From a virus (lineage: Duplodnaviria; Caudoviricetes), in IMG/VR virus record IMGVR_UViG_3300031626_000002, positions 1 to 59,879 of that record: 59,879 bases of DNA. One strand, written 5' to 3'. The notes under the pieces were generated by a model, which worked only from the letters and a program-made list of their open reading frames with translations, made no database searches and was not told where the DNA came from. The number at the start of each line of letters is the position of its first letter. Within the stretch, counting starts at the first letter, position 1. A program made the position numbers and the translations under genes. Of this stretch, positions 1-59,879 are shown one piece after another.

Positions 1-823
1 AGGGTACACACTCTACGTTCTGTCGTTGAATGAATTGATCCCAGATAGGTTTACCTGTAACGATACCTGAGGGGTTCCAACTCTGTGCATTCCACACACA
101 CTCTAGCAAAGTCTTCCAACCATGCTTAAGTAATGTAGCATTAGCGTCATTCTCTGGTAGCTTTGCGACTTTAGCCTTACCTGGTTTAATCATCTTACCC
201 AGGAAGTCAGACATCTTCTTACCAGCTTCATCCTGATCCATCATAATTACGACAGTCTTAAAGGAGTTTATCCAATCCCTTTGAGCAAGAGCACAAGAGG
301 TAGAAGATGAAGAAGGTACAGCAACCACAGAATAGGTTCTTCCGTACTTTTCTTTGTATGCTTGGGCGACACTGAGTGCATCGACTTCACCTTCACAGAT
401 GACCAACGTAAATCCTGATGTTGATTGTTGTTGTCCGAATAGTTCGACATTCTTAAAGTCTCCATGAGTACGAAACTCTTTTGGGAGCTTACGCTCTTTG
501 TATGCAGACAACTCTCCATTGATAGTGTAAGGGTAGAAGTGTGATTGAGGTTTGCCATTAACATCTACGGACATTTTGACATTGTAATGATCAACCACAT
601 CCTGAGAGATCCCACGACTAGACATTGGATAGCTTCTGTATGTACTAATCTCATCGATTATGGATGAGTTCACAAGGAAGTCTGTGTCTTCTATAAGTTC
701 CATTGGTTCTCTTTCATTTATAAATATAGTTGTACCACATGAGAAGCAGTGGCTTCTTGGGTTGTCATCATTATATACGTGGTTAGCATCAGAGCTTCCA
801 CATTTTCCACAATTAGTTTTCAC
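1..823 (-). CDS. Primase-helicase, N-terminal part (truncated by window edge)
   Basis: Variant copy of the 5' part of 56931..58550; GTG start at 823; CxxC...CxxC zinc finger and TOPRIM EGE motif. Confidence 0.9.
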   Translation of the reverse strand, partial: MKTNCGKCGSSDANHVYNDDNPRSHCFSCGTTIFINEREPMELIEDTDFLVNSSIIDEISTYRSYPMSSRGISQDVVDHYNVKMSVDVNGKPQSHFYPYTINGELSAYKERKLPKEFRTHGDFKNVELFGQQQSTSGFTLVICEGEVDALSVAQAYKEKYGRTYSVVAVPSSSSTSCALAQRDWINSFKTVVIMMDQDEAGKKMSDFLGKMIKPGKAKVAKLPENDANATLLKHGWKTLLECVWNAQSWNPSGIVTGKPIWDQFIQRQNVECVP

Positions 824-853
824 CAGTAATCCCTTTCGGTTTTCATGTCACGA

Positions 854-1252
854 TTAAGATTCTTTTTTATCCGAGTCTTTGAATGCTTCGAGTCCCACTT
901 CAAGTTCTTCTGCTTTTGTAACTCGAACCCAGAGGTACTCTCCTCCTCGTTTAACTCTGTCTCTTTGAAGGATAATTCCTTGTACGGTTTTATCATTGAA
1001 CTCCTCGAATATGTTTTGATAGGTATCAAGTAAAGGTTTAATTATATTATCTAAGTCAGAGGCTTTGTTAGAAAGACCAGCATACACAATGAAGTGGACG
1101 GGGCTATCTTTGAAAGCCCATGTCTCACCCATTAGCATCACTGCCATCTCATCTTGGAACCTCTTGTATTCAGCTGTCTTGTAGGTTGTCCTGCCCTTCC
1201 TGACAAACATCCTGTTCGCCGATAGTGGTTTCATCTGGAATAGATTTTCCAT
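854..1252 (-). CDS. RusA-like Holliday junction resolvase
   Basis: KPLSAN...SDLDNIIKPLLD...NDKTV matches the RusA DxDNxxKxxxD pattern. Start placed at MENLF. Confidence 0.8.
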   Translation of the reverse strand: MENLFQMKPLSANRMFVRKGRTTYKTAEYKRFQDEMAVMLMGETWAFKDSPVHFIVYAGLSNKASDLDNIIKPLLDTYQNIFEEFNDKTVQGIILQRDRVKRGGEYLWVRVTKAEELEVGLEAFKDSDKKES

Positions 1253-1523
1253 TACGCCTCTCCGCTGTTCGGATAGCATGACAGTTATGACACACCACTT
1301 CTGTTTTAAATACCTCATTAAGTATATCACCGATATCTTTATCGCAAGAGATCATTCGAGATACGTTGTGAAGCTTTTCATATTTAGGTAGGTGGTCAAA
1401 GCCTAAGGCATCTGGGTGTTTATCATAACCACAATCAGTACACCCTATGTCAGTCTTCAGTATCCCTATGAACTGACGTTTGCTCTTTCGACTTATGCTC
1501 TTCAATTTGTTTCTTAATGTCAT
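1170..1523 (-). CDS. HNH-type endonuclease / Zn-binding protein
   Basis: CTDCG...LGFDHLP...VVCHNCHAIRT. Confidence 0.75.
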   Translation of the reverse strand: MTLRNKLKSISRKSKRQFIGILKTDIGCTDCGYDKHPDALGFDHLPKYEKLHNVSRMISCDKDIGDILNEVFKTEVVCHNCHAIRTAERRNGKSIPDETTIGEQDVCQEGQDNLQDS

Positions 1524-2199
1524 CTAGTTCTTCCCAAGATGTTAGCATTGTTAATAGACGCTTGGAAGTGTCCGGATTACCGGATCCATTTGTTCTCCAA
1601 GCAGCTCGCACCCTATTCCACCTGCGGTGCATAGGAACTCCGTGTAGTATCTTCTCTGCTTTCTTAGGTCCAATTCCCTTAATTCCAGGGATATTATCAG
1701 ACCTATCACCAGTAAGGCATTGAAGCATAAGCTTAAGATTAGCAGTGTCTTCATCAACCTCTGTAATTTCTTTCTTAACAAAGTTGTAATGTGTTCCAGG
1801 AATCTGGAGAAGATCTTTGTCAATCCCAACTACTGTATACTCCTGATCAACAGACCTACACTCAGCAGCCCATATGGCAACAAGGTCATCTGCTTCCATA
1901 TCATCTGCTTCAATAGCAGAATACTTCTCAACCATGTACTTATGTCCATAGTTCAACGCTTCTTTAACGTCAGGCTCTATCTCCTTTCGGGTTCCTTTGT
2001 AGGCAGGGTAGATCTCCTTTCGGAAATTACCCCTACCTTTAATTGCTACGAGAAAACTATCAGACCCACAGTTACGTTGGATCTCTCTCATAGTGTTGTC
2101 AATTCCCACACGTATCTCTTTCTGTTTGGTTGTTACACAAGCCATCCGAAAGTAGATTGAGTCTGAGTCTACCAGTATTACTGCATTATCAGTGAACAT
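1450..2199 (-). CDS. 5'-3' exonuclease / RNase H (T7 gp6-like)
   Basis: DSDSI, FRKEIYPAYKG, EADDL, DKDLLQIPG, GDRSDNIPGIKGIGPKKA (helix-hairpin-helix). Confidence 0.93.
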   Translation of the reverse strand: MFTDNAVILVDSDSIYFRMACVTTKQKEIRVGIDNTMREIQRNCGSDSFLVAIKGRGNFRKEIYPAYKGTRKEIEPDVKEALNYGHKYMVEKYSAIEADDMEADDLVAIWAAECRSVDQEYTVVGIDKDLLQIPGTHYNFVKKEITEVDEDTANLKLMLQCLTGDRSDNIPGIKGIGPKKAEKILHGVPMHRRWNRVRAAWRTNGSGNPDTSKRLLTMLTSWEELDDIKKQIEEHKSKEQTSVHRDTED

Positions 2200-4027
2200 C
2201 TGCGTAGCTTTCTCCTATTACATAATCACCACCATCCATACATGTTACACCGAACATCTCTGGGCCAGCAGCAAAGGACTCTGTTAGAATTTCCCCAACA
2301 CGTTTAGCATCGTCGGGGTGTGATTGGAATGCCATCTCATCATGGTAGAACAAACGAGGTTCAGCACGTAGCTTCTCTTCACGTATCTTCTCCCATGCCC
2401 ACATCAGTGAAGCCTTACAGGTCACACCTTCAGCAGCTTGGAGTAAGTAGTTAAGAGTTTGATGACCAGACGCACAGAACACAGGGCGTCCATCAAGAGC
2501 AGGGAACCATCCATCACCTTGTTGGTTAGATGTTTTGTTCCAGATGTTTAGAAGTTTCTTCTTAAGTTCTTCCAAACCTTTGATACCCTTAGAGAAATCA
2601 GCACGAGACTTACGTCCTACTTCACTGTTTGATTTGCCTGATAGAACTTGTCCCAGCTTAGCATCACCAGCACCAAAGAGATAAGCATATAGATACCCTT
2701 TGGCGACACCCCTTGAGCATCCAAGAGCATCAGCATTTCTTTGGTGTTGATCCCCATACCTGACTTCATTAGTGAAATCATCGTTCCCCACGTAATGACA
2801 AAGACCACGTAGCTGATTACCAGCACTATCGGCACCAACAATAACGTACCCTGGATCAGGTTTAAGCATCCCACGTATCTCTTTACCCCAAGGTGTTTCA
2901 ATACCTGGGAGGTTTGCGATAACTTCGTGACGTACTCTGAAGGTAGGAGTACCAATAGTCCACATGTTACCATGAAGTCGTTTATCATCTGAGCCCTCTA
3001 CCTTTTCTACCCAGCCCTCCATAAGAGAAGCCTTGTGACGCAATACATAGTACTCGTCTACCATCATACCAATTTCCCCAAGCTTAGCTAATGAGGATGT
3101 TGTGAGTTTAGGTCCAGTCGTTACCCATTCTCTTCCGATTTTCTTTCGGTTGTATTCATCTGGTTTCCATCCGATAGTGGCAAGCCAATCCTTAACCGCT
3201 TCTTGTGATCCCAGTTTAGCTTGTTCCTTAGTTGTTCGTTGGAATTTGAAATCTGGTCCGGCAAGGTGGGTGTCTGTGACCGAGACTTCCGTTCCAAAAT
3301 ATTCAGTAAGCAGCTTGGCAGTCGTCGCATTGTACTTCCCATTCTTATTGTACTTAGGTGACTTAGGTTCTTTGTCAATGTAGACAACCTTAGTACCCAT
3401 CTGAGGCTCAATGATGTCAGAGATCTCAGCCATACGTTGTTGCATTGTACCCACTAGGGTCTTAGCTTCTTCCATATCAAAGTACCAGCCCTTGCTCTTG
3501 CAGAACGCATTGAACTTAGCTGTCTCATGCTCTGCTTGCATACCCAATTTAATCTTAGGGTTATACGCAGCAACTTTCTTGTACTCTGAGAGTAACTCAT
3601 TGTACACATCGACATTCACACGAACATCTTGCACACAATAGCGTAGCATTTCACGTGAGTAAGCATCCCAACCGTCTTCGTATGTAATCTTGCTGTTGCC
3701 AAGGTGTTCCCCCCAACCTGCAAGGCCATGCTTATGTGGACGCTTGTAGCGTAGCACCTGAGACATAACCCACGTGTCATGTAAGCGTTTCTCATTGAGT
3801 GTAGTACCACATAGCTTATCCATGACCACATTATCAAAACCTATAATGTTATGGCCTACCAGTAGCTCTGCGTTCTGTAGTAGTGCAGCACCATCAGCGA
3901 TAGAACCATGCAGGTTATCGTGATCAGAGAACTTATAGATCTGATTGGTGTCTAAGTTCTGTGCAACAATCATCCAGATAGTATCCGGAGTAAGACCATT
4001 ACATTCTATATCATAACATAAACGCAT
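2189..4027 (-). CDS. Family A DNA polymerase with 3'-5' exonuclease (T7 gp5-like)
   Basis: Exo motifs YDIE, HNIIGFD, YCVQD; motif A DSAGNQLR, motif B RGVAKGYLYAYLFG, motif C YHDE. Confidence 0.96.
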   Translation of the reverse strand: MRLCYDIECNGLTPDTIWMIVAQNLDTNQIYKFSDHDNLHGSIADGAALLQNAELLVGHNIIGFDNVVMDKLCGTTLNEKRLHDTWVMSQVLRYKRPHKHGLAGWGEHLGNSKITYEDGWDAYSREMLRYCVQDVRVNVDVYNELLSEYKKVAAYNPKIKLGMQAEHETAKFNAFCKSKGWYFDMEEAKTLVGTMQQRMAEISDIIEPQMGTKVVYIDKEPKSPKYNKNGKYNATTAKLLTEYFGTEVSVTDTHLAGPDFKFQRTTKEQAKLGSQEAVKDWLATIGWKPDEYNRKKIGREWVTTGPKLTTSSLAKLGEIGMMVDEYYVLRHKASLMEGWVEKVEGSDDKRLHGNMWTIGTPTFRVRHEVIANLPGIETPWGKEIRGMLKPDPGYVIVGADSAGNQLRGLCHYVGNDDFTNEVRYGDQHQRNADALGCSRGVAKGYLYAYLFGAGDAKLGQVLSGKSNSEVGRKSRADFSKGIKGLEELKKKLLNIWNKTSNQQGDGWFPALDGRPVFCASGHQTLNYLLQAAEGVTCKASLMWAWEKIREEKLRAEPRLFYHDEMAFQSHPDDAKRVGEILTESFAAGPEMFGVTCMDGGDYVIGESYADVH

Positions 4028-4041
4028 GTTGCGTCCTTTCT

Positions 4042-4263
4042 TTACTTGTTTAAGTACATCTTAAGATCATTATACCCACCAATGAATACATCATTGCGGT
4101 ATATAATTGGTACAGTGTTCATCATAGATCTCTCCATGATTGATTTACCTAGAGATCGTTGTATATCGATAGCATATTCAGTGAAACCTTCTCCGGTTTC
4201 TCGTAGTAATTCTTTAGCCTTATCACAGAATGGGCAGTTGGATATGCTATACACCTCATACAT
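4042..4263 (-). CDS. Glutaredoxin
   Basis: CPFC active site, TVP and IGGY motifs, 73 aa. Confidence 0.92.
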   Translation of the reverse strand: MYEVYSISNCPFCDKAKELLRETGEGFTEYAIDIQRSLGKSIMERSMMNTVPIIYRNDVFIGGYNDLKMYLNK

Positions 4264-4468
4264 GTTGGTTATCCTCCAAGGATTTCATAATATTCTTACG
4301 CTTATCTTCAGAGTAGTTACGCCAATCTTGAATGTCTTTGAGAGACCTACCACAAGTCATGCAATGATCTTCCCCCACTCTACATTTACTGATACAAGGT
4401 GAGCTTGCAGTTGTTATTAGGGCAGTGTCGCTGAAGTCTGCCTCTAAGGGCCACTCATCATCCGTCAT
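4256..4468 (-). CDS. DUF1289-like small cysteine-rich protein
   Basis: SPCISKC...CMTCGRSLKDIQDW; start at MTDDEW follows an AGGAGG RBS. Confidence 0.75.
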   Translation of the reverse strand: MTDDEWPLEADFSDTALITTASSPCISKCRVGEDHCMTCGRSLKDIQDWRNYSEDKRKNIMKSLEDNQHV

Positions 4469-4616
4469 TGTCAACCTCCTTGTTATGTTTACGGAACCTT
4501 TTATTGTAAGCACGTTTGATCTTCTTTAACTGACCAGCTTTCCACAGGTAAAACTTACGTGCTTTAGTGAGGCCATCATACTCATCACCGCCCCTCATGG
4601 GGATACGCTTGGTCAT
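4458..4616 (-). CDS. Small basic hypothetical protein (52 aa, below the ORF-track cutoff)
   Basis: MTKRIPMRGGDEYDGLTKARKFYLWKAGQLKKIKRAYNKRFRK..., GGAG RBS, fills the gap between neighbours. Confidence 0.65.
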   Translation of the reverse strand: MTKRIPMRGGDEYDGLTKARKFYLWKAGQLKKIKRAYNKRFRKHNKEVDNDG

Positions 4617-4656
4617 TCATTATCTCCTACTACTGGGGTATTAGTAATGGTCAGTA

Positions 4657-4929
4657 TTACCCATTAACTAACACTGGCATATCACTAGGTAACTTAGAGT
4701 CCTCACGTTGTGCCTCTAGTATATCCTCATACTTGTTGAACAGTTGCTCGAACTTCCATTGGTATAACTGTTGCATACCCATGATGGTATTCATAAGCTC
4801 ATCGGGTGTAGGATAACGATCACCATCACCGATTTGTCTGAACACTGACTCAAGGTCATTGCATACAGACCAACAGTCCATAATCTTTTCTTCTAGGTCA
4901 TGCATTTTACTCATCACTACATCCTTCAA
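4657..4929 (-). CDS. Hypothetical protein
   Basis: ORF overlapping the thyX stop in the minus-strand operon. Confidence 0.65.
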
Positions 4930-5557
4930 GTGCCTTCCATGATACAGGGAATAGCTTTAACATTTCCTTATCTATACCAAGGGCTACCTTCTTGCTTTCA
5001 TATTGGGTATCTGGTGTAATCCTTAGCCTACACATGTCAGCAAAGGCATCAAGACTGCCCGACCAGTACCATTCAGTCATAATGGACTGTGGGAGTACCA
5101 TACGGGATTGTTCAGGGGCTACCCCATGCCCTAGTAAATCATTGTAGGCAACAAGACATGCCCAGTTTGCATCCCCCCAGTTACCTACATCAACAACACC
5201 CTCAGACCCTTGCTTCTTGTCTGCCGATTTACCACGCCATACATCAGGTGTATAAAACTCAGGCTTACTGTCCACATACCTACGACTGATCTCATTCCAA
5301 CGTAGGAACTTATGCTTCACAAGCTGCCTTGCTACAAAGATTGGAGCCTTGACGTGGAAGGATGCAAAGGCATGACCGAAGGGTGACATGTGTTTGTGTT
5401 TAGCTAAGTAGTTGATAAGGTTAGTGTCTTTAGCTTTTAATGTTGGTGGCCCCCAAGTATTCTCCTCCATCTCAGATTTCTTACCAAAGCTAACACGTGC
5501 TGCATTAGCTACTGATAGGTCACTACCCATGTGGTCTACGTATGTTGCTTCAATCAT
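4907..5557 (-). CDS. thyX: Flavin-dependent thymidylate synthase
   Basis: [22 protein letters not shown]...NEISRRY, RMVLP. Confidence 0.95.
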
Positions 5558-5747
5558 CTAATTTAATTCCAATACATTCTATTGTTTCTGTAGGATTATT
5601 CACCATGACAGCTGCTATTCTTAGTTCAGCTTTACATACTGTTTCGTTAGCAAAGTTACCTAAGTGGTGGTATTTGACACCAACTTCAGGCATCACAGTA
5701 AACCATATTAGTGCAAAGATCATAGGTCATTCCTTATTTCTTTAATC

Positions 5748-5936
5748 TTATAAAACATTTAGAGTTTCCTTTATCTTCCTATCAGTATAATACATGTACT
5801 TACTAGGTATACCATCTAAGTAACAACGTTTATACACCATCTCTGTGAATGTTTTCTCAGTAGAGAAATCACTGAACATGTAAACATTCCGTATGATTTC
5901 TTCAATGTCTGTTTCTATTTTCTTAAAGCCACCCAT
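5748..5936 (-). CDS. Hypothetical protein
   Basis: Translationally coupled to the upstream ORF. Confidence 0.6.
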   Translation of the reverse strand: MGGFKKIETDIEEIIRNVYMFSDFSTEKTFTEMVYKRCYLDGIPSKYMYYTDRKIKETLNVL

Positions 5937-6181
5937 CAGATGTAATCCCGCATACTTTTATCAAGCTGCTCTATACGCATCTCTGCGTACCTGATGACTT
6001 TACGTAGGTCTGTTATCTCTGACCCAATACCATCTTCACCCTCATACATCTTATGACCAGCTCTCATAGCATATTTAATAATGTTACCGATATGGAATGG
6101 TAAGTCATTTTCCATGATGAATGTAATAGGTTCTATTTTATAACGTGTGTAGTGTGAAGGTTTGTTAACAATATCTGACAT
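5936..6181 (-). CDS. DUF3310 family protein (related to T7 gp1.7 nucleotide kinase)
   Basis: VNKPSHY...GNIIKY..RAGHK...DLRK..RY. Confidence 0.85.
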   Translation of the reverse strand: MSDIVNKPSHYTRYKIEPITFIMENDLPFHIGNIIKYAMRAGHKMYEGEDGIGSEITDLRKVIRYAEMRIEQLDKSMRDYI

Positions 6182-6191
6182 TTTATGCCCT

Positions 6192-6212
6192 TTCTTTAAG
6201 TTCCTTATAGAG
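6192..6212 (+). promoter_or_regulatory. Putative phage RNAP (late) promoter
   Basis: TTCTTTAAGTTCCTTATAGAG, one of 5 near-identical intergenic copies; upstream of the isolated plus-strand gene at 6285. Confidence 0.8.
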
Positions 6213-6227
6213 AAGAGAGTTATTTCT

Positions 6228-6257
6228 CTTTTAAAATCCGACCCCCGTGGTCGGATT
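6228..6257 (-). promoter_or_regulatory. Hairpin element H4, putative virion-RNAP promoter for the replication genes
   Basis: AATCCGACC-CCCGT-GGTCGGATT preceded on the + strand by CTTTTAA; one of 4 homologous hairpins. Confidence 0.65.
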
Positions 6258-6284
6258 CATAAAGTATTATAAGAGGTAATTACT

Positions 6285-6677
6285 ATGACTAGAGAGGTTC
6301 ATCCAAACAGCCTTAAGAATTTAGCACCTTCATTCACTAAAGACAATGCTCGTGAGATGCAATTGAAATCGGCAGCTTCCCGTAAGGCAGCTAGAGATGC
6401 TAGAGAAGCTTTGAAGATGAGTATGAAAGATTGGCGTCAGTACAAGGAAGATGTACTAGACCATATTGATATGAACTCTCTTGATGTCTTGAAGATCCTC
6501 ATGTTCAAAGCTTTGGACAAAGAAGATTTTGATACAGCTAGTGATCTCGCAGCAAAAGTTGCAGAGTATGAGCAACCCAAACTACAGCGCAGGGAACTCC
6601 AAATTGAGGAGATAGGTGCTGAGAGTTTGTCTGATGAAGAACTCGACAATAAGATACGAGCACTGCGGATAGTGTGA
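6285..6677 (+). CDS. Probable terminase small subunit
   Basis: N-terminal HPNSLKNL and C-terminal AEYEQPKL patterns typical of TerS; own late-type promoter and terminator; no TerS next to TerL. Confidence 0.6.
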   Translation: MTREVHPNSLKNLAPSFTKDNAREMQLKSAASRKAARDAREALKMSMKDWRQYKEDVLDHIDMNSLDVLKILMFKALDKEDFDTASDLAAKVAEYEQPKLQRRELQIEEIGAESLSDEELDNKIRALRIV

Positions 6678-6707
6678 GGTTCTGCGAGAACCTGAAAGAA
6701 AATGCCT

Positions 6708-6758
6708 GTGCGCTTTGTCGGTTACCGAAAAAAACAAGTAAGTGCGCTTTGTCGGTTA
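6708..6758. repeat. 17-bp direct repeat GTGCGCTTTGTCGGTTA, two copies
   Basis: Exact copies at 6708-6724 and 6742-6758. Confidence 0.9.
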
Positions 6759-6770
6759 TCTAAAAATTAT

Positions 6771-6814
6771 AAGAACCCAAAGATTCTCTGTGAGAGTCTC
6801 TGGGTTCTTTTTTT
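6771..6814 (+). terminator. Intrinsic terminator between convergent genes
   Basis: AAGAACCCA-A-AGATTCTC-tgt-GAGAGTCT-C-TGGGTTCTT followed by a T-run. Confidence 0.85.
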
Positions 6815-7058
6815 ATTTCCATAGGAGTCCGTGGAATCCCTCTGTAGAGTCAAAGGATTTTATAAGATCCTTAAACATCCTGGGTGACATAGTTACTACA
6901 TCATATCCCTCAATGTCTTGATTGAATTGTCTCATAGATACATAGCCTTCGTATTCTCCAGCGTTTTCTATGATTACCCCAAGGTCAAGATCATCTCCTG
7001 AATCATCCATAATAACTATCTCAGTCGTCCAGGGTTTTTCTTCGATTGTGAATGGCAT
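6813..7058 (-). CDS. Hypothetical protein
   Basis: ORF coupled to the upstream gene. Confidence 0.7.
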   Translation of the reverse strand: MPFTIEEKPWTTEIVIMDDSGDDLDLGVIIENAGEYEGYVSMRQFNQDIEGYDVVTMSPRMFKDLIKSFDSTEGFHGLLWK

Positions 7059-7312
7059 TACATTTTACTTACGCCAAGGACACCACCGTTTTCCCACTCT
7101 GCAAAGAGACCATGATCACTTAGAATATCATTGATCTTATGGTTTACACCAAAGTCATCTAGTGCTACATCGTTTTCACGATAGTAGTCAGCCCATATAG
7201 TGTCATAGTTTTCTTCTGCGGAGATTATAAAGTCATCCCCACCATGATCATATACAGGTACCCCTATCTTACGAAGCTTGTTGAATGCTGTGCGATATTC
7301 CCTTTTCATCAC
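7058..7312 (-). CDS. Hypothetical protein
   Basis: ORF in the early minus-strand cluster. Confidence 0.7.
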   Translation of the reverse strand: MMKREYRTAFNKLRKIGVPVYDHGGDDFIISAEENYDTIWADYYRENDVALDDFGVNHKINDILSDHGLFAEWENGGVLGVSKM

Positions 7313-7381
7313 TATCCCTATCTTTTATTGATTGCTATTAGTATTATTAATATGCAGCCAGCGAATGCAAGCAGTCCCACG

Positions 7382-7735
7382 TTATCGATCATCACCAGAG
7401 CCACGGAGAGTACCCTTAGAGGCACGGTTGTGTAGTTTGAGTAGGTTACCTGCCGCCAGGGTGTTAAGGTCTTCTCCGAGGTAGTGTGCGAGTACTGCTA
7501 CATACCATAGAACATCCCCTAGCTCTGCTGCAATACCATCATAAGATGCACCATCACGTATACACTTCTTGATTTTATTTGCAACTTCCCCAGCTTCTCC
7601 GCATAGACCCAATGCTAAGTAGGGAATTGCTTCTGACTCTGGGAAGATTGCAGTTTCTCTAGCTTTAGTCTGATATTGATTCATATAGATTGTCATGTTA
7701 GGAAGCTCCTTTTCAGTAGGCCAGTAGGATGTCAT
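7382..7735 (-). CDS. MazG-like NTP pyrophosphohydrolase
   Basis: GEAGEVANKIKK...ELGDVLWY. Confidence 0.9.
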   Translation of the reverse strand: MTSYWPTEKELPNMTIYMNQYQTKARETAIFPESEAIPYLALGLCGEAGEVANKIKKCIRDGASYDGIAAELGDVLWYVAVLAHYLGEDLNTLAAGNLLKLHNRASKGTLRGSGDDR

Positions 7736-7746
7736 TGGATTACCTT

Positions 7747-7989
7747 TTAATTAGTACGGAAAGCACTGTACAGTTGCCAACGTGCATTTTCAAGTTTTCT
7801 AATATCTGAGAGATACATGTCGTTGGTTTCTGTAATCATGTCAACTACACTTTCCAGTGTGTCCATTGTGGTTTTGATAGCTTTGTTTTGTGTTTCTGAG
7901 AGGAGAGCTAGAGCTTCTCTATTATCTACTAGCATTGCCTCATGTTTTACTTGCCATTCTGGTTTATTGTCTTTTGAATCTTTTGCCAT
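7747..7989 (-). CDS. Hypothetical protein
   Basis: ORF coupled to the upstream gene. Confidence 0.7.
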   Translation of the reverse strand: MAKDSKDNKPEWQVKHEAMLVDNREALALLSETQNKAIKTTMDTLESVVDMITETNDMYLSDIRKLENARWQLYSAFRTN

Positions 7990-8627
7990 TAGTATTTCTT
8001 AACCTTTTCTATAATTGTATCCACATCATTGACCTCATAGCATAACCGACAGTCTTGACACTTTTGACCAGTGCAGTTCTGCCGCTCTACAAACTCATGA
8101 GTTAATACGTTGTTGAATGTTTTATCAAAGTACCTAGGAGGCTTTGACATGATCATGCTTTTCTTTGGGTTGCTGTAGATAAGGTTTAGGTTCTTAGGTT
8201 TACCATACCTTTTCATCCAACGAAATACAAAGTCTGTGCGTTTAGTCCATAGAGCAAATCGACACCAAGGATTATCAATAACAATACGCATCAGATTATC
8301 GAGGTGTTGCATGTTTATTAATTCACCATGCGCATTAAATCTGAAGATGCTATCTATAATCCTTGGTATTTCGTATGGTTCTAGTGGTCGTGATGATAGT
8401 AAATCACTGTTACGTTGTAGTGCAGGCATCATGTTTTTGCGGAACCCATCCAGCATCTTGTGGCTGTAGCAGTCCCCGCATATAACATCTGTCTTATTAT
8501 CTATGGCTTTCTTGTGCTGATCTATGCAATACTTATTAGTCTTAGTGTTAGTGCTGATTGCTTTGAGACCTTGAAGTTTACCTGTCATGATAGATATGTG
8601 TACTGCGGGTTTTGTCATAGGTTCCAC
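7989..8627 (-). CDS. GP88-like cysteine-rich protein (radical-SAM-like remnant)
   Basis: C...CGDCY, FRFNAHGEL, LWTKR, C-terminal CTGQKCQDCRLC. Confidence 0.6.
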   Translation of the reverse strand: MEPMTKPAVHISIMTGKLQGLKAISTNTKTNKYCIDQHKKAIDNKTDVICGDCYSHKMLDGFRKNMMPALQRNSDLLSSRPLEPYEIPRIIDSIFRFNAHGELINMQHLDNLMRIVIDNPWCRFALWTKRTDFVFRWMKRYGKPKNLNLIYSNPKKSMIMSKPPRYFDKTFNNVLTHEFVERQNCTGQKCQDCRLCYEVNDVDTIIEKVKKY

Positions 8628-8637
8628 TTTCTTTAGG

Positions 8638-8865
8638 TTAGTCTGCTTCTCTGTAGTCTGTGTCGCTCATACGTTTCCAATCAACGTCATAGATGTCACG
8701 GTCTACTATTTCTGCTTCTATTATTTCCCCAGAGTTTAATTCAACATACGCAGTTCCCCATTTATCCCATGAGTCTACAACATCATCTATTGATTTACCT
8801 TCTGGTAATTCTAGAGTCATTTCTGCGTAATAACTGTAGACCCCTGAGTATATAATGTTAGTCAT
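8638..8865 (-). CDS. Hypothetical acidic protein
   Basis: ORF in the early cluster. Confidence 0.65.
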   Translation of the reverse strand: MTNIIYSGVYSYYAEMTLELPEGKSIDDVVDSWDKWGTAYVELNSGEIIEAEIVDRDIYDVDWKRMSDTDYREAD

Positions 8866-8868
8866 TTA

Positions 8869-9099
8869 TTATTCCTCTTCGTCATCATCCAGAGATATGA
8901 ACTCGTTCTCTATACCATACGTTGCATAGAGAGCACCAATTGCTGTGAAGATTTCATGTTCTGTATAGTCTTCATGGCTTTGCATATCTATTTCATATTC
9001 ATCGTTTGTACCAATCCACATCGTCACATGGAATAGTTCATCGATTCTTCTGAATGTGTCTTCTTTAGGTTTAGGTTTGAACTGGATTATTTCAGACAT
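8869..9099 (-). CDS. Hypothetical acidic protein
   Basis: MSEIIQFKPK start, overlaps the upstream stop. Confidence 0.65.
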   Translation of the reverse strand: MSEIIQFKPKPKEDTFRRIDELFHVTMWIGTNDEYEIDMQSHEDYTEHEIFTAIGALYATYGIENEFISLDDDEEE

Positions 9100-9277
9100 T
9101 AGGTTGTTCACCCATGTCCTCTGCGTAGTTATCTAGACAATCGTGCATGTCTCTCAAGGTATGTCCCAAGTCTGTGAAGAGTGTTTCTGCTTCTACACGA
9201 GATAGGATGAGTGCTCGTTCTGCAATTTCGATAACCACTTCTCCCTCTGCTGTCCAGAAGACATTTGATTTATCCAT
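9092..9277 (-). CDS. Hypothetical protein
   Basis: ORF preceded by GGAGG. Confidence 0.65.
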   Translation of the reverse strand: MDKSNVFWTAEGEVVIEIAERALILSRVEAETLFTDLGHTLRDMHDCLDNYAEDMGEQPNV

Positions 9278-9446
9278 ATTCTCTTGACCCCTCCATTTGT
9301 GCTATGATGTTATCTATGTTACTTTTTGAACGTATATATTTATCTATTAGATCATCAATAACATATTCTTCTAGATCTTCAAGACTGTAATCTTCAACAA
9401 CATGTCGTCTGATTGCAGCTTGAAGCTCTTCCTCACGATAAGACAT

Positions 9447-9659
9447 TTAGTTGAAGTTACGTAGTTTGATCACATTACGGATACGATCTACAGTTGATGT
9501 TGAAAGTTTAGAACGAGATACAAACTGACCTGTCTCAACATCACGAGCTACAGATAGGTAACCTTGTTGACCTGAGAATGAACCTACTGGTTTACCGTAA
9601 CGTTTTGTTACACGACGAAATTGCAAGTTGTTACGACCGATTGGATTTACTGTTGTCAT
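9447..9659 (-). CDS. Small basic hypothetical protein
   Basis: AAAGG RBS; Arg/Lys-rich, ARDVETGQFVS. Confidence 0.7.
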   Translation of the reverse strand: MTTVNPIGRNNLQFRRVTKRYGKPVGSFSGQQGYLSVARDVETGQFVSRSKLSTSTVDRIRNVIKLRNFN

Positions 9660-10157
9660 AGTGTTAGCCTTTCATGACTAATTTAAGTTAAGATCTTTTT
9701 CTAGTAGTTGCAACCATAATGTAACCAACTACCCATACTCCAAATAAAATTGATATATTAAAATGCCTCTTGTTGGAATTGAGCCTTGTCGGACCCTCCA
9801 AAAATCAGAGTGACCCCTAAGGGTCACGAAGGATTCTGAAGGAATCCTATAGAGATCCAATAGATCTCTCTGAGGAATCTTGAAAACCTTTAGGTTTTTG
9901 AGACTCCGATTAAAAACAGTATCCCGTAAGGGATTCTATTTAAAATTATGAACCCTGACCGGAGAACACAACGTAGCATTACTACGGGATCTCAACAGTC
10001 AGGGGTACAGGGACCTCAACGAGAACTTCAGCAAGGAGTTCGGATCGGAGTCACCTGTATTGGTTGTCCCAACTGGAGTTTGAGCTTGAAAGGATTAAAG
10101 AACCCATACTCAACAGTTGGAACAGACAACACGGGAGGTGTGTTGTATTAGAATTAT

Positions 10158-10185
10158 GTGAGCAGTTTTAAGTGTTACTCAGCAC
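10158..10185 (-). promoter_or_regulatory. Small H-type pseudoknot motif PK1
   Basis: GTG-CTGAGTAA-CAC-TTAAAAC-TGCTCA. Confidence 0.6.
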
Positions 10186-10384
10186 ATCTTCTTGGCTGCA
10201 TTGTGCTGATACCTTACGTATCTCACACTCCTAGCAGGAGGAATTTAATAAAGAGAGTAGACAAAGCATATCGTGTGGTACCCTTCGGTTTTTCAAACGA
10301 CTGGACGATAATACTAATCCTACCACGGAACTTTCCACAACATTCTTTTCAATGTATATGAATTGTCTACTCACTATATTAAAT

Positions 10385-10411
10385 CAGCAGTTTATTGAGA
10401 TGCTGAGCTCA
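10385..10411 (-). promoter_or_regulatory. Small H-type pseudoknot motif PK2
   Basis: TGAG-CTCAGCAT-CTCA-ATAAAC-TGCTG. Confidence 0.65.
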
Positions 10412-10416
10412 TTACG

Positions 10417-10446
10417 CTTTTTAAATCCGGCCCCCGTGGTCGGATT
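10417..10446 (-). promoter_or_regulatory. Hairpin element H3, putative virion-RNAP promoter
   Basis: AATCCGGCC-CCCGT-GGTCGGATT preceded on + by CTTTTTA. Confidence 0.65.
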
Positions 10447-10448
10447 CC

Positions 10449-10715
10449 TTACAGTGCTCGAAGGCAGAATACACGTACACCGTTCTCGTTCTTGGATTGG
10501 CGAACAGAGAAGTTCCTTGCGTACTGACCACCACATGTGTATCCAGCCATAGCTGAGACACGCTGTAGGGTACGTATATAGGACAGAGGTGTTTGTGGTT
10601 CTACTTTAACCAAGAAGCTATCACCAACCACCATGTCCCTAAAAGGATACTTGTAGCCTTTAAGAGAATTTTTAGGAGCGACTGGTAGTTTTACATTTTT
10701 TTCAATAGTAAACAT
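10449..10715 (-). CDS. Small putative DNA-binding protein
   Basis: IEKNVKLP...KYPFRDMVVGDSF...GVRVF, a pattern common in phage proteins. Confidence 0.6.
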   Translation of the reverse strand: MFTIEKNVKLPVAPKNSLKGYKYPFRDMVVGDSFLVKVEPQTPLSYIRTLQRVSAMAGYTCGGQYARNFSVRQSKNENGVRVFCLRAL

Positions 10716-10740
10716 AATAAACCCTTTCTAGGTTTTTGAG

Positions 10741-10769
10741 GTGAGCAGTTTTATGTGATGCTTAGCACA
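10741..10769 (-). promoter_or_regulatory. Small H-type pseudoknot motif PK3
   Basis: TGTG-CTAAGCAT-CACA-TAAAAC-TGCT. Confidence 0.65.
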
Positions 10770-10783
10770 AGTGTTTGAGGTGT

Positions 10784-11278
10784 TTAGAACATTGCCTCTA
10801 GGTCTTCTTCTTTAACACCAGCAATAGTAGAAGTTGGAGCAACATCACCAACAACATCAAAGTCGATGGAGTTAGAACCATTGTATTCTACAAGCTCAGT
10901 CACTTGAATAGCAGTAAGTGAGCTCATGATACCTTGGCGTCCAGCTTTGTCATATGGGAACTGAAACAAGATGATGTTACCACGAGAGCCATTACCTAAT
11001 GTAGAGGCATCAATTGGTTGCTTTGTGTTATCGACAACACGAACCTTACCATTGTTCTCACCATTAGCTTTGAACTCTTTACGCTTAAGGGATGCTACCC
11101 ATTTACCATCTTTTTCTTTCATGGCAATGTGATTAGCAATGAGATCTTTAGCTACATCAGAATCATCTGTTGCAATTTGGATCTCATACTGTGAAGTACC
11201 GAAAGGTGATTGTGGTGTTACCAGACGAGCCCAATTAAGTTCAATGTCTGAGATCAGATAGTTACGTGGCTTTTCCAT
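10784..11278 (-). CDS. Single-stranded DNA-binding protein (T7 gp2.5-like)
   Basis: WARLVTP...YEIQI...LGNGSRG...LTAIQVTELVEY; acidic tail ending in F. Confidence 0.8.
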   Translation of the reverse strand: MEKPRNYLISDIELNWARLVTPQSPFGTSQYEIQIATDDSDVAKDLIANHIAMKEKDGKWVASLKRKEFKANGENNGKVRVVDNTKQPIDASTLGNGSRGNIILFQFPYDKAGRQGIMSSLTAIQVTELVEYNGSNSIDFDVVGDVAPTSTIAGVKEEDLEAMF

Positions 11279-11315
11279 AGGTTTTCCTTTACATGGATTG
11301 TGAGAGCATATCTCT

Positions 11316-11346
11316 CTTTTTAAATCGATCCCCCTGTGGGTCGATT
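11316..11346 (-). promoter_or_regulatory. Hairpin element H2, putative virion-RNAP promoter
   Basis: AATCGATCC-CCCTGT-GGGTCGATT preceded on + by CTTTTTA; directly upstream of the SSB gene. Confidence 0.65.
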
Positions 11347-11451
11347 ACTATTAGTTACTGTTAGAATCCTCTTTGAGAATCCTAATCCAGTCATAAGCAT
11401 ACCAGATACAGAAGATCAGATATGCTGCCATTAGACCTGAGAGTAATAACA

Positions 11452-11643
11452 TTAGTTACTTCCTTTGTTTAGATCTTTGAGCCTAGCCTCAGCATGTCTC
11501 AATTTATCGTATAGGTTCTCAAGTTCATCGAGAACCCATGAGGGTCTGACACCATGACCATGCTTGTTGTGCAAGTCATCGATCTCATTTTTATATATTG
11601 AGATACTGGTTTGAGCCAGCTCTATTTCTCCAGACATACTCAT
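11452..11643 (-). CDS. Hypothetical protein
   Basis: ORF in the early cluster. Confidence 0.65.
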   Translation of the reverse strand: MSMSGEIELAQTSISIYKNEIDDLHNKHGHGVRPSWVLDELENLYDKLRHAEARLKDLNKGSN

Positions 11644-11912
11644 TGGCTATCCCTGTAAGGTTGACATGATAGGTATCCGATTGATTCTTGTAGCACATAG
11701 AAGGCATCTATACGTTTAATACAATCCTCACCTGTTAAGTTGTAATCAAGGATGTGATCTACACCACACCCTTGGTACATTGTTAGAACTAGGATGAATA
11801 CCTTAGTCATTAGGTATATCCTAAGATTTCTTCAACATAGTATTTAGCTTTCACTTCAGTCATAAGAGGATACTTCTCTATGGTTGCTTTGATAGCTTGT
11901 TCTTTTGTTAGC

Positions 11913-12299
11913 TTAGTCATTTGATACATCCTCATGTGTTAAAAGTGATAGTAGTTCTCCAACTGACCAACCAGACCTACGAGACAACTCCTGCAATGTA
12001 AGATCAGGAGATGAATCGTATGTGTCTATTATGTCATCGGCATCCCATACTTTAGGGACACCATATGCAAGGTCTTTTCGCTTTTCAATTAGAGTACGAG
12101 CATTCTGAAGAGTTTCTATGAGACTATCCAGAGTATCATCATACTTCATAATAACCCAATCATGATAGCCTGTTGGTAAGATGGCAACCTCTTGAACTGA
12201 GGTCACCTCACTTACACCACCTTCAAACTCTTGATGTTGAGCTATTGAGATATCTTCTGAAAGGTGTGTTACCTTTATGTTATTCATGTGACTGCGCAT
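11913..12299 (-). CDS. Hypothetical protein with possible C-terminal helix-turn-helix
   Basis: LTLQELSRRSGWSVGELLSLL. Confidence 0.55.
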   Translation of the reverse strand: MRSHMNNIKVTHLSEDISIAQHQEFEGGVSEVTSVQEVAILPTGYHDWVIMKYDDTLDSLIETLQNARTLIEKRKDLAYGVPKVWDADDIIDTYDSSPDLTLQELSRRSGWSVGELLSLLTHEDVSND

Positions 12300-12475
12300 A
12301 GGCTGCCCCCTTCATAATACATTGGTGTTTCTATACGTACCACATAGCCAGCATCTTCCCAACCTGAGATGATGTCTGGGATTCTGTTTGATTCTATGTG
12401 GTACGATAACTCACAATCCACATCATCCTTGAAAGAGTAGGACTTGAAGATGTTTATTTTGAAGTTGAGTTTCAT
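12284..12475 (-). CDS. Hypothetical protein
   Basis: AAAGGA RBS. Confidence 0.65.
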   Translation of the reverse strand: MKLNFKINIFKSYSFKDDVDCELSYHIESNRIPDIISGWEDAGYVVRIETPMYYEGGSLCAVT

Positions 12476-12634
12476 TTGACTATCCTTTCTAGATAGGCGA
12501 TACTTCGATGAATTCTACATGATATCCACCGAAGTCTTTTACGAACACACCCATACCATTGGCATCGATGTAGAATACTTTGACTGCTACCCATGTTAGG
12601 ATAGCAGCACAGAGAAGCATAGAGAGTTTAGGCA

Positions 12635-12871
12635 TTAGTAACTAAATCCTTCTACTTCACGATCATCAGCGAATATCATTAAGCAGTCTTCAGGTGTAAG
12701 ACCAAGTTTTATGAACTCACGTTGATCTGCATCAAGCATTGGGAAGGCATCTTGTATTAGAGTACCTTCTGACCATGCAACATAACAATCATCGAATACT
12801 TTTTGAGTCATGTCGAATTCCACTGTGTTGTTTTCCCCAGTGATGGGTGATCTCTTTGTGTAGTGTATCAT
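12635..12871 (-). CDS. Hypothetical protein, probably the first early gene
   Basis: MIHYTKRSPITG...LIQDAFPMLDADQREFIKLGLTP; GAAAGGA RBS. Confidence 0.75.
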   Translation of the reverse strand: MIHYTKRSPITGENNTVEFDMTQKVFDDCYVAWSEGTLIQDAFPMLDADQREFIKLGLTPEDCLMIFADDREVEGFSY

Positions 12872-12919
12872 AGTATATCCTTTCAAGATATATTTAGCAC
12901 AGGGACAACCCCTATACTT

Positions 12920-12949
12920 CTTCTTAGATCTGGCCCCTGTGGACAGATC
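12920..12949 (-). promoter_or_regulatory. Hairpin element H1, putative virion-RNAP promoter
   Basis: GATCTGGCC-CCTGT-GGACAGATC preceded on + by CTTCTTA; upstream of the first early gene. Confidence 0.6.
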
Positions 12950-12969
12950 ACATACTATCCGAACCAATC

Positions 12970-13560
12970 AGATAGAGTACCGATAGACCTATAAGAACCT
13001 AAGAGATACACATAGCTTGGTCTTACCTGAGAGATGCTGAGAGATACTGAGAGAGACTAGGAGATCTATAAGAGACTGAGAGATCTGAGAGAGACTAGGA
13101 GATCTTATAGTATAGGTATATATATAGTAACCTAAGGGAGGGACTGGATAGCTTCTCCCTATAAGGAACTTAGAGAATGATATATGATTGATACACTATT
13201 GATACACCATCCCCCCACAGTCTCTCACAGAATCCCACACAATCCCACAGTCCCGCTAGAACCTACGCCATAGTAGACACTCTCAGAGAGCCTCACAGAA
13301 CCTATAGGGGTCTCAGAGTACCTCACAGTACCTAAGAGATAGACACCTACCTGAGAGAGCCCCTGAGGGATTGAGGGGGTACCCCAAGTTATATAAGGGT
13401 ACTATAATAAAAAACAATACTTACAGGCTCTCTCTCAAAGACTCTCTATGCACCTAAAGACCCCCTAACAAACCCAGGGGTACCCAAACCTGTACAGATA
13501 CACACAGAATCCTAAAATATACCACAAATATACATACAGATAATGATACATAGGGGGCTC
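12970..13560. repeat. Non-coding region with short degenerate repeats; probable physical genome end region
   Basis: CTGAGAGA / GAGAGACTAGGAGATCT arrays (about 13025-13105) and CTCACAG / CCCACAC arrays (about 13215-13335) at the point where early and late arms diverge. Confidence 0.6.
13157..13177 (-). promoter_or_regulatory. Putative phage RNAP promoter (leftward)
   Basis: Reverse complement reads TTCTCTAAGTTCCTTATAGGG, followed by AGA (GGGAGA start as in T7). Confidence 0.8.
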
Positions 13561-13563
13561 CAA

Positions 13564-13584
13564 ACCTCTAAGTCCCTTATAGGG
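13564..13584 (+). promoter_or_regulatory. Putative phage RNAP promoter for terL
   Basis: ACCTCTAAGTCCCTTATAGGG, ending about 25 nt before the TerL start. Confidence 0.75.
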
Positions 13585-13608
13585 ACAATGTGATATAGAG
13601 GATACACC

Positions 13609-15261
13609 ATGAATAACAAAGAGGTTATGACTCTTCTTAAGGAAAAGGAGAAGAGAATTAAGCTGAAGGGGTATGAGAATAACTTTACTTCTTTTGCTGA
13701 AGAACAAATACAGATTATAACTAAGGATACATCCAAAGGTTTCATACCCTTTAAGTTCAATGAGTGTCAACAGCGTATAACAGATGCTCTCACAGAACAA
13801 CAAGAGAAGACTGGTATGGTTAGGGTTATTATTCTCAAGGCTAGACAACAAGGTATTAGTACATACTGTGCTGGTAGGGTATTCTGGAAGTCATACTTCT
13901 CCCCACACTCCAGATCAGTAGTTATGGCTCATGACTCTGCTACATCTGATGCACTGTTTAGTATGTCTAAGAACTTGATTAGGAATATGCAAGGTGATTT
14001 AGTACCTAAGGAGATTACATCTAATGCTAAAGAAATTAAGATACAGTCTCCTGCTTACAATGATAAGGATGCTATTGGCTCTTATCGTCTTTATACAGCG
14101 GGTTCTCCGGAGGCTGGTCGTGGTACTACACCAACGATTGCTCACCTATCAGAAGTAGCCTTCTGGACTCATGATGAGAAGATCTTGGCTGGTTTGTTCC
14201 AGGGTATATCCCAAGCACCAGGCACTGAGGTTATCTTAGAGTCTACAGCTAATGGTGCTCAAGGGGAGTTCTACAGGCTCTGGAAGGGTGCTGTTGCAGG
14301 GGAGAATGAGTATCTACCAATCTTCCTACCTTGGTTCATAACCCCTGAGTATAGGCGTACAGCCCCTGAGGGTATGGAGTTGTTGATTGAAGAGGAGACC
14401 CTCGTAGAAAACTATGGGTTAGATAATGATCAACTCTATTGGCGTAGGTTGAAAATAGCAGAAGGTGGTAAGTTAAAGTTTCAACAGGAGTACCCTGCTA
14501 CAGCGGATGAAGCATTCATTGTGTCTGGTGCTAATGTCTTTGACATTGAGAAACTAAACTCCCTTGTCCCTCGCCCAGAACAGAAGCGTAGTGATTGGGA
14601 TCCATCCAGTAAGATGTTTGATGATAATAGAGAAGGTAACTTGTCTATCTATGGTTATCCTAAGTGGGAGGAGCCCTATGTAATTGGGGCTGATGTCTCT
14701 TTGGGGGTAGGTCAAGATTACAGTGCTGCTGTCGTTATGAATAATAAATATGAAATTGTAGCTGTATATCGTAACAATCGTATTGATCCTAGCATGTGGG
14801 GTGAGTTGTTATTCTACTTAGGTAGATATTATAACAATGCTTTCTTAGCTGTTGAGTCCAACTCTATGGGTATCGCTACTCTGCAGAAGCTAGAACAGAT
14901 GGGTTATCTCAACCTGTACAAACAAACAAAGATGGCTAATGTGTCTAATGAGGAAGGTTTACGGTTAGGTTTCAGAACAACATCCGCATCTAAACCTGTA
15001 ATCATTGGGAACCTAAAGAACCTAATAGACAATGAGGATATAATGATACCCGCACCTATTGTCATTCGGGAACTCAAGGACTACATATCTACAGCTAGTG
15101 GTAAGACTGAGGCAGCTCCTGGCTGTTGTGATGATACTGTCATTGCTCTTGCCATCTGTGCTGAGGTATTACGTACACATTGGGATCGTCTAAACACAAG
15201 GAATGTCTCATGGAAAGAGAGGATCTCGGACTGGGAGCAGGACAACACTCAGTGGATTTAG
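13609..15261 (+). CDS. terL: Terminase large subunit
   Basis: ILKARQQGIST (Walker A), HLSEVAF (Walker B), ESTANG, nuclease IGADVS...DDTVIA. Confidence 0.96.
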   Translation: MNNKEVMTLLKEKEKRIKLKGYENNFTSFAEEQIQIITKDTSKGFIPFKFNECQQRITDALTEQQEKTGMVRVIILKARQQGISTYCAGRVFWKSYFSPHSRSVVMAHDSATSDALFSMSKNLIRNMQGDLVPKEITSNAKEIKIQSPAYNDKDAIGSYRLYTAGSPEAGRGTTPTIAHLSEVAFWTHDEKILAGLFQGISQAPGTEVILESTANGAQGEFYRLWKGAVAGENEYLPIFLPWFITPEYRRTAPEGMELLIEEETLVENYGLDNDQLYWRRLKIAEGGKLKFQQEYPATADEAFIVSGANVFDIEKLNSLVPRPEQKRSDWDPSSKMFDDNREGNLSIYGYPKWEEPYVIGADVSLGVGQDYSAAVVMNNKYEIVAVYRNNRIDPSMWGELLFYLGRYYNNAFLAVESNSMGIATLQKLEQMGYLNLYKQTKMANVSNEEGLRLGFRTTSASKPVIIGNLKNLIDNEDIMIPAPIVIRELKDYISTASGKTEAAPGCCDDTVIALAICAEVLRTHWDRLNTRNVSWKERISDWEQDNTQWI

Positions 15262-15379
15262 AGGAAGAGTTTTACGATAAAGTACTAGAGTATTGGATAC
15301 AAGGTAAGATACCACACGATATGGTGTTGGTTAACCATGAGGATGAATGCCTTGAGGTGTACTATGGCTATGCGTAAGA

Positions 15380-15400
15380 TTCTCTAAGTTCCTTATAGAG
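15380..15400 (+). promoter_or_regulatory. Putative phage RNAP promoter for the portal/head operon
   Basis: TTCTCTAAGTTCCTTATAGAG. Confidence 0.82.
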
Positions 15401-15428
15401 AATAGAGATTCCTGCATTGTCCTCATAA

Positions 15429-15459
15429 CGCGCTGGTGGTCGCGGCAGGTAAACCACCA
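15429..15459 (+). promoter_or_regulatory. Small H-type pseudoknot motif PK4
   Basis: CGCG-CTGGTGGT-CGCG-GCAGGTAAA-CCACCA. Confidence 0.6.
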
Positions 15460-15481
15460 ACTAATTTTTGAGGAGTATAAA

Positions 15482-15745
15482 ATGAATATTGTTATTGCGT
15501 TGCTTGCGGCGCTTATAATCACTGGTGGTGTAGCACCCCAAACCAAATCGTTTGTAGACCCTATGATTGTTGGTCTCACGGTTGGAGCTGTAGTTGCACC
15601 CATAGCTGTATCTGCTGGGGTCACTGGTGGTGCTTCAATCCTAGGGACTACGTACACCAATGCTAATGTTATTGGTGCTGGGGTTGGTGCTGTTGCAAGT
15701 GCAACTCAATCTAATGCACAAGAAGAAAAAGAAATAACTGAATAG
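15482..15745 (+). CDS. Small hydrophobic, glycine-zipper-like membrane protein
   Basis: GAGGAG RBS, signal-like N-terminus, Gly/Ala/Val-rich. Confidence 0.7.
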   Translation: MNIVIALLAALIITGGVAPQTKSFVDPMIVGLTVGAVVAPIAVSAGVTGGASILGTTYTNANVIGAGVGAVASATQSNAQEEKEITE

Positions 15746-15764
15746 ATAAGTGAGGTAATTGATT

Positions 15765-15923
15765 ATGGCAGCAGGAGTTAAACACTACTTCAAGAATGGT
15801 AAAGAACATAAAGGTCCTACCCACAAAGATAAGAGTGGTAAGATGATGTCCGGAGCTAAACATACGGCAAGTAGTAAACATCTATTCCATAAGAAAGATT
15901 TATCCACCACTGTAAAAAAATAA
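15765..15923 (+). CDS. Small His/Lys-rich protein (52 aa)
   Basis: MAAGVKHYFKNGKEHKGPTHK...SGAKHTASSKHLFH; GAGG RBS. Confidence 0.7.
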   Translation: MAAGVKHYFKNGKEHKGPTHKDKSGKMMSGAKHTASSKHLFHKKDLSTTVKK

Positions 15924-16063
15924 TATAAAGTTCGTCTGGCACTAACGCAAAGTGCTACGCCACGAGGTTACACAACCTCACTCGTTACGTTGTTTTGCAG
16001 ATGGGATTCGCTACCGTATAGTTTGGGTATCAACCAACTATAGCTGAACACTGGGCAGGCGTC

Positions 16064-16088
16064 ATCCTAGTCATGATATAAAACTGAC
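16064..16088 (+). promoter_or_regulatory. Small H-type pseudoknot motif PK5
   Basis: ATC-CTAGTCAT-GAT-ATAAAAC-TGAC. Confidence 0.55.
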
Positions 16089-16146
16089 CACATATAATTC
16101 ATAGGGCATAGCCCCAAGTTTGTTAGTTAGACCCACGGAGGGAGCT

Positions 16147-16293
16147 ATGCGATTTAATGAAACACAAGTTGAACCAAAGAAAGAACCTAAACCTAAGAAA
16201 GAAAAGGTTGTTGTTAAGGCTGGTAGTAAGGACTATGACTATGCAAACTTAGCCAAGACTAAAAAGATTCTTACAGGAAGGGGTTCATTCTAA
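16147..16293 (+). CDS. Small basic protein (48 aa) coupled to portal
   Basis: GGAG RBS; its stop overlaps the portal ATG (TAATG). Confidence 0.65.
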   Translation: MRFNETQVEPKKEPKPKKEKVVVKAGSKDYDYANLAKTKKILTGRGSF

Positions 16294-18449
16294 TGGCTGG
16301 TAATAAATATAAAGAAAAGGTGTCTGATGATAGTCTAATCAATCTGATTGAGACTGGTATTCAGAACTCTACAGGGGAATGGTTAAACTCCTCTGATATG
16401 ACACGGGAACGTCAACGTTCTACATATGAGTTTGCAGGTATTGCTGCGGATCACTTAGCACCTCAAGGTGTATCTAGTATTGTTGACACATCTACTACAG
16501 AAACTGTAGAAGCATACACTGCAATCTTGTCTGATCTGTTCTTAAACAATGGAAGATTAGCTAGATTTGTACCATATGACAACTCTCCAGGCTCTTTTAA
16601 GAGTGCTAGGGATGCCTCTATGATTACTAATTATGCTATCTTTAAGCAGAATAATGGGTGGGAACTTATCCAAACCTGGATAAAAAGTGCCCTATTGTGG
16701 AAGAATGGTATCATTCGGTGGGACTATGTAGAGGGTTATGACTACGAGTTTGAAGAATACGAGAAGATTTCTCAAGGCCAGTTAGATGTCCTCCTTGCTG
16801 AAGAAGGAGTTGAGATCATTGGTGACCTAAATTATGAAAATGAATTAGGTGAGTTAAACATGGAGACCGGACAGCAAGATGCTGAGTTGGTTTATGTTGA
16901 TGTGCGTATTCGTCGTAAGAATGACAACTCTCGTGTTAAGATTGAGAACATCCCACCAGAATCTTTTAGAATCTCACGTGACTCTAAGTCTATTGATGAT
17001 GCTAGTTTTGTAGGTATCCAAACAATACTGACTCGTTCAGAGATCCGTAAGATGTGGCCTGAAGTTGCAGACAACATTGGTGAAGATGAATGGGATGATC
17101 TTGGTGATGATACAACTTGGGATGGTAATGGTAGCTATGCAGAAGACATTGCAGCACGTAAGCTAGTAACAGGTCAGAGTTACCTACAAGGTCGTATGAC
17201 TGATGACATTACAGCACTAGAGGCTAATCGGGAAGTGACTATCACAGAGTGTTGGATTAATGTTGACCGTGATGGTGATGGGGTTGCTGAACTTAAGCAC
17301 TTCATTATTGCAGGTGAGACAATCCTATACGAACAAGACATAGACATGATTCCAATTGCTTGTCTTTCACCTATCGATATTCCATATGAGTTTTATGGTT
17401 TGTCTATTGCTGATTTTACACGTTCATCCACACTAGCATCTACAGCAATCCTTCGTGGGTTTGTTGAGAATACATACCTTACAAACTATTCACCAAAGCT
17501 TGCTGATCCAAACGTTGTTGATTTCTCTGCTCTCCAGAATATGAGACCAAAACAAATCATTCCAACTAATGGTAATCCAAATGGTGCTGTAGCTTCAATG
17601 CCTCCAGAGGCAATTAGCTCGGGCACTGTACCACTGCTTTCGCACTTACAGACAATTAAAGAGCAAGCAACTGGCATGTCTAAAGCTGCACAGGGTCTTA
17701 ATGATTCTTTGTATGTGTCTGGTAATAGTGAGTCTAAGGTGGCTGCGGTTCAGTCTGCATCTCAAAAACGTATCCAGCACATTGCTCGTAGGTTTGCAGA
17801 GACAGGTATGAAGCGTCTGTGTACAGGTGTCTATAAGACAATGCGGAAATGCTTGAAGACTAAATCTAAGTTCAGTTACCAAGGTGTGTTCGCTGAGATA
17901 GATATCATGGCCCTACCATCACGTATGGATGTTGAAGTGTTTCTAGATATCGGTGAGAACTCAAATGCAAACATGATTAAGAAACTAGAGATGGTTGGTA
18001 GTCAAGTTCTCCCAGCTCTAAACAGTCAGGGTCAAGGCGTTGTAATTCGCCCATCAGCCCCTGCTATCTTAGCTACAAAGCTAATAGAGTCTATGGGTAT
18101 TGACAGTCATGATTTTCTTGAAGACTACACAACTGATGAGTTTAAGCAGAAGGCTATTGAAACTGTTCAACAGCAATCTGAGAAAGCCCAGAAGGATGGT
18201 GCTCTTGCACAACGTAAGTTGGAAGCAGATGCCTCACTAGCAGAAGCTAATGTTACATTTACCAACGCACAATCTAAGAACACTGTAGATGACAACACTA
18301 AACAGTTGGCTATATCTATTGATAAGCATTTCCAACAGTGGGCAGAGATTGACATCAAGGCGCGTAAGGAGGGTATCGAACCCCCACAGCGTCCTGACTT
18401 TAACCAAATAACAAACCTTGCACGATCAATGCTTGCAGGGGAAGCATAA
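16293..18449 (+). CDS. Portal protein
   Basis: 718 aa after TerL; KSALLWKNGII, IENIPPESF, PYEFYGLSIAD, EQATGMS..QG, IARRFAETG. Confidence 0.92.
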   Translation: MAGNKYKEKVSDDSLINLIETGIQNSTGEWLNSSDMTRERQRSTYEFAGIAADHLAPQGVSSIVDTSTTETVEAYTAILSDLFLNNGRLARFVPYDNSPGSFKSARDASMITNYAIFKQNNGWELIQTWIKSALLWKNGIIRWDYVEGYDYEFEEYEKISQGQLDVLLAEEGVEIIGDLNYENELGELNMETGQQDAELVYVDVRIRRKNDNSRVKIENIPPESFRISRDSKSIDDASFVGIQTILTRSEIRKMWPEVADNIGEDEWDDLGDDTTWDGNGSYAEDIAARKLVTGQSYLQGRMTDDITALEANREVTITECWINVDRDGDGVAELKHFIIAGETILYEQDIDMIPIACLSPIDIPYEFYGLSIADFTRSSTLASTAILRGFVENTYLTNYSPKLADPNVVDFSALQNMRPKQIIPTNGNPNGAVASMPPEAISSGTVPLLSHLQTIKEQATGMSKAAQGLNDSLYVSGNSESKVAAVQSASQKRIQHIARRFAETGMKRLCTGVYKTMRKCLKTKSKFSYQGVFAEIDIMALPSRMDVEVFLDIGENSNANMIKKLEMVGSQVLPALNSQGQGVVIRPSAPAILATKLIESMGIDSHDFLEDYTTDEFKQKAIETVQQQSEKAQKDGALAQRKLEADASLAEANVTFTNAQSKNTVDDNTKQLAISIDKHFQQWAEIDIKARKEGIEPPQRPDFNQITNLARSMLAGEA

Positions 18450-18467
18450 CTACTAGGGAGGTGGGGA

Positions 18468-18890
18468 ATGTTTGGATTACCTTTAGAACTAATCACGATG
18501 CTTTTCTCCACCATCCTAGGTGGTGTTATGTCAATGTGGGGTCAGAATACAAAGAACAAAGCCGAACAGCAAAAGATGATGATCGGTGGTATGCAAGAAG
18601 CTAGGGAGCATGGTAAGACGGATGTACACTTTGCGTGGACACGTAGGATCATAGCACTATCAGCAGTGTTTGCCATTATCGTGTTACCTAAAATGGTAGC
18701 TGTATGGTACCCAGAGGTCAGTGTGATAGTGGGATACACCGAAGTACATGGTGGTTTATTTAATTGGTTATTTGGTGGTGATGGAACAGTTCAGTGGCAG
18801 TCTGCTACGGGATTTGTGATTACTCCGTTAGATACACATATAGTGTCAGCGATTGTTGGTCTATATTTCGGTGCGGGGTTTACTAAATGA
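18468..18890 (+). CDS. Membrane protein, possible holin
   Basis: Three hydrophobic segments; ends IVGLYFGAGFTK. Confidence 0.5.
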   Translation: MFGLPLELITMLFSTILGGVMSMWGQNTKNKAEQQKMMIGGMQEAREHGKTDVHFAWTRRIIALSAVFAIIVLPKMVAVWYPEVSVIVGYTEVHGGLFNWLFGGDGTVQWQSATGFVITPLDTHIVSAIVGLYFGAGFTK

Positions 18891-19147
18891 TAAAAGATAT
18901 AAAAGATAAGAACATGTCTATCTCTTTCCTAGTGGGTATACTGTTTCAAACAGGTGCTTTAGTGTGGTATGTATCAAGTTTAGCAAGTGCTATAGAGCTT
19001 AATGCTCGTGATATTAGCAGGAACGAATCACAGCTTATGAGTTTAAATAGTATAATCCAAACTCAAGCCGTGACTCTTGGTCGTATGGATGAAAACATAA
19101 AGTCTATACGCGATATGATGGAAACAAACCGTGAAAATGGGAACTAA
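18887..19147 (+). CDS. Single-TM coiled-coil protein
   Basis: N-terminal hydrophobic helix followed by a heptad-rich region. Confidence 0.6.
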   Translation: MIKDIKDKNMSISFLVGILFQTGALVWYVSSLASAIELNARDISRNESQLMSLNSIIQTQAVTLGRMDENIKSIRDMMETNRENGN

Positions 19148-19352
19148 AACTATTGCCCTAGTCATTATTTTGTCCAGTTGTACAACAACAGTTGTAAACT
19201 ATCCTTCTGTTTGTCCTGGCAATGATTTAAAATGTCAGAGGAACTTAGATGCACAAACACTTTCAATTATTGGAGAAGATAAAGCAGCCATTAAACTTAT
19301 GTGCCTTGACCCTGATCTTAGTGATCTTCTGGGCAGCGATTGCTTACGCTAA
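19131..19352 (+). CDS. Putative lipoprotein
   Basis: K-hydrophobic-LSSC lipobox, additional Cys residues. Confidence 0.6.
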   Translation: MKMGTKTIALVIILSSCTTTVVNYPSVCPGNDLKCQRNLDAQTLSIIGEDKAAIKLMCLDPDLSDLLGSDCLR

Positions 19353-20016
19353 TGATGTTAACGGTGACTTCAGTAATAACTACCAAGACTCTACTCTGGA
19401 CAGTAATAATGAAAGTACCAGTGAGACGAACAACTACAATGCTACTGGGGCTGGAAGCCCAGCTCCTGTAATGTCTTCGATAGCTCCTACAGTTATGGGT
19501 GCTGGTGGGAATGACAGCTGCTTGATGCCAACCTCTGTAGGTATTCAGTTGAGCCTTATTGGTATTTCCGGTGGAACTATGGCACAAGACCCTAACTGCA
19601 ATAGGAGAAAAGATGCAAGGCTACTCGGAACACCTCAGCAAATAGGTGGGTTAGGCTTACAGGTCTCAGCAATTAGTGTTCTATGCGATAGCCCAGAGGT
19701 TTTTAAAGCTATGGTATTAGCCGCAACACCGTGCCCAATTGTTGATGTTTTAACATCTAAAATACTTATGGGTAAAAAAGCAATAAGTAAGTATAGAGAA
19801 GATCCAAATTCTTTTATTGTAGGTTATGTGGATAACAAAAGTTTTTGGGATAATCTATTAAGGATCGGGGAGGATCTAACAAATGAAATTGATGATGCAC
19901 AGGTTAATATTAATGTCGGGGACACTCGCTCTCTTAGTGAGCGGTTCCGGTCTACTCGCGCAGGATTACGATCTGACGGGGGCACAGAAGATAACGGAAC
20001 TCAAGGGGACGATTGA
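19249..20016 (+). CDS. Secreted or membrane-anchored cysteine-containing protein
   Basis: Signal-like LILVIFWAAIAYA; APTV...DSC...GISGG...DPNCNRRK...LC. True start uncertain. Confidence 0.65.
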   Translation: MHKHFQLLEKIKQPLNLCALTLILVIFWAAIAYANDVNGDFSNNYQDSTLDSNNESTSETNNYNATGAGSPAPVMSSIAPTVMGAGGNDSCLMPTSVGIQLSLIGISGGTMAQDPNCNRRKDARLLGTPQQIGGLGLQVSAISVLCDSPEVFKAMVLAATPCPIVDVLTSKILMGKKAISKYREDPNSFIVGYVDNKSFWDNLLRIGEDLTNEIDDAQVNINVGDTRSLSERFRSTRAGLRSDGGTEDNGTQGDD

Positions 20017-20710
20017 TATTATTAACAATAAGCTGCTTGCTTCTGGTCAGCTTTATAACGGTGCAGTTGGGTACGCTACGGTTGGTCGAGTCATCATAGA
20101 TGATTCCCTCAATGATGGATTGATCTCAGACGCACAGTATGTAGCATATAACATCGCCTTAGACAAGGTAGTAGGACATGACTACGCTACTGCAGCAGAC
20201 GCCAAACAGTTGTTCACACAAGAGCACACTGCTGCTATGAACCAGTTGACATTGGCTGTAGACTTTCTTATAGATGCCACTTCTGTTCTTGCTATGGCTA
20301 CTTCACTCTCTGATATTGCTGCAGATGCAGACACTAAACCAGAACAAGCTGCACTGCAGGGTATGCTTCTAACAGACGAGTACACAATCCAAGCCACAGA
20401 GGTCGCCGCTTACAACGATGCAGTAAACAATATTGAGAAGTACGCACAACAAGCTGGTGCTTTTATGGCAGCTGCTAATAACACAGAGCTTACCACCAGT
20501 ATTGATACCTACACAGCAGCTAATAATCTTGTAGCTGGTCAGTATACCGCTATCACCTACACACAGAGTGTTGATGAGTTTGTGATTACTTGGGATGCAA
20601 ATGGTACTGGCTGGTCTGGTTACTTGACTGCTGACATGAAGGATGCAACTGCTATATATGGTGCTAATACTTACATGCAACAAAATGGCTCACCAATAAA
20701 GGATATGTAA
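19883..20710 (+). CDS. Secreted Ala-rich helical protein
   Basis: Signal peptide-like N-terminus. Confidence 0.7.
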   Translation: MKLMMHRLILMSGTLALLVSGSGLLAQDYDLTGAQKITELKGTIDIINNKLLASGQLYNGAVGYATVGRVIIDDSLNDGLISDAQYVAYNIALDKVVGHDYATAADAKQLFTQEHTAAMNQLTLAVDFLIDATSVLAMATSLSDIAADADTKPEQAALQGMLLTDEYTIQATEVAAYNDAVNNIEKYAQQAGAFMAAANNTELTTSIDTYTAANNLVAGQYTAITYTQSVDEFVITWDANGTGWSGYLTADMKDATAIYGANTYMQQNGSPIKDM

Positions 20711-20711
20711 T

Positions 20712-21161
20712 TTGGAAAACGCTGAATTAAAAGTAGGGGGGTTTACCTTTAAGGGTTGGTACGTAGCTGCTGCCCTCCCATTGCTGGGTTCTTTAAGTGG
20801 TGGTATATACTACGCTTATGATACCCTACAGAGATTCTACGCTGTTGAGTCAGGAATCTCTACTGTAGTTGAAGCATCAGGAGCGTTTGACTCTAAGGCT
20901 GGTGAGCTAAGCTCTAGGATACAAACTCTTGAACAAGCAGTCCTGGATAATGATGTTCGTGGGTTGAATACAAAACTTTCATCTATAAGTACTCAAATGC
21001 AAACTATCTTAGAGCAACAGAAAACACTACTAGATCTACGATCTCAAGTTGAAAAAAGTACTACAATAACAGATGGGTTAGATGACTCTATTGATACTTT
21101 AAAAACAGAGGTTGATGATATTTGGAAAGCCTACAACTCCCTAGTGGACAACCCATTGTGA
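20712..21161 (+). CDS. TM-anchored coiled-coil protein
   Basis: TTG start, N-terminal TM, long heptad region. Confidence 0.7.
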   Translation: MENAELKVGGFTFKGWYVAAALPLLGSLSGGIYYAYDTLQRFYAVESGISTVVEASGAFDSKAGELSSRIQTLEQAVLDNDVRGLNTKLSSISTQMQTILEQQKTLLDLRSQVEKSTTITDGLDDSIDTLKTEVDDIWKAYNSLVDNPL

Positions 21162-21170
21162 GAGGATAAT

Positions 21171-21461
21171 ATGCCAAAGAAAAAAGATTCTAGATTAGCT
21201 AATGCTGGGGTGTCAGGTTACAATAAACCTAAACGTACCCCATCACACCCAACCAAGTCACACGTTGTTGTCGCTAAAGAAGGAGAGACAATTAAGACTA
21301 TTCGGTTTGGGGAACAGGGTGCATCCACAGCGGGTGCTCCTAAATCAGGCGAGTCCGATAGGATGAAAGCTAAACGTGCAAGCTTCAAGGCCCGTCATGG
21401 GAAGAATATCTCAAAGGGTAAGATGTCTGCTGCATACTGGGCGGATAAAGAAAAATGGTAG
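21171..21461 (+). CDS. Small basic protein
   Basis: KTIRFGEQG...ASFKARH...SAAYWA, a pattern common in marine phage head regions. Confidence 0.75.
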   Translation: MPKKKDSRLANAGVSGYNKPKRTPSHPTKSHVVVAKEGETIKTIRFGEQGASTAGAPKSGESDRMKAKRASFKARHGKNISKGKMSAAYWADKEKW

Positions 21462-21667
21462 TGGTTGGGTATTTAGGTGTAATACTAATCTGTATGAGTT
21501 CTCTAGCTGATCATTGTGACGTTATCACTAGCCCACACATATCCATCACGGAAGAAGGGTGTCAGGCAGACGTTCTAAATGAATCACTAAGGATTAAGAA
21601 TAAGTACAGCTATGCAAACATAAACCCTAGCTGTGTTGAGTTAAAGTATTATGGAGAACCTGCTTAA
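21455..21667 (+). CDS. Small secreted Cys-containing protein
   Basis: Hydrophobic N-terminus, 4 Cys. Confidence 0.55.
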   Translation: MVVVGYLGVILICMSSLADHCDVITSPHISITEEGCQADVLNESLRIKNKYSYANINPSCVELKYYGEPA

Positions 21668-21849
21668 TGCCAAAGAAAAAATCAACTGTTAATGAAGCAG
21701 GTAACTACACTAAACCAACAATGCGTAAAAACTTATTCAACAGGATCAAGTCTGGATCTAAGGGTGGCAGTGCAGGTCAGTGGTCTGCACGTAAAGCACA
21801 ACTATTAGCTAGTGAGTATAAGAAAGCTGGGGGTGGTTATCGTGCCTAA
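21667..21849 (+). CDS. Small basic protein
   Basis: NYTKPTMRK...GQWSARKAQLLASEYKKAGGGY. Confidence 0.75.
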   Translation: MPKKKSTVNEAGNYTKPTMRKNLFNRIKSGSKGGSAGQWSARKAQLLASEYKKAGGGYRA

Positions 21850-22099
21850 GAAAAAATCTCAAACAAGCTTAGACAAGTGGACTGAAGAGAAATGGGGTAC
21901 CAAGAGTGGCAAGAACTCTACTCAGGGTAAGGGGGCTACAGGTGAAAGATATCTCCCTAAGAAAGCTAGAGAATCTTTAACCTCAAAGGAATACTCTGCG
22001 ACTAGTGCGGCTAAACGTAAGGGTGCTAAACAAGGTAAGCAATACGTTGCCCAACCTAAAAAGATAGCCGCTAAGACCTCTAAGTATAGGTCTAAATAA
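21842..22099 (+). CDS. Small basic protein
   Basis: GTG start; SLDKWTEEKWGTKSG...GERYLPKKA. Confidence 0.75.
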   Translation: MPKKKSQTSLDKWTEEKWGTKSGKNSTQGKGATGERYLPKKARESLTSKEYSATSAAKRKGAKQGKQYVAQPKKIAAKTSKYRSK

Positions 22100-22121
22100 T
22101 TATAACCAATAAGGAAACAGA

Positions 22122-22424
22122 ATGGAAAAGTATAAAGTTGCAGCAGAGAAGATGCTGAAAGGAAATACACATCCGGATCTGATAGCAAAGGAAGCACTTG
22201 TACGTGCGCAGTTCTCCTCCCAACAACGGGAAAGTTTCTTTAATGAAGCTTACGGGGAATTGCTGGTGCAATACTTTACTGCCTGGTTAGGCACAGATCC
22301 ACATGAAGTTAAGACACGAGAGTTTATTTATAACTCAGCACTATCGCTGGGGGATGTTAAACAAAAGTTGATTAACTTTGAAACATACGGAAAAAACGTA
22401 CCATACATTGAGGGCAACACATAA
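22122..22424 (+). CDS. Hypothetical head-region protein
   Basis: ORF with AAGGA RBS before the scaffold gene. Confidence 0.7.
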   Translation: MEKYKVAAEKMLKGNTHPDLIAKEALVRAQFSSQQRESFFNEAYGELLVQYFTAWLGTDPHEVKTREFIYNSALSLGDVKQKLINFETYGKNVPYIEGNT

Positions 22425-22630
22425 TGAATAATATCGATTACGAACAGTTGATAGCTAATATTAAAAATATGATTAACCTGTTAGAGTACGACTCTATGCG
22501 ATCTCCAGGTAAAGCTAAACTGAATTGCAATCAACTTGGAGCTATGTACGGTCTACTAGATCGATATGCAGACAAGAAAGAAACATCCGTACCAAAGGCA
22601 ACTAAGCCTGCGGCTAAAAAAGAAGGATAA
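22424..22630 (+). CDS. Hypothetical protein
   Basis: Coupled ORF. Confidence 0.65.
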   Translation: MNNIDYEQLIANIKNMINLLEYDSMRSPGKAKLNCNQLGAMYGLLDRYADKKETSVPKATKPAAKKEG

Positions 22631-22636
22631 TATAAC

Positions 22637-23728
22637 ATGTCAGAACAAAATGAATCTCTACCCGCAATGGATGATGTTCCCAGTTCTGCTGGTCCAAGCG
22701 AACAAGAACTCCTAGATGCCGTACTATCTAATACCGAATTTCTTCGGGATGATGATGTGCCGCTACCAGAAGAGGAGATCGAGTACGAGGATCCGGAAGC
22801 AACTGCTGAGGAAGACCCAGATGTAGCAGATGCCGCCGTTAGCGATGAAGAGTCTGAGGAAGATACAGAAGAGACAGAAGATGAGGATGGCGCGGAAGCC
22901 CCTACCCAAGAAGCTACTGTGTTTACTGTTGATGATCTAGACTTAGATGCCAAAGTCTCTGTCAAAATTGATGGGGAAGAAATGGAAGTCTCATTTGCTG
23001 ATCTGCTTAAAGGCTATCAGACAGATGCTTCACTCTCTAAAAAGGGTCGTGAACTCGGAGAGGCGCGTAAGGCCATTGATGAGGAGCGTGTTACTAAGTT
23101 ATCTGAAATCACAAAGATGTCAGATGCTACTAATGCAATGCTAACAATGGACGAACAAAAACTGGCTAAGGAATACCACGATATTGAAGCCAAGATCAAA
23201 GAAGCTAGGGATAGCGGAGACACTTATGAACTAAGTGATCTCAAGGATCAACGTGAACAGTCACAGCAGAAATACTGGGCTGCACGTAATACCCGTGAGA
23301 ATCTTTTGAAGACTGTTGAAGAACAGAAATTAAAACTTCAGGAAGAGCAGTTTACATCTCAGATGAAACACTTCCAAGAAGTGATTCCAAATATAATCCC
23401 CGACTTCAGTGAAAAGGTTGCAGTTGAAATTCGAGAGTTCGCTCTTGAGAATGGTATTGCAGATGAACTTTTAAATTCGGTTATAGATCCCAATGTTGTA
23501 AAATTTATTGATGACTATCGCCGCTTGAAGAATGGAATTACGAAAGGCGCTGCAAAGCGTAAGGATATTCCAACTAAGAAGGTTCCAACTAAAAAGCCAG
23601 CGGCTGCTAATAAAAAAGCAGCTGATAAAGAAAAGATGGTGAAGGCCCGTGCATTTAAAGAAGGTGCATCTAAAGATGACCAAATGGACTTCCTTCGTCA
23701 ATACGCCTCCAACTCTCTAACTAAATAA
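22637..23728 (+). CDS. Capsid scaffolding protein
   Basis: Acidic N-terminus, VKIDGEEMEVSFADLLKGYQ, coiled coil, directly upstream of the capsid gene. Confidence 0.88.
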   Translation: MSEQNESLPAMDDVPSSAGPSEQELLDAVLSNTEFLRDDDVPLPEEEIEYEDPEATAEEDPDVADAAVSDEESEEDTEETEDEDGAEAPTQEATVFTVDDLDLDAKVSVKIDGEEMEVSFADLLKGYQTDASLSKKGRELGEARKAIDEERVTKLSEITKMSDATNAMLTMDEQKLAKEYHDIEAKIKEARDSGDTYELSDLKDQREQSQQKYWAARNTRENLLKTVEEQKLKLQEEQFTSQMKHFQEVIPNIIPDFSEKVAVEIREFALENGIADELLNSVIDPNVVKFIDDYRRLKNGITKGAAKRKDIPTKKVPTKKPAAANKKAADKEKMVKARAFKEGASKDDQMDFLRQYASNSLTK

Positions 23729-23749
23729 TATCCTAGGAGGATTAATAAA

Positions 23750-24820
23750 ATGGCAACTACAGGTGGGCGTAATATCGTCACAGCTCGTGGAGCAACAGGC
23801 ACTGGTAAAGACGTTTCAAACCGTGAGGATCTAGCGAATTTCATTTCGATGATCACACGTGATGAGACTCCTTTCTTGTCCTCAATCGGAAAATCTAAAG
23901 CAACCAACATCTATCACGAATGGCAAACCGACGAGCTCACAGCTCCAGGTAACTCTCGTGTAGCTGAGGGCGCAGACTTCTTGGCAGCTGGTACTACACC
24001 TGCTTCCGGTGATGGTTCAGCTTCTACAGCAATTGGTCCAATGCGTACACGCTTGGGTAACTACACACAAATCAACAGCAAAACAATCTCTGTATCAGGT
24101 AGCCGCCGTGCAATCGATCAGGCTGGTGTTGCTGATGAGTATGCATATCAGCTAAAAAAGCGTGGCACAGAAATGCGCCGTGATATGGAGTTTGACCTTG
24201 TAAACACATACAACAAGCAGACTACTTCTGGCGCTCGTCAGACTGGTGGTTTTCAATCGTTTGTAAACAGTGGTGATACTTGTGTGTTTAAAGGTGCCTT
24301 CACTGCACCAGCTACACCCAATGCAGGTACATCAGTAATTACAGTTGCTGCAGGTGCTGCAACAGCCGCTTTGGCTCTCACAGACATTGATTCAGTTATG
24401 CAGAAGATCTATGAGAATGGTGGTTCCGCTACCCGTATCATGGTTTCTCCAAAACTTCGCCGTGACTTCTCTGACCTCATGGTCAGTGACACAGGCGTTC
24501 GTCGTAACATCGATGAAGATGGTAAGCTCCGCCAGTCGGTAGACGTTTACATGTCAGACTTTGGTGACTTGATGGTAGTTCCAAACTACATCATGGGTCT
24601 TGCCCACACAACTACTGATGCAACCACAACACAGTTTGACGCTGCAGACTCATGTGCGCTTGTATATGATCCACAGTGGTTTGCAATGGCGACATTGCGT
24701 CCAATGCAGGAAGTTGAAGTTGGTCAGAAAGGTGACTCAACTGTTGGCATGTTTGTCGAAGAATGGTCTTTGGAAGTTAAGAATCCAAAAGGCTGTGGCG
24801 CGATTTACGGCTTGGCATAA
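23750..24820 (+). CDS. Major capsid protein (DUF5309/SU10-type)
   Basis: NREDL...ETPFLSSIG...HEWQTDEL...EGAD...NYTQI...RRDME...YMSDFG. Confidence 0.93.
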   Translation: MATTGGRNIVTARGATGTGKDVSNREDLANFISMITRDETPFLSSIGKSKATNIYHEWQTDELTAPGNSRVAEGADFLAAGTTPASGDGSASTAIGPMRTRLGNYTQINSKTISVSGSRRAIDQAGVADEYAYQLKKRGTEMRRDMEFDLVNTYNKQTTSGARQTGGFQSFVNSGDTCVFKGAFTAPATPNAGTSVITVAAGAATAALALTDIDSVMQKIYENGGSATRIMVSPKLRRDFSDLMVSDTGVRRNIDEDGKLRQSVDVYMSDFGDLMVVPNYIMGLAHTTTDATTTQFDAADSCALVYDPQWFAMATLRPMQEVEVGQKGDSTVGMFVEEWSLEVKNPKGCGAIYGLA

Positions 24821-24828
24821 ATACAATA

Positions 24829-24864
24829 AGGGGAGGGAGATTATTTCTCCTTCCCTATTTTATT
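24829..24864 (+). terminator. Intrinsic terminator after the capsid gene
   Basis: GGGAGGGAGA-ttatt-TCTCCTTCCC followed by TATTTTATT. Confidence 0.75.
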
Positions 24865-24883
24865 CTATTAGGAGGTATAGAAC

Positions 24884-25114
24884 ATGATGGTAATCAAAGG
24901 GACAATCCCAGCAAATACACTTGGAAATAACTTGGTCGGAGATGTACTCCATCTGCCAGCAGATCGATGCGCTTGGACAACATCAGCATCTTCAGCTAGT
25001 GGGTACCAAGTAGATAAAGCATTTTTAATCCACTCTACAGGCAACGTGACTATCACTGCCCCATCTTTGGGTTATATTGGTAAGTCTGGTCGATTCGTAG
25101 AGATGGCAACTTAA
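24884..25114 (+). CDS. Small virion-region protein
   Basis: AGGAGG RBS. Confidence 0.7.
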   Translation: MMVIKGTIPANTLGNNLVGDVLHLPADRCAWTTSASSASGYQVDKAFLIHSTGNVTITAPSLGYIGKSGRFVEMAT

Positions 25115-25129
25115 TAAGAGGAAGAGGAC

Positions 25130-25465
25130 ATGGCACGTTGGGATGTAATACCTGGCACAGAGAACAGTACTATTAAAGGTACTATTCAATGCAATGAGGA
25201 TGGGTCTAGTCAGTGGAAGATGTACCAGGATGAGAAACCTTTCCTAGAGCAGGCTAAAAAGGATCGTGATCTTTTAAACAGTGGTTTTAATAAAAAGGAC
25301 CTAGGGTTTAAAAAGTTCGCTACAGTTCCTGATATCGTAGCCATTGAAATAAAAAACAAGTGGGGTATTGATTTGCATGATTCGGCAACGATGAAAGATA
25401 AAGACATGATGGCTAAATTCATGGTTATTTTTAAGCAAAACTACTCCCACCTCATGTCTTATTAA
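25130..25465 (+). CDS. Hypothetical virion-assembly protein
   Basis: GAGGA RBS; KKFATVPDIV pattern seen after podophage capsid genes. Confidence 0.7.
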   Translation: MARWDVIPGTENSTIKGTIQCNEDGSSQWKMYQDEKPFLEQAKKDRDLLNSGFNKKDLGFKKFATVPDIVAIEIKNKWGIDLHDSATMKDKDMMAKFMVIFKQNYSHLMSY

Positions 25466-25476
25466 GGAGATTTAAG

Positions 25477-26373
25477 ATGGCAACATACGTAGAATTTGTA
25501 GGATCTGGTGACTTCACTGGTGATAACGCAGGGTTAATTAGGTCCTGGGCAAACAGGGATGTTTCTGTTCTGTCTAACTCAGTGGTAGTACGGTGTTTTA
25601 ATTACGCAGCAGATAAAGCTTACAGAACTCTACGTGTGCCACCACTAGAAATCACTAGGCTTTATGATGTTAATGGTACTCAAGATGAGATAACTGCGGC
25701 GGGAGTGGCTGGTGTAACTCCAGACATTTCCCCCAGTTCTTTTTGGGGTGGTGGGCAAGTGTTGTCCATGACTGCACCTACTGACATGATTGAAATTATG
25801 TACATTAGGAATGCAGACACCACTACTAAAAACCCAGGTATTGTTTACAATGAAAAAGTAGATATACGAACATTTAACGATGGGCTTAGTAGCTCAAGGG
25901 ATTATCATTTCTATACTCGAATTGGAAATCAAATAAAACTACATGGTAATTTTAGTCGTGGAGATGTAGTAGAGTTACATTACTATCGCAGGTTAGCCGC
26001 ACTTGATGCAACTTACTCAGGTACCTATACCAACTGGAAGTCAGGGTTGGGGACTCTAGATATCGGAGGTGTGGCTACAACTTACTCAGCCGCTGTTGAT
26101 AAAACAGAAGCATCCTTTGATACAAGGCTTGCAGAAAATGCAGCCTATTGGGTAGGTGATTTGGCGGCTCATTGGTTACGGGATGAGAATGAAAGAATTG
26201 TTTTGTTCGGAGCACTCTTAGAGGTGTCTATTTATTTGAATGACAACGAAGAAATACAAAAGTATCAAATACTATTTGATCAAGAGATATTAGAATTAAA
26301 TAAAGAAGAAATAACACGAAGGAACAGGGGTGGTAACCTCTCAATGTCATTCGCATATAGTGATTTACTCTAG
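25477..26373 (+). CDS. Head-tail adaptor (tail tubular A-like)
   Basis: Position; WANR...RTLRVPPLE...LHYYRRL...WLRD...VLFGALLE. Confidence 0.75.
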   Translation: MATYVEFVGSGDFTGDNAGLIRSWANRDVSVLSNSVVVRCFNYAADKAYRTLRVPPLEITRLYDVNGTQDEITAAGVAGVTPDISPSSFWGGGQVLSMTAPTDMIEIMYIRNADTTTKNPGIVYNEKVDIRTFNDGLSSSRDYHFYTRIGNQIKLHGNFSRGDVVELHYYRRLAALDATYSGTYTNWKSGLGTLDIGGVATTYSAAVDKTEASFDTRLAENAAYWVGDLAAHWLRDENERIVLFGALLEVSIYLNDNEEIQKYQILFDQEILELNKEEITRRNRGGNLSMSFAYSDLL

Positions 26374-26382
26374 GAGGATACT

Positions 26383-27873
26383 ATGGGATTTAGAGACTCA
26401 GATACCATAATTGCACCAATTGATGATGGTGGGAGCTTTGATACAGGAGAAGGCTCCACAAGCTCTACAAGTGAATCTGCTGCAAACGCATTAGCCGCTG
26501 CTAACTCTGCGGCAGCTGCTCTTGTTAGTGAGAATAATGCGGAAACATCAAAGACAAATGCAGCTGCCTCGGCATCAACTGCAACAACTAAGGCATCTGA
26601 GGCATCTACTTCTGCCACCAATGCAGCAACCTCAGCCACCACTGCAACCACAAAAGCTTCAGAGGCATCTACCTCTGCTAGTAATGCAGCGGCATCTAAG
26701 ACAGCTGCGGAGACTGCAGAAACAAATGCAGAAACTGCAGAAACAAACGCTGCAGCATCAGCATCAGCAGCTCAAACTGCAGAGACAAATGCGGAAACCG
26801 CTGAGACTAATGCGGGGACTTCGGAAACAAATGCAGCCGCCTCGGCATCCACCGCAACAACTAAAGCATCTGAAGCTTCTACTTCAGCTAGTAATGCGGC
26901 AACATCTGCAACATCTGCAAGCACTTCCGCCACCACTGCAACAACCAAAGCATCCGAAGCCTCTACCTCTGCCAGTACTGCAGCCACTTCCGAAACCAAT
27001 GCAGCGGCATCTAAGACAGGTGCGGAGACTGCGGAAACTAACGCAGAGACCGCTGAAACTAATGCAGCCGCTTCGGCATCAACTGCAACAACTAAAGCAT
27101 CTGAAGCATCTAATTCCGCAACATCTAGCGCAACATCCGCTACTACATCTGAAGCAGCTAGGGACGCTGCACTTGCCGCATTAGATTCATTTGATGATAG
27201 GTATTTAGGGGCTAAGGCATCTGATCCAACTTTAGATAATGATGGTAACGCACTAATCGCTGGTGCTTTATACTATAATACAACTGATAATGTTATGAAG
27301 GTATATACAGGATCTGTGTGGGTTGCTGCTTACGCTTCCCTAGAAGGTGCTCTACTTGTTGCCAACAACTTATCTGATCTTAATAATGCAGGGACAGCTA
27401 GGACAAACATCGGTTTGGGTATTGGTGTGGATGTTCAAGCATTCTCTTCAATTCTAGCAGCAACTACTGTATCTTACACAACAGCGTTAGATACGAAACT
27501 TTCAGGTATTGAGACTAATGCAACAGCAGATCAGACTGGTGCTCAAATTAAAACAGCCTATGAAGCAGAGGCAAACGCCTTTACCGATGCTCAGTTTACT
27601 AAGCTGGCTGGTATTGAAACTGGTGCAACTGCTGATCAGACTGGTGCACAGATTAAAGCAGCCTATGAAGGGGAGACAAGCGCCTTCACCGATGCTCAGT
27701 TTACTAAGCTGGCTGGTATCGCAACAGGAGCAGATGTTTCTTCAAGTACAGTAACACAAGCTTTTGTAAACAACTTAAACGTTGATGCTGAGACACTAGG
27801 TGGGGATACAAAAGCTACTATCCTCTCCACAGCAGAATCAAGCGCACTAGCTTTAGCAATAGCATTGGGATAA
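26383..27873 (+). CDS. Tail fibre protein with Ala/Ser/Thr repeats
   Basis: Repeated ATTKASEASTSA and AETAETNA; FDDRYLG..DPTLDNDG; repeated ADQTGAQIK.AYE...KLAGI; ends ALAIALG. Confidence 0.85.
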   Translation: MGFRDSDTIIAPIDDGGSFDTGEGSTSSTSESAANALAAANSAAAALVSENNAETSKTNAAASASTATTKASEASTSATNAATSATTATTKASEASTSASNAAASKTAAETAETNAETAETNAAASASAAQTAETNAETAETNAGTSETNAAASASTATTKASEASTSASNAATSATSASTSATTATTKASEASTSASTAATSETNAAASKTGAETAETNAETAETNAAASASTATTKASEASNSATSSATSATTSEAARDAALAALDSFDDRYLGAKASDPTLDNDGNALIAGALYYNTTDNVMKVYTGSVWVAAYASLEGALLVANNLSDLNNAGTARTNIGLGIGVDVQAFSSILAATTVSYTTALDTKLSGIETNATADQTGAQIKTAYEAEANAFTDAQFTKLAGIETGATADQTGAQIKAAYEGETSAFTDAQFTKLAGIATGADVSSSTVTQAFVNNLNVDAETLGGDTKATILSTAESSALALAIALG

Positions 27874-27879
27874 ATAAAA

Positions 27880-28188
27880 ATGGCAAACACATTCAAGAAT
27901 TACACGAGTGCATCTGTAGGTACAGGTGCCACTACAACTTACACCGTACCCTCTGCTACGACTTCTGTTATGATTGGTTGTAACCTGTCAAACAGGACTG
28001 CATCTCAGATTACTGTAGATGTTCAGGTAGCAGGGGTGTACTTAATCAAAGGAGCGCCTGTACCCTCAGGTTCCGCACTGTCTGTATTAGATGGTAAAAT
28101 TATCTTAGAGACCACAGATACTGTCGTTGTCACCTCTAACACAGCAACATCCTGTGATGTAATCGTAAGCGTACTGGAGCAAACATAA
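27880..28188 (+). CDS. Small tail-fibre-associated structural protein
   Basis: MANTFKN...YTVP...KIILE...SVLEQT beta-rich pattern. Confidence 0.75.
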   Translation: MANTFKNYTSASVGTGATTTYTVPSATTSVMIGCNLSNRTASQITVDVQVAGVYLIKGAPVPSGSALSVLDGKIILETTDTVVVTSNTATSCDVIVSVLEQT

Positions 28189-28189
28189 T

Positions 28190-29614
28190 ATGGCTGGTTA
28201 TATTGGTTCTAAGTCATCAGTCACCTTGGTTGATGGCTACACGGAAGCTGAGGCTGATGCTGAGTTTGTCAATGACCCTAACTCTGTAATTACTGTCAGT
28301 GGCTCTAATGTTGGGATTGGCACGGCAGCGCCTAGTTTCCCTCTCTCAGTTCAATCCAACTCAAGCGCAGAAGGTTTACTTATACTTGGAAGATCAAGCG
28401 ATGATATAGGTGAGATTGCGTTTCGTGAGAATGATAATTCTACGGCTTTAGGTGAACTGCAATATCGTCAAGATCATGCCATACTAAGGCATAGAGTAGG
28501 CGATCTGCGCTTTGCTACTGGTGGAACCACAGAACGTATGCGGATTTCAGCGTCAGGAAACGTGGGCATTGGGGCTACTTCTCCTACTGAGTTATTAACT
28601 GTAGGTAATACAAGTACACAGTACACACGGATGCAGTTTTATGCGGCAACTAATGGTGCTAGCACTATTCACTTTGGGGATGGTACATCTGGTGCAGATG
28701 ACTATCGAGGTTATCTAAACTATGCACACGATTCAAATAGTATGCAATTTGCTACCAATGGCACAGAACGTATGCGCATCGACTCGTCAGGCAATGTGCT
28801 TGTGGGTAAGACGAGTGCAGCGTATAATACGGATGGTTTCCAAATTCAGTCTAATGGCATTTCTGGAGCAACCACCTCTTCTGGCAGACCATTTTTTGCA
28901 AACAGGAAAGGTAGTGACGGCACAATTATTGACCTCTACAAAGACGGCTCCACGGTGGGGAGTATTGGTAATCTTGGAAACTATATTTATGTGGCGTCTC
29001 TTGGTCCAAGCGCACGGGGCATCAAGATTACAGACAATCTTATTGCTTCCACTACTACAGGCGCTAATAACGACAATGCTATGGACTTGGGTGGGTCTAG
29101 TGTTCGTTGGCAAGACGTATACGCCACCAACGGCACGATCCAAACATCTGACCGCAACGAGAAGCAAGACATTGAAGCACTCAACGAAGCTGAGACTGCT
29201 GTAGCTGTAGCCTGCAAGGGTCTACTTCGTAAGTTCCGCTGGATAGATGCTGTAGCTGAGAAGGGTGACGATGCCCGTATTCACTTTGGTATCATCGCAC
29301 AGGACTTGCAGGATGCTTTTGCAGCACAGGGTTTAGACGCTGGTCGTTACGCCATGTTCATCTCAGGTACTTGGTGGGAAGCTGACCGTGTAATCCCCGC
29401 TGTAGAGGCTGTAGCTGAAGTCACTGAGACAACTACAGATGAAGACGGTAACGATGTTGTAACAGTTATAACTGAGGCAGTAGAAGCCGTAGCTGAACAG
29501 ACAGTCACAGATACATTCGAGAAAATAGAAGAGGCCCCAGAGGGTGCCACAGAACGTACCCGTCTTGGTGTTCGTTACCCTGAGCTTCTCGCATTTATTA
29601 TAGGAGCCTTATAA
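28190..29614 (+). CDS. Tail fibre with C-terminal intramolecular chaperone (Peptidase_S74)
   Basis: ERMRI.SSGNVGIG repeats; TSDRNEKQDI...HFGIIAQD...GVRYPEL. Confidence 0.9.
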   Translation: MAGYIGSKSSVTLVDGYTEAEADAEFVNDPNSVITVSGSNVGIGTAAPSFPLSVQSNSSAEGLLILGRSSDDIGEIAFRENDNSTALGELQYRQDHAILRHRVGDLRFATGGTTERMRISASGNVGIGATSPTELLTVGNTSTQYTRMQFYAATNGASTIHFGDGTSGADDYRGYLNYAHDSNSMQFATNGTERMRIDSSGNVLVGKTSAAYNTDGFQIQSNGISGATTSSGRPFFANRKGSDGTIIDLYKDGSTVGSIGNLGNYIYVASLGPSARGIKITDNLIASTTTGANNDNAMDLGGSSVRWQDVYATNGTIQTSDRNEKQDIEALNEAETAVAVACKGLLRKFRWIDAVAEKGDDARIHFGIIAQDLQDAFAAQGLDAGRYAMFISGTWWEADRVIPAVEAVAEVTETTTDEDGNDVVTVITEAVEAVAEQTVTDTFEKIEEAPEGATERTRLGVRYPELLAFIIGAL

Positions 29615-30690
29615 TGTCAGGATATATCGGCACACAGCCTGTCCCTCAGGCTACCCAAACGAGGGATACTTTCACAGCAACCTCAGGTCAAACCTCATTT
29701 GCCACAAGTGGGTATACCCCAAACTACCTCGACGTGTTCCTCAATGGCGTTAAGCTGGCTGCTGCTGACTATACGGCAAGCAATGGTAGTGACGTTGTTC
29801 TGGCAGTGGGGGCAACTACAGGGGATATCCTTGAGGTTGTCGCTTATACTACCTTTGAAATCTCAGGTGTTACTGGGCTAACCCCAAGCATCACAGACAA
29901 TGGTAACGCCACGGCTATTACTATTGATAGCTCAGAACGTGTGCTAGTTGGAAAAACAACCACAGGTTTAGGAAATAAGGGTGCTGAGTTAGACCCAGAA
30001 GGCCAGTTAAAAGCAACATCGAATGGTGTTGTAACGATGTATTTAAATCGACAAACCTCAGATGGCACTATTGCAGAGTTCCGCAAAGACAACACCACGG
30101 TGGGGAGTATTGGGGTAAGTGGCAGCGAACTTTTTATTGGTTCTACGTCCGGCACTGATTCCTACTTAGGTTTTGGTAGTGATATACTAAAACCCGTGAC
30201 AAGCACAGGGGCGGCTAGATCTGGTGCTATTAATTTGGGTAATGCGAATGCCAAATGGAAAGACCTCTACCTCTCAGGCGGTGTTTACCTCGGCGGAACT
30301 GGGGCGGCTAATTATCTAAGTGACTATGAAACTGGGACTTGGACTCTCGGAGTAACAATCGGTGGGTCAGCCCAAACACTTTCAGGGCCAGTTGCCACTT
30401 ATACTAAAGTTGGAAACACAGTAAGTATTAGGATGCGGGTCGGTTTTAGCAAATCTGGGAGTGGTGTTGTCAATATCACTGGCTTGCCTTTTGCTTCTAG
30501 TTTCGGGTCAACTGTGTCTGTTCCGATTGGTTGTCAAGTGGGCAGCGTCACAAGTACGGCAGCGTTATTTGCTAATATAGATTCTGCAACAACTATTGTG
30601 CATTTAGCAGACCAAGCAGGTGATTTAACAGATGCTGATTTTGCCTCAACGGCTTATGTCTTTTCCTCATTCACATATCAAGCAGGGTAA
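29614..30690 (+). CDS. Tail fibre / receptor-binding protein
   Basis: MSGYIG start, ATSGQTSF...DVFLNGVKL, LSDYETGTWT...YTKVGNTV. Confidence 0.85.
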   Translation: MSGYIGTQPVPQATQTRDTFTATSGQTSFATSGYTPNYLDVFLNGVKLAAADYTASNGSDVVLAVGATTGDILEVVAYTTFEISGVTGLTPSITDNGNATAITIDSSERVLVGKTTTGLGNKGAELDPEGQLKATSNGVVTMYLNRQTSDGTIAEFRKDNTTVGSIGVSGSELFIGSTSGTDSYLGFGSDILKPVTSTGAARSGAINLGNANAKWKDLYLSGGVYLGGTGAANYLSDYETGTWTLGVTIGGSAQTLSGPVATYTKVGNTVSIRMRVGFSKSGSGVVNITGLPFASSFGSTVSVPIGCQVGSVTSTAALFANIDSATTIVHLADQAGDLTDADFASTAYVFSSFTYQAG

Positions 30691-30739
30691 CTCCACACCA
30701 TAGGGGTCGGACAGTCCAACCATCATAGGAGATAAACAG

Positions 30740-30991
30740 ATGGCACTAACAGAAGAAACAGTACAAGACAAAATCGAAATCGTAGGCGACTACAAGCACA
30801 TCCAAGTGCGAACAGCCACGGTCATCAAACGTGACGGAGATGAGATTAGCCGTGCGTTCAGCCGCCATGTCGTTGCACCTAACGATGACATCACAGGTGA
30901 GTCCACTGAGGTACAAGCCATTTGCGCTGCGGTACACACGGATGCTGTCAAGGAGGCATACGCTGCTCACCTAGCCGCACAGGAGGTTTAA
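30740..30991 (+). CDS. Tail-fibre-associated small protein (chaperone-like)
   Basis: MALTEETVQDKIEIVG...IQVRTATVIKRDG. Confidence 0.7.
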   Translation: MALTEETVQDKIEIVGDYKHIQVRTATVIKRDGDEISRAFSRHVVAPNDDITGESTEVQAICAAVHTDAVKEAYAAHLAAQEV

Positions 30992-30994
30992 GCT

Positions 30995-33900
30995 ATGAGT
31001 AAATCAAGAGACATAGCTGATAGCACCAAGACACTTGATGTCGATGGCGGCACAATCAAGCTGGACGGTAACTATCCTGTTGGTACGAACAACGTGGCGT
31101 TGGGTGATGCTGCGTTGGATAGTAATGTGTCTGGCGCACAGAACACAGCTATTGGTTCTGACGCATTAACTGCCAATACTGCGGATGATAATACGGCTGT
31201 CGGCTGGTCTGCTATGAGTGCGAATACTACGGGGTCTTTAAACGCCGCAGTAGGAAGAAGCGCATTATCTTTAAATACAACAGGCAGTTCTAATACTGCT
31301 TTGGGGTATGCTCCGCTATCTAACAACACTTCTGGTGGAAGCAATGTAGCCATTGGTCGTCAAGCACTCCTGAACAACACCACCGCATCCAACAACACGG
31401 CAGTGGGGTATCAGGCTGGGTATAGTAATACTACGGGTATTCGTTTGTCGGCCCTTGGGTATCAGGCATTATACACAAACACTACTGGCACAGACAACGA
31501 TGCCTTTGGACACCAAGCCCTCCGCACTAATAACGGAAACTATAATCAAGCGTTTGGTCGTTATGCTCTGTATAGTAATACTACTGGCACAAGTAATGTA
31601 GCTATGGGTTCTAACCCTTTGTATACAAATACTACAGGTAGCTATAACGTAGCCTTGGGCATGGAGTCACTATTCTCCAACACCACCGCAAGTTTCAACA
31701 CTGCAATGGGGTATCAGGCTGGGTATAGTAATACTACTGGCACTGCTATGACCGCAATTGGTTATAAAGCTGGGTATGCAAATACTACTGGGGCTGATTT
31801 AACTGCAATTGGTTGGCAAGCTGGGGTAGCATCTACTGGAGCAAACAATACTTTTGTTGGCTCTCAGGCGGGAATTGCAAACCTTGCGGGTTCTGAGAAT
31901 ACTTTTGTTGGTAGGATTTCTGGTGATGCTAATACAACTGGCTCTCAAAACGCTTCCTTTGGGTATTGGTCTTTGTCCGACAACACTACTGGCGCATACA
32001 ACGTAGCTTTAGGAAGCAGCGCACTCAAAGCAAACACCACCGCCTCTAACAACACGGCAGTTGGGTATCAGGCGGCATACTCTACAACGACAGGCAGCTA
32101 CAGCACCTCTGTTGGCTATCAAGCACACTATTCAAATACAACTGGTCGCAACTCTGCTTTGGGTTATGTTGCCCTGCGTTCAAATACAACTGGCACAAAC
32201 AACACAGCGGTTGGGGATAGCTCCCTCTACGCAAATACCACCGCCTCCTACAACACGGCAGTTGGGTATCAGTCTCTTACCTCAAACACCACTGGCACAC
32301 GTAATGTTGGCGTTGGTTATAACACTCTTAGCCTCAACACTACTGCAAATGACAATACATCTGTTGGGCATGATGCGCTTGATGTAAACACTACTGGTGT
32401 TTCTAACACGGCACTGGGTAGTTCTGCATTAGGCTCCAACACCACAGCAAGCTATAATACAGCAGTAGGACACCATTCGTTAAAACTTAACACTACAGGC
32501 TCAGAAAACGCAGGGTTTGGTTCTTTCTCTTTACAAGCTAATACTACAGGCGGTAGTAACACTGCCTTGGGGTATCAAGCATTAGATGGAAACACTACTG
32601 GTAGTAATAGTGTAGCAATAGGTAGAGATGCGTTAGTTGCAAACACCACCGCAGACAACAACACAGCAGTTGGGTATCAAGCTGGGTATGCTAATACTAC
32701 TGGGACGCAAAATACCGCTTTAGGCCGTGTGGCTATGCGAACAAACACGACAGGCAATTACAACGTGTCCGTGGGTTCGGTTGCCCTTTACTACAATACT
32801 ACTGGGTCTAATAATACTGCATTAGGCACACAAGCGTTAAACAACAACACCACCGCCTCCGACAGCACCGCAGTGGGGTATCAGGCGTTATATTCAAATA
32901 CTACTGGCTCTGTTAACACCGCCGTTGGATTTAAAGCGGGTTATGCCAACACGACAGGTATTGTTATTGATGCTTTTGGCTATCAAACTTTAGATGCCAA
33001 CACGACAGGCGAAAGAAACGCAGCGTTTGGTGCGGTAGCTTTAAGTAGCAATACAACAGGTTCTTACAACATTGCTGTTGGTAACAACGCCCTAGCCTCC
33101 AACACCACCGCCTCCAACAACACAGCAGTTGGGTATAATGCGGCTTACAGTAATACTACGGGTTCAGAAAATTCTGCGTTTGGTAAAGAAGCGTTAAAGT
33201 TCAATACTACAGGCTATTACAACGCTGCGTTTGGTCATAATGCTATGCGGGATAACACTGAGGGTTTTGAAAATTCTGCGTTTGGTATGGTGGCATTGCT
33301 TGAAAATACTACGGGTGATTACAATACGGCTTTAGGTACGAGAGCATTACAAAATGCTACAACGGCTGATGCAAATACTGCGGTTGGACGTTCGGCTCTT
33401 GTATCAAACACCACAGGCTCAGGCAATGTTGCGTCTGGTTATTTATCTATGGAAAATAACACAACAGGGTCCAATAACGTAGCACTTGGTAGGCAGTCTC
33501 TAGACCAAAACACCACCGCATCCAGCAACACAGCGGTTGGGTATCAGGCTGGGTATGCGGCTACTCAGGGGGCCAACACATTTGTAGGTCAGTGGGCGGG
33601 ATACAATGCGGCAACTGGAGAGTCTAACACTTATGTAGGGTATGCTTCTGGGACTAACAGCGGGACAGGAAGTGGTAGTAATAACTCTTTCTTTGGCAGA
33701 GATTCAGGATTATACGTTACATCAGGCTCAAAGAACACCATCCTTGGCAGCTACAACGGCAACCAAGGCGGCTTGGACATCCGCACCTCAAGCAACAACA
33801 TCGTGCTGTCTGATGGGGATGGTAATCCTAGGATGTGGGTTTCAGGTGGTGGAGATACTTTCTTTGGTAAATTTACTTCTGGTTTGACTAATACTCCTGG

Positions 33901-34366
33901 AGTTACCATATTTGACTACTCTAGGGCAGTATCTCTAACAACAAATAATAGTGTTTACCCATCTCTTACAACAAACCAAGTTGGTTTTGGTGGAACAACT
34001 ATAAGTTTTAGATACACCAATGCCCAGTCAGGGAATATAGCAACACTAAGCAATTCGGTGCAATTTAATACTTCATCAGACTACAGATTAAAAACTGATG
34101 TTCAGCCTATGGTAGGGGCATCAGAACGTCTTCTGAAACTTAAACCAGTAAACTTTGCTTGGGTTTCAACTGGTAATCGTGTTGATGGTTTTCTTGCACA
34201 TGAAGCACAGGCAGTTGTACCAGAAGCAGTACATGGCACACACAACGAAGTTGACGATGATGGCGTTGCTGTAATGCAAGGCATCGACCAATCCAAACTT
34301 GTCCCGCTTCTAGTTAAAACTATCCAAGAACTTGAAGCACGTATCACAGCCCTAGAAGGAGCATAA
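30995..34366 (+). CDS. Long repeat tail fibre/adhesin with Peptidase_S74 chaperone
   Basis: Dozens of 14-aa NTTGxxNxAxGxxA repeats; SSDYRLK...GFLAHE...IDQSKLVPLLVKTIQEL. Confidence 0.9.
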   Translation: MSKSRDIADSTKTLDVDGGTIKLDGNYPVGTNNVALGDAALDSNVSGAQNTAIGSDALTANTADDNTAVGWSAMSANTTGSLNAAVGRSALSLNTTGSSNTALGYAPLSNNTSGGSNVAIGRQALLNNTTASNNTAVGYQAGYSNTTGIRLSALGYQALYTNTTGTDNDAFGHQALRTNNGNYNQAFGRYALYSNTTGTSNVAMGSNPLYTNTTGSYNVALGMESLFSNTTASFNTAMGYQAGYSNTTGTAMTAIGYKAGYANTTGADLTAIGWQAGVASTGANNTFVGSQAGIANLAGSENTFVGRISGDANTTGSQNASFGYWSLSDNTTGAYNVALGSSALKANTTASNNTAVGYQAAYSTTTGSYSTSVGYQAHYSNTTGRNSALGYVALRSNTTGTNNTAVGDSSLYANTTASYNTAVGYQSLTSNTTGTRNVGVGYNTLSLNTTANDNTSVGHDALDVNTTGVSNTALGSSALGSNTTASYNTAVGHHSLKLNTTGSENAGFGSFSLQANTTGGSNTALGYQALDGNTTGSNSVAIGRDALVANTTADNNTAVGYQAGYANTTGTQNTALGRVAMRTNTTGNYNVSVGSVALYYNTTGSNNTALGTQALNNNTTASDSTAVGYQALYSNTTGSVNTAVGFKAGYANTTGIVIDAFGYQTLDANTTGERNAAFGAVALSSNTTGSYNIAVGNNALASNTTASNNTAVGYNAAYSNTTGSENSAFGKEALKFNTTGYYNAAFGHNAMRDNTEGFENSAFGMVALLENTTGDYNTALGTRALQNATTADANTAVGRSALVSNTTGSGNVASGYLSMENNTTGSNNVALGRQSLDQNTTASSNTAVGYQAGYAATQGANTFVGQWAGYNAATGESNTYVGYASGTNSGTGSGSNNSFFGRDSGLYVTSGSKNTILGSYNGNQGGLDIRTSSNNIVLSDGDGNPRMWVSGGGDTFFGKFTSGLTNTPGVTIFDYSRAVSLTTNNSVYPSLTTNQVGFGGTTISFRYTNAQSGNIATLSNSVQFNTSSDYRLKTDVQPMVGASERLLKLKPVNFAWVSTGNRVDGFLAHEAQAVVPEAVHGTHNEVDDDGVAVMQGIDQSKLVPLLVKTIQELEARITALEGA

Positions 34367-34368
34367 CT

Positions 34369-34584
34369 ATGACTGACGCACCAACCACAGAAGAAATCGC
34401 AGCACACTACACAGCAATGGGTCACTCAGTTGACTTGATTAACGCTGGTCAACCAGAGGATATGTCCGATGAAGATTGGGCAGACACAGTGTCTCGCAAT
34501 GTCGAGCATCTGGTACTGATGGTAGCTAAAGACTACTGGACTACAGAAGATATGACCGCTGCCAACGCTGCAATCGCAGCTTAA
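34369..34584 (+). CDS. Small tail-associated protein
   Basis: AAGGAG RBS; follows the fibre gene. Confidence 0.7.
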   Translation: MTDAPTTEEIAAHYTAMGHSVDLINAGQPEDMSDEDWADTVSRNVEHLVLMVAKDYWTTEDMTAANAAIAA

Positions 34585-34600
34585 CTTAAAGGAGACTGTC

Positions 34601-34813
34601 ATGGGTAAAAATGAAAAGAACCTCATCACTGTCAACGACATCGAATACAATGTAGATGACTTCACTGACGCACAGAAGACTATGCTTAATCATGTAAGCG
34701 ATTTAGATCGTAAGCTGGGTTCCGCACAGTTTAACTTAGATCAGCTTAACGTGGGCCGTGAGGCTTTTGTTGGGATGCTGGCTGGATCTCTCGAAGCACC
34801 AGCGGAAGATTAG
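34601..34813 (+). CDS. Small coiled-coil protein
   Basis: AAGGAG RBS. Confidence 0.7.
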   Translation: MGKNEKNLITVNDIEYNVDDFTDAQKTMLNHVSDLDRKLGSAQFNLDQLNVGREAFVGMLAGSLEAPAED

Positions 34814-34815
34814 TA

Positions 34816-34836
34816 TTCTCTAAGTTCCTTATAGGG
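34816..34836 (+). promoter_or_regulatory. Putative phage RNAP promoter
   Basis: TTCTCTAAGTTCCTTATAGGG; upstream of the RNR, nozzle and ejection genes. Confidence 0.82.
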
Positions 34837-34893
34837 GGGTCTAAGGATCCCCCTTCGGATTAATTAACATATAACAATATCACGAGGATATAC

Positions 34894-36648
34894 ATGCGCA
34901 ACATTACTTATGAGGGTCCATCTACTCCCTTGTCTCAAGAATTAGATGAAATGAAGTACAGACAAAAGGGAGAGACCTTTGATGGTAAGGTTAAGCGCAT
35001 TGCACGATCATTGTGTGATAGTGTGGAACACCAATGGATTCTAGAAGACATCATTGGTCTACAACGATTCCTCCCAGCTGGTAGGGTACAGTCTGCGATG
35101 GGAGCAGGTAAGCTTGTTACTGCTTACAACTGTTTTGTATCAGGTGATATTAAGGATAGTATGGATTCTATTATGGATCGTGCTAAAGAAGCAGCAGAAA
35201 CAATGCGAAGAGGAGGTGGTATAGGTTATGATTTCTCTAAAGTACGCCCTAGGGGTACTCAAATCAAGTCATTGGAGAGCCAAGCAAGTGGGCCTATCTC
35301 TTTTATGTCTATCTTTGATGCAGTATGTCAAACAATTAGTAGTTCCGGTCATCGACGCGGGGCACAAATGGGCGTACTCCGCATTGACCATCCGGATATC
35401 GTTGATTTCATTACTGCTAAACGTAATTCTGATAAGCTTACTGGTTTCAACATATCGCTAGGCATTACTGATAAGTTCATGGAGGCTCTCTCTAAGGAAG
35501 ATGATAGCTTTGATCTAGTCTTTGATGGTATTGTACATGAGACAGTCTCTGCAAATGAGATCTGGGAATTGGCAATGGAGTCTACATGGGATTGGGCTGA
35601 GCCTGGTGTCTTGTTTATTGATCGTATCCAAGAAATGAATAACCTATACTACTGTGAGACAATATCGGCTACCAATCCATGCGGTGAGCAGCCCTTACCA
35701 CCTTATGGTGCTTGTCTCCTAGGCTCTTTCAACTGCACTAAATATACAATTAAAAATAAAAATGGTAAATACACATTCGACTTTGCTCAATTTAAGGAAG
35801 ACATCCCCCACGTTGTTCGTGCTATGGATAACGTTGTTGATCGTACTATCTACCCCTTAAAGGAGCAAGAGGATGAGGCAAAGAATAAGCGGAGAATGGG
35901 ACTCGGCGTTACAGGTCTTGCTAATGCAGGCGAGATGCTTGGATTCGAGTATGGCTCTAAGCCGTTCCTGCGATGGATGGAAAAAGTCTTCGCATGTCTC
36001 AGAGACAACACCTACTACGCATCAGCAAAACTCGCAGAAGAGAAGGGAGCATTCCCCCTCTATCGTGAAGACTACCTAAAGGGTAACTTCATTCGTACAC
36101 TCCCAGCATTTGTCCAAAAGGAGATCCGAAAGTATGGTATTAGGAACAGCCACCTCACATCTATTGCGCCTACTGGGACAATCTCCCTCGTGGCAGATAA
36201 CATCAGTGGTGGAATCGAACCAGTCTTTTCACATTCATACGAGCGTACCATCCAGACTTTTGACGGACCACGTTATGATAACGTTAAGGACTATGCTTTC
36301 GCACGAGGAGTTGCAGGACGAAAGGCAGATGACATTTCAGTTCATGAACACTTAGCTGTTCTGACATTAGCCCAGCACTACATCGACAGTGCTTGTTCTA
36401 AAACCTGCAATGTGGGAGATGATGTTAGCTATGATGATTTCAAACGTGTTTACGAAACGGCATGGAAAGAGGGAGCCAAGGGCTGTACTACATTTAGGCT
36501 CTCTGGAAAACGCTACGGAATCTTCAATGAGACCGTGGAAGAAAAAGCGGAGACAGAGGGCCAGATTGAAATCCCTTCAGAGGCGGATGGAGAGAAAGCA
36601 GAGGCGTGTTTTTTTGATCCGACTACTGGGCAGCGAGAGTGCTCGTGA
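34894..36648 (+). CDS. nrdJ: Class II (adenosylcobalamin-dependent) ribonucleotide reductase
   Basis: NCFV, GGGIG, RRGAQM, TNPCGEQPL, IAPTGTIS, C-terminal Cys pair; no beta-subunit gene recognised in the genome. Confidence 0.9.
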   Translation: MRNITYEGPSTPLSQELDEMKYRQKGETFDGKVKRIARSLCDSVEHQWILEDIIGLQRFLPAGRVQSAMGAGKLVTAYNCFVSGDIKDSMDSIMDRAKEAAETMRRGGGIGYDFSKVRPRGTQIKSLESQASGPISFMSIFDAVCQTISSSGHRRGAQMGVLRIDHPDIVDFITAKRNSDKLTGFNISLGITDKFMEALSKEDDSFDLVFDGIVHETVSANEIWELAMESTWDWAEPGVLFIDRIQEMNNLYYCETISATNPCGEQPLPPYGACLLGSFNCTKYTIKNKNGKYTFDFAQFKEDIPHVVRAMDNVVDRTIYPLKEQEDEAKNKRRMGLGVTGLANAGEMLGFEYGSKPFLRWMEKVFACLRDNTYYASAKLAEEKGAFPLYREDYLKGNFIRTLPAFVQKEIRKYGIRNSHLTSIAPTGTISLVADNISGGIEPVFSHSYERTIQTFDGPRYDNVKDYAFARGVAGRKADDISVHEHLAVLTLAQHYIDSACSKTCNVGDDVSYDDFKRVYETAWKEGAKGCTTFRLSGKRYGIFNETVEEKAETEGQIEIPSEADGEKAEACFFDPTTGQRECS

Positions 36649-36674
36649 GTTATTAGATTAAATAGGAGGTAGCG

Positions 36675-38429
36675 ATGCCACAACAGATTATACCAATTAC
36701 AGATCTAGCATCAGCAGGTCTTGTGCAAGATACTCCAGCAGTGTCGCTACCACCTAATGTCTTTTCAGATGTTCACAATGTTCGCTTTAGGGATGGGGCT
36801 GTTAAGCGATTCCCATCTGATGTTGATAAACTAACGTCACTTACAAACGTTGTGTACGTTGCATACTGGCCTTCAACACTTGGGGATCGATATGTAGTTA
36901 TCACAGATGATAGTACGAATACAACCTTTACAGTATACAGCGATAGTTTCTCTGTTGTCTCAGCACAAGGTGGTGTTAATACTGGAGTTACTGGTGGTGA
37001 TTGGCAACACACATTGTTTAATGGTGGTTATCATATTATATTTAACAATGGTAACTCTAGGCCCGTATTCCTACAAGATGATATTGTCGGGGTTACTCCT
37101 TTGCCTGGGTGGGATTCATATGCTGTTGAAGAGGCGATTACTTCTTTTGAACATGATGGTTCTGCAGGTTCTATTACACTTAAGAATACTGTGTTTGTAG
37201 ATCCAGGTGCGGGTAACTCAATATCTATTAAGGTAACTGCACTACCTCGTAACACATCTTCACCAATACGAACTGAAACAGTTTCTATAAACTCTTCAGG
37301 AGTCGTATCCCCTGACGCAACACTAGCTAATATCGGTACGATTAATGGAGTTGATTATCCAAACAACTCTTTTGATTTTACACCGGATACATCTTCTGGT
37401 GGCACTGTTTATAAACTATCTGTAAACACCACACCTGTTACATCTGTTACAGCGGGTGTTGTAAGATCTTACGGAAACCTCTTAGTTGCAGGTAACCTAA
37501 AGGAAACAGGGGGACGTACTCTCACGGGTACTGTTAGAACCTCTGATGTTGCAGGTCCAGGGGTTATCCCTGAGAACTGGAATCCCTTTAAGAATGGTGC
37601 TAACACAGCAGACGAATTTATCCTAGCTTCTACAGGAACTATTAAAGACCTAGTGGAAATGCAGGGGGTTTTATATGCATATACAGACTCTTCTATCCAC
37701 TCTATACAACAGACTAGCTCCCCTGTTATACCTTTTCAGATTGCAACAGTGACTGATAACTACGGTGTTAACAATACAGATGGTGTTATTGAAGTAGATG
37801 GTAAGCATATTGTATATGGTAGTAATGATTGTTATGTATTTGCAGGTCACCCTGGATCTATCTCATCTATTTCTGATGGGCGTGTAAGGAACTTCTTTCG
37901 TAATAGCGCAACAATTAAAACTGTTCGGTTTAATAAGTATGATGAGATTTGGTTTTGGTCTAGCTCAACAGTATATGTTTGGAACTATCGGAACAACGTG
38001 TGGACTAAGAGGGATCTACCAGCTAGTACAAATTCTATAGCTTCTGTGAGAAGTGACTTGCTTCTTTCAGCACCTACAAAACTAGTTGGTGTAGATGGAA
38101 GCTCATTTCTATCGGGTGCTTTCCTAGAGCGTAAACGCATGGCAGTTACGCCTGAGTTTGACACTGAGAGTGTATCAGGTATGGCACTATTATTTGATGG
38201 TCCCTCTAAGGTTAACATTAAATACGATGGTATTGACAAGCTTGGTGAGGTAGTTAACTTCTCTGCTAATGCTGCAATACCTTTTGATACTGCTACTGAT
38301 TATAAAGCAGATGTTAGATTCAATGGTAGGTTCTTAAACTATAGGATTGAAAGCCAGTCTAATGAGATAAGTCTTGATTGGAATCTTACAGGTTATCAAA
38401 TTCAAATAAACAAAGGAGGTAGTCGATAA
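36675..38429 (+). CDS. Tail nozzle / tail tubular B-like protein
   Basis: 584-aa beta-rich protein; GLVQDTP...NVRF, EIWF...VWNYRNNVWT, GRFLNYRIE. Confidence 0.75.
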   Translation: MPQQIIPITDLASAGLVQDTPAVSLPPNVFSDVHNVRFRDGAVKRFPSDVDKLTSLTNVVYVAYWPSTLGDRYVVITDDSTNTTFTVYSDSFSVVSAQGGVNTGVTGGDWQHTLFNGGYHIIFNNGNSRPVFLQDDIVGVTPLPGWDSYAVEEAITSFEHDGSAGSITLKNTVFVDPGAGNSISIKVTALPRNTSSPIRTETVSINSSGVVSPDATLANIGTINGVDYPNNSFDFTPDTSSGGTVYKLSVNTTPVTSVTAGVVRSYGNLLVAGNLKETGGRTLTGTVRTSDVAGPGVIPENWNPFKNGANTADEFILASTGTIKDLVEMQGVLYAYTDSSIHSIQQTSSPVIPFQIATVTDNYGVNNTDGVIEVDGKHIVYGSNDCYVFAGHPGSISSISDGRVRNFFRNSATIKTVRFNKYDEIWFWSSSTVYVWNYRNNVWTKRDLPASTNSIASVRSDLLLSAPTKLVGVDGSSFLSGAFLERKRMAVTPEFDTESVSGMALLFDGPSKVNIKYDGIDKLGEVVNFSANAAIPFDTATDYKADVRFNGRFLNYRIESQSNEISLDWNLTGYQIQINKGGSR

Positions 38430-39391
38430 TGGCTATTGTGAGACCTCCTTTTACAGGTGATGGTGCTCTAGATTCTTGGACAAACCAGATAACCCAATCT
38501 ATTAACATGGGATTATCTATAGGTCAATCTACTGGAGGAAGCTCAGCTGGTCCAACAGGCAACACTGCAATATATCTGTATCAAAGAACTTCAGTAAACA
38601 CTGCCCCTAATAGGCCGACTAGCGTTGAGTATGATTACACGGATATTGAGAATGTAACCATCACAGCTAACAATGGTTGGTTGGGATCAGTCCCAGCAAC
38701 TGGTGGTAAGTACCTTTGGATTACATTCAGATACATATCAAACCTTCAAGACACAATTACTGATGCTAACACTTGGGATACTGCAGTGTTACTATCTGAA
38801 GATGGAGATGATGGGACAGACGGGACAGACGGGACTAATGGTACTAATGGTACTAATGGTGCAACTGGTGCAACTGGTTCCCCAGCTCCTAGATTTGTTT
38901 CTCGTAGGGTATATATATCTTCTGCAGCAGGAACACCCAGTTCTCCATCAGCTACCCTAACATGGTCAACACTTGCACTATCTGGGATTACCACAGGTTG
39001 GTCGGAGACTGCCCCAACAGCTATTGCAACTTCAACTACTTTAGTTTACTTCTCTGACTTCTTATTTGTAGACACTACAGGTGCAGGTACAACTAGTGCA
39101 GTTACTGGTGGTACCCCTAAAGAGGGTATATCTTTTTCAGGTCTTGTGACATTCAACAGTGGTGACTTTGCACTTGATGGTAGTACTATAACATCTATAG
39201 ATGGTGGTAATATTGCTACTGACACCATAACAGCTGACAAAATGAACGTAACCAGCCTCGATGCTATATCAGCTACCCTTGGTACATTTAAGAGTGCGGC
39301 TACTGGTCAACGTATTGAGATTAAAGACGATGTAATTAAAGTCTATGACTCTAGTAACACAGTCAGAGTTAAGATAGGAAACCTAACATAA
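38429..39391 (+). CDS. Tail protein with short collagen-like GxY repeat
   Basis: DGDDGTDGTDGTNGTNGTNGATGATG; ends VRVKIGNL. Confidence 0.75.
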   Translation: MAIVRPPFTGDGALDSWTNQITQSINMGLSIGQSTGGSSAGPTGNTAIYLYQRTSVNTAPNRPTSVEYDYTDIENVTITANNGWLGSVPATGGKYLWITFRYISNLQDTITDANTWDTAVLLSEDGDDGTDGTDGTNGTNGTNGATGATGSPAPRFVSRRVYISSAAGTPSSPSATLTWSTLALSGITTGWSETAPTAIATSTTLVYFSDFLFVDTTGAGTTSAVTGGTPKEGISFSGLVTFNSGDFALDGSTITSIDGGNIATDTITADKMNVTSLDAISATLGTFKSAATGQRIEIKDDVIKVYDSSNTVRVKIGNLT

Positions 39392-39675
39392 TGGCATACG
39401 GCGTATCAATAAACACATCAGATGGCTTCAAAGACATAGCAGATGCATCGTCTGGTAGGGTGCTTTATGTCTATCAGATAAGAGCGGTCAGTGGGTCTGT
39501 CACGGTAAGTAACTTTGACGACACCACTGGCTTCTTCTTTGTAATGAACAGGAGCGGTCAGTCTTGGAATCCTGAATTTTTTTGGGATAACTCAACCAAG
39601 ATCTTTAGCTGGGGTAACACCTCGGGCTATTATACGGGCAACCAATTCCTCGACATTTATTTCTTCGCTCTATAG
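39391..39675 (+). CDS. Small tail-tip protein
   Basis: MAYG start, coupled to the upstream gene. Confidence 0.65.
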   Translation: MAYGVSINTSDGFKDIADASSGRVLYVYQIRAVSGSVTVSNFDDTTGFFFVMNRSGQSWNPEFFWDNSTKIFSWGNTSGYYTGNQFLDIYFFAL

Positions 39676-39690
39676 TAATAAGGAAATCAT

Positions 39691-40413
39691 ATGGCATACG
39701 GTGCACAATTCATGAACTCAAGCGGGGGGGTTGTCTTTGACAGCTCTTACCCTGCTTTGGGTGTAATCAAGAAGCAAACTATTGCGTCTTACGCTTCGCA
39801 AAGTACAACTAGGTACTTATACACCTACCCCGGTAGTGCTAGCCCTATTGCTACAGGAGTTAGCTACCTCATCAACGTGCCCACAATACAAAATGGCATA
39901 AACTGTATGCCGTTATTCCAGCTACCTAGTAACGGTGACTATTGTGGTCCAGACTCTAGGTACGGCACTAATGACGGGCCTATCACCTACAGATCTAACC
40001 TAAGCTCTATTACTTTCATATGGGTCGCCCCTATGAACCTACTAGCCCCCGGTAGCTCAGCTTATGGTGTTGAGTGTTGGGATGAGAGCGGTGCCTTGAC
40101 CTACTCGTCAGACCAAGTGCTATTTTTCGTAAGAGGCTCTTTAGCCTCAGACAACCCTCCAGTGGGTCAGACAGGTTTAGCGCAGACCACTGTAGGTAGC
40201 TCAGATTGGTTTTGCATGGAAAACTGCCACCATCCGATGCACGCCACCGGAAACACTGGTATTAGAAACCTATTCCCCAGCGCCCTAAGAAGGCAGTCTT
40301 CAACTATAGTTGAAAAACGTAATAACTACTCTGGCTGGCCTAACACACCCAACATCCCTGCATCTCAATATAGGGACAACTGGGGCCTACACGGCCTAGC
40401 CTCGGCAGTATAA
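39691..40413 (+). CDS. Tail-tip / receptor-binding protein
   Basis: Two AYG..f.s.G...fdS-type modules (MAYGAQFMNSSGGVVFDS; AYGVECWDESGALTYSS). Confidence 0.65.
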   Translation: MAYGAQFMNSSGGVVFDSSYPALGVIKKQTIASYASQSTTRYLYTYPGSASPIATGVSYLINVPTIQNGINCMPLFQLPSNGDYCGPDSRYGTNDGPITYRSNLSSITFIWVAPMNLLAPGSSAYGVECWDESGALTYSSDQVLFFVRGSLASDNPPVGQTGLAQTTVGSSDWFCMENCHHPMHATGNTGIRNLFPSALRRQSSTIVEKRNNYSGWPNTPNIPASQYRDNWGLHGLASAV

Positions 40414-40543
40414 AGGAAAACACATGCTACAACTTATACCTCTCTTGACTCCTATCATTGAGGTAGTTGAGTAATGGGAGGTATTGTAATATGATGGAAC
40501 CAAAAGAAGTAAAACTATAAATGAAACCAAAAAGGAATCTTTA

Positions 40544-40939
40544 ATGATAAGATTATTAAGTGGCCCTGAGTTGGCAGACAGGTGGCATAAGTTAAGTCCC
40601 TTAATCGATCAAGCGTTAGTACATGGGGGAGGAGTTGTGACATCTCACGGACTCTTCCTACAATGTTTAGGTGCTGTGGGCCAGTGTTGGGTAAGAGAAG
40701 AGGGTGAAGTTTGTATAACTCGCTTTGAAGAAATAGAAGGTAAGAAGCAGTTAGCTGTAGTTGCCTGCACATCTCCTGGTTGGTTTACTCATGGCCCTGA
40801 GATACTAAAAACACTTGAGGATTTCGCACGTTTTAATGGATGCAAAAGAACTGTAGTCTATGGGCGCAAAGGTTGGGCTCGTGCCCTCAAACAATATGGA
40901 TACAATGAGCCGTTTATAACGCTCACGAAGGAGGTTTAA
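40544..40939 (+). CDS. Acetyltransferase-like virion assembly protein
   Basis: LEDFARFNGCK...GRKGWARALK; sits just before the ejection genes. Confidence 0.6.
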   Translation: MIRLLSGPELADRWHKLSPLIDQALVHGGGVVTSHGLFLQCLGAVGQCWVREEGEVCITRFEEIEGKKQLAVVACTSPGWFTHGPEILKTLEDFARFNGCKRTVVYGRKGWARALKQYGYNEPFITLTKEV

Positions 40940-40940
40940 T

Positions 40941-41627
40941 ATGTCAGGTGGTGGTGGAAGCACAACAAGTACAACAGGTTTACCGGATTGGGCTCGTCCC
41001 TATGTCGAAGATAGCCTAGGTAGCGCAGTAGATCTATATGGTTCAGGTGCCTATGAGAATGTTGCAGGTTTTACTCCTGAACAGATTACTGCTATGGAGA
41101 AACAAAAAGAATTAGGTGGTACAGGCGGTGTGTACGATAAGATTGCAGCAGATAGCTATGGAGCTACTCAAGCATATCGTGATGCAGCCAGTGGTACTGG
41201 TATGTTTGGGGCTGACGCCTTAGGTAAACAAACTACTGCTATGAAAGATAGTATTGGTACTGCAGTTAGTGATATCCTTGGTCAACAGAGGGGTCAGTTT
41301 AGCCAGTCAGGTAACCTTGGCAGTGCCAGGGCACAACAGTCTATGGATTCATCCGCTATGAAAGTAGGTGGTGAAATGGCTGCAGCTGAGCTTGCTAATC
41401 GCCGTAGTGCAGCTTTGTCTGGGGCTGGTGGTGTACTAGGTGCTGGTAGTGGTCTCCAAAATCAATTTGGTGCAGGTGCTGGTATGCTTGGTGGTGTTGG
41501 TTCAGCAATCCAACAACAACGTCAGAACGAAGGCGATGCAGCCTATCAAGGTATTCAACGATTGTTTGGTCTGTATGGATCTCCTGCTATTGGGAGCACA
41601 AGTACCCAATCAGGTGGAGGTAAGTAA
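40941..41627 (+). CDS. Internal virion (ejection/pilot) protein
   Basis: MSGGGGSTTSTT.LPDWARPY, Gly/Ala/Gln-rich, no Cys. Confidence 0.75.
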   Translation: MSGGGGSTTSTTGLPDWARPYVEDSLGSAVDLYGSGAYENVAGFTPEQITAMEKQKELGGTGGVYDKIAADSYGATQAYRDAASGTGMFGADALGKQTTAMKDSIGTAVSDILGQQRGQFSQSGNLGSARAQQSMDSSAMKVGGEMAAAELANRRSAALSGAGGVLGAGSGLQNQFGAGAGMLGGVGSAIQQQRQNEGDAAYQGIQRLFGLYGSPAIGSTSTQSGGGK

Positions 41628-42970
41628 TGAGACGTATAATCCAAAAGTACCAAGAGGGTGGTGTGGTTCAACCTGCAGTTAACACTGGGGTACCTCAGGG
41701 TGGTAATGCAGCTTCAGCTATTAAGAGTTACCTAAGTGGTAATGTCTCTGGTCCATTGTCTTATACAGCTAGTGGATCAAACACACCTGACTATAGGGCA
41801 ATGGCTGCAGATAGGGCTAGGTTACGTGCACAGTTAGCAGCAACTGGTGCCTCTATAGGGGATCAAGTTAGAGCTATAAATGATGCAGATGCTATTGTAG
41901 CAACCGAACGTACTAACACAAAAAGCACTGGGAGTGATGGGACAACATCTTCCTGGGGTAGTGATCAAGATACGTATGGTGCTCCTGGTGGGTTTTGGGG
42001 TGGAAACAGTGACTCTGAGGGTAACTTAATTCGTAACGATAGTGTTTCCGACGATGACTTCTGGGACACTTTTGAGTCAGGTGAATCCTCCGGTGGTTTA
42101 TTCACTGGTGGTGGTTCTGATGGGGCTGGTAAGTATGGTGTTGTTGGAGATATTGGTGGTGGTGTCAGGAACGTAGCGTCTACAATCTTAGATAACTCAC
42201 TTATTGGTAGGGGGTACTCTGCCCTAACGGGTAAGGACTTGATTGGAAAGTACGTACAACCGGAAGTTTCAGTTAACAATGCAACAGTAGCTGGTGGTGT
42301 TTCAAATACTGGCAGTACATCTAATGGGTCGTCTAATAGTGATTCTTACATAACACCCACTGGTATTGTATCAGGTGGTGGTTCCGATGGTGTAGGGAAC
42401 TTTGGAGCTGTTGGTGATTTCTTTGGTAGTATTGGTGACGCTTTAAATGTTACTAATTACGATGGATCTCAAGAAGACAAGCCAAGTGGGAGTAGTGGTG
42501 GCTGGTCTTGGTTCAAGAACAACGGTGGCCCTATTGGTCTCAACGCAGGTGGACCATCAGGTGGTATATCTGTAGCTAACACTGGTCTACGTGAAGATGA
42601 AATACGTCAGCGTCAAATGATGCAGTCTCAGATTCAACCTGAACAAAAAAGTCCTCTCTCAGGTATTGGGGAGAGCCTAATGATGGGTGCTGTTGATAAT
42701 GGTATTAACACTGGACTTGCTACCTTAGCGAGTAAAGAGGGACTGGCTGGAACTCTTGGAACCATGATGGGAAGTGGTGGAGTAGGTGCCACAGCTGCTA
42801 CTGGGGGACTTGGTGCAGGTATGATGGCAGCACTTGGACCTGTTGGCATTGGTCTTGGCCTAGGTAAACTCTTTGGAGTGTTTAACGATGGGGGTAAGGT
42901 CCCTTGCTCTTGTGGCAAAACACCTTGCAAATGTGCAAAAGGAAAGAAGTCACCACTATCAGGAGAATGA
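41627..42970 (+). CDS. Gly/Ser-rich internal virion protein
   Basis: Low complexity, hydrophobic Gly-rich segment near the C-terminus, position in the ejection cluster. Confidence 0.7.
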   Translation: MRRIIQKYQEGGVVQPAVNTGVPQGGNAASAIKSYLSGNVSGPLSYTASGSNTPDYRAMAADRARLRAQLAATGASIGDQVRAINDADAIVATERTNTKSTGSDGTTSSWGSDQDTYGAPGGFWGGNSDSEGNLIRNDSVSDDDFWDTFESGESSGGLFTGGGSDGAGKYGVVGDIGGGVRNVASTILDNSLIGRGYSALTGKDLIGKYVQPEVSVNNATVAGGVSNTGSTSNGSSNSDSYITPTGIVSGGGSDGVGNFGAVGDFFGSIGDALNVTNYDGSQEDKPSGSSGGWSWFKNNGGPIGLNAGGPSGGISVANTGLREDEIRQRQMMQSQIQPEQKSPLSGIGESLMMGAVDNGINTGLATLASKEGLAGTLGTMMGSGGVGATAATGGLGAGMMAALGPVGIGLGLGKLFGVFNDGGKVPCSCGKTPCKCAKGKKSPLSGE

Positions 42971-42971
42971 T

Positions 42972-45900
42972 ATGATCGATAAAACAGATCCAACTAATAG
43001 GGATACTGTACCTGCGATGCTAACACCTGGGGAATTTGTCCTCAACAAGGAAGCATCAACTATGTTTGCTCCTGTGATAGAGCAAATGAATAGCGCAGGT
43101 TTACAGCATCGTGCAATGAAAAACATGGGTGGTGGTATTCCAACTTATAACACAGGCGGTCTTGTTCCCTTCCTGAAAGAAGTGGAGGGCTATGGTCAAC
43201 CCCCAAATCATGACAAGTCATACCAAGACCAAGCTGGTGTGTGGACAATAGGGTATGGGCGAACTCGCAATGCTGATGGTAGTCTTATTAAACCGAATCA
43301 GACAAGTGATAAAAAGTCTGAAGAATCTTGGCTTAAAGTTAGGGCTCAAAAAGACCGTGACGCTACTGTAGAGTATGGTAAAAAACATGGCTATGATTGG
43401 AACGATAACCAGATTGATGCATTAGCATCTTTTCGTTTTAACATTGGAAACTTAGACCAACTAACTGATTTTGGTAAAAGGGACATGGCTACCATTACTG
43501 CAAAGATACCAGAGTACAATCAAGCTGGTGGAAAAGTAAGTGATGGTCTTATTAATAGGCGGCAAGCTGAGCTTAATCTTTTTTCAGGTGGTAGTGAACC
43601 TTCACAAGAAACCCCACAACCCACAACTCAAACAGCATCTGCAGAACCTGTACCAAGATTTTTTAGTGGTGGTGGTGCTGATGGTGAAGGCAGTTTTGGT
43701 AAGGTTGGTGATTTCTTTAGTGGGGTAACAACACCATCTGTAGCACCTATGGCTTCTGTACCTCCTCAAATGAGACCTAAAGATCTAGCTCCTCAAATGG
43801 CTGCTGGTTCTATAGATACTATGGCATCTTCACGCCCTCAAATGAGACCCAACACTCAAGCAGATCCTGTCGCTGTTGAACAAGCAATTATGCAAGCTAG
43901 TGTACCACAGGTACAAGCAGCACCCCCAGAACCAACAGACTTTGGTGAAGCCTTCAAAGACGCACGAGCTGACATGGGAGCGGGAGGTATCTTTAACTTT
44001 CGTGGTCGTGATTATAATACTAATTATGCTGAAGAGAAGGATATGGTAACTGCTAACATGGGTGGTTCTATTTATCTAAATACAGGTGGATTATCTATAG
44101 ATCAAATGGCTCGACGTAAGCTTCAGGAAGACGTTGACAACGCTTGGTTCAAACGTAATGAGCGTGATGCTCTTACTAAATTTGATCAAGCCAACCTCGC
44201 ACTTCAAGCTATGCCTCAAAGTTTTGCTGCTCCATCTCCAATGCAAACAGAGGGGGATCAACTACCTAGGGTACTTCCAGGCAGTGGCCCTCAACAGGAG
44301 CCTAGTATGGCTGATCAAGGTGGTCCTAATAGGGTTCCACCCATGAGTCCCCCAATGCCAGATGTTAATAGTGATGAATCATTACTGCAAGGTTCTTCTG
44401 GCAATGTTGATCAAGCATTTAAATTCAAACAACTACAATACAGTGTCCCAAAACCAGGACAAGGCTTAGGTCTTGAGACATTTGGTCCAGGTAATATCTT
44501 TAACAATGGTCAAACTATACCAGAGATCCGTGATCCAAGGGAACTTGGGGGTACTGAGGGGTATGGTCAGACTGGTGATGCTACTTCTCGTAGGGCTGCG
44601 GCTCAACAGAGGTTAATTGCTCTTCGTGAAAACCTAGTTACAGGGTCACCTGAACACATCAAGGTGTCTAACCTTATCACAGGGGCATTCACCCCATCTA
44701 TGACAAGCCTAGATGAATTGGTTGATTACAACATACCAGCTTCAATTATGGACTCTGATAGGATGATGGTTGGTAATGTACCTATGGGAGATGGTGTTCC
44801 CAATATGGTTGAAGATATAATAAAAAGTAGGATACCAAACCCCGCTGCTAACCTTGATGTTGGTCACCCAGATCGTGTGGCTGCTATTGAGGCTGGTACT
44901 CTTGAGCCAACTGATGCTGATTATGCATTTGATGAAGAGCAATATAGACTTTCTGAGGCTCTTAGGCAAAACAGAATAGATCAAGCAGTCGCTATTGAGA
45001 GTAGTAAAACAGATCGTCAAGGTACGGAAGATGGTTCTTTAAAGGACGAGGAACAAAGGCTTGCTAATGAGATAGCAGCTATGACTGGTCGTGTTCCACC
45101 CCTAAATTCTCCACCTGTCCAACAAACCGATATTGCAATGCCTATATCTGCAGACACAATGGCTGCTGCTGCTCTTGCAAGTGGGATACCATCTGCTAAG
45201 ACTAATCCTGAAGTTATTCTTCAAGTGGCTAATCAAAGACAGACTGCAGAAGATGCTATCGAACAAGCAAAAAGGGATCTTGCTACTGCTGAAGCTGGTA
45301 TTAGGAATGCTGCAACAGCTGAGCAAGTTTTGAAGTACGAGGAGATGGGTAGGCAAGCTAAGACAAATCTCACAACCTCTTCAGCTGACTTAGTAGAAGC
45401 GCAGGAACAACAAATCCAGATAGATGAAGTTGATGCTGCTGCAGAAGCTGACAAGTCAACCCTCATTAGGACAAGCCAAGCACAGGCTGATGCTGCACGG
45501 GAAGCAGCCTTGAGTTCTCTAGGGTTCTCCAAGATCCCTGAGAAGAAGGGACCTGGATCAACCAAGGGACCTATGATTAAGACGGGACCTAATGGTACTA
45601 TCTTAGATGCTAATGGTAAAGCCATTGTTAATCTTACACCACAGGAAGCAATCACCTCCGATGTAGCAGCGAAAGCTAAAGCAAAGGCTGATATAATAGC
45701 GGCTGAGGGTGGTGGTAAGAAGACACCTGAAGTATCCGGTGCTATGTCTATGCTTAAGGGTGTCTTCGGGGATCTCTTTGACAGTAAGGAACTAATCAGA
45801 GCTGCTGTTATGTATCTTGGTGGTCGTGCCACTGGTATGTCTGGTAATCAAGCTCTTGCCTTTGCTGGTAAGAACTACATTGCTAGGACTGATGCTAAGG

Positions 45901-46769
45901 AAGGTGCATATCAGAAGGTTGCTCTTGAAGGTAAGCATACTAAATCAAGCCTTGCAATCTTTAAGAAATCTATGGACTTTGGTGATCTTGTAACTAAGGG
46001 TCTTCCTGCAGTGCCTACTGGTGATTTTAAAACCATGTATGATAGAAAAACAGGTAGGGAAATTACTCTAACTGAAAAGAAAGTAGGTGATGGTAGTTAT
46101 TGGTTTGATGGTAATGAGCAAGTTGATGTGAGGGCACTTACAAATGATGGTAGGTTTGCCCCTAAGACAGCAGCTAATGTTGCCTACAAGAACACAATAA
46201 GGGGTAATGTAGAGTCTCTTGTTACATCACTAGATTCTTTAAATCCAAGTAAGATCCCCGATGCGAAGGCTGGTATTTCAGAACTGGGTATTGCAAAGGA
46301 AACAATTGGAAGGGAAGCTGTTACGTTCGCTATTGAGAATGGGATGGAACTAGAGCAGATGGAAGAGCTTGTAGAGAAAGCTTATAAAGAAGCACTAGTT
46401 GATGCTCGGTCTGGTAAGAAACCAACTAGGTTGAGTGATTATTTCTCAAGGGCTTGGGTAGAATCTAACACTACCGATGCACAAAACTTCTTCTTACCTG
46501 GTGAAACTAAGGATGGTAAACCGATCCCAGTTCCTGTAGCCAATGTTACAACTTTCTTACAGACTATTAAGAATGCTGCGGCTGCTAGTGGTAAGGAAGG
46601 GTTGGCTAATATGAGCGACACTCAAGTCTCATCTTGGCTAATGAGCACAGACTCTTACAAAGCTTGGCAAACAATGGACCCCGATCTGAAGAAAGAGTAC
46701 ATTAAAAATGGTGCAGCTAGTGGTCGAAGCGGGATGATGGAATACATTATATCCGGTATGGTATCTTAG
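42972..46769 (+). CDS. Internal virion protein with GH24 lysozyme domain
   Basis: Start MIDKT after AGGAG; DTVPAMLTPGEFV; EVEG...YQDQAGVWTIGYG...DALASFRFNIG...GLINRRQAE. Confidence 0.85.
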   Translation: MIDKTDPTNRDTVPAMLTPGEFVLNKEASTMFAPVIEQMNSAGLQHRAMKNMGGGIPTYNTGGLVPFLKEVEGYGQPPNHDKSYQDQAGVWTIGYGRTRNADGSLIKPNQTSDKKSEESWLKVRAQKDRDATVEYGKKHGYDWNDNQIDALASFRFNIGNLDQLTDFGKRDMATITAKIPEYNQAGGKVSDGLINRRQAELNLFSGGSEPSQETPQPTTQTASAEPVPRFFSGGGADGEGSFGKVGDFFSGVTTPSVAPMASVPPQMRPKDLAPQMAAGSIDTMASSRPQMRPNTQADPVAVEQAIMQASVPQVQAAPPEPTDFGEAFKDARADMGAGGIFNFRGRDYNTNYAEEKDMVTANMGGSIYLNTGGLSIDQMARRKLQEDVDNAWFKRNERDALTKFDQANLALQAMPQSFAAPSPMQTEGDQLPRVLPGSGPQQEPSMADQGGPNRVPPMSPPMPDVNSDESLLQGSSGNVDQAFKFKQLQYSVPKPGQGLGLETFGPGNIFNNGQTIPEIRDPRELGGTEGYGQTGDATSRRAAAQQRLIALRENLVTGSPEHIKVSNLITGAFTPSMTSLDELVDYNIPASIMDSDRMMVGNVPMGDGVPNMVEDIIKSRIPNPAANLDVGHPDRVAAIEAGTLEPTDADYAFDEEQYRLSEALRQNRIDQAVAIESSKTDRQGTEDGSLKDEEQRLANEIAAMTGRVPPLNSPPVQQTDIAMPISADTMAAAALASGIPSAKTNPEVILQVANQRQTAEDAIEQAKRDLATAEAGIRNAATAEQVLKYEEMGRQAKTNLTTSSADLVEAQEQQIQIDEVDAAAEADKSTLIRTSQAQADAAREAALSSLGFSKIPEKKGPGSTKGPMIKTGPNGTILDANGKAIVNLTPQEAITSDVAAKAKAKADIIAAEGGGKKTPEVSGAMSMLKGVFGDLFDSKELIRAAVMYLGGRATGMSGNQALAFAGKNYIARTDAKEGAYQKVALEGKHTKSSLAIFKKSMDFGDLVTKGLPAVPTGDFKTMYDRKTGREITLTEKKVGDGSYWFDGNEQVDVRALTNDGRFAPKTAANVAYKNTIRGNVESLVTSLDSLNPSKIPDAKAGISELGIAKETIGREAVTFAIENGMELEQMEELVEKAYKEALVDARSGKKPTRLSDYFSRAWVESNTTDAQNFFLPGETKDGKPIPVPVANVTTFLQTIKNAAAASGKEGLANMSDTQVSSWLMSTDSYKAWQTMDPDLKKEYIKNGAASGRSGMMEYIISGMVS

Positions 46770-46798
46770 CAGTATAATTTAACACAAGGAGATATGTA

Positions 46799-49700
46799 AT
46801 GGGAATACTAGATGATATTAGTAACTTTCAGCCTAACACTTTAGCAGGTACTAATACTCACTTTATCGATGGTGATACATTAGATAACCCAGATGGCCCC
46901 AACTATCGTCTTCGTGGTTATGATGCTGCTGAGGTATCTAAGATTATAGGTGGTCAAGTTAAGGAAGGTACTGCTGGTGGTGGTGACACCACTGGCATTA
47001 TCTCCCGACTAGCTAATGAACAGGGGTTTACTAACATTAGACCTGTGTTCAACGCAGATGGTACCCCTATGATGGACACTGGCGGTAGTCGTCAGATGGT
47101 TGATCTTGTCAATGAGAATGGGGAAACCTTCTCAGGTAGGCTTATGAGTTCAGGTGCTATGGATTTAACAGAGTACTCAACAGACTCTGATAGAATCCAA
47201 AGGACAGCTGAGACATCTGCTAGGGAAAGGGCTATGTTCGAGGGTACTTACAAACCCTCTGCATTTGACAAGGCTGCACTGGACATTGAGTTGGCTGAGA
47301 GATCTGAAGGTGCTAAGTCTATGGGCTTTAAGCAAACCCTTGTAGATGAAAGAGAAAGAGCTTCTTACATTAGCTACTTCATGACTCAAGGTATGTCTAG
47401 GGATCAAGCTACAAACGAGATGAACAAGTATTTCAATCGTGATGTGGGCATCCGGAGATCAGGTGTCTCACTTGACAACAAATCTCTTAACCCTGTCAGC
47501 GACTCTTGGGAACAAGGGTGGATCAGTGTGGGTGAAAGTGCCTACGGTGTTGCTAACCTAGTGGGTTCCTCTACTGGTGCTGAGGGTCTCGAGAGATGGG
47601 GTGAGGATGGTGTACGTAGGCAGCAAGGTAAGCTGGCTGAGTATGGATACACAATTAACAACTATAAAGATGTTGATAGTATTGGGTCTGCCCTTGAGTA
47701 CCTTGGGAGTACAATGGCTCTGTCCCTACCTTACATGGCAATCACTGCTGGTTCTGCTATCGCTGGGACTGTAGCTGCTCCTGTCATAGGAGCTACTGCT
47801 GCTATCGCAGGTGCTGTAGCTATCCCCTCATTCATGTATGCAGGTCAAACCTGGAACGACATGGAAGGTGATAACGATAGTAAGTCTGCTACCATTGCTA
47901 TTGGTTCTGGTGTTGCTCAAGCTGTACTTGATCGCTTAGGTCTCAAAGGTATCGGTGGTATCGCTAAGAATCCAATACAAACTATTAGAGATGATATTCC
48001 AAAAGCACTTGCCAAGGCTCGTAACATAAGCCTGTCAGAAGCTAAGTTGATTGTTAAGCAGGAAGCAGACTTTGCCATTGGGCAGTTTGCAAATGAAGCA
48101 CAGAAGATTGCTAAGGCTCAACTCACAGCCAAACAGACTTCTATGAGAGCCTTGGGAAGTGTGGGTGTTGGCTCAGTATCTGAGGGACTAACTGAGGTTG
48201 GTCAGGAAGCTATTGGCTATCTTGCTGCTGTTCAAGGTTCGGATAAAGTATTTGACTACGAAGAGTTTCAAGAACGTTTAGCTAATGCTGCTGTTGCTGG
48301 CACTGCCTTGGGTGGTGCCTTTTCTATTCCTGGTACAGTTAAAGATCAGATAACTTGGATGGATGCAGCTGCTCGTTTCGGAGAACCCATACCTCAAGCA
48401 GACATTGAAAGATATGTAGAGGAAGAGAAGGCGGCTCACGGTGGTATTGTAAGAACTACACCCCAACTTTTAACAGATGTTCAGAAAGAGGTAGATGCCT
48501 CTGATGATCTTGGTTTCAACATCAATGAGAGAGAGGCTGAGCACAAGCAAACAACTGGTCAGAAAACATTTATGGAACGTGCATCTACGTCTGTAATGAA
48601 TGTGTCTAACCTTTGGCAAGCTGCCGTTACAAATGCAATTCCAAAAGCTACACTAGATAAGTCTAAGTCTGCTCGTGCATTGGCATCTATCTTAGGTGGT
48701 ACACTAACCCCTTTACATGGGGGTTCTGGTATCGAAGCTGCACAACACCACCTTGTCACTTACTACAAGAACCAAGTGCATGACCCAAAAGTTTTCTATA
48801 AGAACATGGGGCTGAGATCTTTAGCTGGTGTGTTTAAGGCTTCTGATAGGGCAAGGATAAGTGACTTAACTTACAAAGCCCTTAGGGCTGCTGTTGATAA
48901 GCGTGGTAACTTCAATAAGAATCTCGTACCAAAAGACACTCCTAACAGGCAGATGATTGTTGATTTAGGCAATCAGCTTATGGGTCTTGGTCAGGAGCTT
49001 CGTCAAAACCAACTAGATGCTGGTGCTGATTTGGGAGATATTAAAGCTTACCTTCTTAAGTACAAGTCAATTGATAAGACTGCTGTATCTAAGAACCCAG
49101 AGATGTTTACAAACCTATTGGTGTCTGAGTATAAGATCAGTCCTGCAGAAGCTTTGAGGATTACAGATGAGATCAGGGACAACCCAAACGTTTACGATCT
49201 AGACTCTGCAGATGCTATCATAAGTAATGTAGGATCTCTCAACCCACCATCGCACAAGAGTAGAAAGTTTGGTCTATCTCAGAATGAAAAGTTTGATCAG
49301 TTCTATGAAAAAGATATCTTCGCTAACGTTGCTAATGCAAGTAAGACTGCAGCTCGTTATGTAACTCAGATGAAGTATGTTGGTAAGGATGGGGAGATTG
49401 TATCTAAACTCTTGAACAACATGCAGGCTGAGGGTGTGTCCAATGAAGAGGTTAATCGTGTAGCTTCTGAGGTTAAGAATATCTTAGAGGCTGTGTCAGG
49501 TAACTACAACAGGCCGACTACTCAAGCTGGTAAGAAGCTTATGCGGTTCCAGAAGAATGTAATGTTCTGGATGACCCTCTCTGCACTACCACTTGCAACA
49601 TTCTCCTCATTACCTGAGATGGCTATGACACAGGGTGCTCTTACTCGTGATCAAATCTTTGGTAAGAATGGTAGTATTAAAAACATTGCACAAGAAGCAG

Positions 49701-50812
49701 TGTCTGGTTTACTACCCCAGCTTAGGAAGGTTGAGGCAAGCACTGAAGATGGCATACTCCGACAGAACACTGGGAGTGAAGGTCAGAAGTTGCTTAGGGA
49801 AACTGGTTTCTATGCTTGGGAAGTAGGTGCTGCAACAACCACAGGTGTCAGTGAGGTTTCAGACAGTCGTAAGAATGTTATGGAAGCTTTCTTTAGGGCT
49901 ATTGGTTTGACCCAATGGACTGACTATACTCGTGCTGTTCGTGCAAGTATGGCCTATGACTTCATATCTATTAACGCTAAGATAGTATTTCAAAGAGACT
50001 CAGGGTTAACACCTGATACTCGTGAGGCTCAAGAGGCAGAGCAAAAGCTGAGGAGCTTAGGGATACCTGTAGAACAATTCGTACCTCTCAATAGTATAAT
50101 TGAAAGGACTGGTCCTGAGGGTCTTAGAGATCCTAGGTCTATGGATCTCTGGAATCAAACAATGAAGGAAGCCACCTACAACTTTATCAACCAAGCAGTA
50201 GCCCTTCCAAGTGCAGCCAATCGTCCTTTGCTCTATCAGGATCCTAGGTTCGCTTTGTTCACACAGTTCCAAGGTTTTATCTCTACCTTTACAGCAAACC
50301 ATATACCTCGGATGTGGAATGATTACATTAAACGTGGTACTCCAGCAATGAAGTACAACACCTTTGTGCTCATGTCTACTATGATTGCCCTAGGGTTCTT
50401 CTCACAGGCAATGAAAGACGAGATCAAGTTTGATGATGATGATGATGAAGGTACACTGGGTAATCCATATCTGGATACACCTGAGTATGTTCGTCGTGGT
50501 GTCATGGCTTCTGGTTTGTTTGGTACAGGTGAGCGAGTTATTGATATGTTTGCACCTATCTATGGTCAACGCACTGATGGTCTTGGTGGTTGGTTATACA
50601 ATCAAGCCACAGGTGAAAGCCCCACAGTTGGTTACGTTGGTCGTCTTGGAGATGCAGCTTTGAATGTAGCTAAGGGTGACTTTGAACGTGCTGCGTATCA
50701 GGGTTTGAAATCAGCCCCTGGGATTGGTCCCTTTACAGACACAAACAAAAGCCTAGCTAGTCTTCTAACTGGTGGTGGTTGGAACTATAAAGACAACAAG
50801 GAGAATCAGTAA
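46799..50812 (+). CDS. Large ejection protein with N-terminal SNase-like domain
   Basis: IDGDTL...YRLRGYDAAE; hydrophobic Ala/Gly segment; C-terminal LFTQFQGF as in podophage DNA-injection proteins; no Cys. Confidence 0.75.
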   Translation: MGILDDISNFQPNTLAGTNTHFIDGDTLDNPDGPNYRLRGYDAAEVSKIIGGQVKEGTAGGGDTTGIISRLANEQGFTNIRPVFNADGTPMMDTGGSRQMVDLVNENGETFSGRLMSSGAMDLTEYSTDSDRIQRTAETSARERAMFEGTYKPSAFDKAALDIELAERSEGAKSMGFKQTLVDERERASYISYFMTQGMSRDQATNEMNKYFNRDVGIRRSGVSLDNKSLNPVSDSWEQGWISVGESAYGVANLVGSSTGAEGLERWGEDGVRRQQGKLAEYGYTINNYKDVDSIGSALEYLGSTMALSLPYMAITAGSAIAGTVAAPVIGATAAIAGAVAIPSFMYAGQTWNDMEGDNDSKSATIAIGSGVAQAVLDRLGLKGIGGIAKNPIQTIRDDIPKALAKARNISLSEAKLIVKQEADFAIGQFANEAQKIAKAQLTAKQTSMRALGSVGVGSVSEGLTEVGQEAIGYLAAVQGSDKVFDYEEFQERLANAAVAGTALGGAFSIPGTVKDQITWMDAAARFGEPIPQADIERYVEEEKAAHGGIVRTTPQLLTDVQKEVDASDDLGFNINEREAEHKQTTGQKTFMERASTSVMNVSNLWQAAVTNAIPKATLDKSKSARALASILGGTLTPLHGGSGIEAAQHHLVTYYKNQVHDPKVFYKNMGLRSLAGVFKASDRARISDLTYKALRAAVDKRGNFNKNLVPKDTPNRQMIVDLGNQLMGLGQELRQNQLDAGADLGDIKAYLLKYKSIDKTAVSKNPEMFTNLLVSEYKISPAEALRITDEIRDNPNVYDLDSADAIISNVGSLNPPSHKSRKFGLSQNEKFDQFYEKDIFANVANASKTAARYVTQMKYVGKDGEIVSKLLNNMQAEGVSNEEVNRVASEVKNILEAVSGNYNRPTTQAGKKLMRFQKNVMFWMTLSALPLATFSSLPEMAMTQGALTRDQIFGKNGSIKNIAQEAVSGLLPQLRKVEASTEDGILRQNTGSEGQKLLRETGFYAWEVGAATTTGVSEVSDSRKNVMEAFFRAIGLTQWTDYTRAVRASMAYDFISINAKIVFQRDSGLTPDTREAQEAEQKLRSLGIPVEQFVPLNSIIERTGPEGLRDPRSMDLWNQTMKEATYNFINQAVALPSAANRPLLYQDPRFALFTQFQGFISTFTANHIPRMWNDYIKRGTPAMKYNTFVLMSTMIALGFFSQAMKDEIKFDDDDDEGTLGNPYLDTPEYVRRGVMASGLFGTGERVIDMFAPIYGQRTDGLGGWLYNQATGESPTVGYVGRLGDAALNVAKGDFERAAYQGLKSAPGIGPFTDTNKSLASLLTGGGWNYKDNKENQ

Positions 50813-53800
50813 TGGCTATACCAGTGATTAAAGGGGGGAGTGCTGAGCTCCCCTCTCAGACTTTAGAAGATCGATTTGTTACAACTGAGCAGGTATCTCC
50901 ACAACAGGAAGCACCTGCACCACAATCAACAGGTATCCTACAGGACATTGCTAACACCACTCCGGAGCAGGTTGCAGCAATCACACAGGTGGATGCATCT
51001 GAGTTAACACCTGATTTAATCCTCCCAGAACAACAGGGAAATGATAACAGGTTCTTGGTACCTGACATGGCTACTCGTGCTCAGACAGACAACCAAAGGT
51101 ACAGTAGGGTCACACCTATTCAACTCCCAAGGGTAACTGTTGCAGCACAAACTGAGGCTGGTGGTAATCTTAGGTCTCGTGCAAAGACTCTTGTTCAGAA
51201 TGTAAACTCTGGTAATCTTGGGTTAAACCTTACAGCTCTTGGTACCCCAGCCTACGCATTAACCAAAGGTGAATCACCTGTCTCAGGTCCAGCACTTGCG
51301 GATGCTATCGCTGAATCTTCTGAAGGTAACATTGTAGCTGCCATTAGTAGGGCTAATGCAATTGTAGAATCTGAGGGTGGTATGAAGATACCTAACCCAA
51401 TGTACACACAGATTGCCTCTGCTATTATTGAAGATACTTTTGGTGGTAACTTGGACAACACCCTTGACCCTCTAGCGGAGGCAATGGGAGATCCATCTGT
51501 CCCTGTGGAAAGCCCAAACAAAACACTCACACACGCTGAGGGTAACGCACAGATAGGTAACAGGATACATCTTGAGTACCAGCGTAGGAATAGGCAGGCC
51601 ATGATAAGTCAGGGTGCTCCTGAGGCTGACCCTCAAGTTCAAGCATTGGCATCTCCAGATAAACTACCACGTAAGGAAGCGGAGACACTGGGGGCTGCGT
51701 TTAAGCAGTTGTGGGCAGACTCTAACCCAACACTGGTTACACGAGCCGTTGATCCAAAGACCCGTCAGATAGTTTATGGTCTAACTGCAGAAGGCGAAGC
51801 CGCTATTAAAGAGGGTGAGCTTGATCGTAAACAGATCTTCCCCCGTCAGATAGTACGCCCTCAGAAAGTACCTAACCAAATGGCTGGTACTGATGTTGGT
51901 AAGAACGTAGTTCGAGCAGTATCTGGTGGTAAGCCTGGTCAGAAGATGGGTCGGATAATCAACCAAGCTATCGATAACTTAGGTCAGGTTGGACATGTGG
52001 TTGATAAACAACGCATGAAGATACTGTACTCTACAGTCTTAGCTACATTAGTAACTGGTGATTATTCTACTTGGCAGGCTGAGATCAACAATGTTGGTCA
52101 AACTAGGATGGATAAATTCAATGCGGCTGCTAAGATGCAAGAACGTAAGCTTGCAAACAATCCAGAGATGCGTGAAGAAATCTACAATCCAGGTGAAAAT
52201 ATCAACAACTTGTTTGATAAACTAGCACAGGAAGTACAGTCACTAGCACAGGAACGCAATGGTATCAACTACCTTACCTATAATGTTCAGGGTTTCCAAG
52301 GGAGGTTGACACCTCAGCAATCCTACTTTAACCCAGTTACATCTAAGGCTGTTCGGTTTGCCACAAGATCACCTAACCCATCTATCATTAGACCTGGGAA
52401 CAGGCAAGAGAAGAACCTGCGTCAGATGTATGCCATGATCCTATTGTCTAAAGTCAAAGACTCGCAGGGTAATACAATTACAGATGCTGGTGATACCTTC
52501 TTACCTACCCAAAGAGAAGTGATGCTTAAGGCTAGGGAGTCTGAGCTATATGGTTATGGTAAGCGGCTTGCACAAGCACTAGAGATGACTGATGCGCAGT
52601 ATGAAGCTGTGTCTGAGGCGATTGCTAATGGTGTTCCCTTAGACTCTCCACAGTTCCCAAAGTTTAATCAACTCAGCCTTGATCCAAATAGTGATTATGA
52701 TAGCATGATTATTAAAATGATTAAGGACAAAAAGGAAGACGGTCCATTGCTAATGGATACGTTGATAGACTTTTCTAAGTACGTTGACTTCAAAAGGAAC
52801 TACCCAAATGACAAGCAGTTTATCAGTTATGTGAATGCTTACATGGATGGTAAAACTAATGGACCTGCAAGTCAGGGTATGCAGATGGGTGAGATACCAA
52901 CAGCTTTCTTAACTGGTGTTCTTAGAGCAAGAGGTAACAGGTCAACACTCTTAGATGATGGTGACATACGCGATAAGCTTATGGGATTAGCTAATCAGAG
53001 TATAGAAAGTGGGTGGGAGAACATCAGTGAGGATCTATTCCCACAACTGAACGATGTTGCTCGTGCTGTATTTAGTGACAGGGATCTAGCTAAGCTGACT
53101 ATCATGACCTATGGTTATGGTAAGGAGGTGGAAAGTTTTGTGGCTGATATTGAAGAAGTGTTGGAAGTTTTAAATGAAAAACTAATACAGGACTCTGAAA
53201 GTTCTTATGGCCCCAGTCTTTCTATCATAGACTCCACTATGTCACGTAGGGATTTAGCTAAGGTTCTCTTAGAGAAATACAAAGGATCTCTTGAAGGTGT
53301 GATGACTGCTGAATCAATAGAGGCTAGGTCTATTATGAGGGCTGCTGCTGCACTTCACGCTGCTATGAATGAGCCTTTCATCATCAAAGGTCCAACGGGC
53401 ATGGACATTCATATTGGTGGTGAATCCTCTACAGGTTATGATGCAGCATCTAGAAGTACCTATAAGAGTAGATCTCCTGAGACTGGTGAGATGGTTAAGA
53501 CAACTGTTGCGCACTATGAGACTGAGACTACGGCTGCTGCTACTCGTAATAGGACAAACCCAGATGGTACCATTGAAGGTACTCCTGGTGAGTTTGCTTA
53601 TGGTGGATCTGTTGTTGCCCCCATCCAAGCTGTTGATGCTGCCACTGTAGCAATGACTGCCTCTGGTAAGTCTTGGGACAGGGCAGGTAAGGCATCCAAT
53701 GGGAACCCATTCCTTTTAACTATCTACGATGCTTTTAAAGTAGATGCTAATGGTTATGATGTATTCCTAGAAGAAATTAACCTCAACTGGATGGATGCAA

Positions 53801-54312
53801 CCCTTGATTGGAGCTACCTAGAACAGGCACGTAACTCCCTGACTGAGGCTACTAAACGTTTTGAAGAGAAGATGAAAGGTAGGAAGCCTGATGACAAGCT
53901 CACAGATAATGAGAAGGTCTATATGGATTGGATGCTTAAGGTATCCCCTGCTGCCAGTGGTAATATGTACATGGCTAATCTCTGGGGACGCATGAGTAAA
54001 CTAACAGGTACTGCTGGGAAGGTCAGGACAGAAGAGCAACTTCAGGAAGATCGTGTTCGCATGTCTAGGGTAATGGCTGCGGAGATGAAGAAGGTGGGGT
54101 ATGATCCATACAACCCACCATCTGAGCCCACTGTCAATCAGCTCAAGACCTTCAAGGGTCTTCTTCGGAATGAGTTGAACCTACATTCTAGGTTGCCAGA
54201 TGTTATTAAAAGAACTAATAGCAACAAGGTAGCCCTTAGAAAAGAGCTGCTTATGAATGGTTACAAAACCGAAAGCGGTAGACGTATTCCACTGCAATAC
54301 TACGCACACTAA
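50812..54312 (+). CDS. Putative virion-encapsidated single-subunit RNA polymerase (N4 vRNAP-like)
   Basis: YNVQGFQGRL...FNPVTSKAVR; motif A MDGKTNGP; motif B RDLAKLTIMTYGYG; PIQAVDAA; motif C IYDAF; no Cys; last gene of the ejection cluster. Confidence 0.85.
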   Translation: MAIPVIKGGSAELPSQTLEDRFVTTEQVSPQQEAPAPQSTGILQDIANTTPEQVAAITQVDASELTPDLILPEQQGNDNRFLVPDMATRAQTDNQRYSRVTPIQLPRVTVAAQTEAGGNLRSRAKTLVQNVNSGNLGLNLTALGTPAYALTKGESPVSGPALADAIAESSEGNIVAAISRANAIVESEGGMKIPNPMYTQIASAIIEDTFGGNLDNTLDPLAEAMGDPSVPVESPNKTLTHAEGNAQIGNRIHLEYQRRNRQAMISQGAPEADPQVQALASPDKLPRKEAETLGAAFKQLWADSNPTLVTRAVDPKTRQIVYGLTAEGEAAIKEGELDRKQIFPRQIVRPQKVPNQMAGTDVGKNVVRAVSGGKPGQKMGRIINQAIDNLGQVGHVVDKQRMKILYSTVLATLVTGDYSTWQAEINNVGQTRMDKFNAAAKMQERKLANNPEMREEIYNPGENINNLFDKLAQEVQSLAQERNGINYLTYNVQGFQGRLTPQQSYFNPVTSKAVRFATRSPNPSIIRPGNRQEKNLRQMYAMILLSKVKDSQGNTITDAGDTFLPTQREVMLKARESELYGYGKRLAQALEMTDAQYEAVSEAIANGVPLDSPQFPKFNQLSLDPNSDYDSMIIKMIKDKKEDGPLLMDTLIDFSKYVDFKRNYPNDKQFISYVNAYMDGKTNGPASQGMQMGEIPTAFLTGVLRARGNRSTLLDDGDIRDKLMGLANQSIESGWENISEDLFPQLNDVARAVFSDRDLAKLTIMTYGYGKEVESFVADIEEVLEVLNEKLIQDSESSYGPSLSIIDSTMSRRDLAKVLLEKYKGSLEGVMTAESIEARSIMRAAAALHAAMNEPFIIKGPTGMDIHIGGESSTGYDAASRSTYKSRSPETGEMVKTTVAHYETETTAAATRNRTNPDGTIEGTPGEFAYGGSVVAPIQAVDAATVAMTASGKSWDRAGKASNGNPFLLTIYDAFKVDANGYDVFLEEINLNWMDATLDWSYLEQARNSLTEATKRFEEKMKGRKPDDKLTDNEKVYMDWMLKVSPAASGNMYMANLWGRMSKLTGTAGKVRTEEQLQEDRVRMSRVMAAEMKKVGYDPYNPPSEPTVNQLKTFKGLLRNELNLHSRLPDVIKRTNSNKVALRKELLMNGYKTESGRRIPLQYYAH

Positions 54313-54370
54313 AAAAATAAGGCCCCCAAGAGAACCATTACGGTTTTCCTGGGGGCCTTTTAATTTTATT
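54313..54370. terminator. Bidirectional intrinsic terminator between the two transcriptional arms
   Basis: A-run, AAGGCCCCCAAGAGAACC-atta-CGGTTTTCCTGGGGGCCTT, T-rich tail. Confidence 0.88.
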
Positions 54371-54656
54371 TAAGCATACCTTTCTTTGCAAGGAGCTCTC
54401 GGTACTCCTTCATCTGGTCTTGCTTACGCTGTCGTGCTTCTTTATCATTGATCACACCACCCTCTAGGTCTTCTGCAATACCAATGTCCATGACACGTGG
54501 CATAAGATCCCTTGTGTAAGCCAGCTCCAAGTCTAGAGATGTCTTTGTTAGTGGGTTGGTATTCCAATCAGAGATGAACTCATCGTCATCTACTTGAACA
54601 CCCCGTAGTGCTAAATGATTATATGATTTACGCGAAGAAGTAGTCACTGTTTTCAA
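54366..54656 (-). CDS. Hypothetical protein downstream of the RNAP
   Basis: TTG start after AAGGAG, overlapping the RNAP 3' end. Confidence 0.7.
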   Translation of the reverse strand: MKTVTTSSRKSYNHLALRGVQVDDDEFISDWNTNPLTKTSLDLELAYTRDLMPRVMDIGIAEDLEGGVINDKEARQRKQDQMKEYRELLAKKGMLK

Positions 54657-56922
54657 TCTCCTTTATATCTAAGCTGCCTAATGTAGGTTGTTCCACATCA
54701 TCCTCAGCATCTGTTATGAAGTTACGTATAACCTCAAAGTAATTATCGTAGTCGTACATGCGTATGAATATTTGTTTGGTTAAGTCGAGTAGTTTATCTA
54801 CATCACAGGCATGAGTACTGAAGCTATCATGCACAGCTGCAAAGGAACCATCCCACTCAGAGATAACCAAAGCCATGTGACTAGCATCCATAGAGTGTAT
54901 GTAGTTAGGTGACATGCCACATATGAAACCTCTCCTGTCTGGCATACGTGTAGGTACAAGTGCTACGTGTGTAACTTGACCTGTCTTATTACCATACCCT
55001 TTGATGCGTCCTCTAGCTTTTCTATCTTGCATGATCCATTTCTCATAGATCACATGGAACCCTGATGGTGTACTCCACTCAATCCTATCCTCACCTTTAC
55101 CATGTTTAAGACTTGTCGTGAACTCTTTAAGTTTAATCACAACATCGTTAAGCTCATAGAGATCTTCATCAGTCTTGAAGTTCTTCTTCATCAGAGTGTC
55201 ACGTATCTTAGACAGGTTACGATACTCAGTGTTAGCTTCGTACCCTTCTGAGTCTACTTTTACATGTGTACCTAATTGATACATCGCTAGGTTCTGTAGG
55301 TAACTCATAGTAGATAGTGGGCCTGGACATACCTTATCAATTGCTTTGATCAGCAGTTTAGACAATTTAGTACAGTCATCCTGTGTGATGTCATACTCTG
55401 TGTGGTAGTCCTCTGACTTACAATCAAAGAACATGTTCTCAGCAATCTTCTTAGAGCCTGCTGAGTATGCCCTAGTCATAGAGCCACGCTTGGATATCCC
55501 TTTACGTATACTCTTCATAGGCATACTAGACAATATACCATTAAGCCTATCATCTTTACACAGATCAATCATCTCCTTAGCTGTCTGCACATAGAAGTCT
55601 TTCTGTATCTCTGAGGGTATTAGACCAACCAACTCACCAGTTTGTTCGTCCTTAGAGATTGCTCCTAGGTGTTGCCAACCATTGTTACTCCCATCAATAG
55701 GGATTGGTAGGCTAGTCATGTGGATACGATTGTCCCTGTAAGCACAGTCAAATTCATACCACTCAACACAGGCAGCAAGGAAGGATACTTTCTTCTCAGC
55801 TTGACCAGAGAATTGTGAGTTCTTACCAGCCTGTATGATCTCATTCATGTACTCATTGGTCCAGATGATACGATCCTCTAGGGTCATCTTGTCAACAGAG
55901 ATGTTGTCTAACCCTTCACCCTCAAGGTGTCCTTTGTAATCAGATGTACACCAATCAGGTATCTCATCGATGTTGTAAGACATGTTGAAGACAGACGCTG
56001 TGTGTATAGCTAACCACTGTAACCCACTCTCAGTCATAGGCTTTGAGTGTTGAAACTTAAACAAGCCCCTAGCTAGATCAGATCCCTGGAAGTTCATGAA
56101 GCTCTCACAGTAGTAGAACCTACCACGATAGTCTACATCCAGGTACTGATAGAAAGCCTCTAGCTCTGATAGCTTACGTGCTTTCTCTGATATGAATGCC
56201 CACTCAACCATCTTACTTCTACGCTTGAGTTCTTTAGCATCATTGTCCTTAATAGGATCAGTAGATAGGAACAACTCTTTGTTCTCAATCATTGCATTGT
56301 AGACTGGTTTGTTTATCTTCCAAGCAGTCTGCTGCAGTTTGTTAAGGGCTTGTACCCAAGGTGCATAGGGGTCTATTGGATCACCCTCTACCCTACCTTT
56401 GATCACTGGCCTGTGTACCCCATTGATCTTCTGTATCATACCAGATATATCTTTGGGTCGTATGATACTGGTAGAGGCTAAGGGGAAACTCCCACCTCTC
56501 TCAGGTATCACACCTAACTCATACCATCTATGTGATGCAGACACCACATGACAGCTGTTACGGGTCTTAGCATAGGACAAGTCGATAAACCCTAGGTTGT
56601 ATAGGGCTTCTACGAACAGGTCTCCTATGGACACTACAGAGCCCCAGGGAAGGGGCTCTCTATCTAGTTCTTTACCTACACTCTGACCTATCTTACTAGA
56701 TGCATTGGTGAGTGTGGTTGTACCAGCTGGGCTTGAGCTGGTATCCTTAGTGAATTGCATTTGAAGTATAGAGATACTCTTAACAACGTACCCTTCCATA
56801 CGTTCACTATAGTTTCCAGACAATCTCATCAAGAGCCCAGCAAGGTGGGGTCTTCGACGTGCAGGACTTACACCATCTACCCTCTTGACAAGGTAATCAA
56901 CTATCTCTTGGAGTGCTGACAT
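54628..56922 (-). CDS. T7/T3-type single-subunit RNA polymerase
   Basis: DYRGRFY, motif A IDGSNNGWQH, motif B RKGISKRGSMTRAY, PNYIHSMDASH, motif C VHDSF, C-terminal YFFA. Confidence 0.97.
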   Translation of the reverse strand: MSALQEIVDYLVKRVDGVSPARRRPHLAGLLMRLSGNYSERMEGYVVKSISILQMQFTKDTSSSPAGTTTLTNASSKIGQSVGKELDREPLPWGSVVSIGDLFVEALYNLGFIDLSYAKTRNSCHVVSASHRWYELGVIPERGGSFPLASTSIIRPKDISGMIQKINGVHRPVIKGRVEGDPIDPYAPWVQALNKLQQTAWKINKPVYNAMIENKELFLSTDPIKDNDAKELKRRSKMVEWAFISEKARKLSELEAFYQYLDVDYRGRFYYCESFMNFQGSDLARGLFKFQHSKPMTESGLQWLAIHTASVFNMSYNIDEIPDWCTSDYKGHLEGEGLDNISVDKMTLEDRIIWTNEYMNEIIQAGKNSQFSGQAEKKVSFLAACVEWYEFDCAYRDNRIHMTSLPIPIDGSNNGWQHLGAISKDEQTGELVGLIPSEIQKDFYVQTAKEMIDLCKDDRLNGILSSMPMKSIRKGISKRGSMTRAYSAGSKKIAENMFFDCKSEDYHTEYDITQDDCTKLSKLLIKAIDKVCPGPLSTMSYLQNLAMYQLGTHVKVDSEGYEANTEYRNLSKIRDTLMKKNFKTDEDLYELNDVVIKLKEFTTSLKHGKGEDRIEWSTPSGFHVIYEKWIMQDRKARGRIKGYGNKTGQVTHVALVPTRMPDRRGFICGMSPNYIHSMDASHMALVISEWDGSFAAVHDSFSTHACDVDKLLDLTKQIFIRMYDYDNYFEVIRNFITDAEDDVEQPTLGSLDIKEIENSDYFFA

Positions 56923-56930
56923 GTATTCTC

Positions 56931-58550
56931 CTATGTAGCTATGTAATCAAAACCAACCTCTTTATTCTGAAGTCGGGTAGTCTGTGCATCATATGTTGCA
57001 GCACCAGCATCACCTGTCTTACCTGTGAACCTAGACTTAAGCACCCTGAATTGAACAGTGTTACGTTCGTATTCATCGGCTGCTGTTAGGTTCCTAGAGA
57101 ATGCAACGATGTCAAAGGAGATCTGTTTGATAGAACCAGAACCCTTGATGTCATCGATGGATGCAATGTTACCATCCTCGAATGCTTTACCACCTTGTGC
57201 TTTACGAAGGTGAGAGATCAAGCCTAGCCAGATGTTGTGTCGCTTGACGATTTTGAGGAGGTCGGACATGAACTTGTCGATGGCTTCGTTACCTGATAGA
57301 CCGTCACTTCCTTCTGATACAGCGATTGTGATGTGGTCGAGGACCAGATATTTACAACCCATGAGGGCCATGTATTCGATCTTATCAATGAGGCTGTCAT
57401 CTCCAACTGATCCTTGGTGGTCGAGGAGGACGAGTCTTTCATCTCCAAACACTTGTTCAAAGCCCTGTCTAAGTTCATCTTCAGCCGGAGGTGTGTCTTC
57501 ATTAAGCGACTTCTTGAGTACCATGCCAATGAACTTCTCTGCCGTGTCTCCAACGCTTTCTTCCAGACTGATAAGCCCCACCCGATCTTCTGTTTTGTGG
57601 AGAAGATCCAGGATAATCTCTTTGATAATAGTAGACTTACCACTGCCAGTTCCAGAAGTGAATAGAGTAATCTCACCATGCCTAATCCCCTTTAATTTAC
57701 TATTTAAACCACTCAAACAATCAGGGTAGGGTACACACTCTACGTTCTGTCGTTGAATGAATTGATCCCAGATAGGTTTACCTGTAACGATACCTGAGGG
57801 GTTCCAACTCTGTGCATTCCACACACACTCTAGCAAAGTCTTCCAACCATGCTTGAGTAATGTAGCATTAGCGTCATTCTCTGGTAGCTTTGCGACTTTA
57901 GCCTTACCTGGTTTAATCATTTTACCAAGGAAGTCAGACATCTTCTTACCAGCTTCATCCTGATCCATCATAATTACGACAGTCTTGAAGGAGTTTATCC
58001 AATCCCTTTGAGCAAGAGCACAAGAGGTAGCAGATGAAGAAGGTACAGCAACCACAGAATAGGTTCTTCCGTACTTTTCTTTGTACGCTTGCGCGACACT
58101 GAGGGCATCGACTTCACCTTCACAGATGACCAACGTAAATCCAGATGTTGATTGTTGTTGTCCGAATAGTTCGACATTTTTAAAGTCTCCATGAGTACGA
58201 AACTCTTTTGGGAGCTTACGCTCTTTGTATGCAGATAGTTCTCCATTGATAGTGTAAGGGTAGAAGTGTGATTGAGGTTTACCATTAATATCTACAGACA
58301 TTTTGACATTGTAATGATCAATCACATCCTGAGAGATCCCACGACTAGACATTGGATAGCTTCTGTATGTACTAATCTCATCGATAATAGACGAGTTCAC
58401 AAGGAAGTCGTCTTGTTCTATCAGTTCCATTGGTTCTCTTTCATTTATAAATATGGTTGTGCCACATGAAAAGCAGTGGCTTCTTGGGTTGTCATCGTTA
58501 TACACATGGTTAGCATCAGAGCTTCCACATTTTTCACAATTAGTTTTCAC
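56931..58550 (-). CDS. Primase-helicase (T7 gp4-like)
   Basis: Zn finger, TOPRIM ICEGEVDAL / MDQDEAG, Walker A SGTGSGKST, LDHIT, KGSGSIKQ, LKSRFTG. Confidence 0.96.
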   Translation of the reverse strand: MKTNCEKCGSSDANHVYNDDNPRSHCFSCGTTIFINEREPMELIEQDDFLVNSSIIDEISTYRSYPMSSRGISQDVIDHYNVKMSVDINGKPQSHFYPYTINGELSAYKERKLPKEFRTHGDFKNVELFGQQQSTSGFTLVICEGEVDALSVAQAYKEKYGRTYSVVAVPSSSATSCALAQRDWINSFKTVVIMMDQDEAGKKMSDFLGKMIKPGKAKVAKLPENDANATLLKHGWKTLLECVWNAQSWNPSGIVTGKPIWDQFIQRQNVECVPYPDCLSGLNSKLKGIRHGEITLFTSGTGSGKSTIIKEIILDLLHKTEDRVGLISLEESVGDTAEKFIGMVLKKSLNEDTPPAEDELRQGFEQVFGDERLVLLDHQGSVGDDSLIDKIEYMALMGCKYLVLDHITIAVSEGSDGLSGNEAIDKFMSDLLKIVKRHNIWLGLISHLRKAQGGKAFEDGNIASIDDIKGSGSIKQISFDIVAFSRNLTAADEYERNTVQFRVLKSRFTGKTGDAGAATYDAQTTRLQNKEVGFDYIAT

Positions 58551-58580
58551 CAGAAATCCCTTTCGGTTTTTATATCACGA

Positions 58581-58979
58581 TTACGATTCTTTTTCTGTCG
58601 AGTCTTTGAATGCTTCGAATCCCACTTCAAGTTCTTTTGCTTTTGCAACTCGAACCCAGAGGTATTCTCTTCCTCGTTTAACTCTGTCTCTTTGAAGGAT
58701 GATTCCTTGTACCGTTTTATCATTGAACTCCTCGAATATACTTTGATAGGTATCAAGTAAAGGTTTGATTATGTTATCTAAATCAGAGGCTTTATTAGAG
58801 AGACCAGCATATACAATGAAGTGGACAGGGCTATCTTTAAAAGCCCATGTCTCACCCATTAGCATAACTGCCATCTCCTCTTGGAACCTCTTGTAATCAG
58901 CTGTCTTGTAGGTTGTCCTGCCTTTCCGAACAAACATCCTGTTTGCTGATAGTGGTTTCATCTGGAATAGGTTTTCCAT
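58581..58979 (-). CDS. RusA-like resolvase (variant copy)
   Basis: Variant of 854..1252. Confidence 0.8.
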   Translation of the reverse strand: MENLFQMKPLSANRMFVRKGRTTYKTADYKRFQEEMAVMLMGETWAFKDSPVHFIVYAGLSNKASDLDNIIKPLLDTYQSIFEEFNDKTVQGIILQRDRVKRGREYLWVRVAKAKELEVGFEAFKDSTEKES

Positions 58980-59250
58980 TGCGCCTCTCTGCTGTTCTAA
59001 TAGCATGACAGTTATGGCACACCACTTCTGTTTTAAATACCTCATTAAGTATATCACCGATATCTTTATCACAAGAGATCATTCGAGATACGTTGTGAAG
59101 TTTCTCATACTTAGGTAGATGGTCGAACCCTAGAGCATCTGGGTGTTTATCATAACCACAATCAGTACACCCTATATCAGTCTTCAGTATCCCTATGAAC
59201 TGACGCTTGCTTTTTCGACTTATACTCTTCAATTTGTTTCTTAATATCAT
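58897..59250 (-). CDS. HNH-type endonuclease (variant copy)
   Basis: Variant of 1170..1523. Confidence 0.75.
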   Translation of the reverse strand: MILRNKLKSISRKSKRQFIGILKTDIGCTDCGYDKHPDALGFDHLPKYEKLHNVSRMISCDKDIGDILNEVFKTEVVCHNCHAIRTAERRNGKPIPDETTISKQDVCSERQDNLQDS

Positions 59251-59879
59251 CTAGCTCTTCCCAAGATGTTAACATTGTTAATAGACGCTTGGAAGTGTCC
59301 GGATTACCGGACCTGTTTGTTCTCCAAGCAGCTCGCACCCTATTCCACCTGCGGTGCATAGGAACTCCATGTAGTATCTTCTCTGCTTTCTTAGGTCCAA
59401 CTCCTTTAATTCCAGGGATATTATCAGACCTATCCCCAGTAAGGCATTGAAGCATAAGCTTAAGATTAGCAGTGTCTTCATCAACCTCTGTGATTTCTTT
59501 CTTAACAAAGTTGTAATGTGTTCCAGGAATCTGGAGAAGATCTTTGTCAATTCCAACTACTGTATACTCCTGATCAGCAGATCTACACTCAGCAGCCCAG
59601 ATGGCAACAAGATCATCTGCTTCCATATCATCTGCCTCAACAGCAGAATACTTCTCAACCATGTACTTATGCCCATAGTTTAAGGCTTCTTTAACACTAG
59701 GCTCTATCTCCTTTCGGGTTCCTTTGTAGGGAGGGTAGATATCCTTTCGGAAATTACCCCTCCCCTTAATTGCTACGAGGAAACTATCAGACCCACAGTT
59801 ACGTTGGATCTCTCTCATAGTGTTGTCAATTCCCACACGTATCTCTTTCTGTTTGGTTGTTACACAAGCCATCCGAAAG
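59177..59879 (-). CDS. 5'-3' exonuclease (variant copy, 5' end cut by the window edge)
   Basis: Variant of 1450..2199. Confidence 0.9.
   Translation of the reverse strand, partial: FRMACVTTKQKEIRVGIDNTMREIQRNCGSDSFLVAIKGRGNFRKDIYPPYKGTRKEIEPSVKEALNYGHKYMVEKYSAVEADDMEADDLVAIWAAECRSADQEYTVVGIDKDLLQIPGTHYNFVKKEITEVDEDTANLKLMLQCLTGDRSDNIPGIKGVGPKKAEKILHGVPMHRRWNRVRAAWRTNRSGNPDTSKRLLTMLTSWEELDDIKKQIEEYKSKKQASVHRDTED

Follow-up and report, generated by a model that had tools for sequence, protein, structure and literature searches.

Which enzyme makes the first transcripts of a phage whose genome encodes an intact T7-type RNA polymerase (RNAP) and, facing it, a second large protein with polymerase motifs? 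This question is raised by the 59,879-nt marine phage sequence analyzed here (IMG/VR record IMGVR_UViG_3300031626_000002, whose full length is hereafter called the window), in which the genes of the two proteins, P0001 and P0002, converge as a preliminary description of the sequence had indicated (Table 1). Our preferred answer, to which we give a probability of about 0.6, is that P0001 is a new, very divergent and active DNA-dependent single-subunit RNAP that is packaged and then ejected as a starter enzyme ahead of P0002. That P0001 is a second protein of single-subunit RNAP fold, with all catalytic motifs conserved, is supported by sequence alignment and by structure prediction; it is probably an RNA polymerase that has gone unrecognized and is carried within the virus particle, and no published report of a second RNAP of this type was found in the literature. 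We further infer its packaging, ejection and catalytic activity, the assignment of promoters to each enzyme, and independence of the host RNAP, so that the phage may both initiate and sustain transcription with its own enzymes.

Table 1. Features of the window discussed in the text (positions in nt of the window; residues in aa of P0001 unless stated)
Feature	Position	Strand	Remarks
T7-like promoter	6195..6212	+	upstream of plus-strand ORF 6285-6677, inside minus-strand block
T7-like promoter TCTAAGTTCCTTATAGGG	13157..13174	-	predicted +1 near 13159; heads minus-strand early/replication block
T7-like promoter	13567..13584	+	25 nt upstream of terminase large subunit gene
T7-like promoter	15383..15400	+	upstream of portal operon
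T7-like promoter	34819..34836	+	upstream of RNR gene and tail/ejection genes including P0001
1298-aa internal virion/ejection-type protein	42873..46769	+	N-terminal phage lysozyme domain PF00959, aa 114-233 of this protein; 1 Cys
1337-aa virion protein	46799..50812	+	phrog_6958; Cys-free
P0001	50812..54312	+	1166 aa, 0 Cys; putative, highly divergent single-subunit RNAP; candidate virion RNAP
T/DxxGR-type motif GFQGR	52291..52305	+	aa 494-498; G497 and R498 invariant, 121 homologues
Motif A DGKTNGP	52846..52866	+	aa 679-685; D679 closes beta strand 675-680 (model)
Motif B RDLAKLTIMTYGYG	53080..53121	+	aa 757-770; in helix 757-768; K761, M765, T766, Y769, G770 invariant
PIQAVDAA	53620	+	aa 937
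Motif C IYDAF	53722..53736	+	aa 971-975; D973 invariant, at turn between strands 968-971 and 974-978
GC-rich hairpin AAGGCCCCCA...TGGGGGCCTT	54313..54365		53-bp spacer; T-runs on both strands (read directly)
96-aa ORF	54366..54656	-	behind T7-type RNAP gene
P0002	54628..56922	-	764-aa T7-type single-subunit RNAP, 11 Cys; last large gene of early/replication block

Motifs and predicted fold of P0001

Each of the polymerase motifs previously claimed for P0001 was found where it had been reported, the T/DxxGR-type motif and motifs A, B and C following one another in the right order. When 121 homologues (41-98% identity) were aligned, the key residues proved invariant in 121/121, the invariant columns including G497 R498, D679 G680 K681 G684, K761 M765 T766 Y769 G770 K771, D942, and D973. 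Beside the T7 and N4 sequences, R498, D679, K761, Y769, and D973 line up with residues that we take to be R425, D537, K631, Y639, and D812 in T7 RNAP, and R424, D559, K670, and D951 in N4 (numbering presumed, sequence contexts checked). In the modelled secondary structure, the aspartates of the putative catalytic pair lie at the end of strand 675-680 (D679) and at the turn of hairpin 968-978 (D973). Since these catalytic and NTP-selecting residues are strictly kept, real RNA synthesis would fit P0001.

The AlphaFold model of P0001 (pLDDT 83.7, pTM 0.84) places the RNAP fold at residues ~70-1166, residues 1 to ~120 being mostly of low confidence and low complexity. Foldseek returned 73 PDB matches at E ≤ 0.001, the best being yeast mitochondrial RNAP (8atv_A, 4.5e-15) and T7 RNAP (8dh0_B, 9.2e-15), with single-subunit RNAPs matched at E 4.5e-15 to 1e-12 and probability 1.00. 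In the VIA comparison, 50 of the 50 entries listed are single-subunit RNAPs (Z 14.8-28.3, residues ~70-1166 covered), among them T7 RNAP (Z 28.3, 544 aligned, rmsd 5.0, model 74-1164 on chain 31-883), yeast mitochondrial RNAP (Z 25.2), and the N4 mini-vRNAP, residues 998-2103 of gp50 (Z 24.1, 752 aligned, rmsd 7.6). The best matches in BFVD are T7-type RNAPs and segments of N4-like vRNAPs, and the closest named clusters in the ESM Atlas bear PF00940 (scores 0.95 and 0.94). As modelled, P0001 thus has the fold of the single-subunit (T7-like, right-hand) RNAP superfamily, in agreement with what had been proposed from its motifs, and in this predicted fold N4 is no nearer than T7. The motifs are unlikely to be due to chance, because they form invariant columns in 121 homologues and sit in a predicted single-subunit RNAP fold.

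At the sequence level, the links of P0001 to known RNAPs are weak. No match was obtained in Pfam, PHROG, NCBIfam, or PDB sequences, and nothing against PF00940 at E ≤ 0.1 or at E ≤ 10, in a run where P0002 scored 186.9 bits. Profile comparison by hhalign of the P0001 family with known RNAPs gave probabilities of 0.2-13%; the T7-type family profile aligned with it at E 0.0021 over 578 collinear columns, pairing T7 R425 with R498 and T7 D537 with D679. The four vRNAP Pfam families PF21894, PF21769, PF21867, and PF21624 were matched by the N4 mini-vRNAP as a control (E 3.5e-98 to 3.1e-22) and by neither P0001 nor its counterpart in phage CRP-7, gp33 (see below); with 0 of 4 matched, membership of P0001 in the N4 vRNAP sequence families is ruled out.

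Gene context and cysteine content

P0001 closes a late ejection/virion-protein operon, in which two large proteins of the virion or ejection type precede it. Relatives of the second of these, the 1337-aa protein, carry particle-protein annotations in Pseudomonas phage tf and in Vibrio VPp1-like phages. The stop codon of its gene overlaps the P0001 start in the sequence TAATG and, judged by this overlap, translation of P0001 is coupled to that of a virion protein. In seven loci whose replication genes are at least 95% identical, identity drops to at most 46% for P0001 and to 56-61% for the 1337-aa protein, so that P0001 moves together with the virion module. P0001-type proteins form 396 clusters at 50% identity, their lengths are chiefly 1100-1300 aa, and no relative of 2042-5000 aa, which would represent a fused longer form, was found.

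The partner enzyme is, as had been recognized, an intact T7-type RNAP in one chain (PF00940, E 7.6e-55; phrog_414, E 3e-101), and the columns of D537, K631, Y639, H811, and D812 are invariant in the T7-type RNAP alignment that includes it. The two genes are paired and convergent in 76/76 related viral contigs. The contrast in cysteine content to which the preliminary description drew attention (0/1166 in P0001, 11/764 in P0002) extends to the relatives of both: cysteine is absent from 119 of the 121 P0001 homologues, whereas each of 18 T7-type RNAPs has 6-14. The other virion proteins of the window contain 0-1 Cys, and its enzymes 1.4-2.2% Cys.

Comparison with known systems

In crAss-like phages (phi14:2 gp66), a virion-packaged RNAP begins early transcription without the host enzyme. 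The same strategy is reported for phiKZ-like jumbo phages (PMC4666361). The virion RNAPs of both groups are of the two-barrel or multisubunit type, with a fold unrelated to the right-hand fold predicted for P0001. Apart from these types, virion-delivered RNAPs are to our knowledge known from N4-like phages, in the form of a 3500-aa giant.

The properties of N4 given in the preliminary description agree with the N4 record, where not one of the 3500 residues of gp50 is Cys and motif A reads DGVTNGP. P0001 thus resembles the N4 vRNAP in its modelled fold, in the motif A signature DGxTNGP, and in the lack of cysteine, as well as in having its gene last in the late/ejection operon, converging on the early/middle block, in a genome that also has a T7-type RNAP. 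However, P0001 stands alone, whereas gp50 carries large N- and C-terminal domains. These domains, of roughly 1000 aa each, are assigned roles in injection and encapsidation, and their absence from P0001 counts against its being a packaged starter, as does the lack of BLASTP similarity between the large virion proteins of the window and gp50. In addition, the hhalign probability between N4 and P0001 is 1.2%, the capsid and portal of the window are of the LUZ24/phiEco32/CRP-7 type and not of that of Schitoviridae, and N4 RNAP II is split over gp15 and gp16, unlike the single chain of P0002. Nor were promoters of the hairpin form used by N4 established in the window.

T7 RNAP (PF00940) is the best structural match of the P0001 model, from end to end, and the spacing of motif B, R-x3-K-x3-M-T-x2-Y-G, is identical in both. 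Nevertheless, the two share ~11-12% identity in structural alignments, P0001 is ~280 residues longer and lacks the 12 Cys of T7 RNAP, and its gene lies in the virion module, not in the early region.

The closest parallel in gene order is gp33 of Roseobacter phage CRP-7 (MK613349), annotated as "hypothetical," which is found at the corresponding position of a syntenic 58-kb genome, where its gene comes after those of two proteins of >1200 aa and converges with that of the T7-like RNAP gp30. All 22 members of its family keep the equivalent motifs without variation, 21 of them are Cys-free, and one, P0272, which is 55% identical to gp33, is likewise predicted to fold as an RNAP (Foldseek 4.2e-10, VIA Z 19.4). 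Yet gp33 is 20% identical to P0001 over 281 residues (BLASTP E 0.004), their profile-profile E is 0.13, and its motif A reads DARQSNAG. In the part of the CRP-7 paper available to us, ORF30 is the sole RNAP named.

Promoters and order of transcription

A T7-like promoter class of ~20 bp occurs in five copies, against 0.19 expected, and ends in TATAG, as do the annotated T7 promoters phi1.1A and phi1.1B. Relatives in which identity is only 44% for P0001 but 86-97% for P0002 keep it without change, and this constancy while P0001 diverges points to P0002 as its reader. With P0002 as the reader, P0001 would be left without a known target, which counts against a starter role; neither a promoter class specific to P0001 nor a second repeated class was found. 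P0002 had been described as a late RNAP. The promoters head the terminase, portal, and RNR-tail operons, and also the early/replication block, which closes with the P0002 gene itself. Because structural and early/replication blocks are both headed by these sites, the T7-type enzyme is probably not solely a late enzyme.

In the block that has the P0002 gene as its distal part, the sole recognizable promoter belongs to the T7-like class, and for this reason the block would require some polymerase before P0002 exists. Sigma-70-like sites in positions 1-17000 number 30, versus 45.5 ± 6.1 in shuffles, in a scan that may miss the promoters of the host. If P0001 supplies the missing activity, it would be made late, as the final gene of the ejection-protein operon, be packaged in the capsid beside the large internal virion proteins, and be ejected with the DNA; it would then make the earliest RNAs from the early/replication block and may help draw the DNA in. 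As this block ends in the P0002 gene, P0002 would in turn carry most transcription, from the five T7-like promoters of the early/replication block and structural operons.

Alternative readings

Among the alternatives, the one that fares best, though we consider it unlikely, is that P0001 is an active but unpackaged cytoplasmic RNAP, made late and using its own promoter class for very late genes or replication priming, while the host RNAP starts early transcription. Such a start by the host enzyme is seen in phiKMV-like phages, where the RNAP gene likewise closes the early/middle region, and it would accord with host promoters escaping the sigma-70 scan, with the absence of N4-like terminal domains and, as weak evidence, with the failure to find a fused longer form. 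A cytoplasmic enzyme would, however, have no obvious reason to avoid cysteine in 119/121 homologues next to a T7-type enzyme that keeps 6-14, and coupling to a virion protein gene, recombination along with the virion module, and the lack of a second repeated promoter class all argue against this reading.

Still less probable, in our view, is that P0001 is an ejected motor or clamp that pulls or holds the incoming DNA, its RNA products having no role in gene expression. Transcription drives genome entry in T7 and N4, and both the location of the gene in the ejection cluster and the failure to find a specific promoter suit this idea; but genuine RNA synthesis is what the strictly conserved catalytic and NTP-selecting residues, none of which is missing, would fit, the early block would need some polymerase before P0002, and a motor function is in any case compatible with an RNA-synthesis role, the two not being exclusive. 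Finally, that P0001 is just one more internal virion protein, its motifs and RNAP-like model being chance or a modelling artefact, would accord with the unmatched sequence families and the non-significant hhalign probabilities, but is very improbable in view of the confident model, the uniform VIA list, the four ordered motifs invariant across 121 sequences, the PF00940-bearing language-model neighbours, and the same fold obtained independently for the very distant CRP-7 gp33-type family.

Implications for marine podophages

A starter role of P0001 could extend beyond the window. It is conceivable, at slightly worse than even odds, that the abundant CRP-7-type marine podophages carry a third, unnamed single-subunit RNAP lineage, in the form of a stand-alone, capsid-packaged and injected starter that, together with the T7-type enzyme, would make them independent of the host RNAP from the first minute. 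The N4 strategy would then be neither exclusive to Schitoviridae nor reliant on a giant fusion protein, and gp50 would represent a free RNAP of the P0001 kind fused to ejection-protein domains. An RNAP of ordinary size (~1150 aa) would be packageable and ejectable, which bears on the unfolding and refolding of ejection proteins, and the T7/mitochondrial/N4 polymerase family would gain a deep new branch, useful for studies of its evolution and for new transcription enzymes. It would also explain how transcription starts in this common group of ocean phages, where the one promoter class observed depends on a phage-encoded enzyme. Both CRP-7 and its Roseobacter host are available as cultures, which makes the idea directly testable.

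Hairpins and the gap between the two genes

The 96-aa ORF behind the T7-type RNAP gene had no family match. Judging from its sequence, the spacer that separates it from P0001 probably terminates transcription arriving from either of the two converging blocks. Within the early/replication block there are three further hairpins that are conserved in sequence (6234-6258, 10423-10447, and 11323-11346); although they might be taken for early promoters of the N4 hairpin form, they resemble terminators or processing sites just as much.

A second, very divergent single-subunit RNA polymerase

Two convergent genes of this phage encode RNA polymerases (RNAPs). P0002 is an ordinary T7-type enzyme (PF00940, E 7.6e-55; phrog_414, E 3e-101), whose best phage relative is gp30 of the cultured Roseobacter phage CRP-7 (35.6% identity). 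The coordinates and motifs assigned to both ORFs in the preliminary description all proved correct, and its proposal that P0001, the facing gene product, is a genuine second RNAP is upheld by structure prediction. The AlphaFold2 model of P0001, built on a 121-row alignment, has a mean pLDDT of 83.7 and a pTM of 0.84, its low-confidence parts being limited to residues 1-77, 94-116 and 215-236. Foldseek returns 73 PDB matches at E<=0.001, led by yeast mitochondrial RNAP (4.5e-15), T7 RNAP (9.2e-15) and human POLRMT, and all 50 entries listed on re-alignment with VIA are single-subunit RNAPs. Among these are T7 RNAP (Z 28.3, 544 aligned, rmsd 5.0, model residues 74-1164 on chain residues 31-883), yeast mitochondrial RNAP (Z 25.2), the N4 mini-vRNAP (Z 24.1, 752 aligned, rmsd 7.6) and full-length N4 gp50, the virion RNAP (Z 15.7); the predicted fold resembles N4 no more closely than it does T7. 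In BFVD, every match is to a T7-type RNAP or an N4-like vRNAP segment, with identities of 10-13% and P0001's own family absent among them, and in the ESM Atlas PF00940 falls on neighbours outside that unnamed family. In the model, a beta strand ends at D679, a helix holds motif B and D973 lies in a hairpin turn, a predicted placement that is as the polymerase palm and O-helix require. We estimate at about 95% the probability that P0001 is a single-subunit RNAP belonging to a new and very divergent sequence family.

P0001 has no Pfam match at E<=10, in a run where the N4 mini-vRNAP control matches four vRNAP families, nor any in PHROGs, NCBIfam or PDB sequences (phmmer and profile searches), and tblastn against 50,697 phage records gave nothing. 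Its relatives comprise 249 proteins at E<=0.001 (7998 candidates scored from a 5.8-billion-protein collection), the best 120 of which are without a Pfam domain and never named beyond "hypothetical protein"; at 50% identity, the family has 396 representatives at E<=0.001, 224 of them at E<=1e-30. As the motif assignment demands, the key catalytic-motif residues are invariant across the family, in an alignment whose 121 members share 41-98% identity with P0001; invariant positions include G497 R498, D679 G680 K681 G684, K761 M765 T766 Y769 G770 K771, D942, and D973 K976 D978. The motifs are set beside those of T7 and N4 below, their contexts having been checked on the T7 and N4 sequences.

Catalytic motifs of P0001 and of two reference single-subunit RNAPs
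Motif	T7 RNAP	N4 vRNAP	P0001
T/DxxGR	YNMDWRGRVY	YNMTRVGRMQ	YNVQGFQGRL
A	FDGSCSGIQH	ADGVTNGPIN	MDGKTNGPAS
B	RSVTKRSVMTLAYGS	RGIAKNPLTITIYGS	RDLAKLTIMTYGYGK
C	LIHDSF	KIFDGM	TIYDAF

In hhalign, the P0001 family and a profile built from 18 T7-type RNAPs (T7 among them) align over 578 collinear columns, placing T7 R425 on R498 and T7 D537 on D679, at a marginal E of 0.0021 and a probability of 13%. Alignments of the family with the N4 mini-vRNAP (probability 1.2%, mis-registered), with P0002 alone (0.2%, though motif A falls on motif A), with CRP-7 gp33 alone (E 0.14) and with the gp33 family (E 0.13) are not significant.

Homologues vary in length: P0039 and P0069 have about 1280-1300 aa, P0173 and P0204 have 1463-1537 aa, and ~400 extra C-terminal residues are present in some. 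In others, an insertion after motif B, of ~160 aa in P0039, sits between P0001 residues 789 and 798; reading it as an intein was rejected, with no intein family match and no splicing motifs visible by eye. Pfam searches of homologues with insertions or extensions found no match, save a weak, sub-threshold Ntox11 in the C-terminal part of P0069 and P0089. Within residues 1-130 of P0001, the first ~120, in which P, Q, A and E abound, are variable and have low model confidence, with short conserved patches at ELPTG (near residues 20-25) and ERQxIPxLxER (near 85-100); gp33-family N-termini begin GLPTAG. These patches of the two families may be a packaging or ejection signal.

Pairing with a T7-type enzyme and a cultured relative

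A scan of IMG/VR yielded 76 distinct loci with a P0001 homologue (21-97% identity). All 76 have a T7-type RNAP immediately downstream on the opposite strand, followed in 75 by a primase-helicase, the exception being cut by a contig end. The 1337-aa protein encoded upstream of P0001 is found at 60 loci; at the other 16, the contig stops within or just before the P0001 homologue.

CRP-7 (58,106 bp), whose host is Rhodobacteraceae FZCC0042, has its whole layout in common with this phage, its capsid and portal proteins being 54% identical. Its RNAP gene gp30, together with two small genes, is convergent with gp33 (1235 aa), gp34 and gp35, each of them annotated "hypothetical". Gp33 aligns only weakly with P0001 (E 0.004), yet motifs B and C coincide, and R479, D678, K762, Y774-G775-K776, D949 and H978-D979 are invariant in its family (n=22). 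A family member 55% identical to gp33 models as a single-subunit RNAP (pLDDT 74.2, Foldseek 4.2e-10; VIA Z 19.4 with yeast mitochondrial RNAP, 18.9 with T7, 16.2 with N4).

The novelty of the arrangement, left to a literature check in the preliminary description, holds in that no publication on this enzyme was found. The accessible text of the CRP-7 paper names ORF30 alone as an RNAP, and the accessible literature contains no report that we found of a second RNAP in CRP-7-type phages, to which the CRP-7 supplementary annotations may add, or of a stand-alone single-subunit virion RNAP. In the StenR_269 paper, as far as its accessible text goes, a vRNAP was proposed from size, helices and lack of cysteine only. 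P0001 is a candidate stand-alone, N4-style virion RNAP from a new lineage of single-subunit RNAPs; its partner is an intact T7-type RNAP, and the marine podoviruses that carry the two are an abundant group with a cultured member.

A likely virion protein

A virion role for P0001 is likely, albeit held with far less confidence than its identity as a polymerase. Its gene is the last of an operon encoding large internal virion or ejection-type proteins, and its ATG overlaps the stop codon of the 1337-aa protein (TAATG), a member of phrog_6958 ("virion structural protein") with relatives recorded as particle proteins in the annotations of phage tf and VPp1-like phages. This placement resembles that of N4 gp50, likewise encoded by the final gene on its late strand, which is convergent with the end of the early/middle strand. 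According to the accessible part of a published account (PMC4819975), the internal virion proteins of podoviruses contain domains bound for the cytoplasm, N4 vRNAP being an example, and the accessible text of the Pa223 preprint gives the third, gp16-like ejection protein as the vRNAP in N4-like phages.

The reported cysteine contrast is confirmed, with none in P0001 and 11 in P0002. Being Cys-free is characteristic of the family, true of 119 of 121 P0001 homologues and 21 of 22 gp33-family members, whereas every one of the 18 T7-type RNAPs compared has 6-14 cysteines. The 3500 residues of N4 gp50 include none; within the window, virion proteins have 0-1 cysteines and enzymes 1.4-2.2%.

P0001 also moves together with the virion module. 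Good coverage of all four genes was available at 40 loci. At 18 of them P0002 is at least 85% identical, and there P0001 ranges over 38-97% and the 1337-aa protein over 56-97%. At seven loci, P0002 and the primase-helicase are at least 95% identical and P0001 at most 46%; such near-identity beside divergence places a recombination boundary between the two polymerase genes. Relative to the window, loci L017-L019, L021-L023 and L027 have a replication module 95-98% identical and an ejection module 44-61% identical, which indicates that otherwise near-identical phages recently swapped their virion/ejection modules whole, the break falling between the RNAP genes.

Against packaging, N4-like terminal domains are absent from P0001, and BLASTP of the window's other large proteins against N4 gp50 found no similarity. 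A split form of gp50, with the 1337-aa or the 1298-aa protein corresponding to its N- or C-terminal domain, was rejected, as BLASTP was empty. No fused longer form of P0001 was found among proteins of 2042-5000 aa, which is weak evidence.

Promoters, hairpins and early transcription

Five copies of a promoter motif, TCTAAGTTCCTTATAGRG, occur in the window (<=3 mismatches; 0.19 expected), all intergenic and directed at downstream genes. The motif terminates in TATAG, as do phi1.1A and phi1.1B, two annotated T7 promoters whose G is +1; predicted starts for the TCTAAGTTCCTTATAGGG promoters are tabulated below. Four complete relatives (P0002 86-97% identical) have five copies each in the same 4+1 arrangement (reversed control, 0), and a relative with P0002 at 56% identity has none. 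In two of these four, P0001 is only 44% identical and the promoter is unchanged, so this promoter class most likely belongs to P0002. The earlier label of "late" enzyme for P0002 is probably too narrow, since the same promoter class also heads the early/replication block.

Features of the phage genome
Feature	Position	Strand	Remarks
Terminal copies	1-2152 and 57728-59879		94.8% identity
Family A DNA polymerase	2189-4027	-	minus block; exonuclease and RusA-like protein next
Promoter copy	6195-6212	+	T7-like, before plus-strand ORF; predicted start near 6210
Plus-strand ORF	6285-6677	+	inside minus replication block
Hairpins	6234-6258, 10423-10447, 11323-11346	-	between minus-block genes
Region with small ORFs	9660-10448		789 bp; ORFs 9948-10151 and 10158-10361 (+); inverted repeat 10243-10264/10363-10384
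Minus-strand block	starts near 13.0 kb	-	small ORFs, gp2.5-like SSB, MazG, thymidylate synthase, then polymerase onward
Gap between diverging blocks	12968-13608		641 bp; 22-bp copies at 13046-13067 and 13084-13105
Promoter copy	13157-13174	-	heads early/replication block; predicted start near 13159
Promoter copy	13567	+	before terminase; predicted start near 13582
Large terminase	13609 (start)	+	first gene of plus-strand block
Plus block after terminase		+	portal, scaffold, major capsid protein, tail fibres, RNR gene
Promoter copy	15383	+	before portal; predicted start near 15398
Promoter copy	34819	+	before RNR and tail/ejection genes; predicted start near 34834
RNR gene	34894-36648	+	mid structural block
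Plus block end		+	three very large proteins: 1298 aa (phage lysozyme domain), 1337 aa, P0001 (1166 aa)
T7-type RNAP P0002	54628-56922	-	after primase-helicase, minus block
Primase-helicase	56931-58550	-	minus block continued across the record's ends

Expression of P0002, encoded at the far end of a block in which the sole recognisable promoter needs a phage-type enzyme, poses a bootstrapping problem to which an injected polymerase would be the answer. In 1-17000, sigma-70-like sites are rarer than in shuffled sequences (30 vs 45.5 +/- 6.1), on a scan that may miss the host's own promoter type. For P0001 itself, a pairwise scan of all intergenic windows and an enumeration of TATAG-type cores recovered only the T7-like promoter class, besides short TCTCTCAG arrays and three hairpins, and comparison of the leader with two relatives revealed no element varying along with P0001. 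Candidate targets for P0001 are these same promoters, the hairpins and the ends of the DNA.

The three hairpins are near-identical, reading AATCCGACC-ACGGG-GGTCGGATT on the minus strand, followed by TTTAAAAAG. Since stem and loop sequences are both conserved, generic termination does not account for them; phage-RNAP terminators, processing sites and promoters are all possible readings. As candidate N4-like promoters, they are indistinguishable from terminators.

The 24 sequencing runs searched are all available as contigs, from which strand and ends cannot be read. In the RNA-library run X15, contigs at >=99% identity cover 11500-13120 and 15412-16500 and leave 13121-15411 without a contig; a contig from a DNA run spans 12381-15236. 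The X15 stretch from 15412 begins 14 nt past the predicted start at 15398, which is a weak hint only.

Genome layout

The record is rated 100% complete by CheckV. Its terminal copies, at 94.8% identity, mark it as a circular or concatemeric assembly from a mixed population (two strains). The unit is about 57.7 kb long, and because the ends are copies, the genes for the primase-helicase, the RusA-like protein and the exonuclease each occur twice. The plus and minus blocks converge at 54.3 kb. The RNR gene has its own promoter copy in front, and the CRP-7 RNR genes occupy the same place. The plus-strand ORF inside the replication block weakly matches a small terminase subunit (phrog_74, E 1.7e-4). 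The 789-bp region is without a convincing minus-strand ORF and holds, besides its inverted repeat, several small hairpins. The gap between the diverging blocks, which may be a concatemer junction, packaging site or origin, is dense in short repeats, with CTGAGAGA/TCTCTCAG arrays and CCCACAG-type repeats, and its number of TCTCTCAG units varies among relatives.
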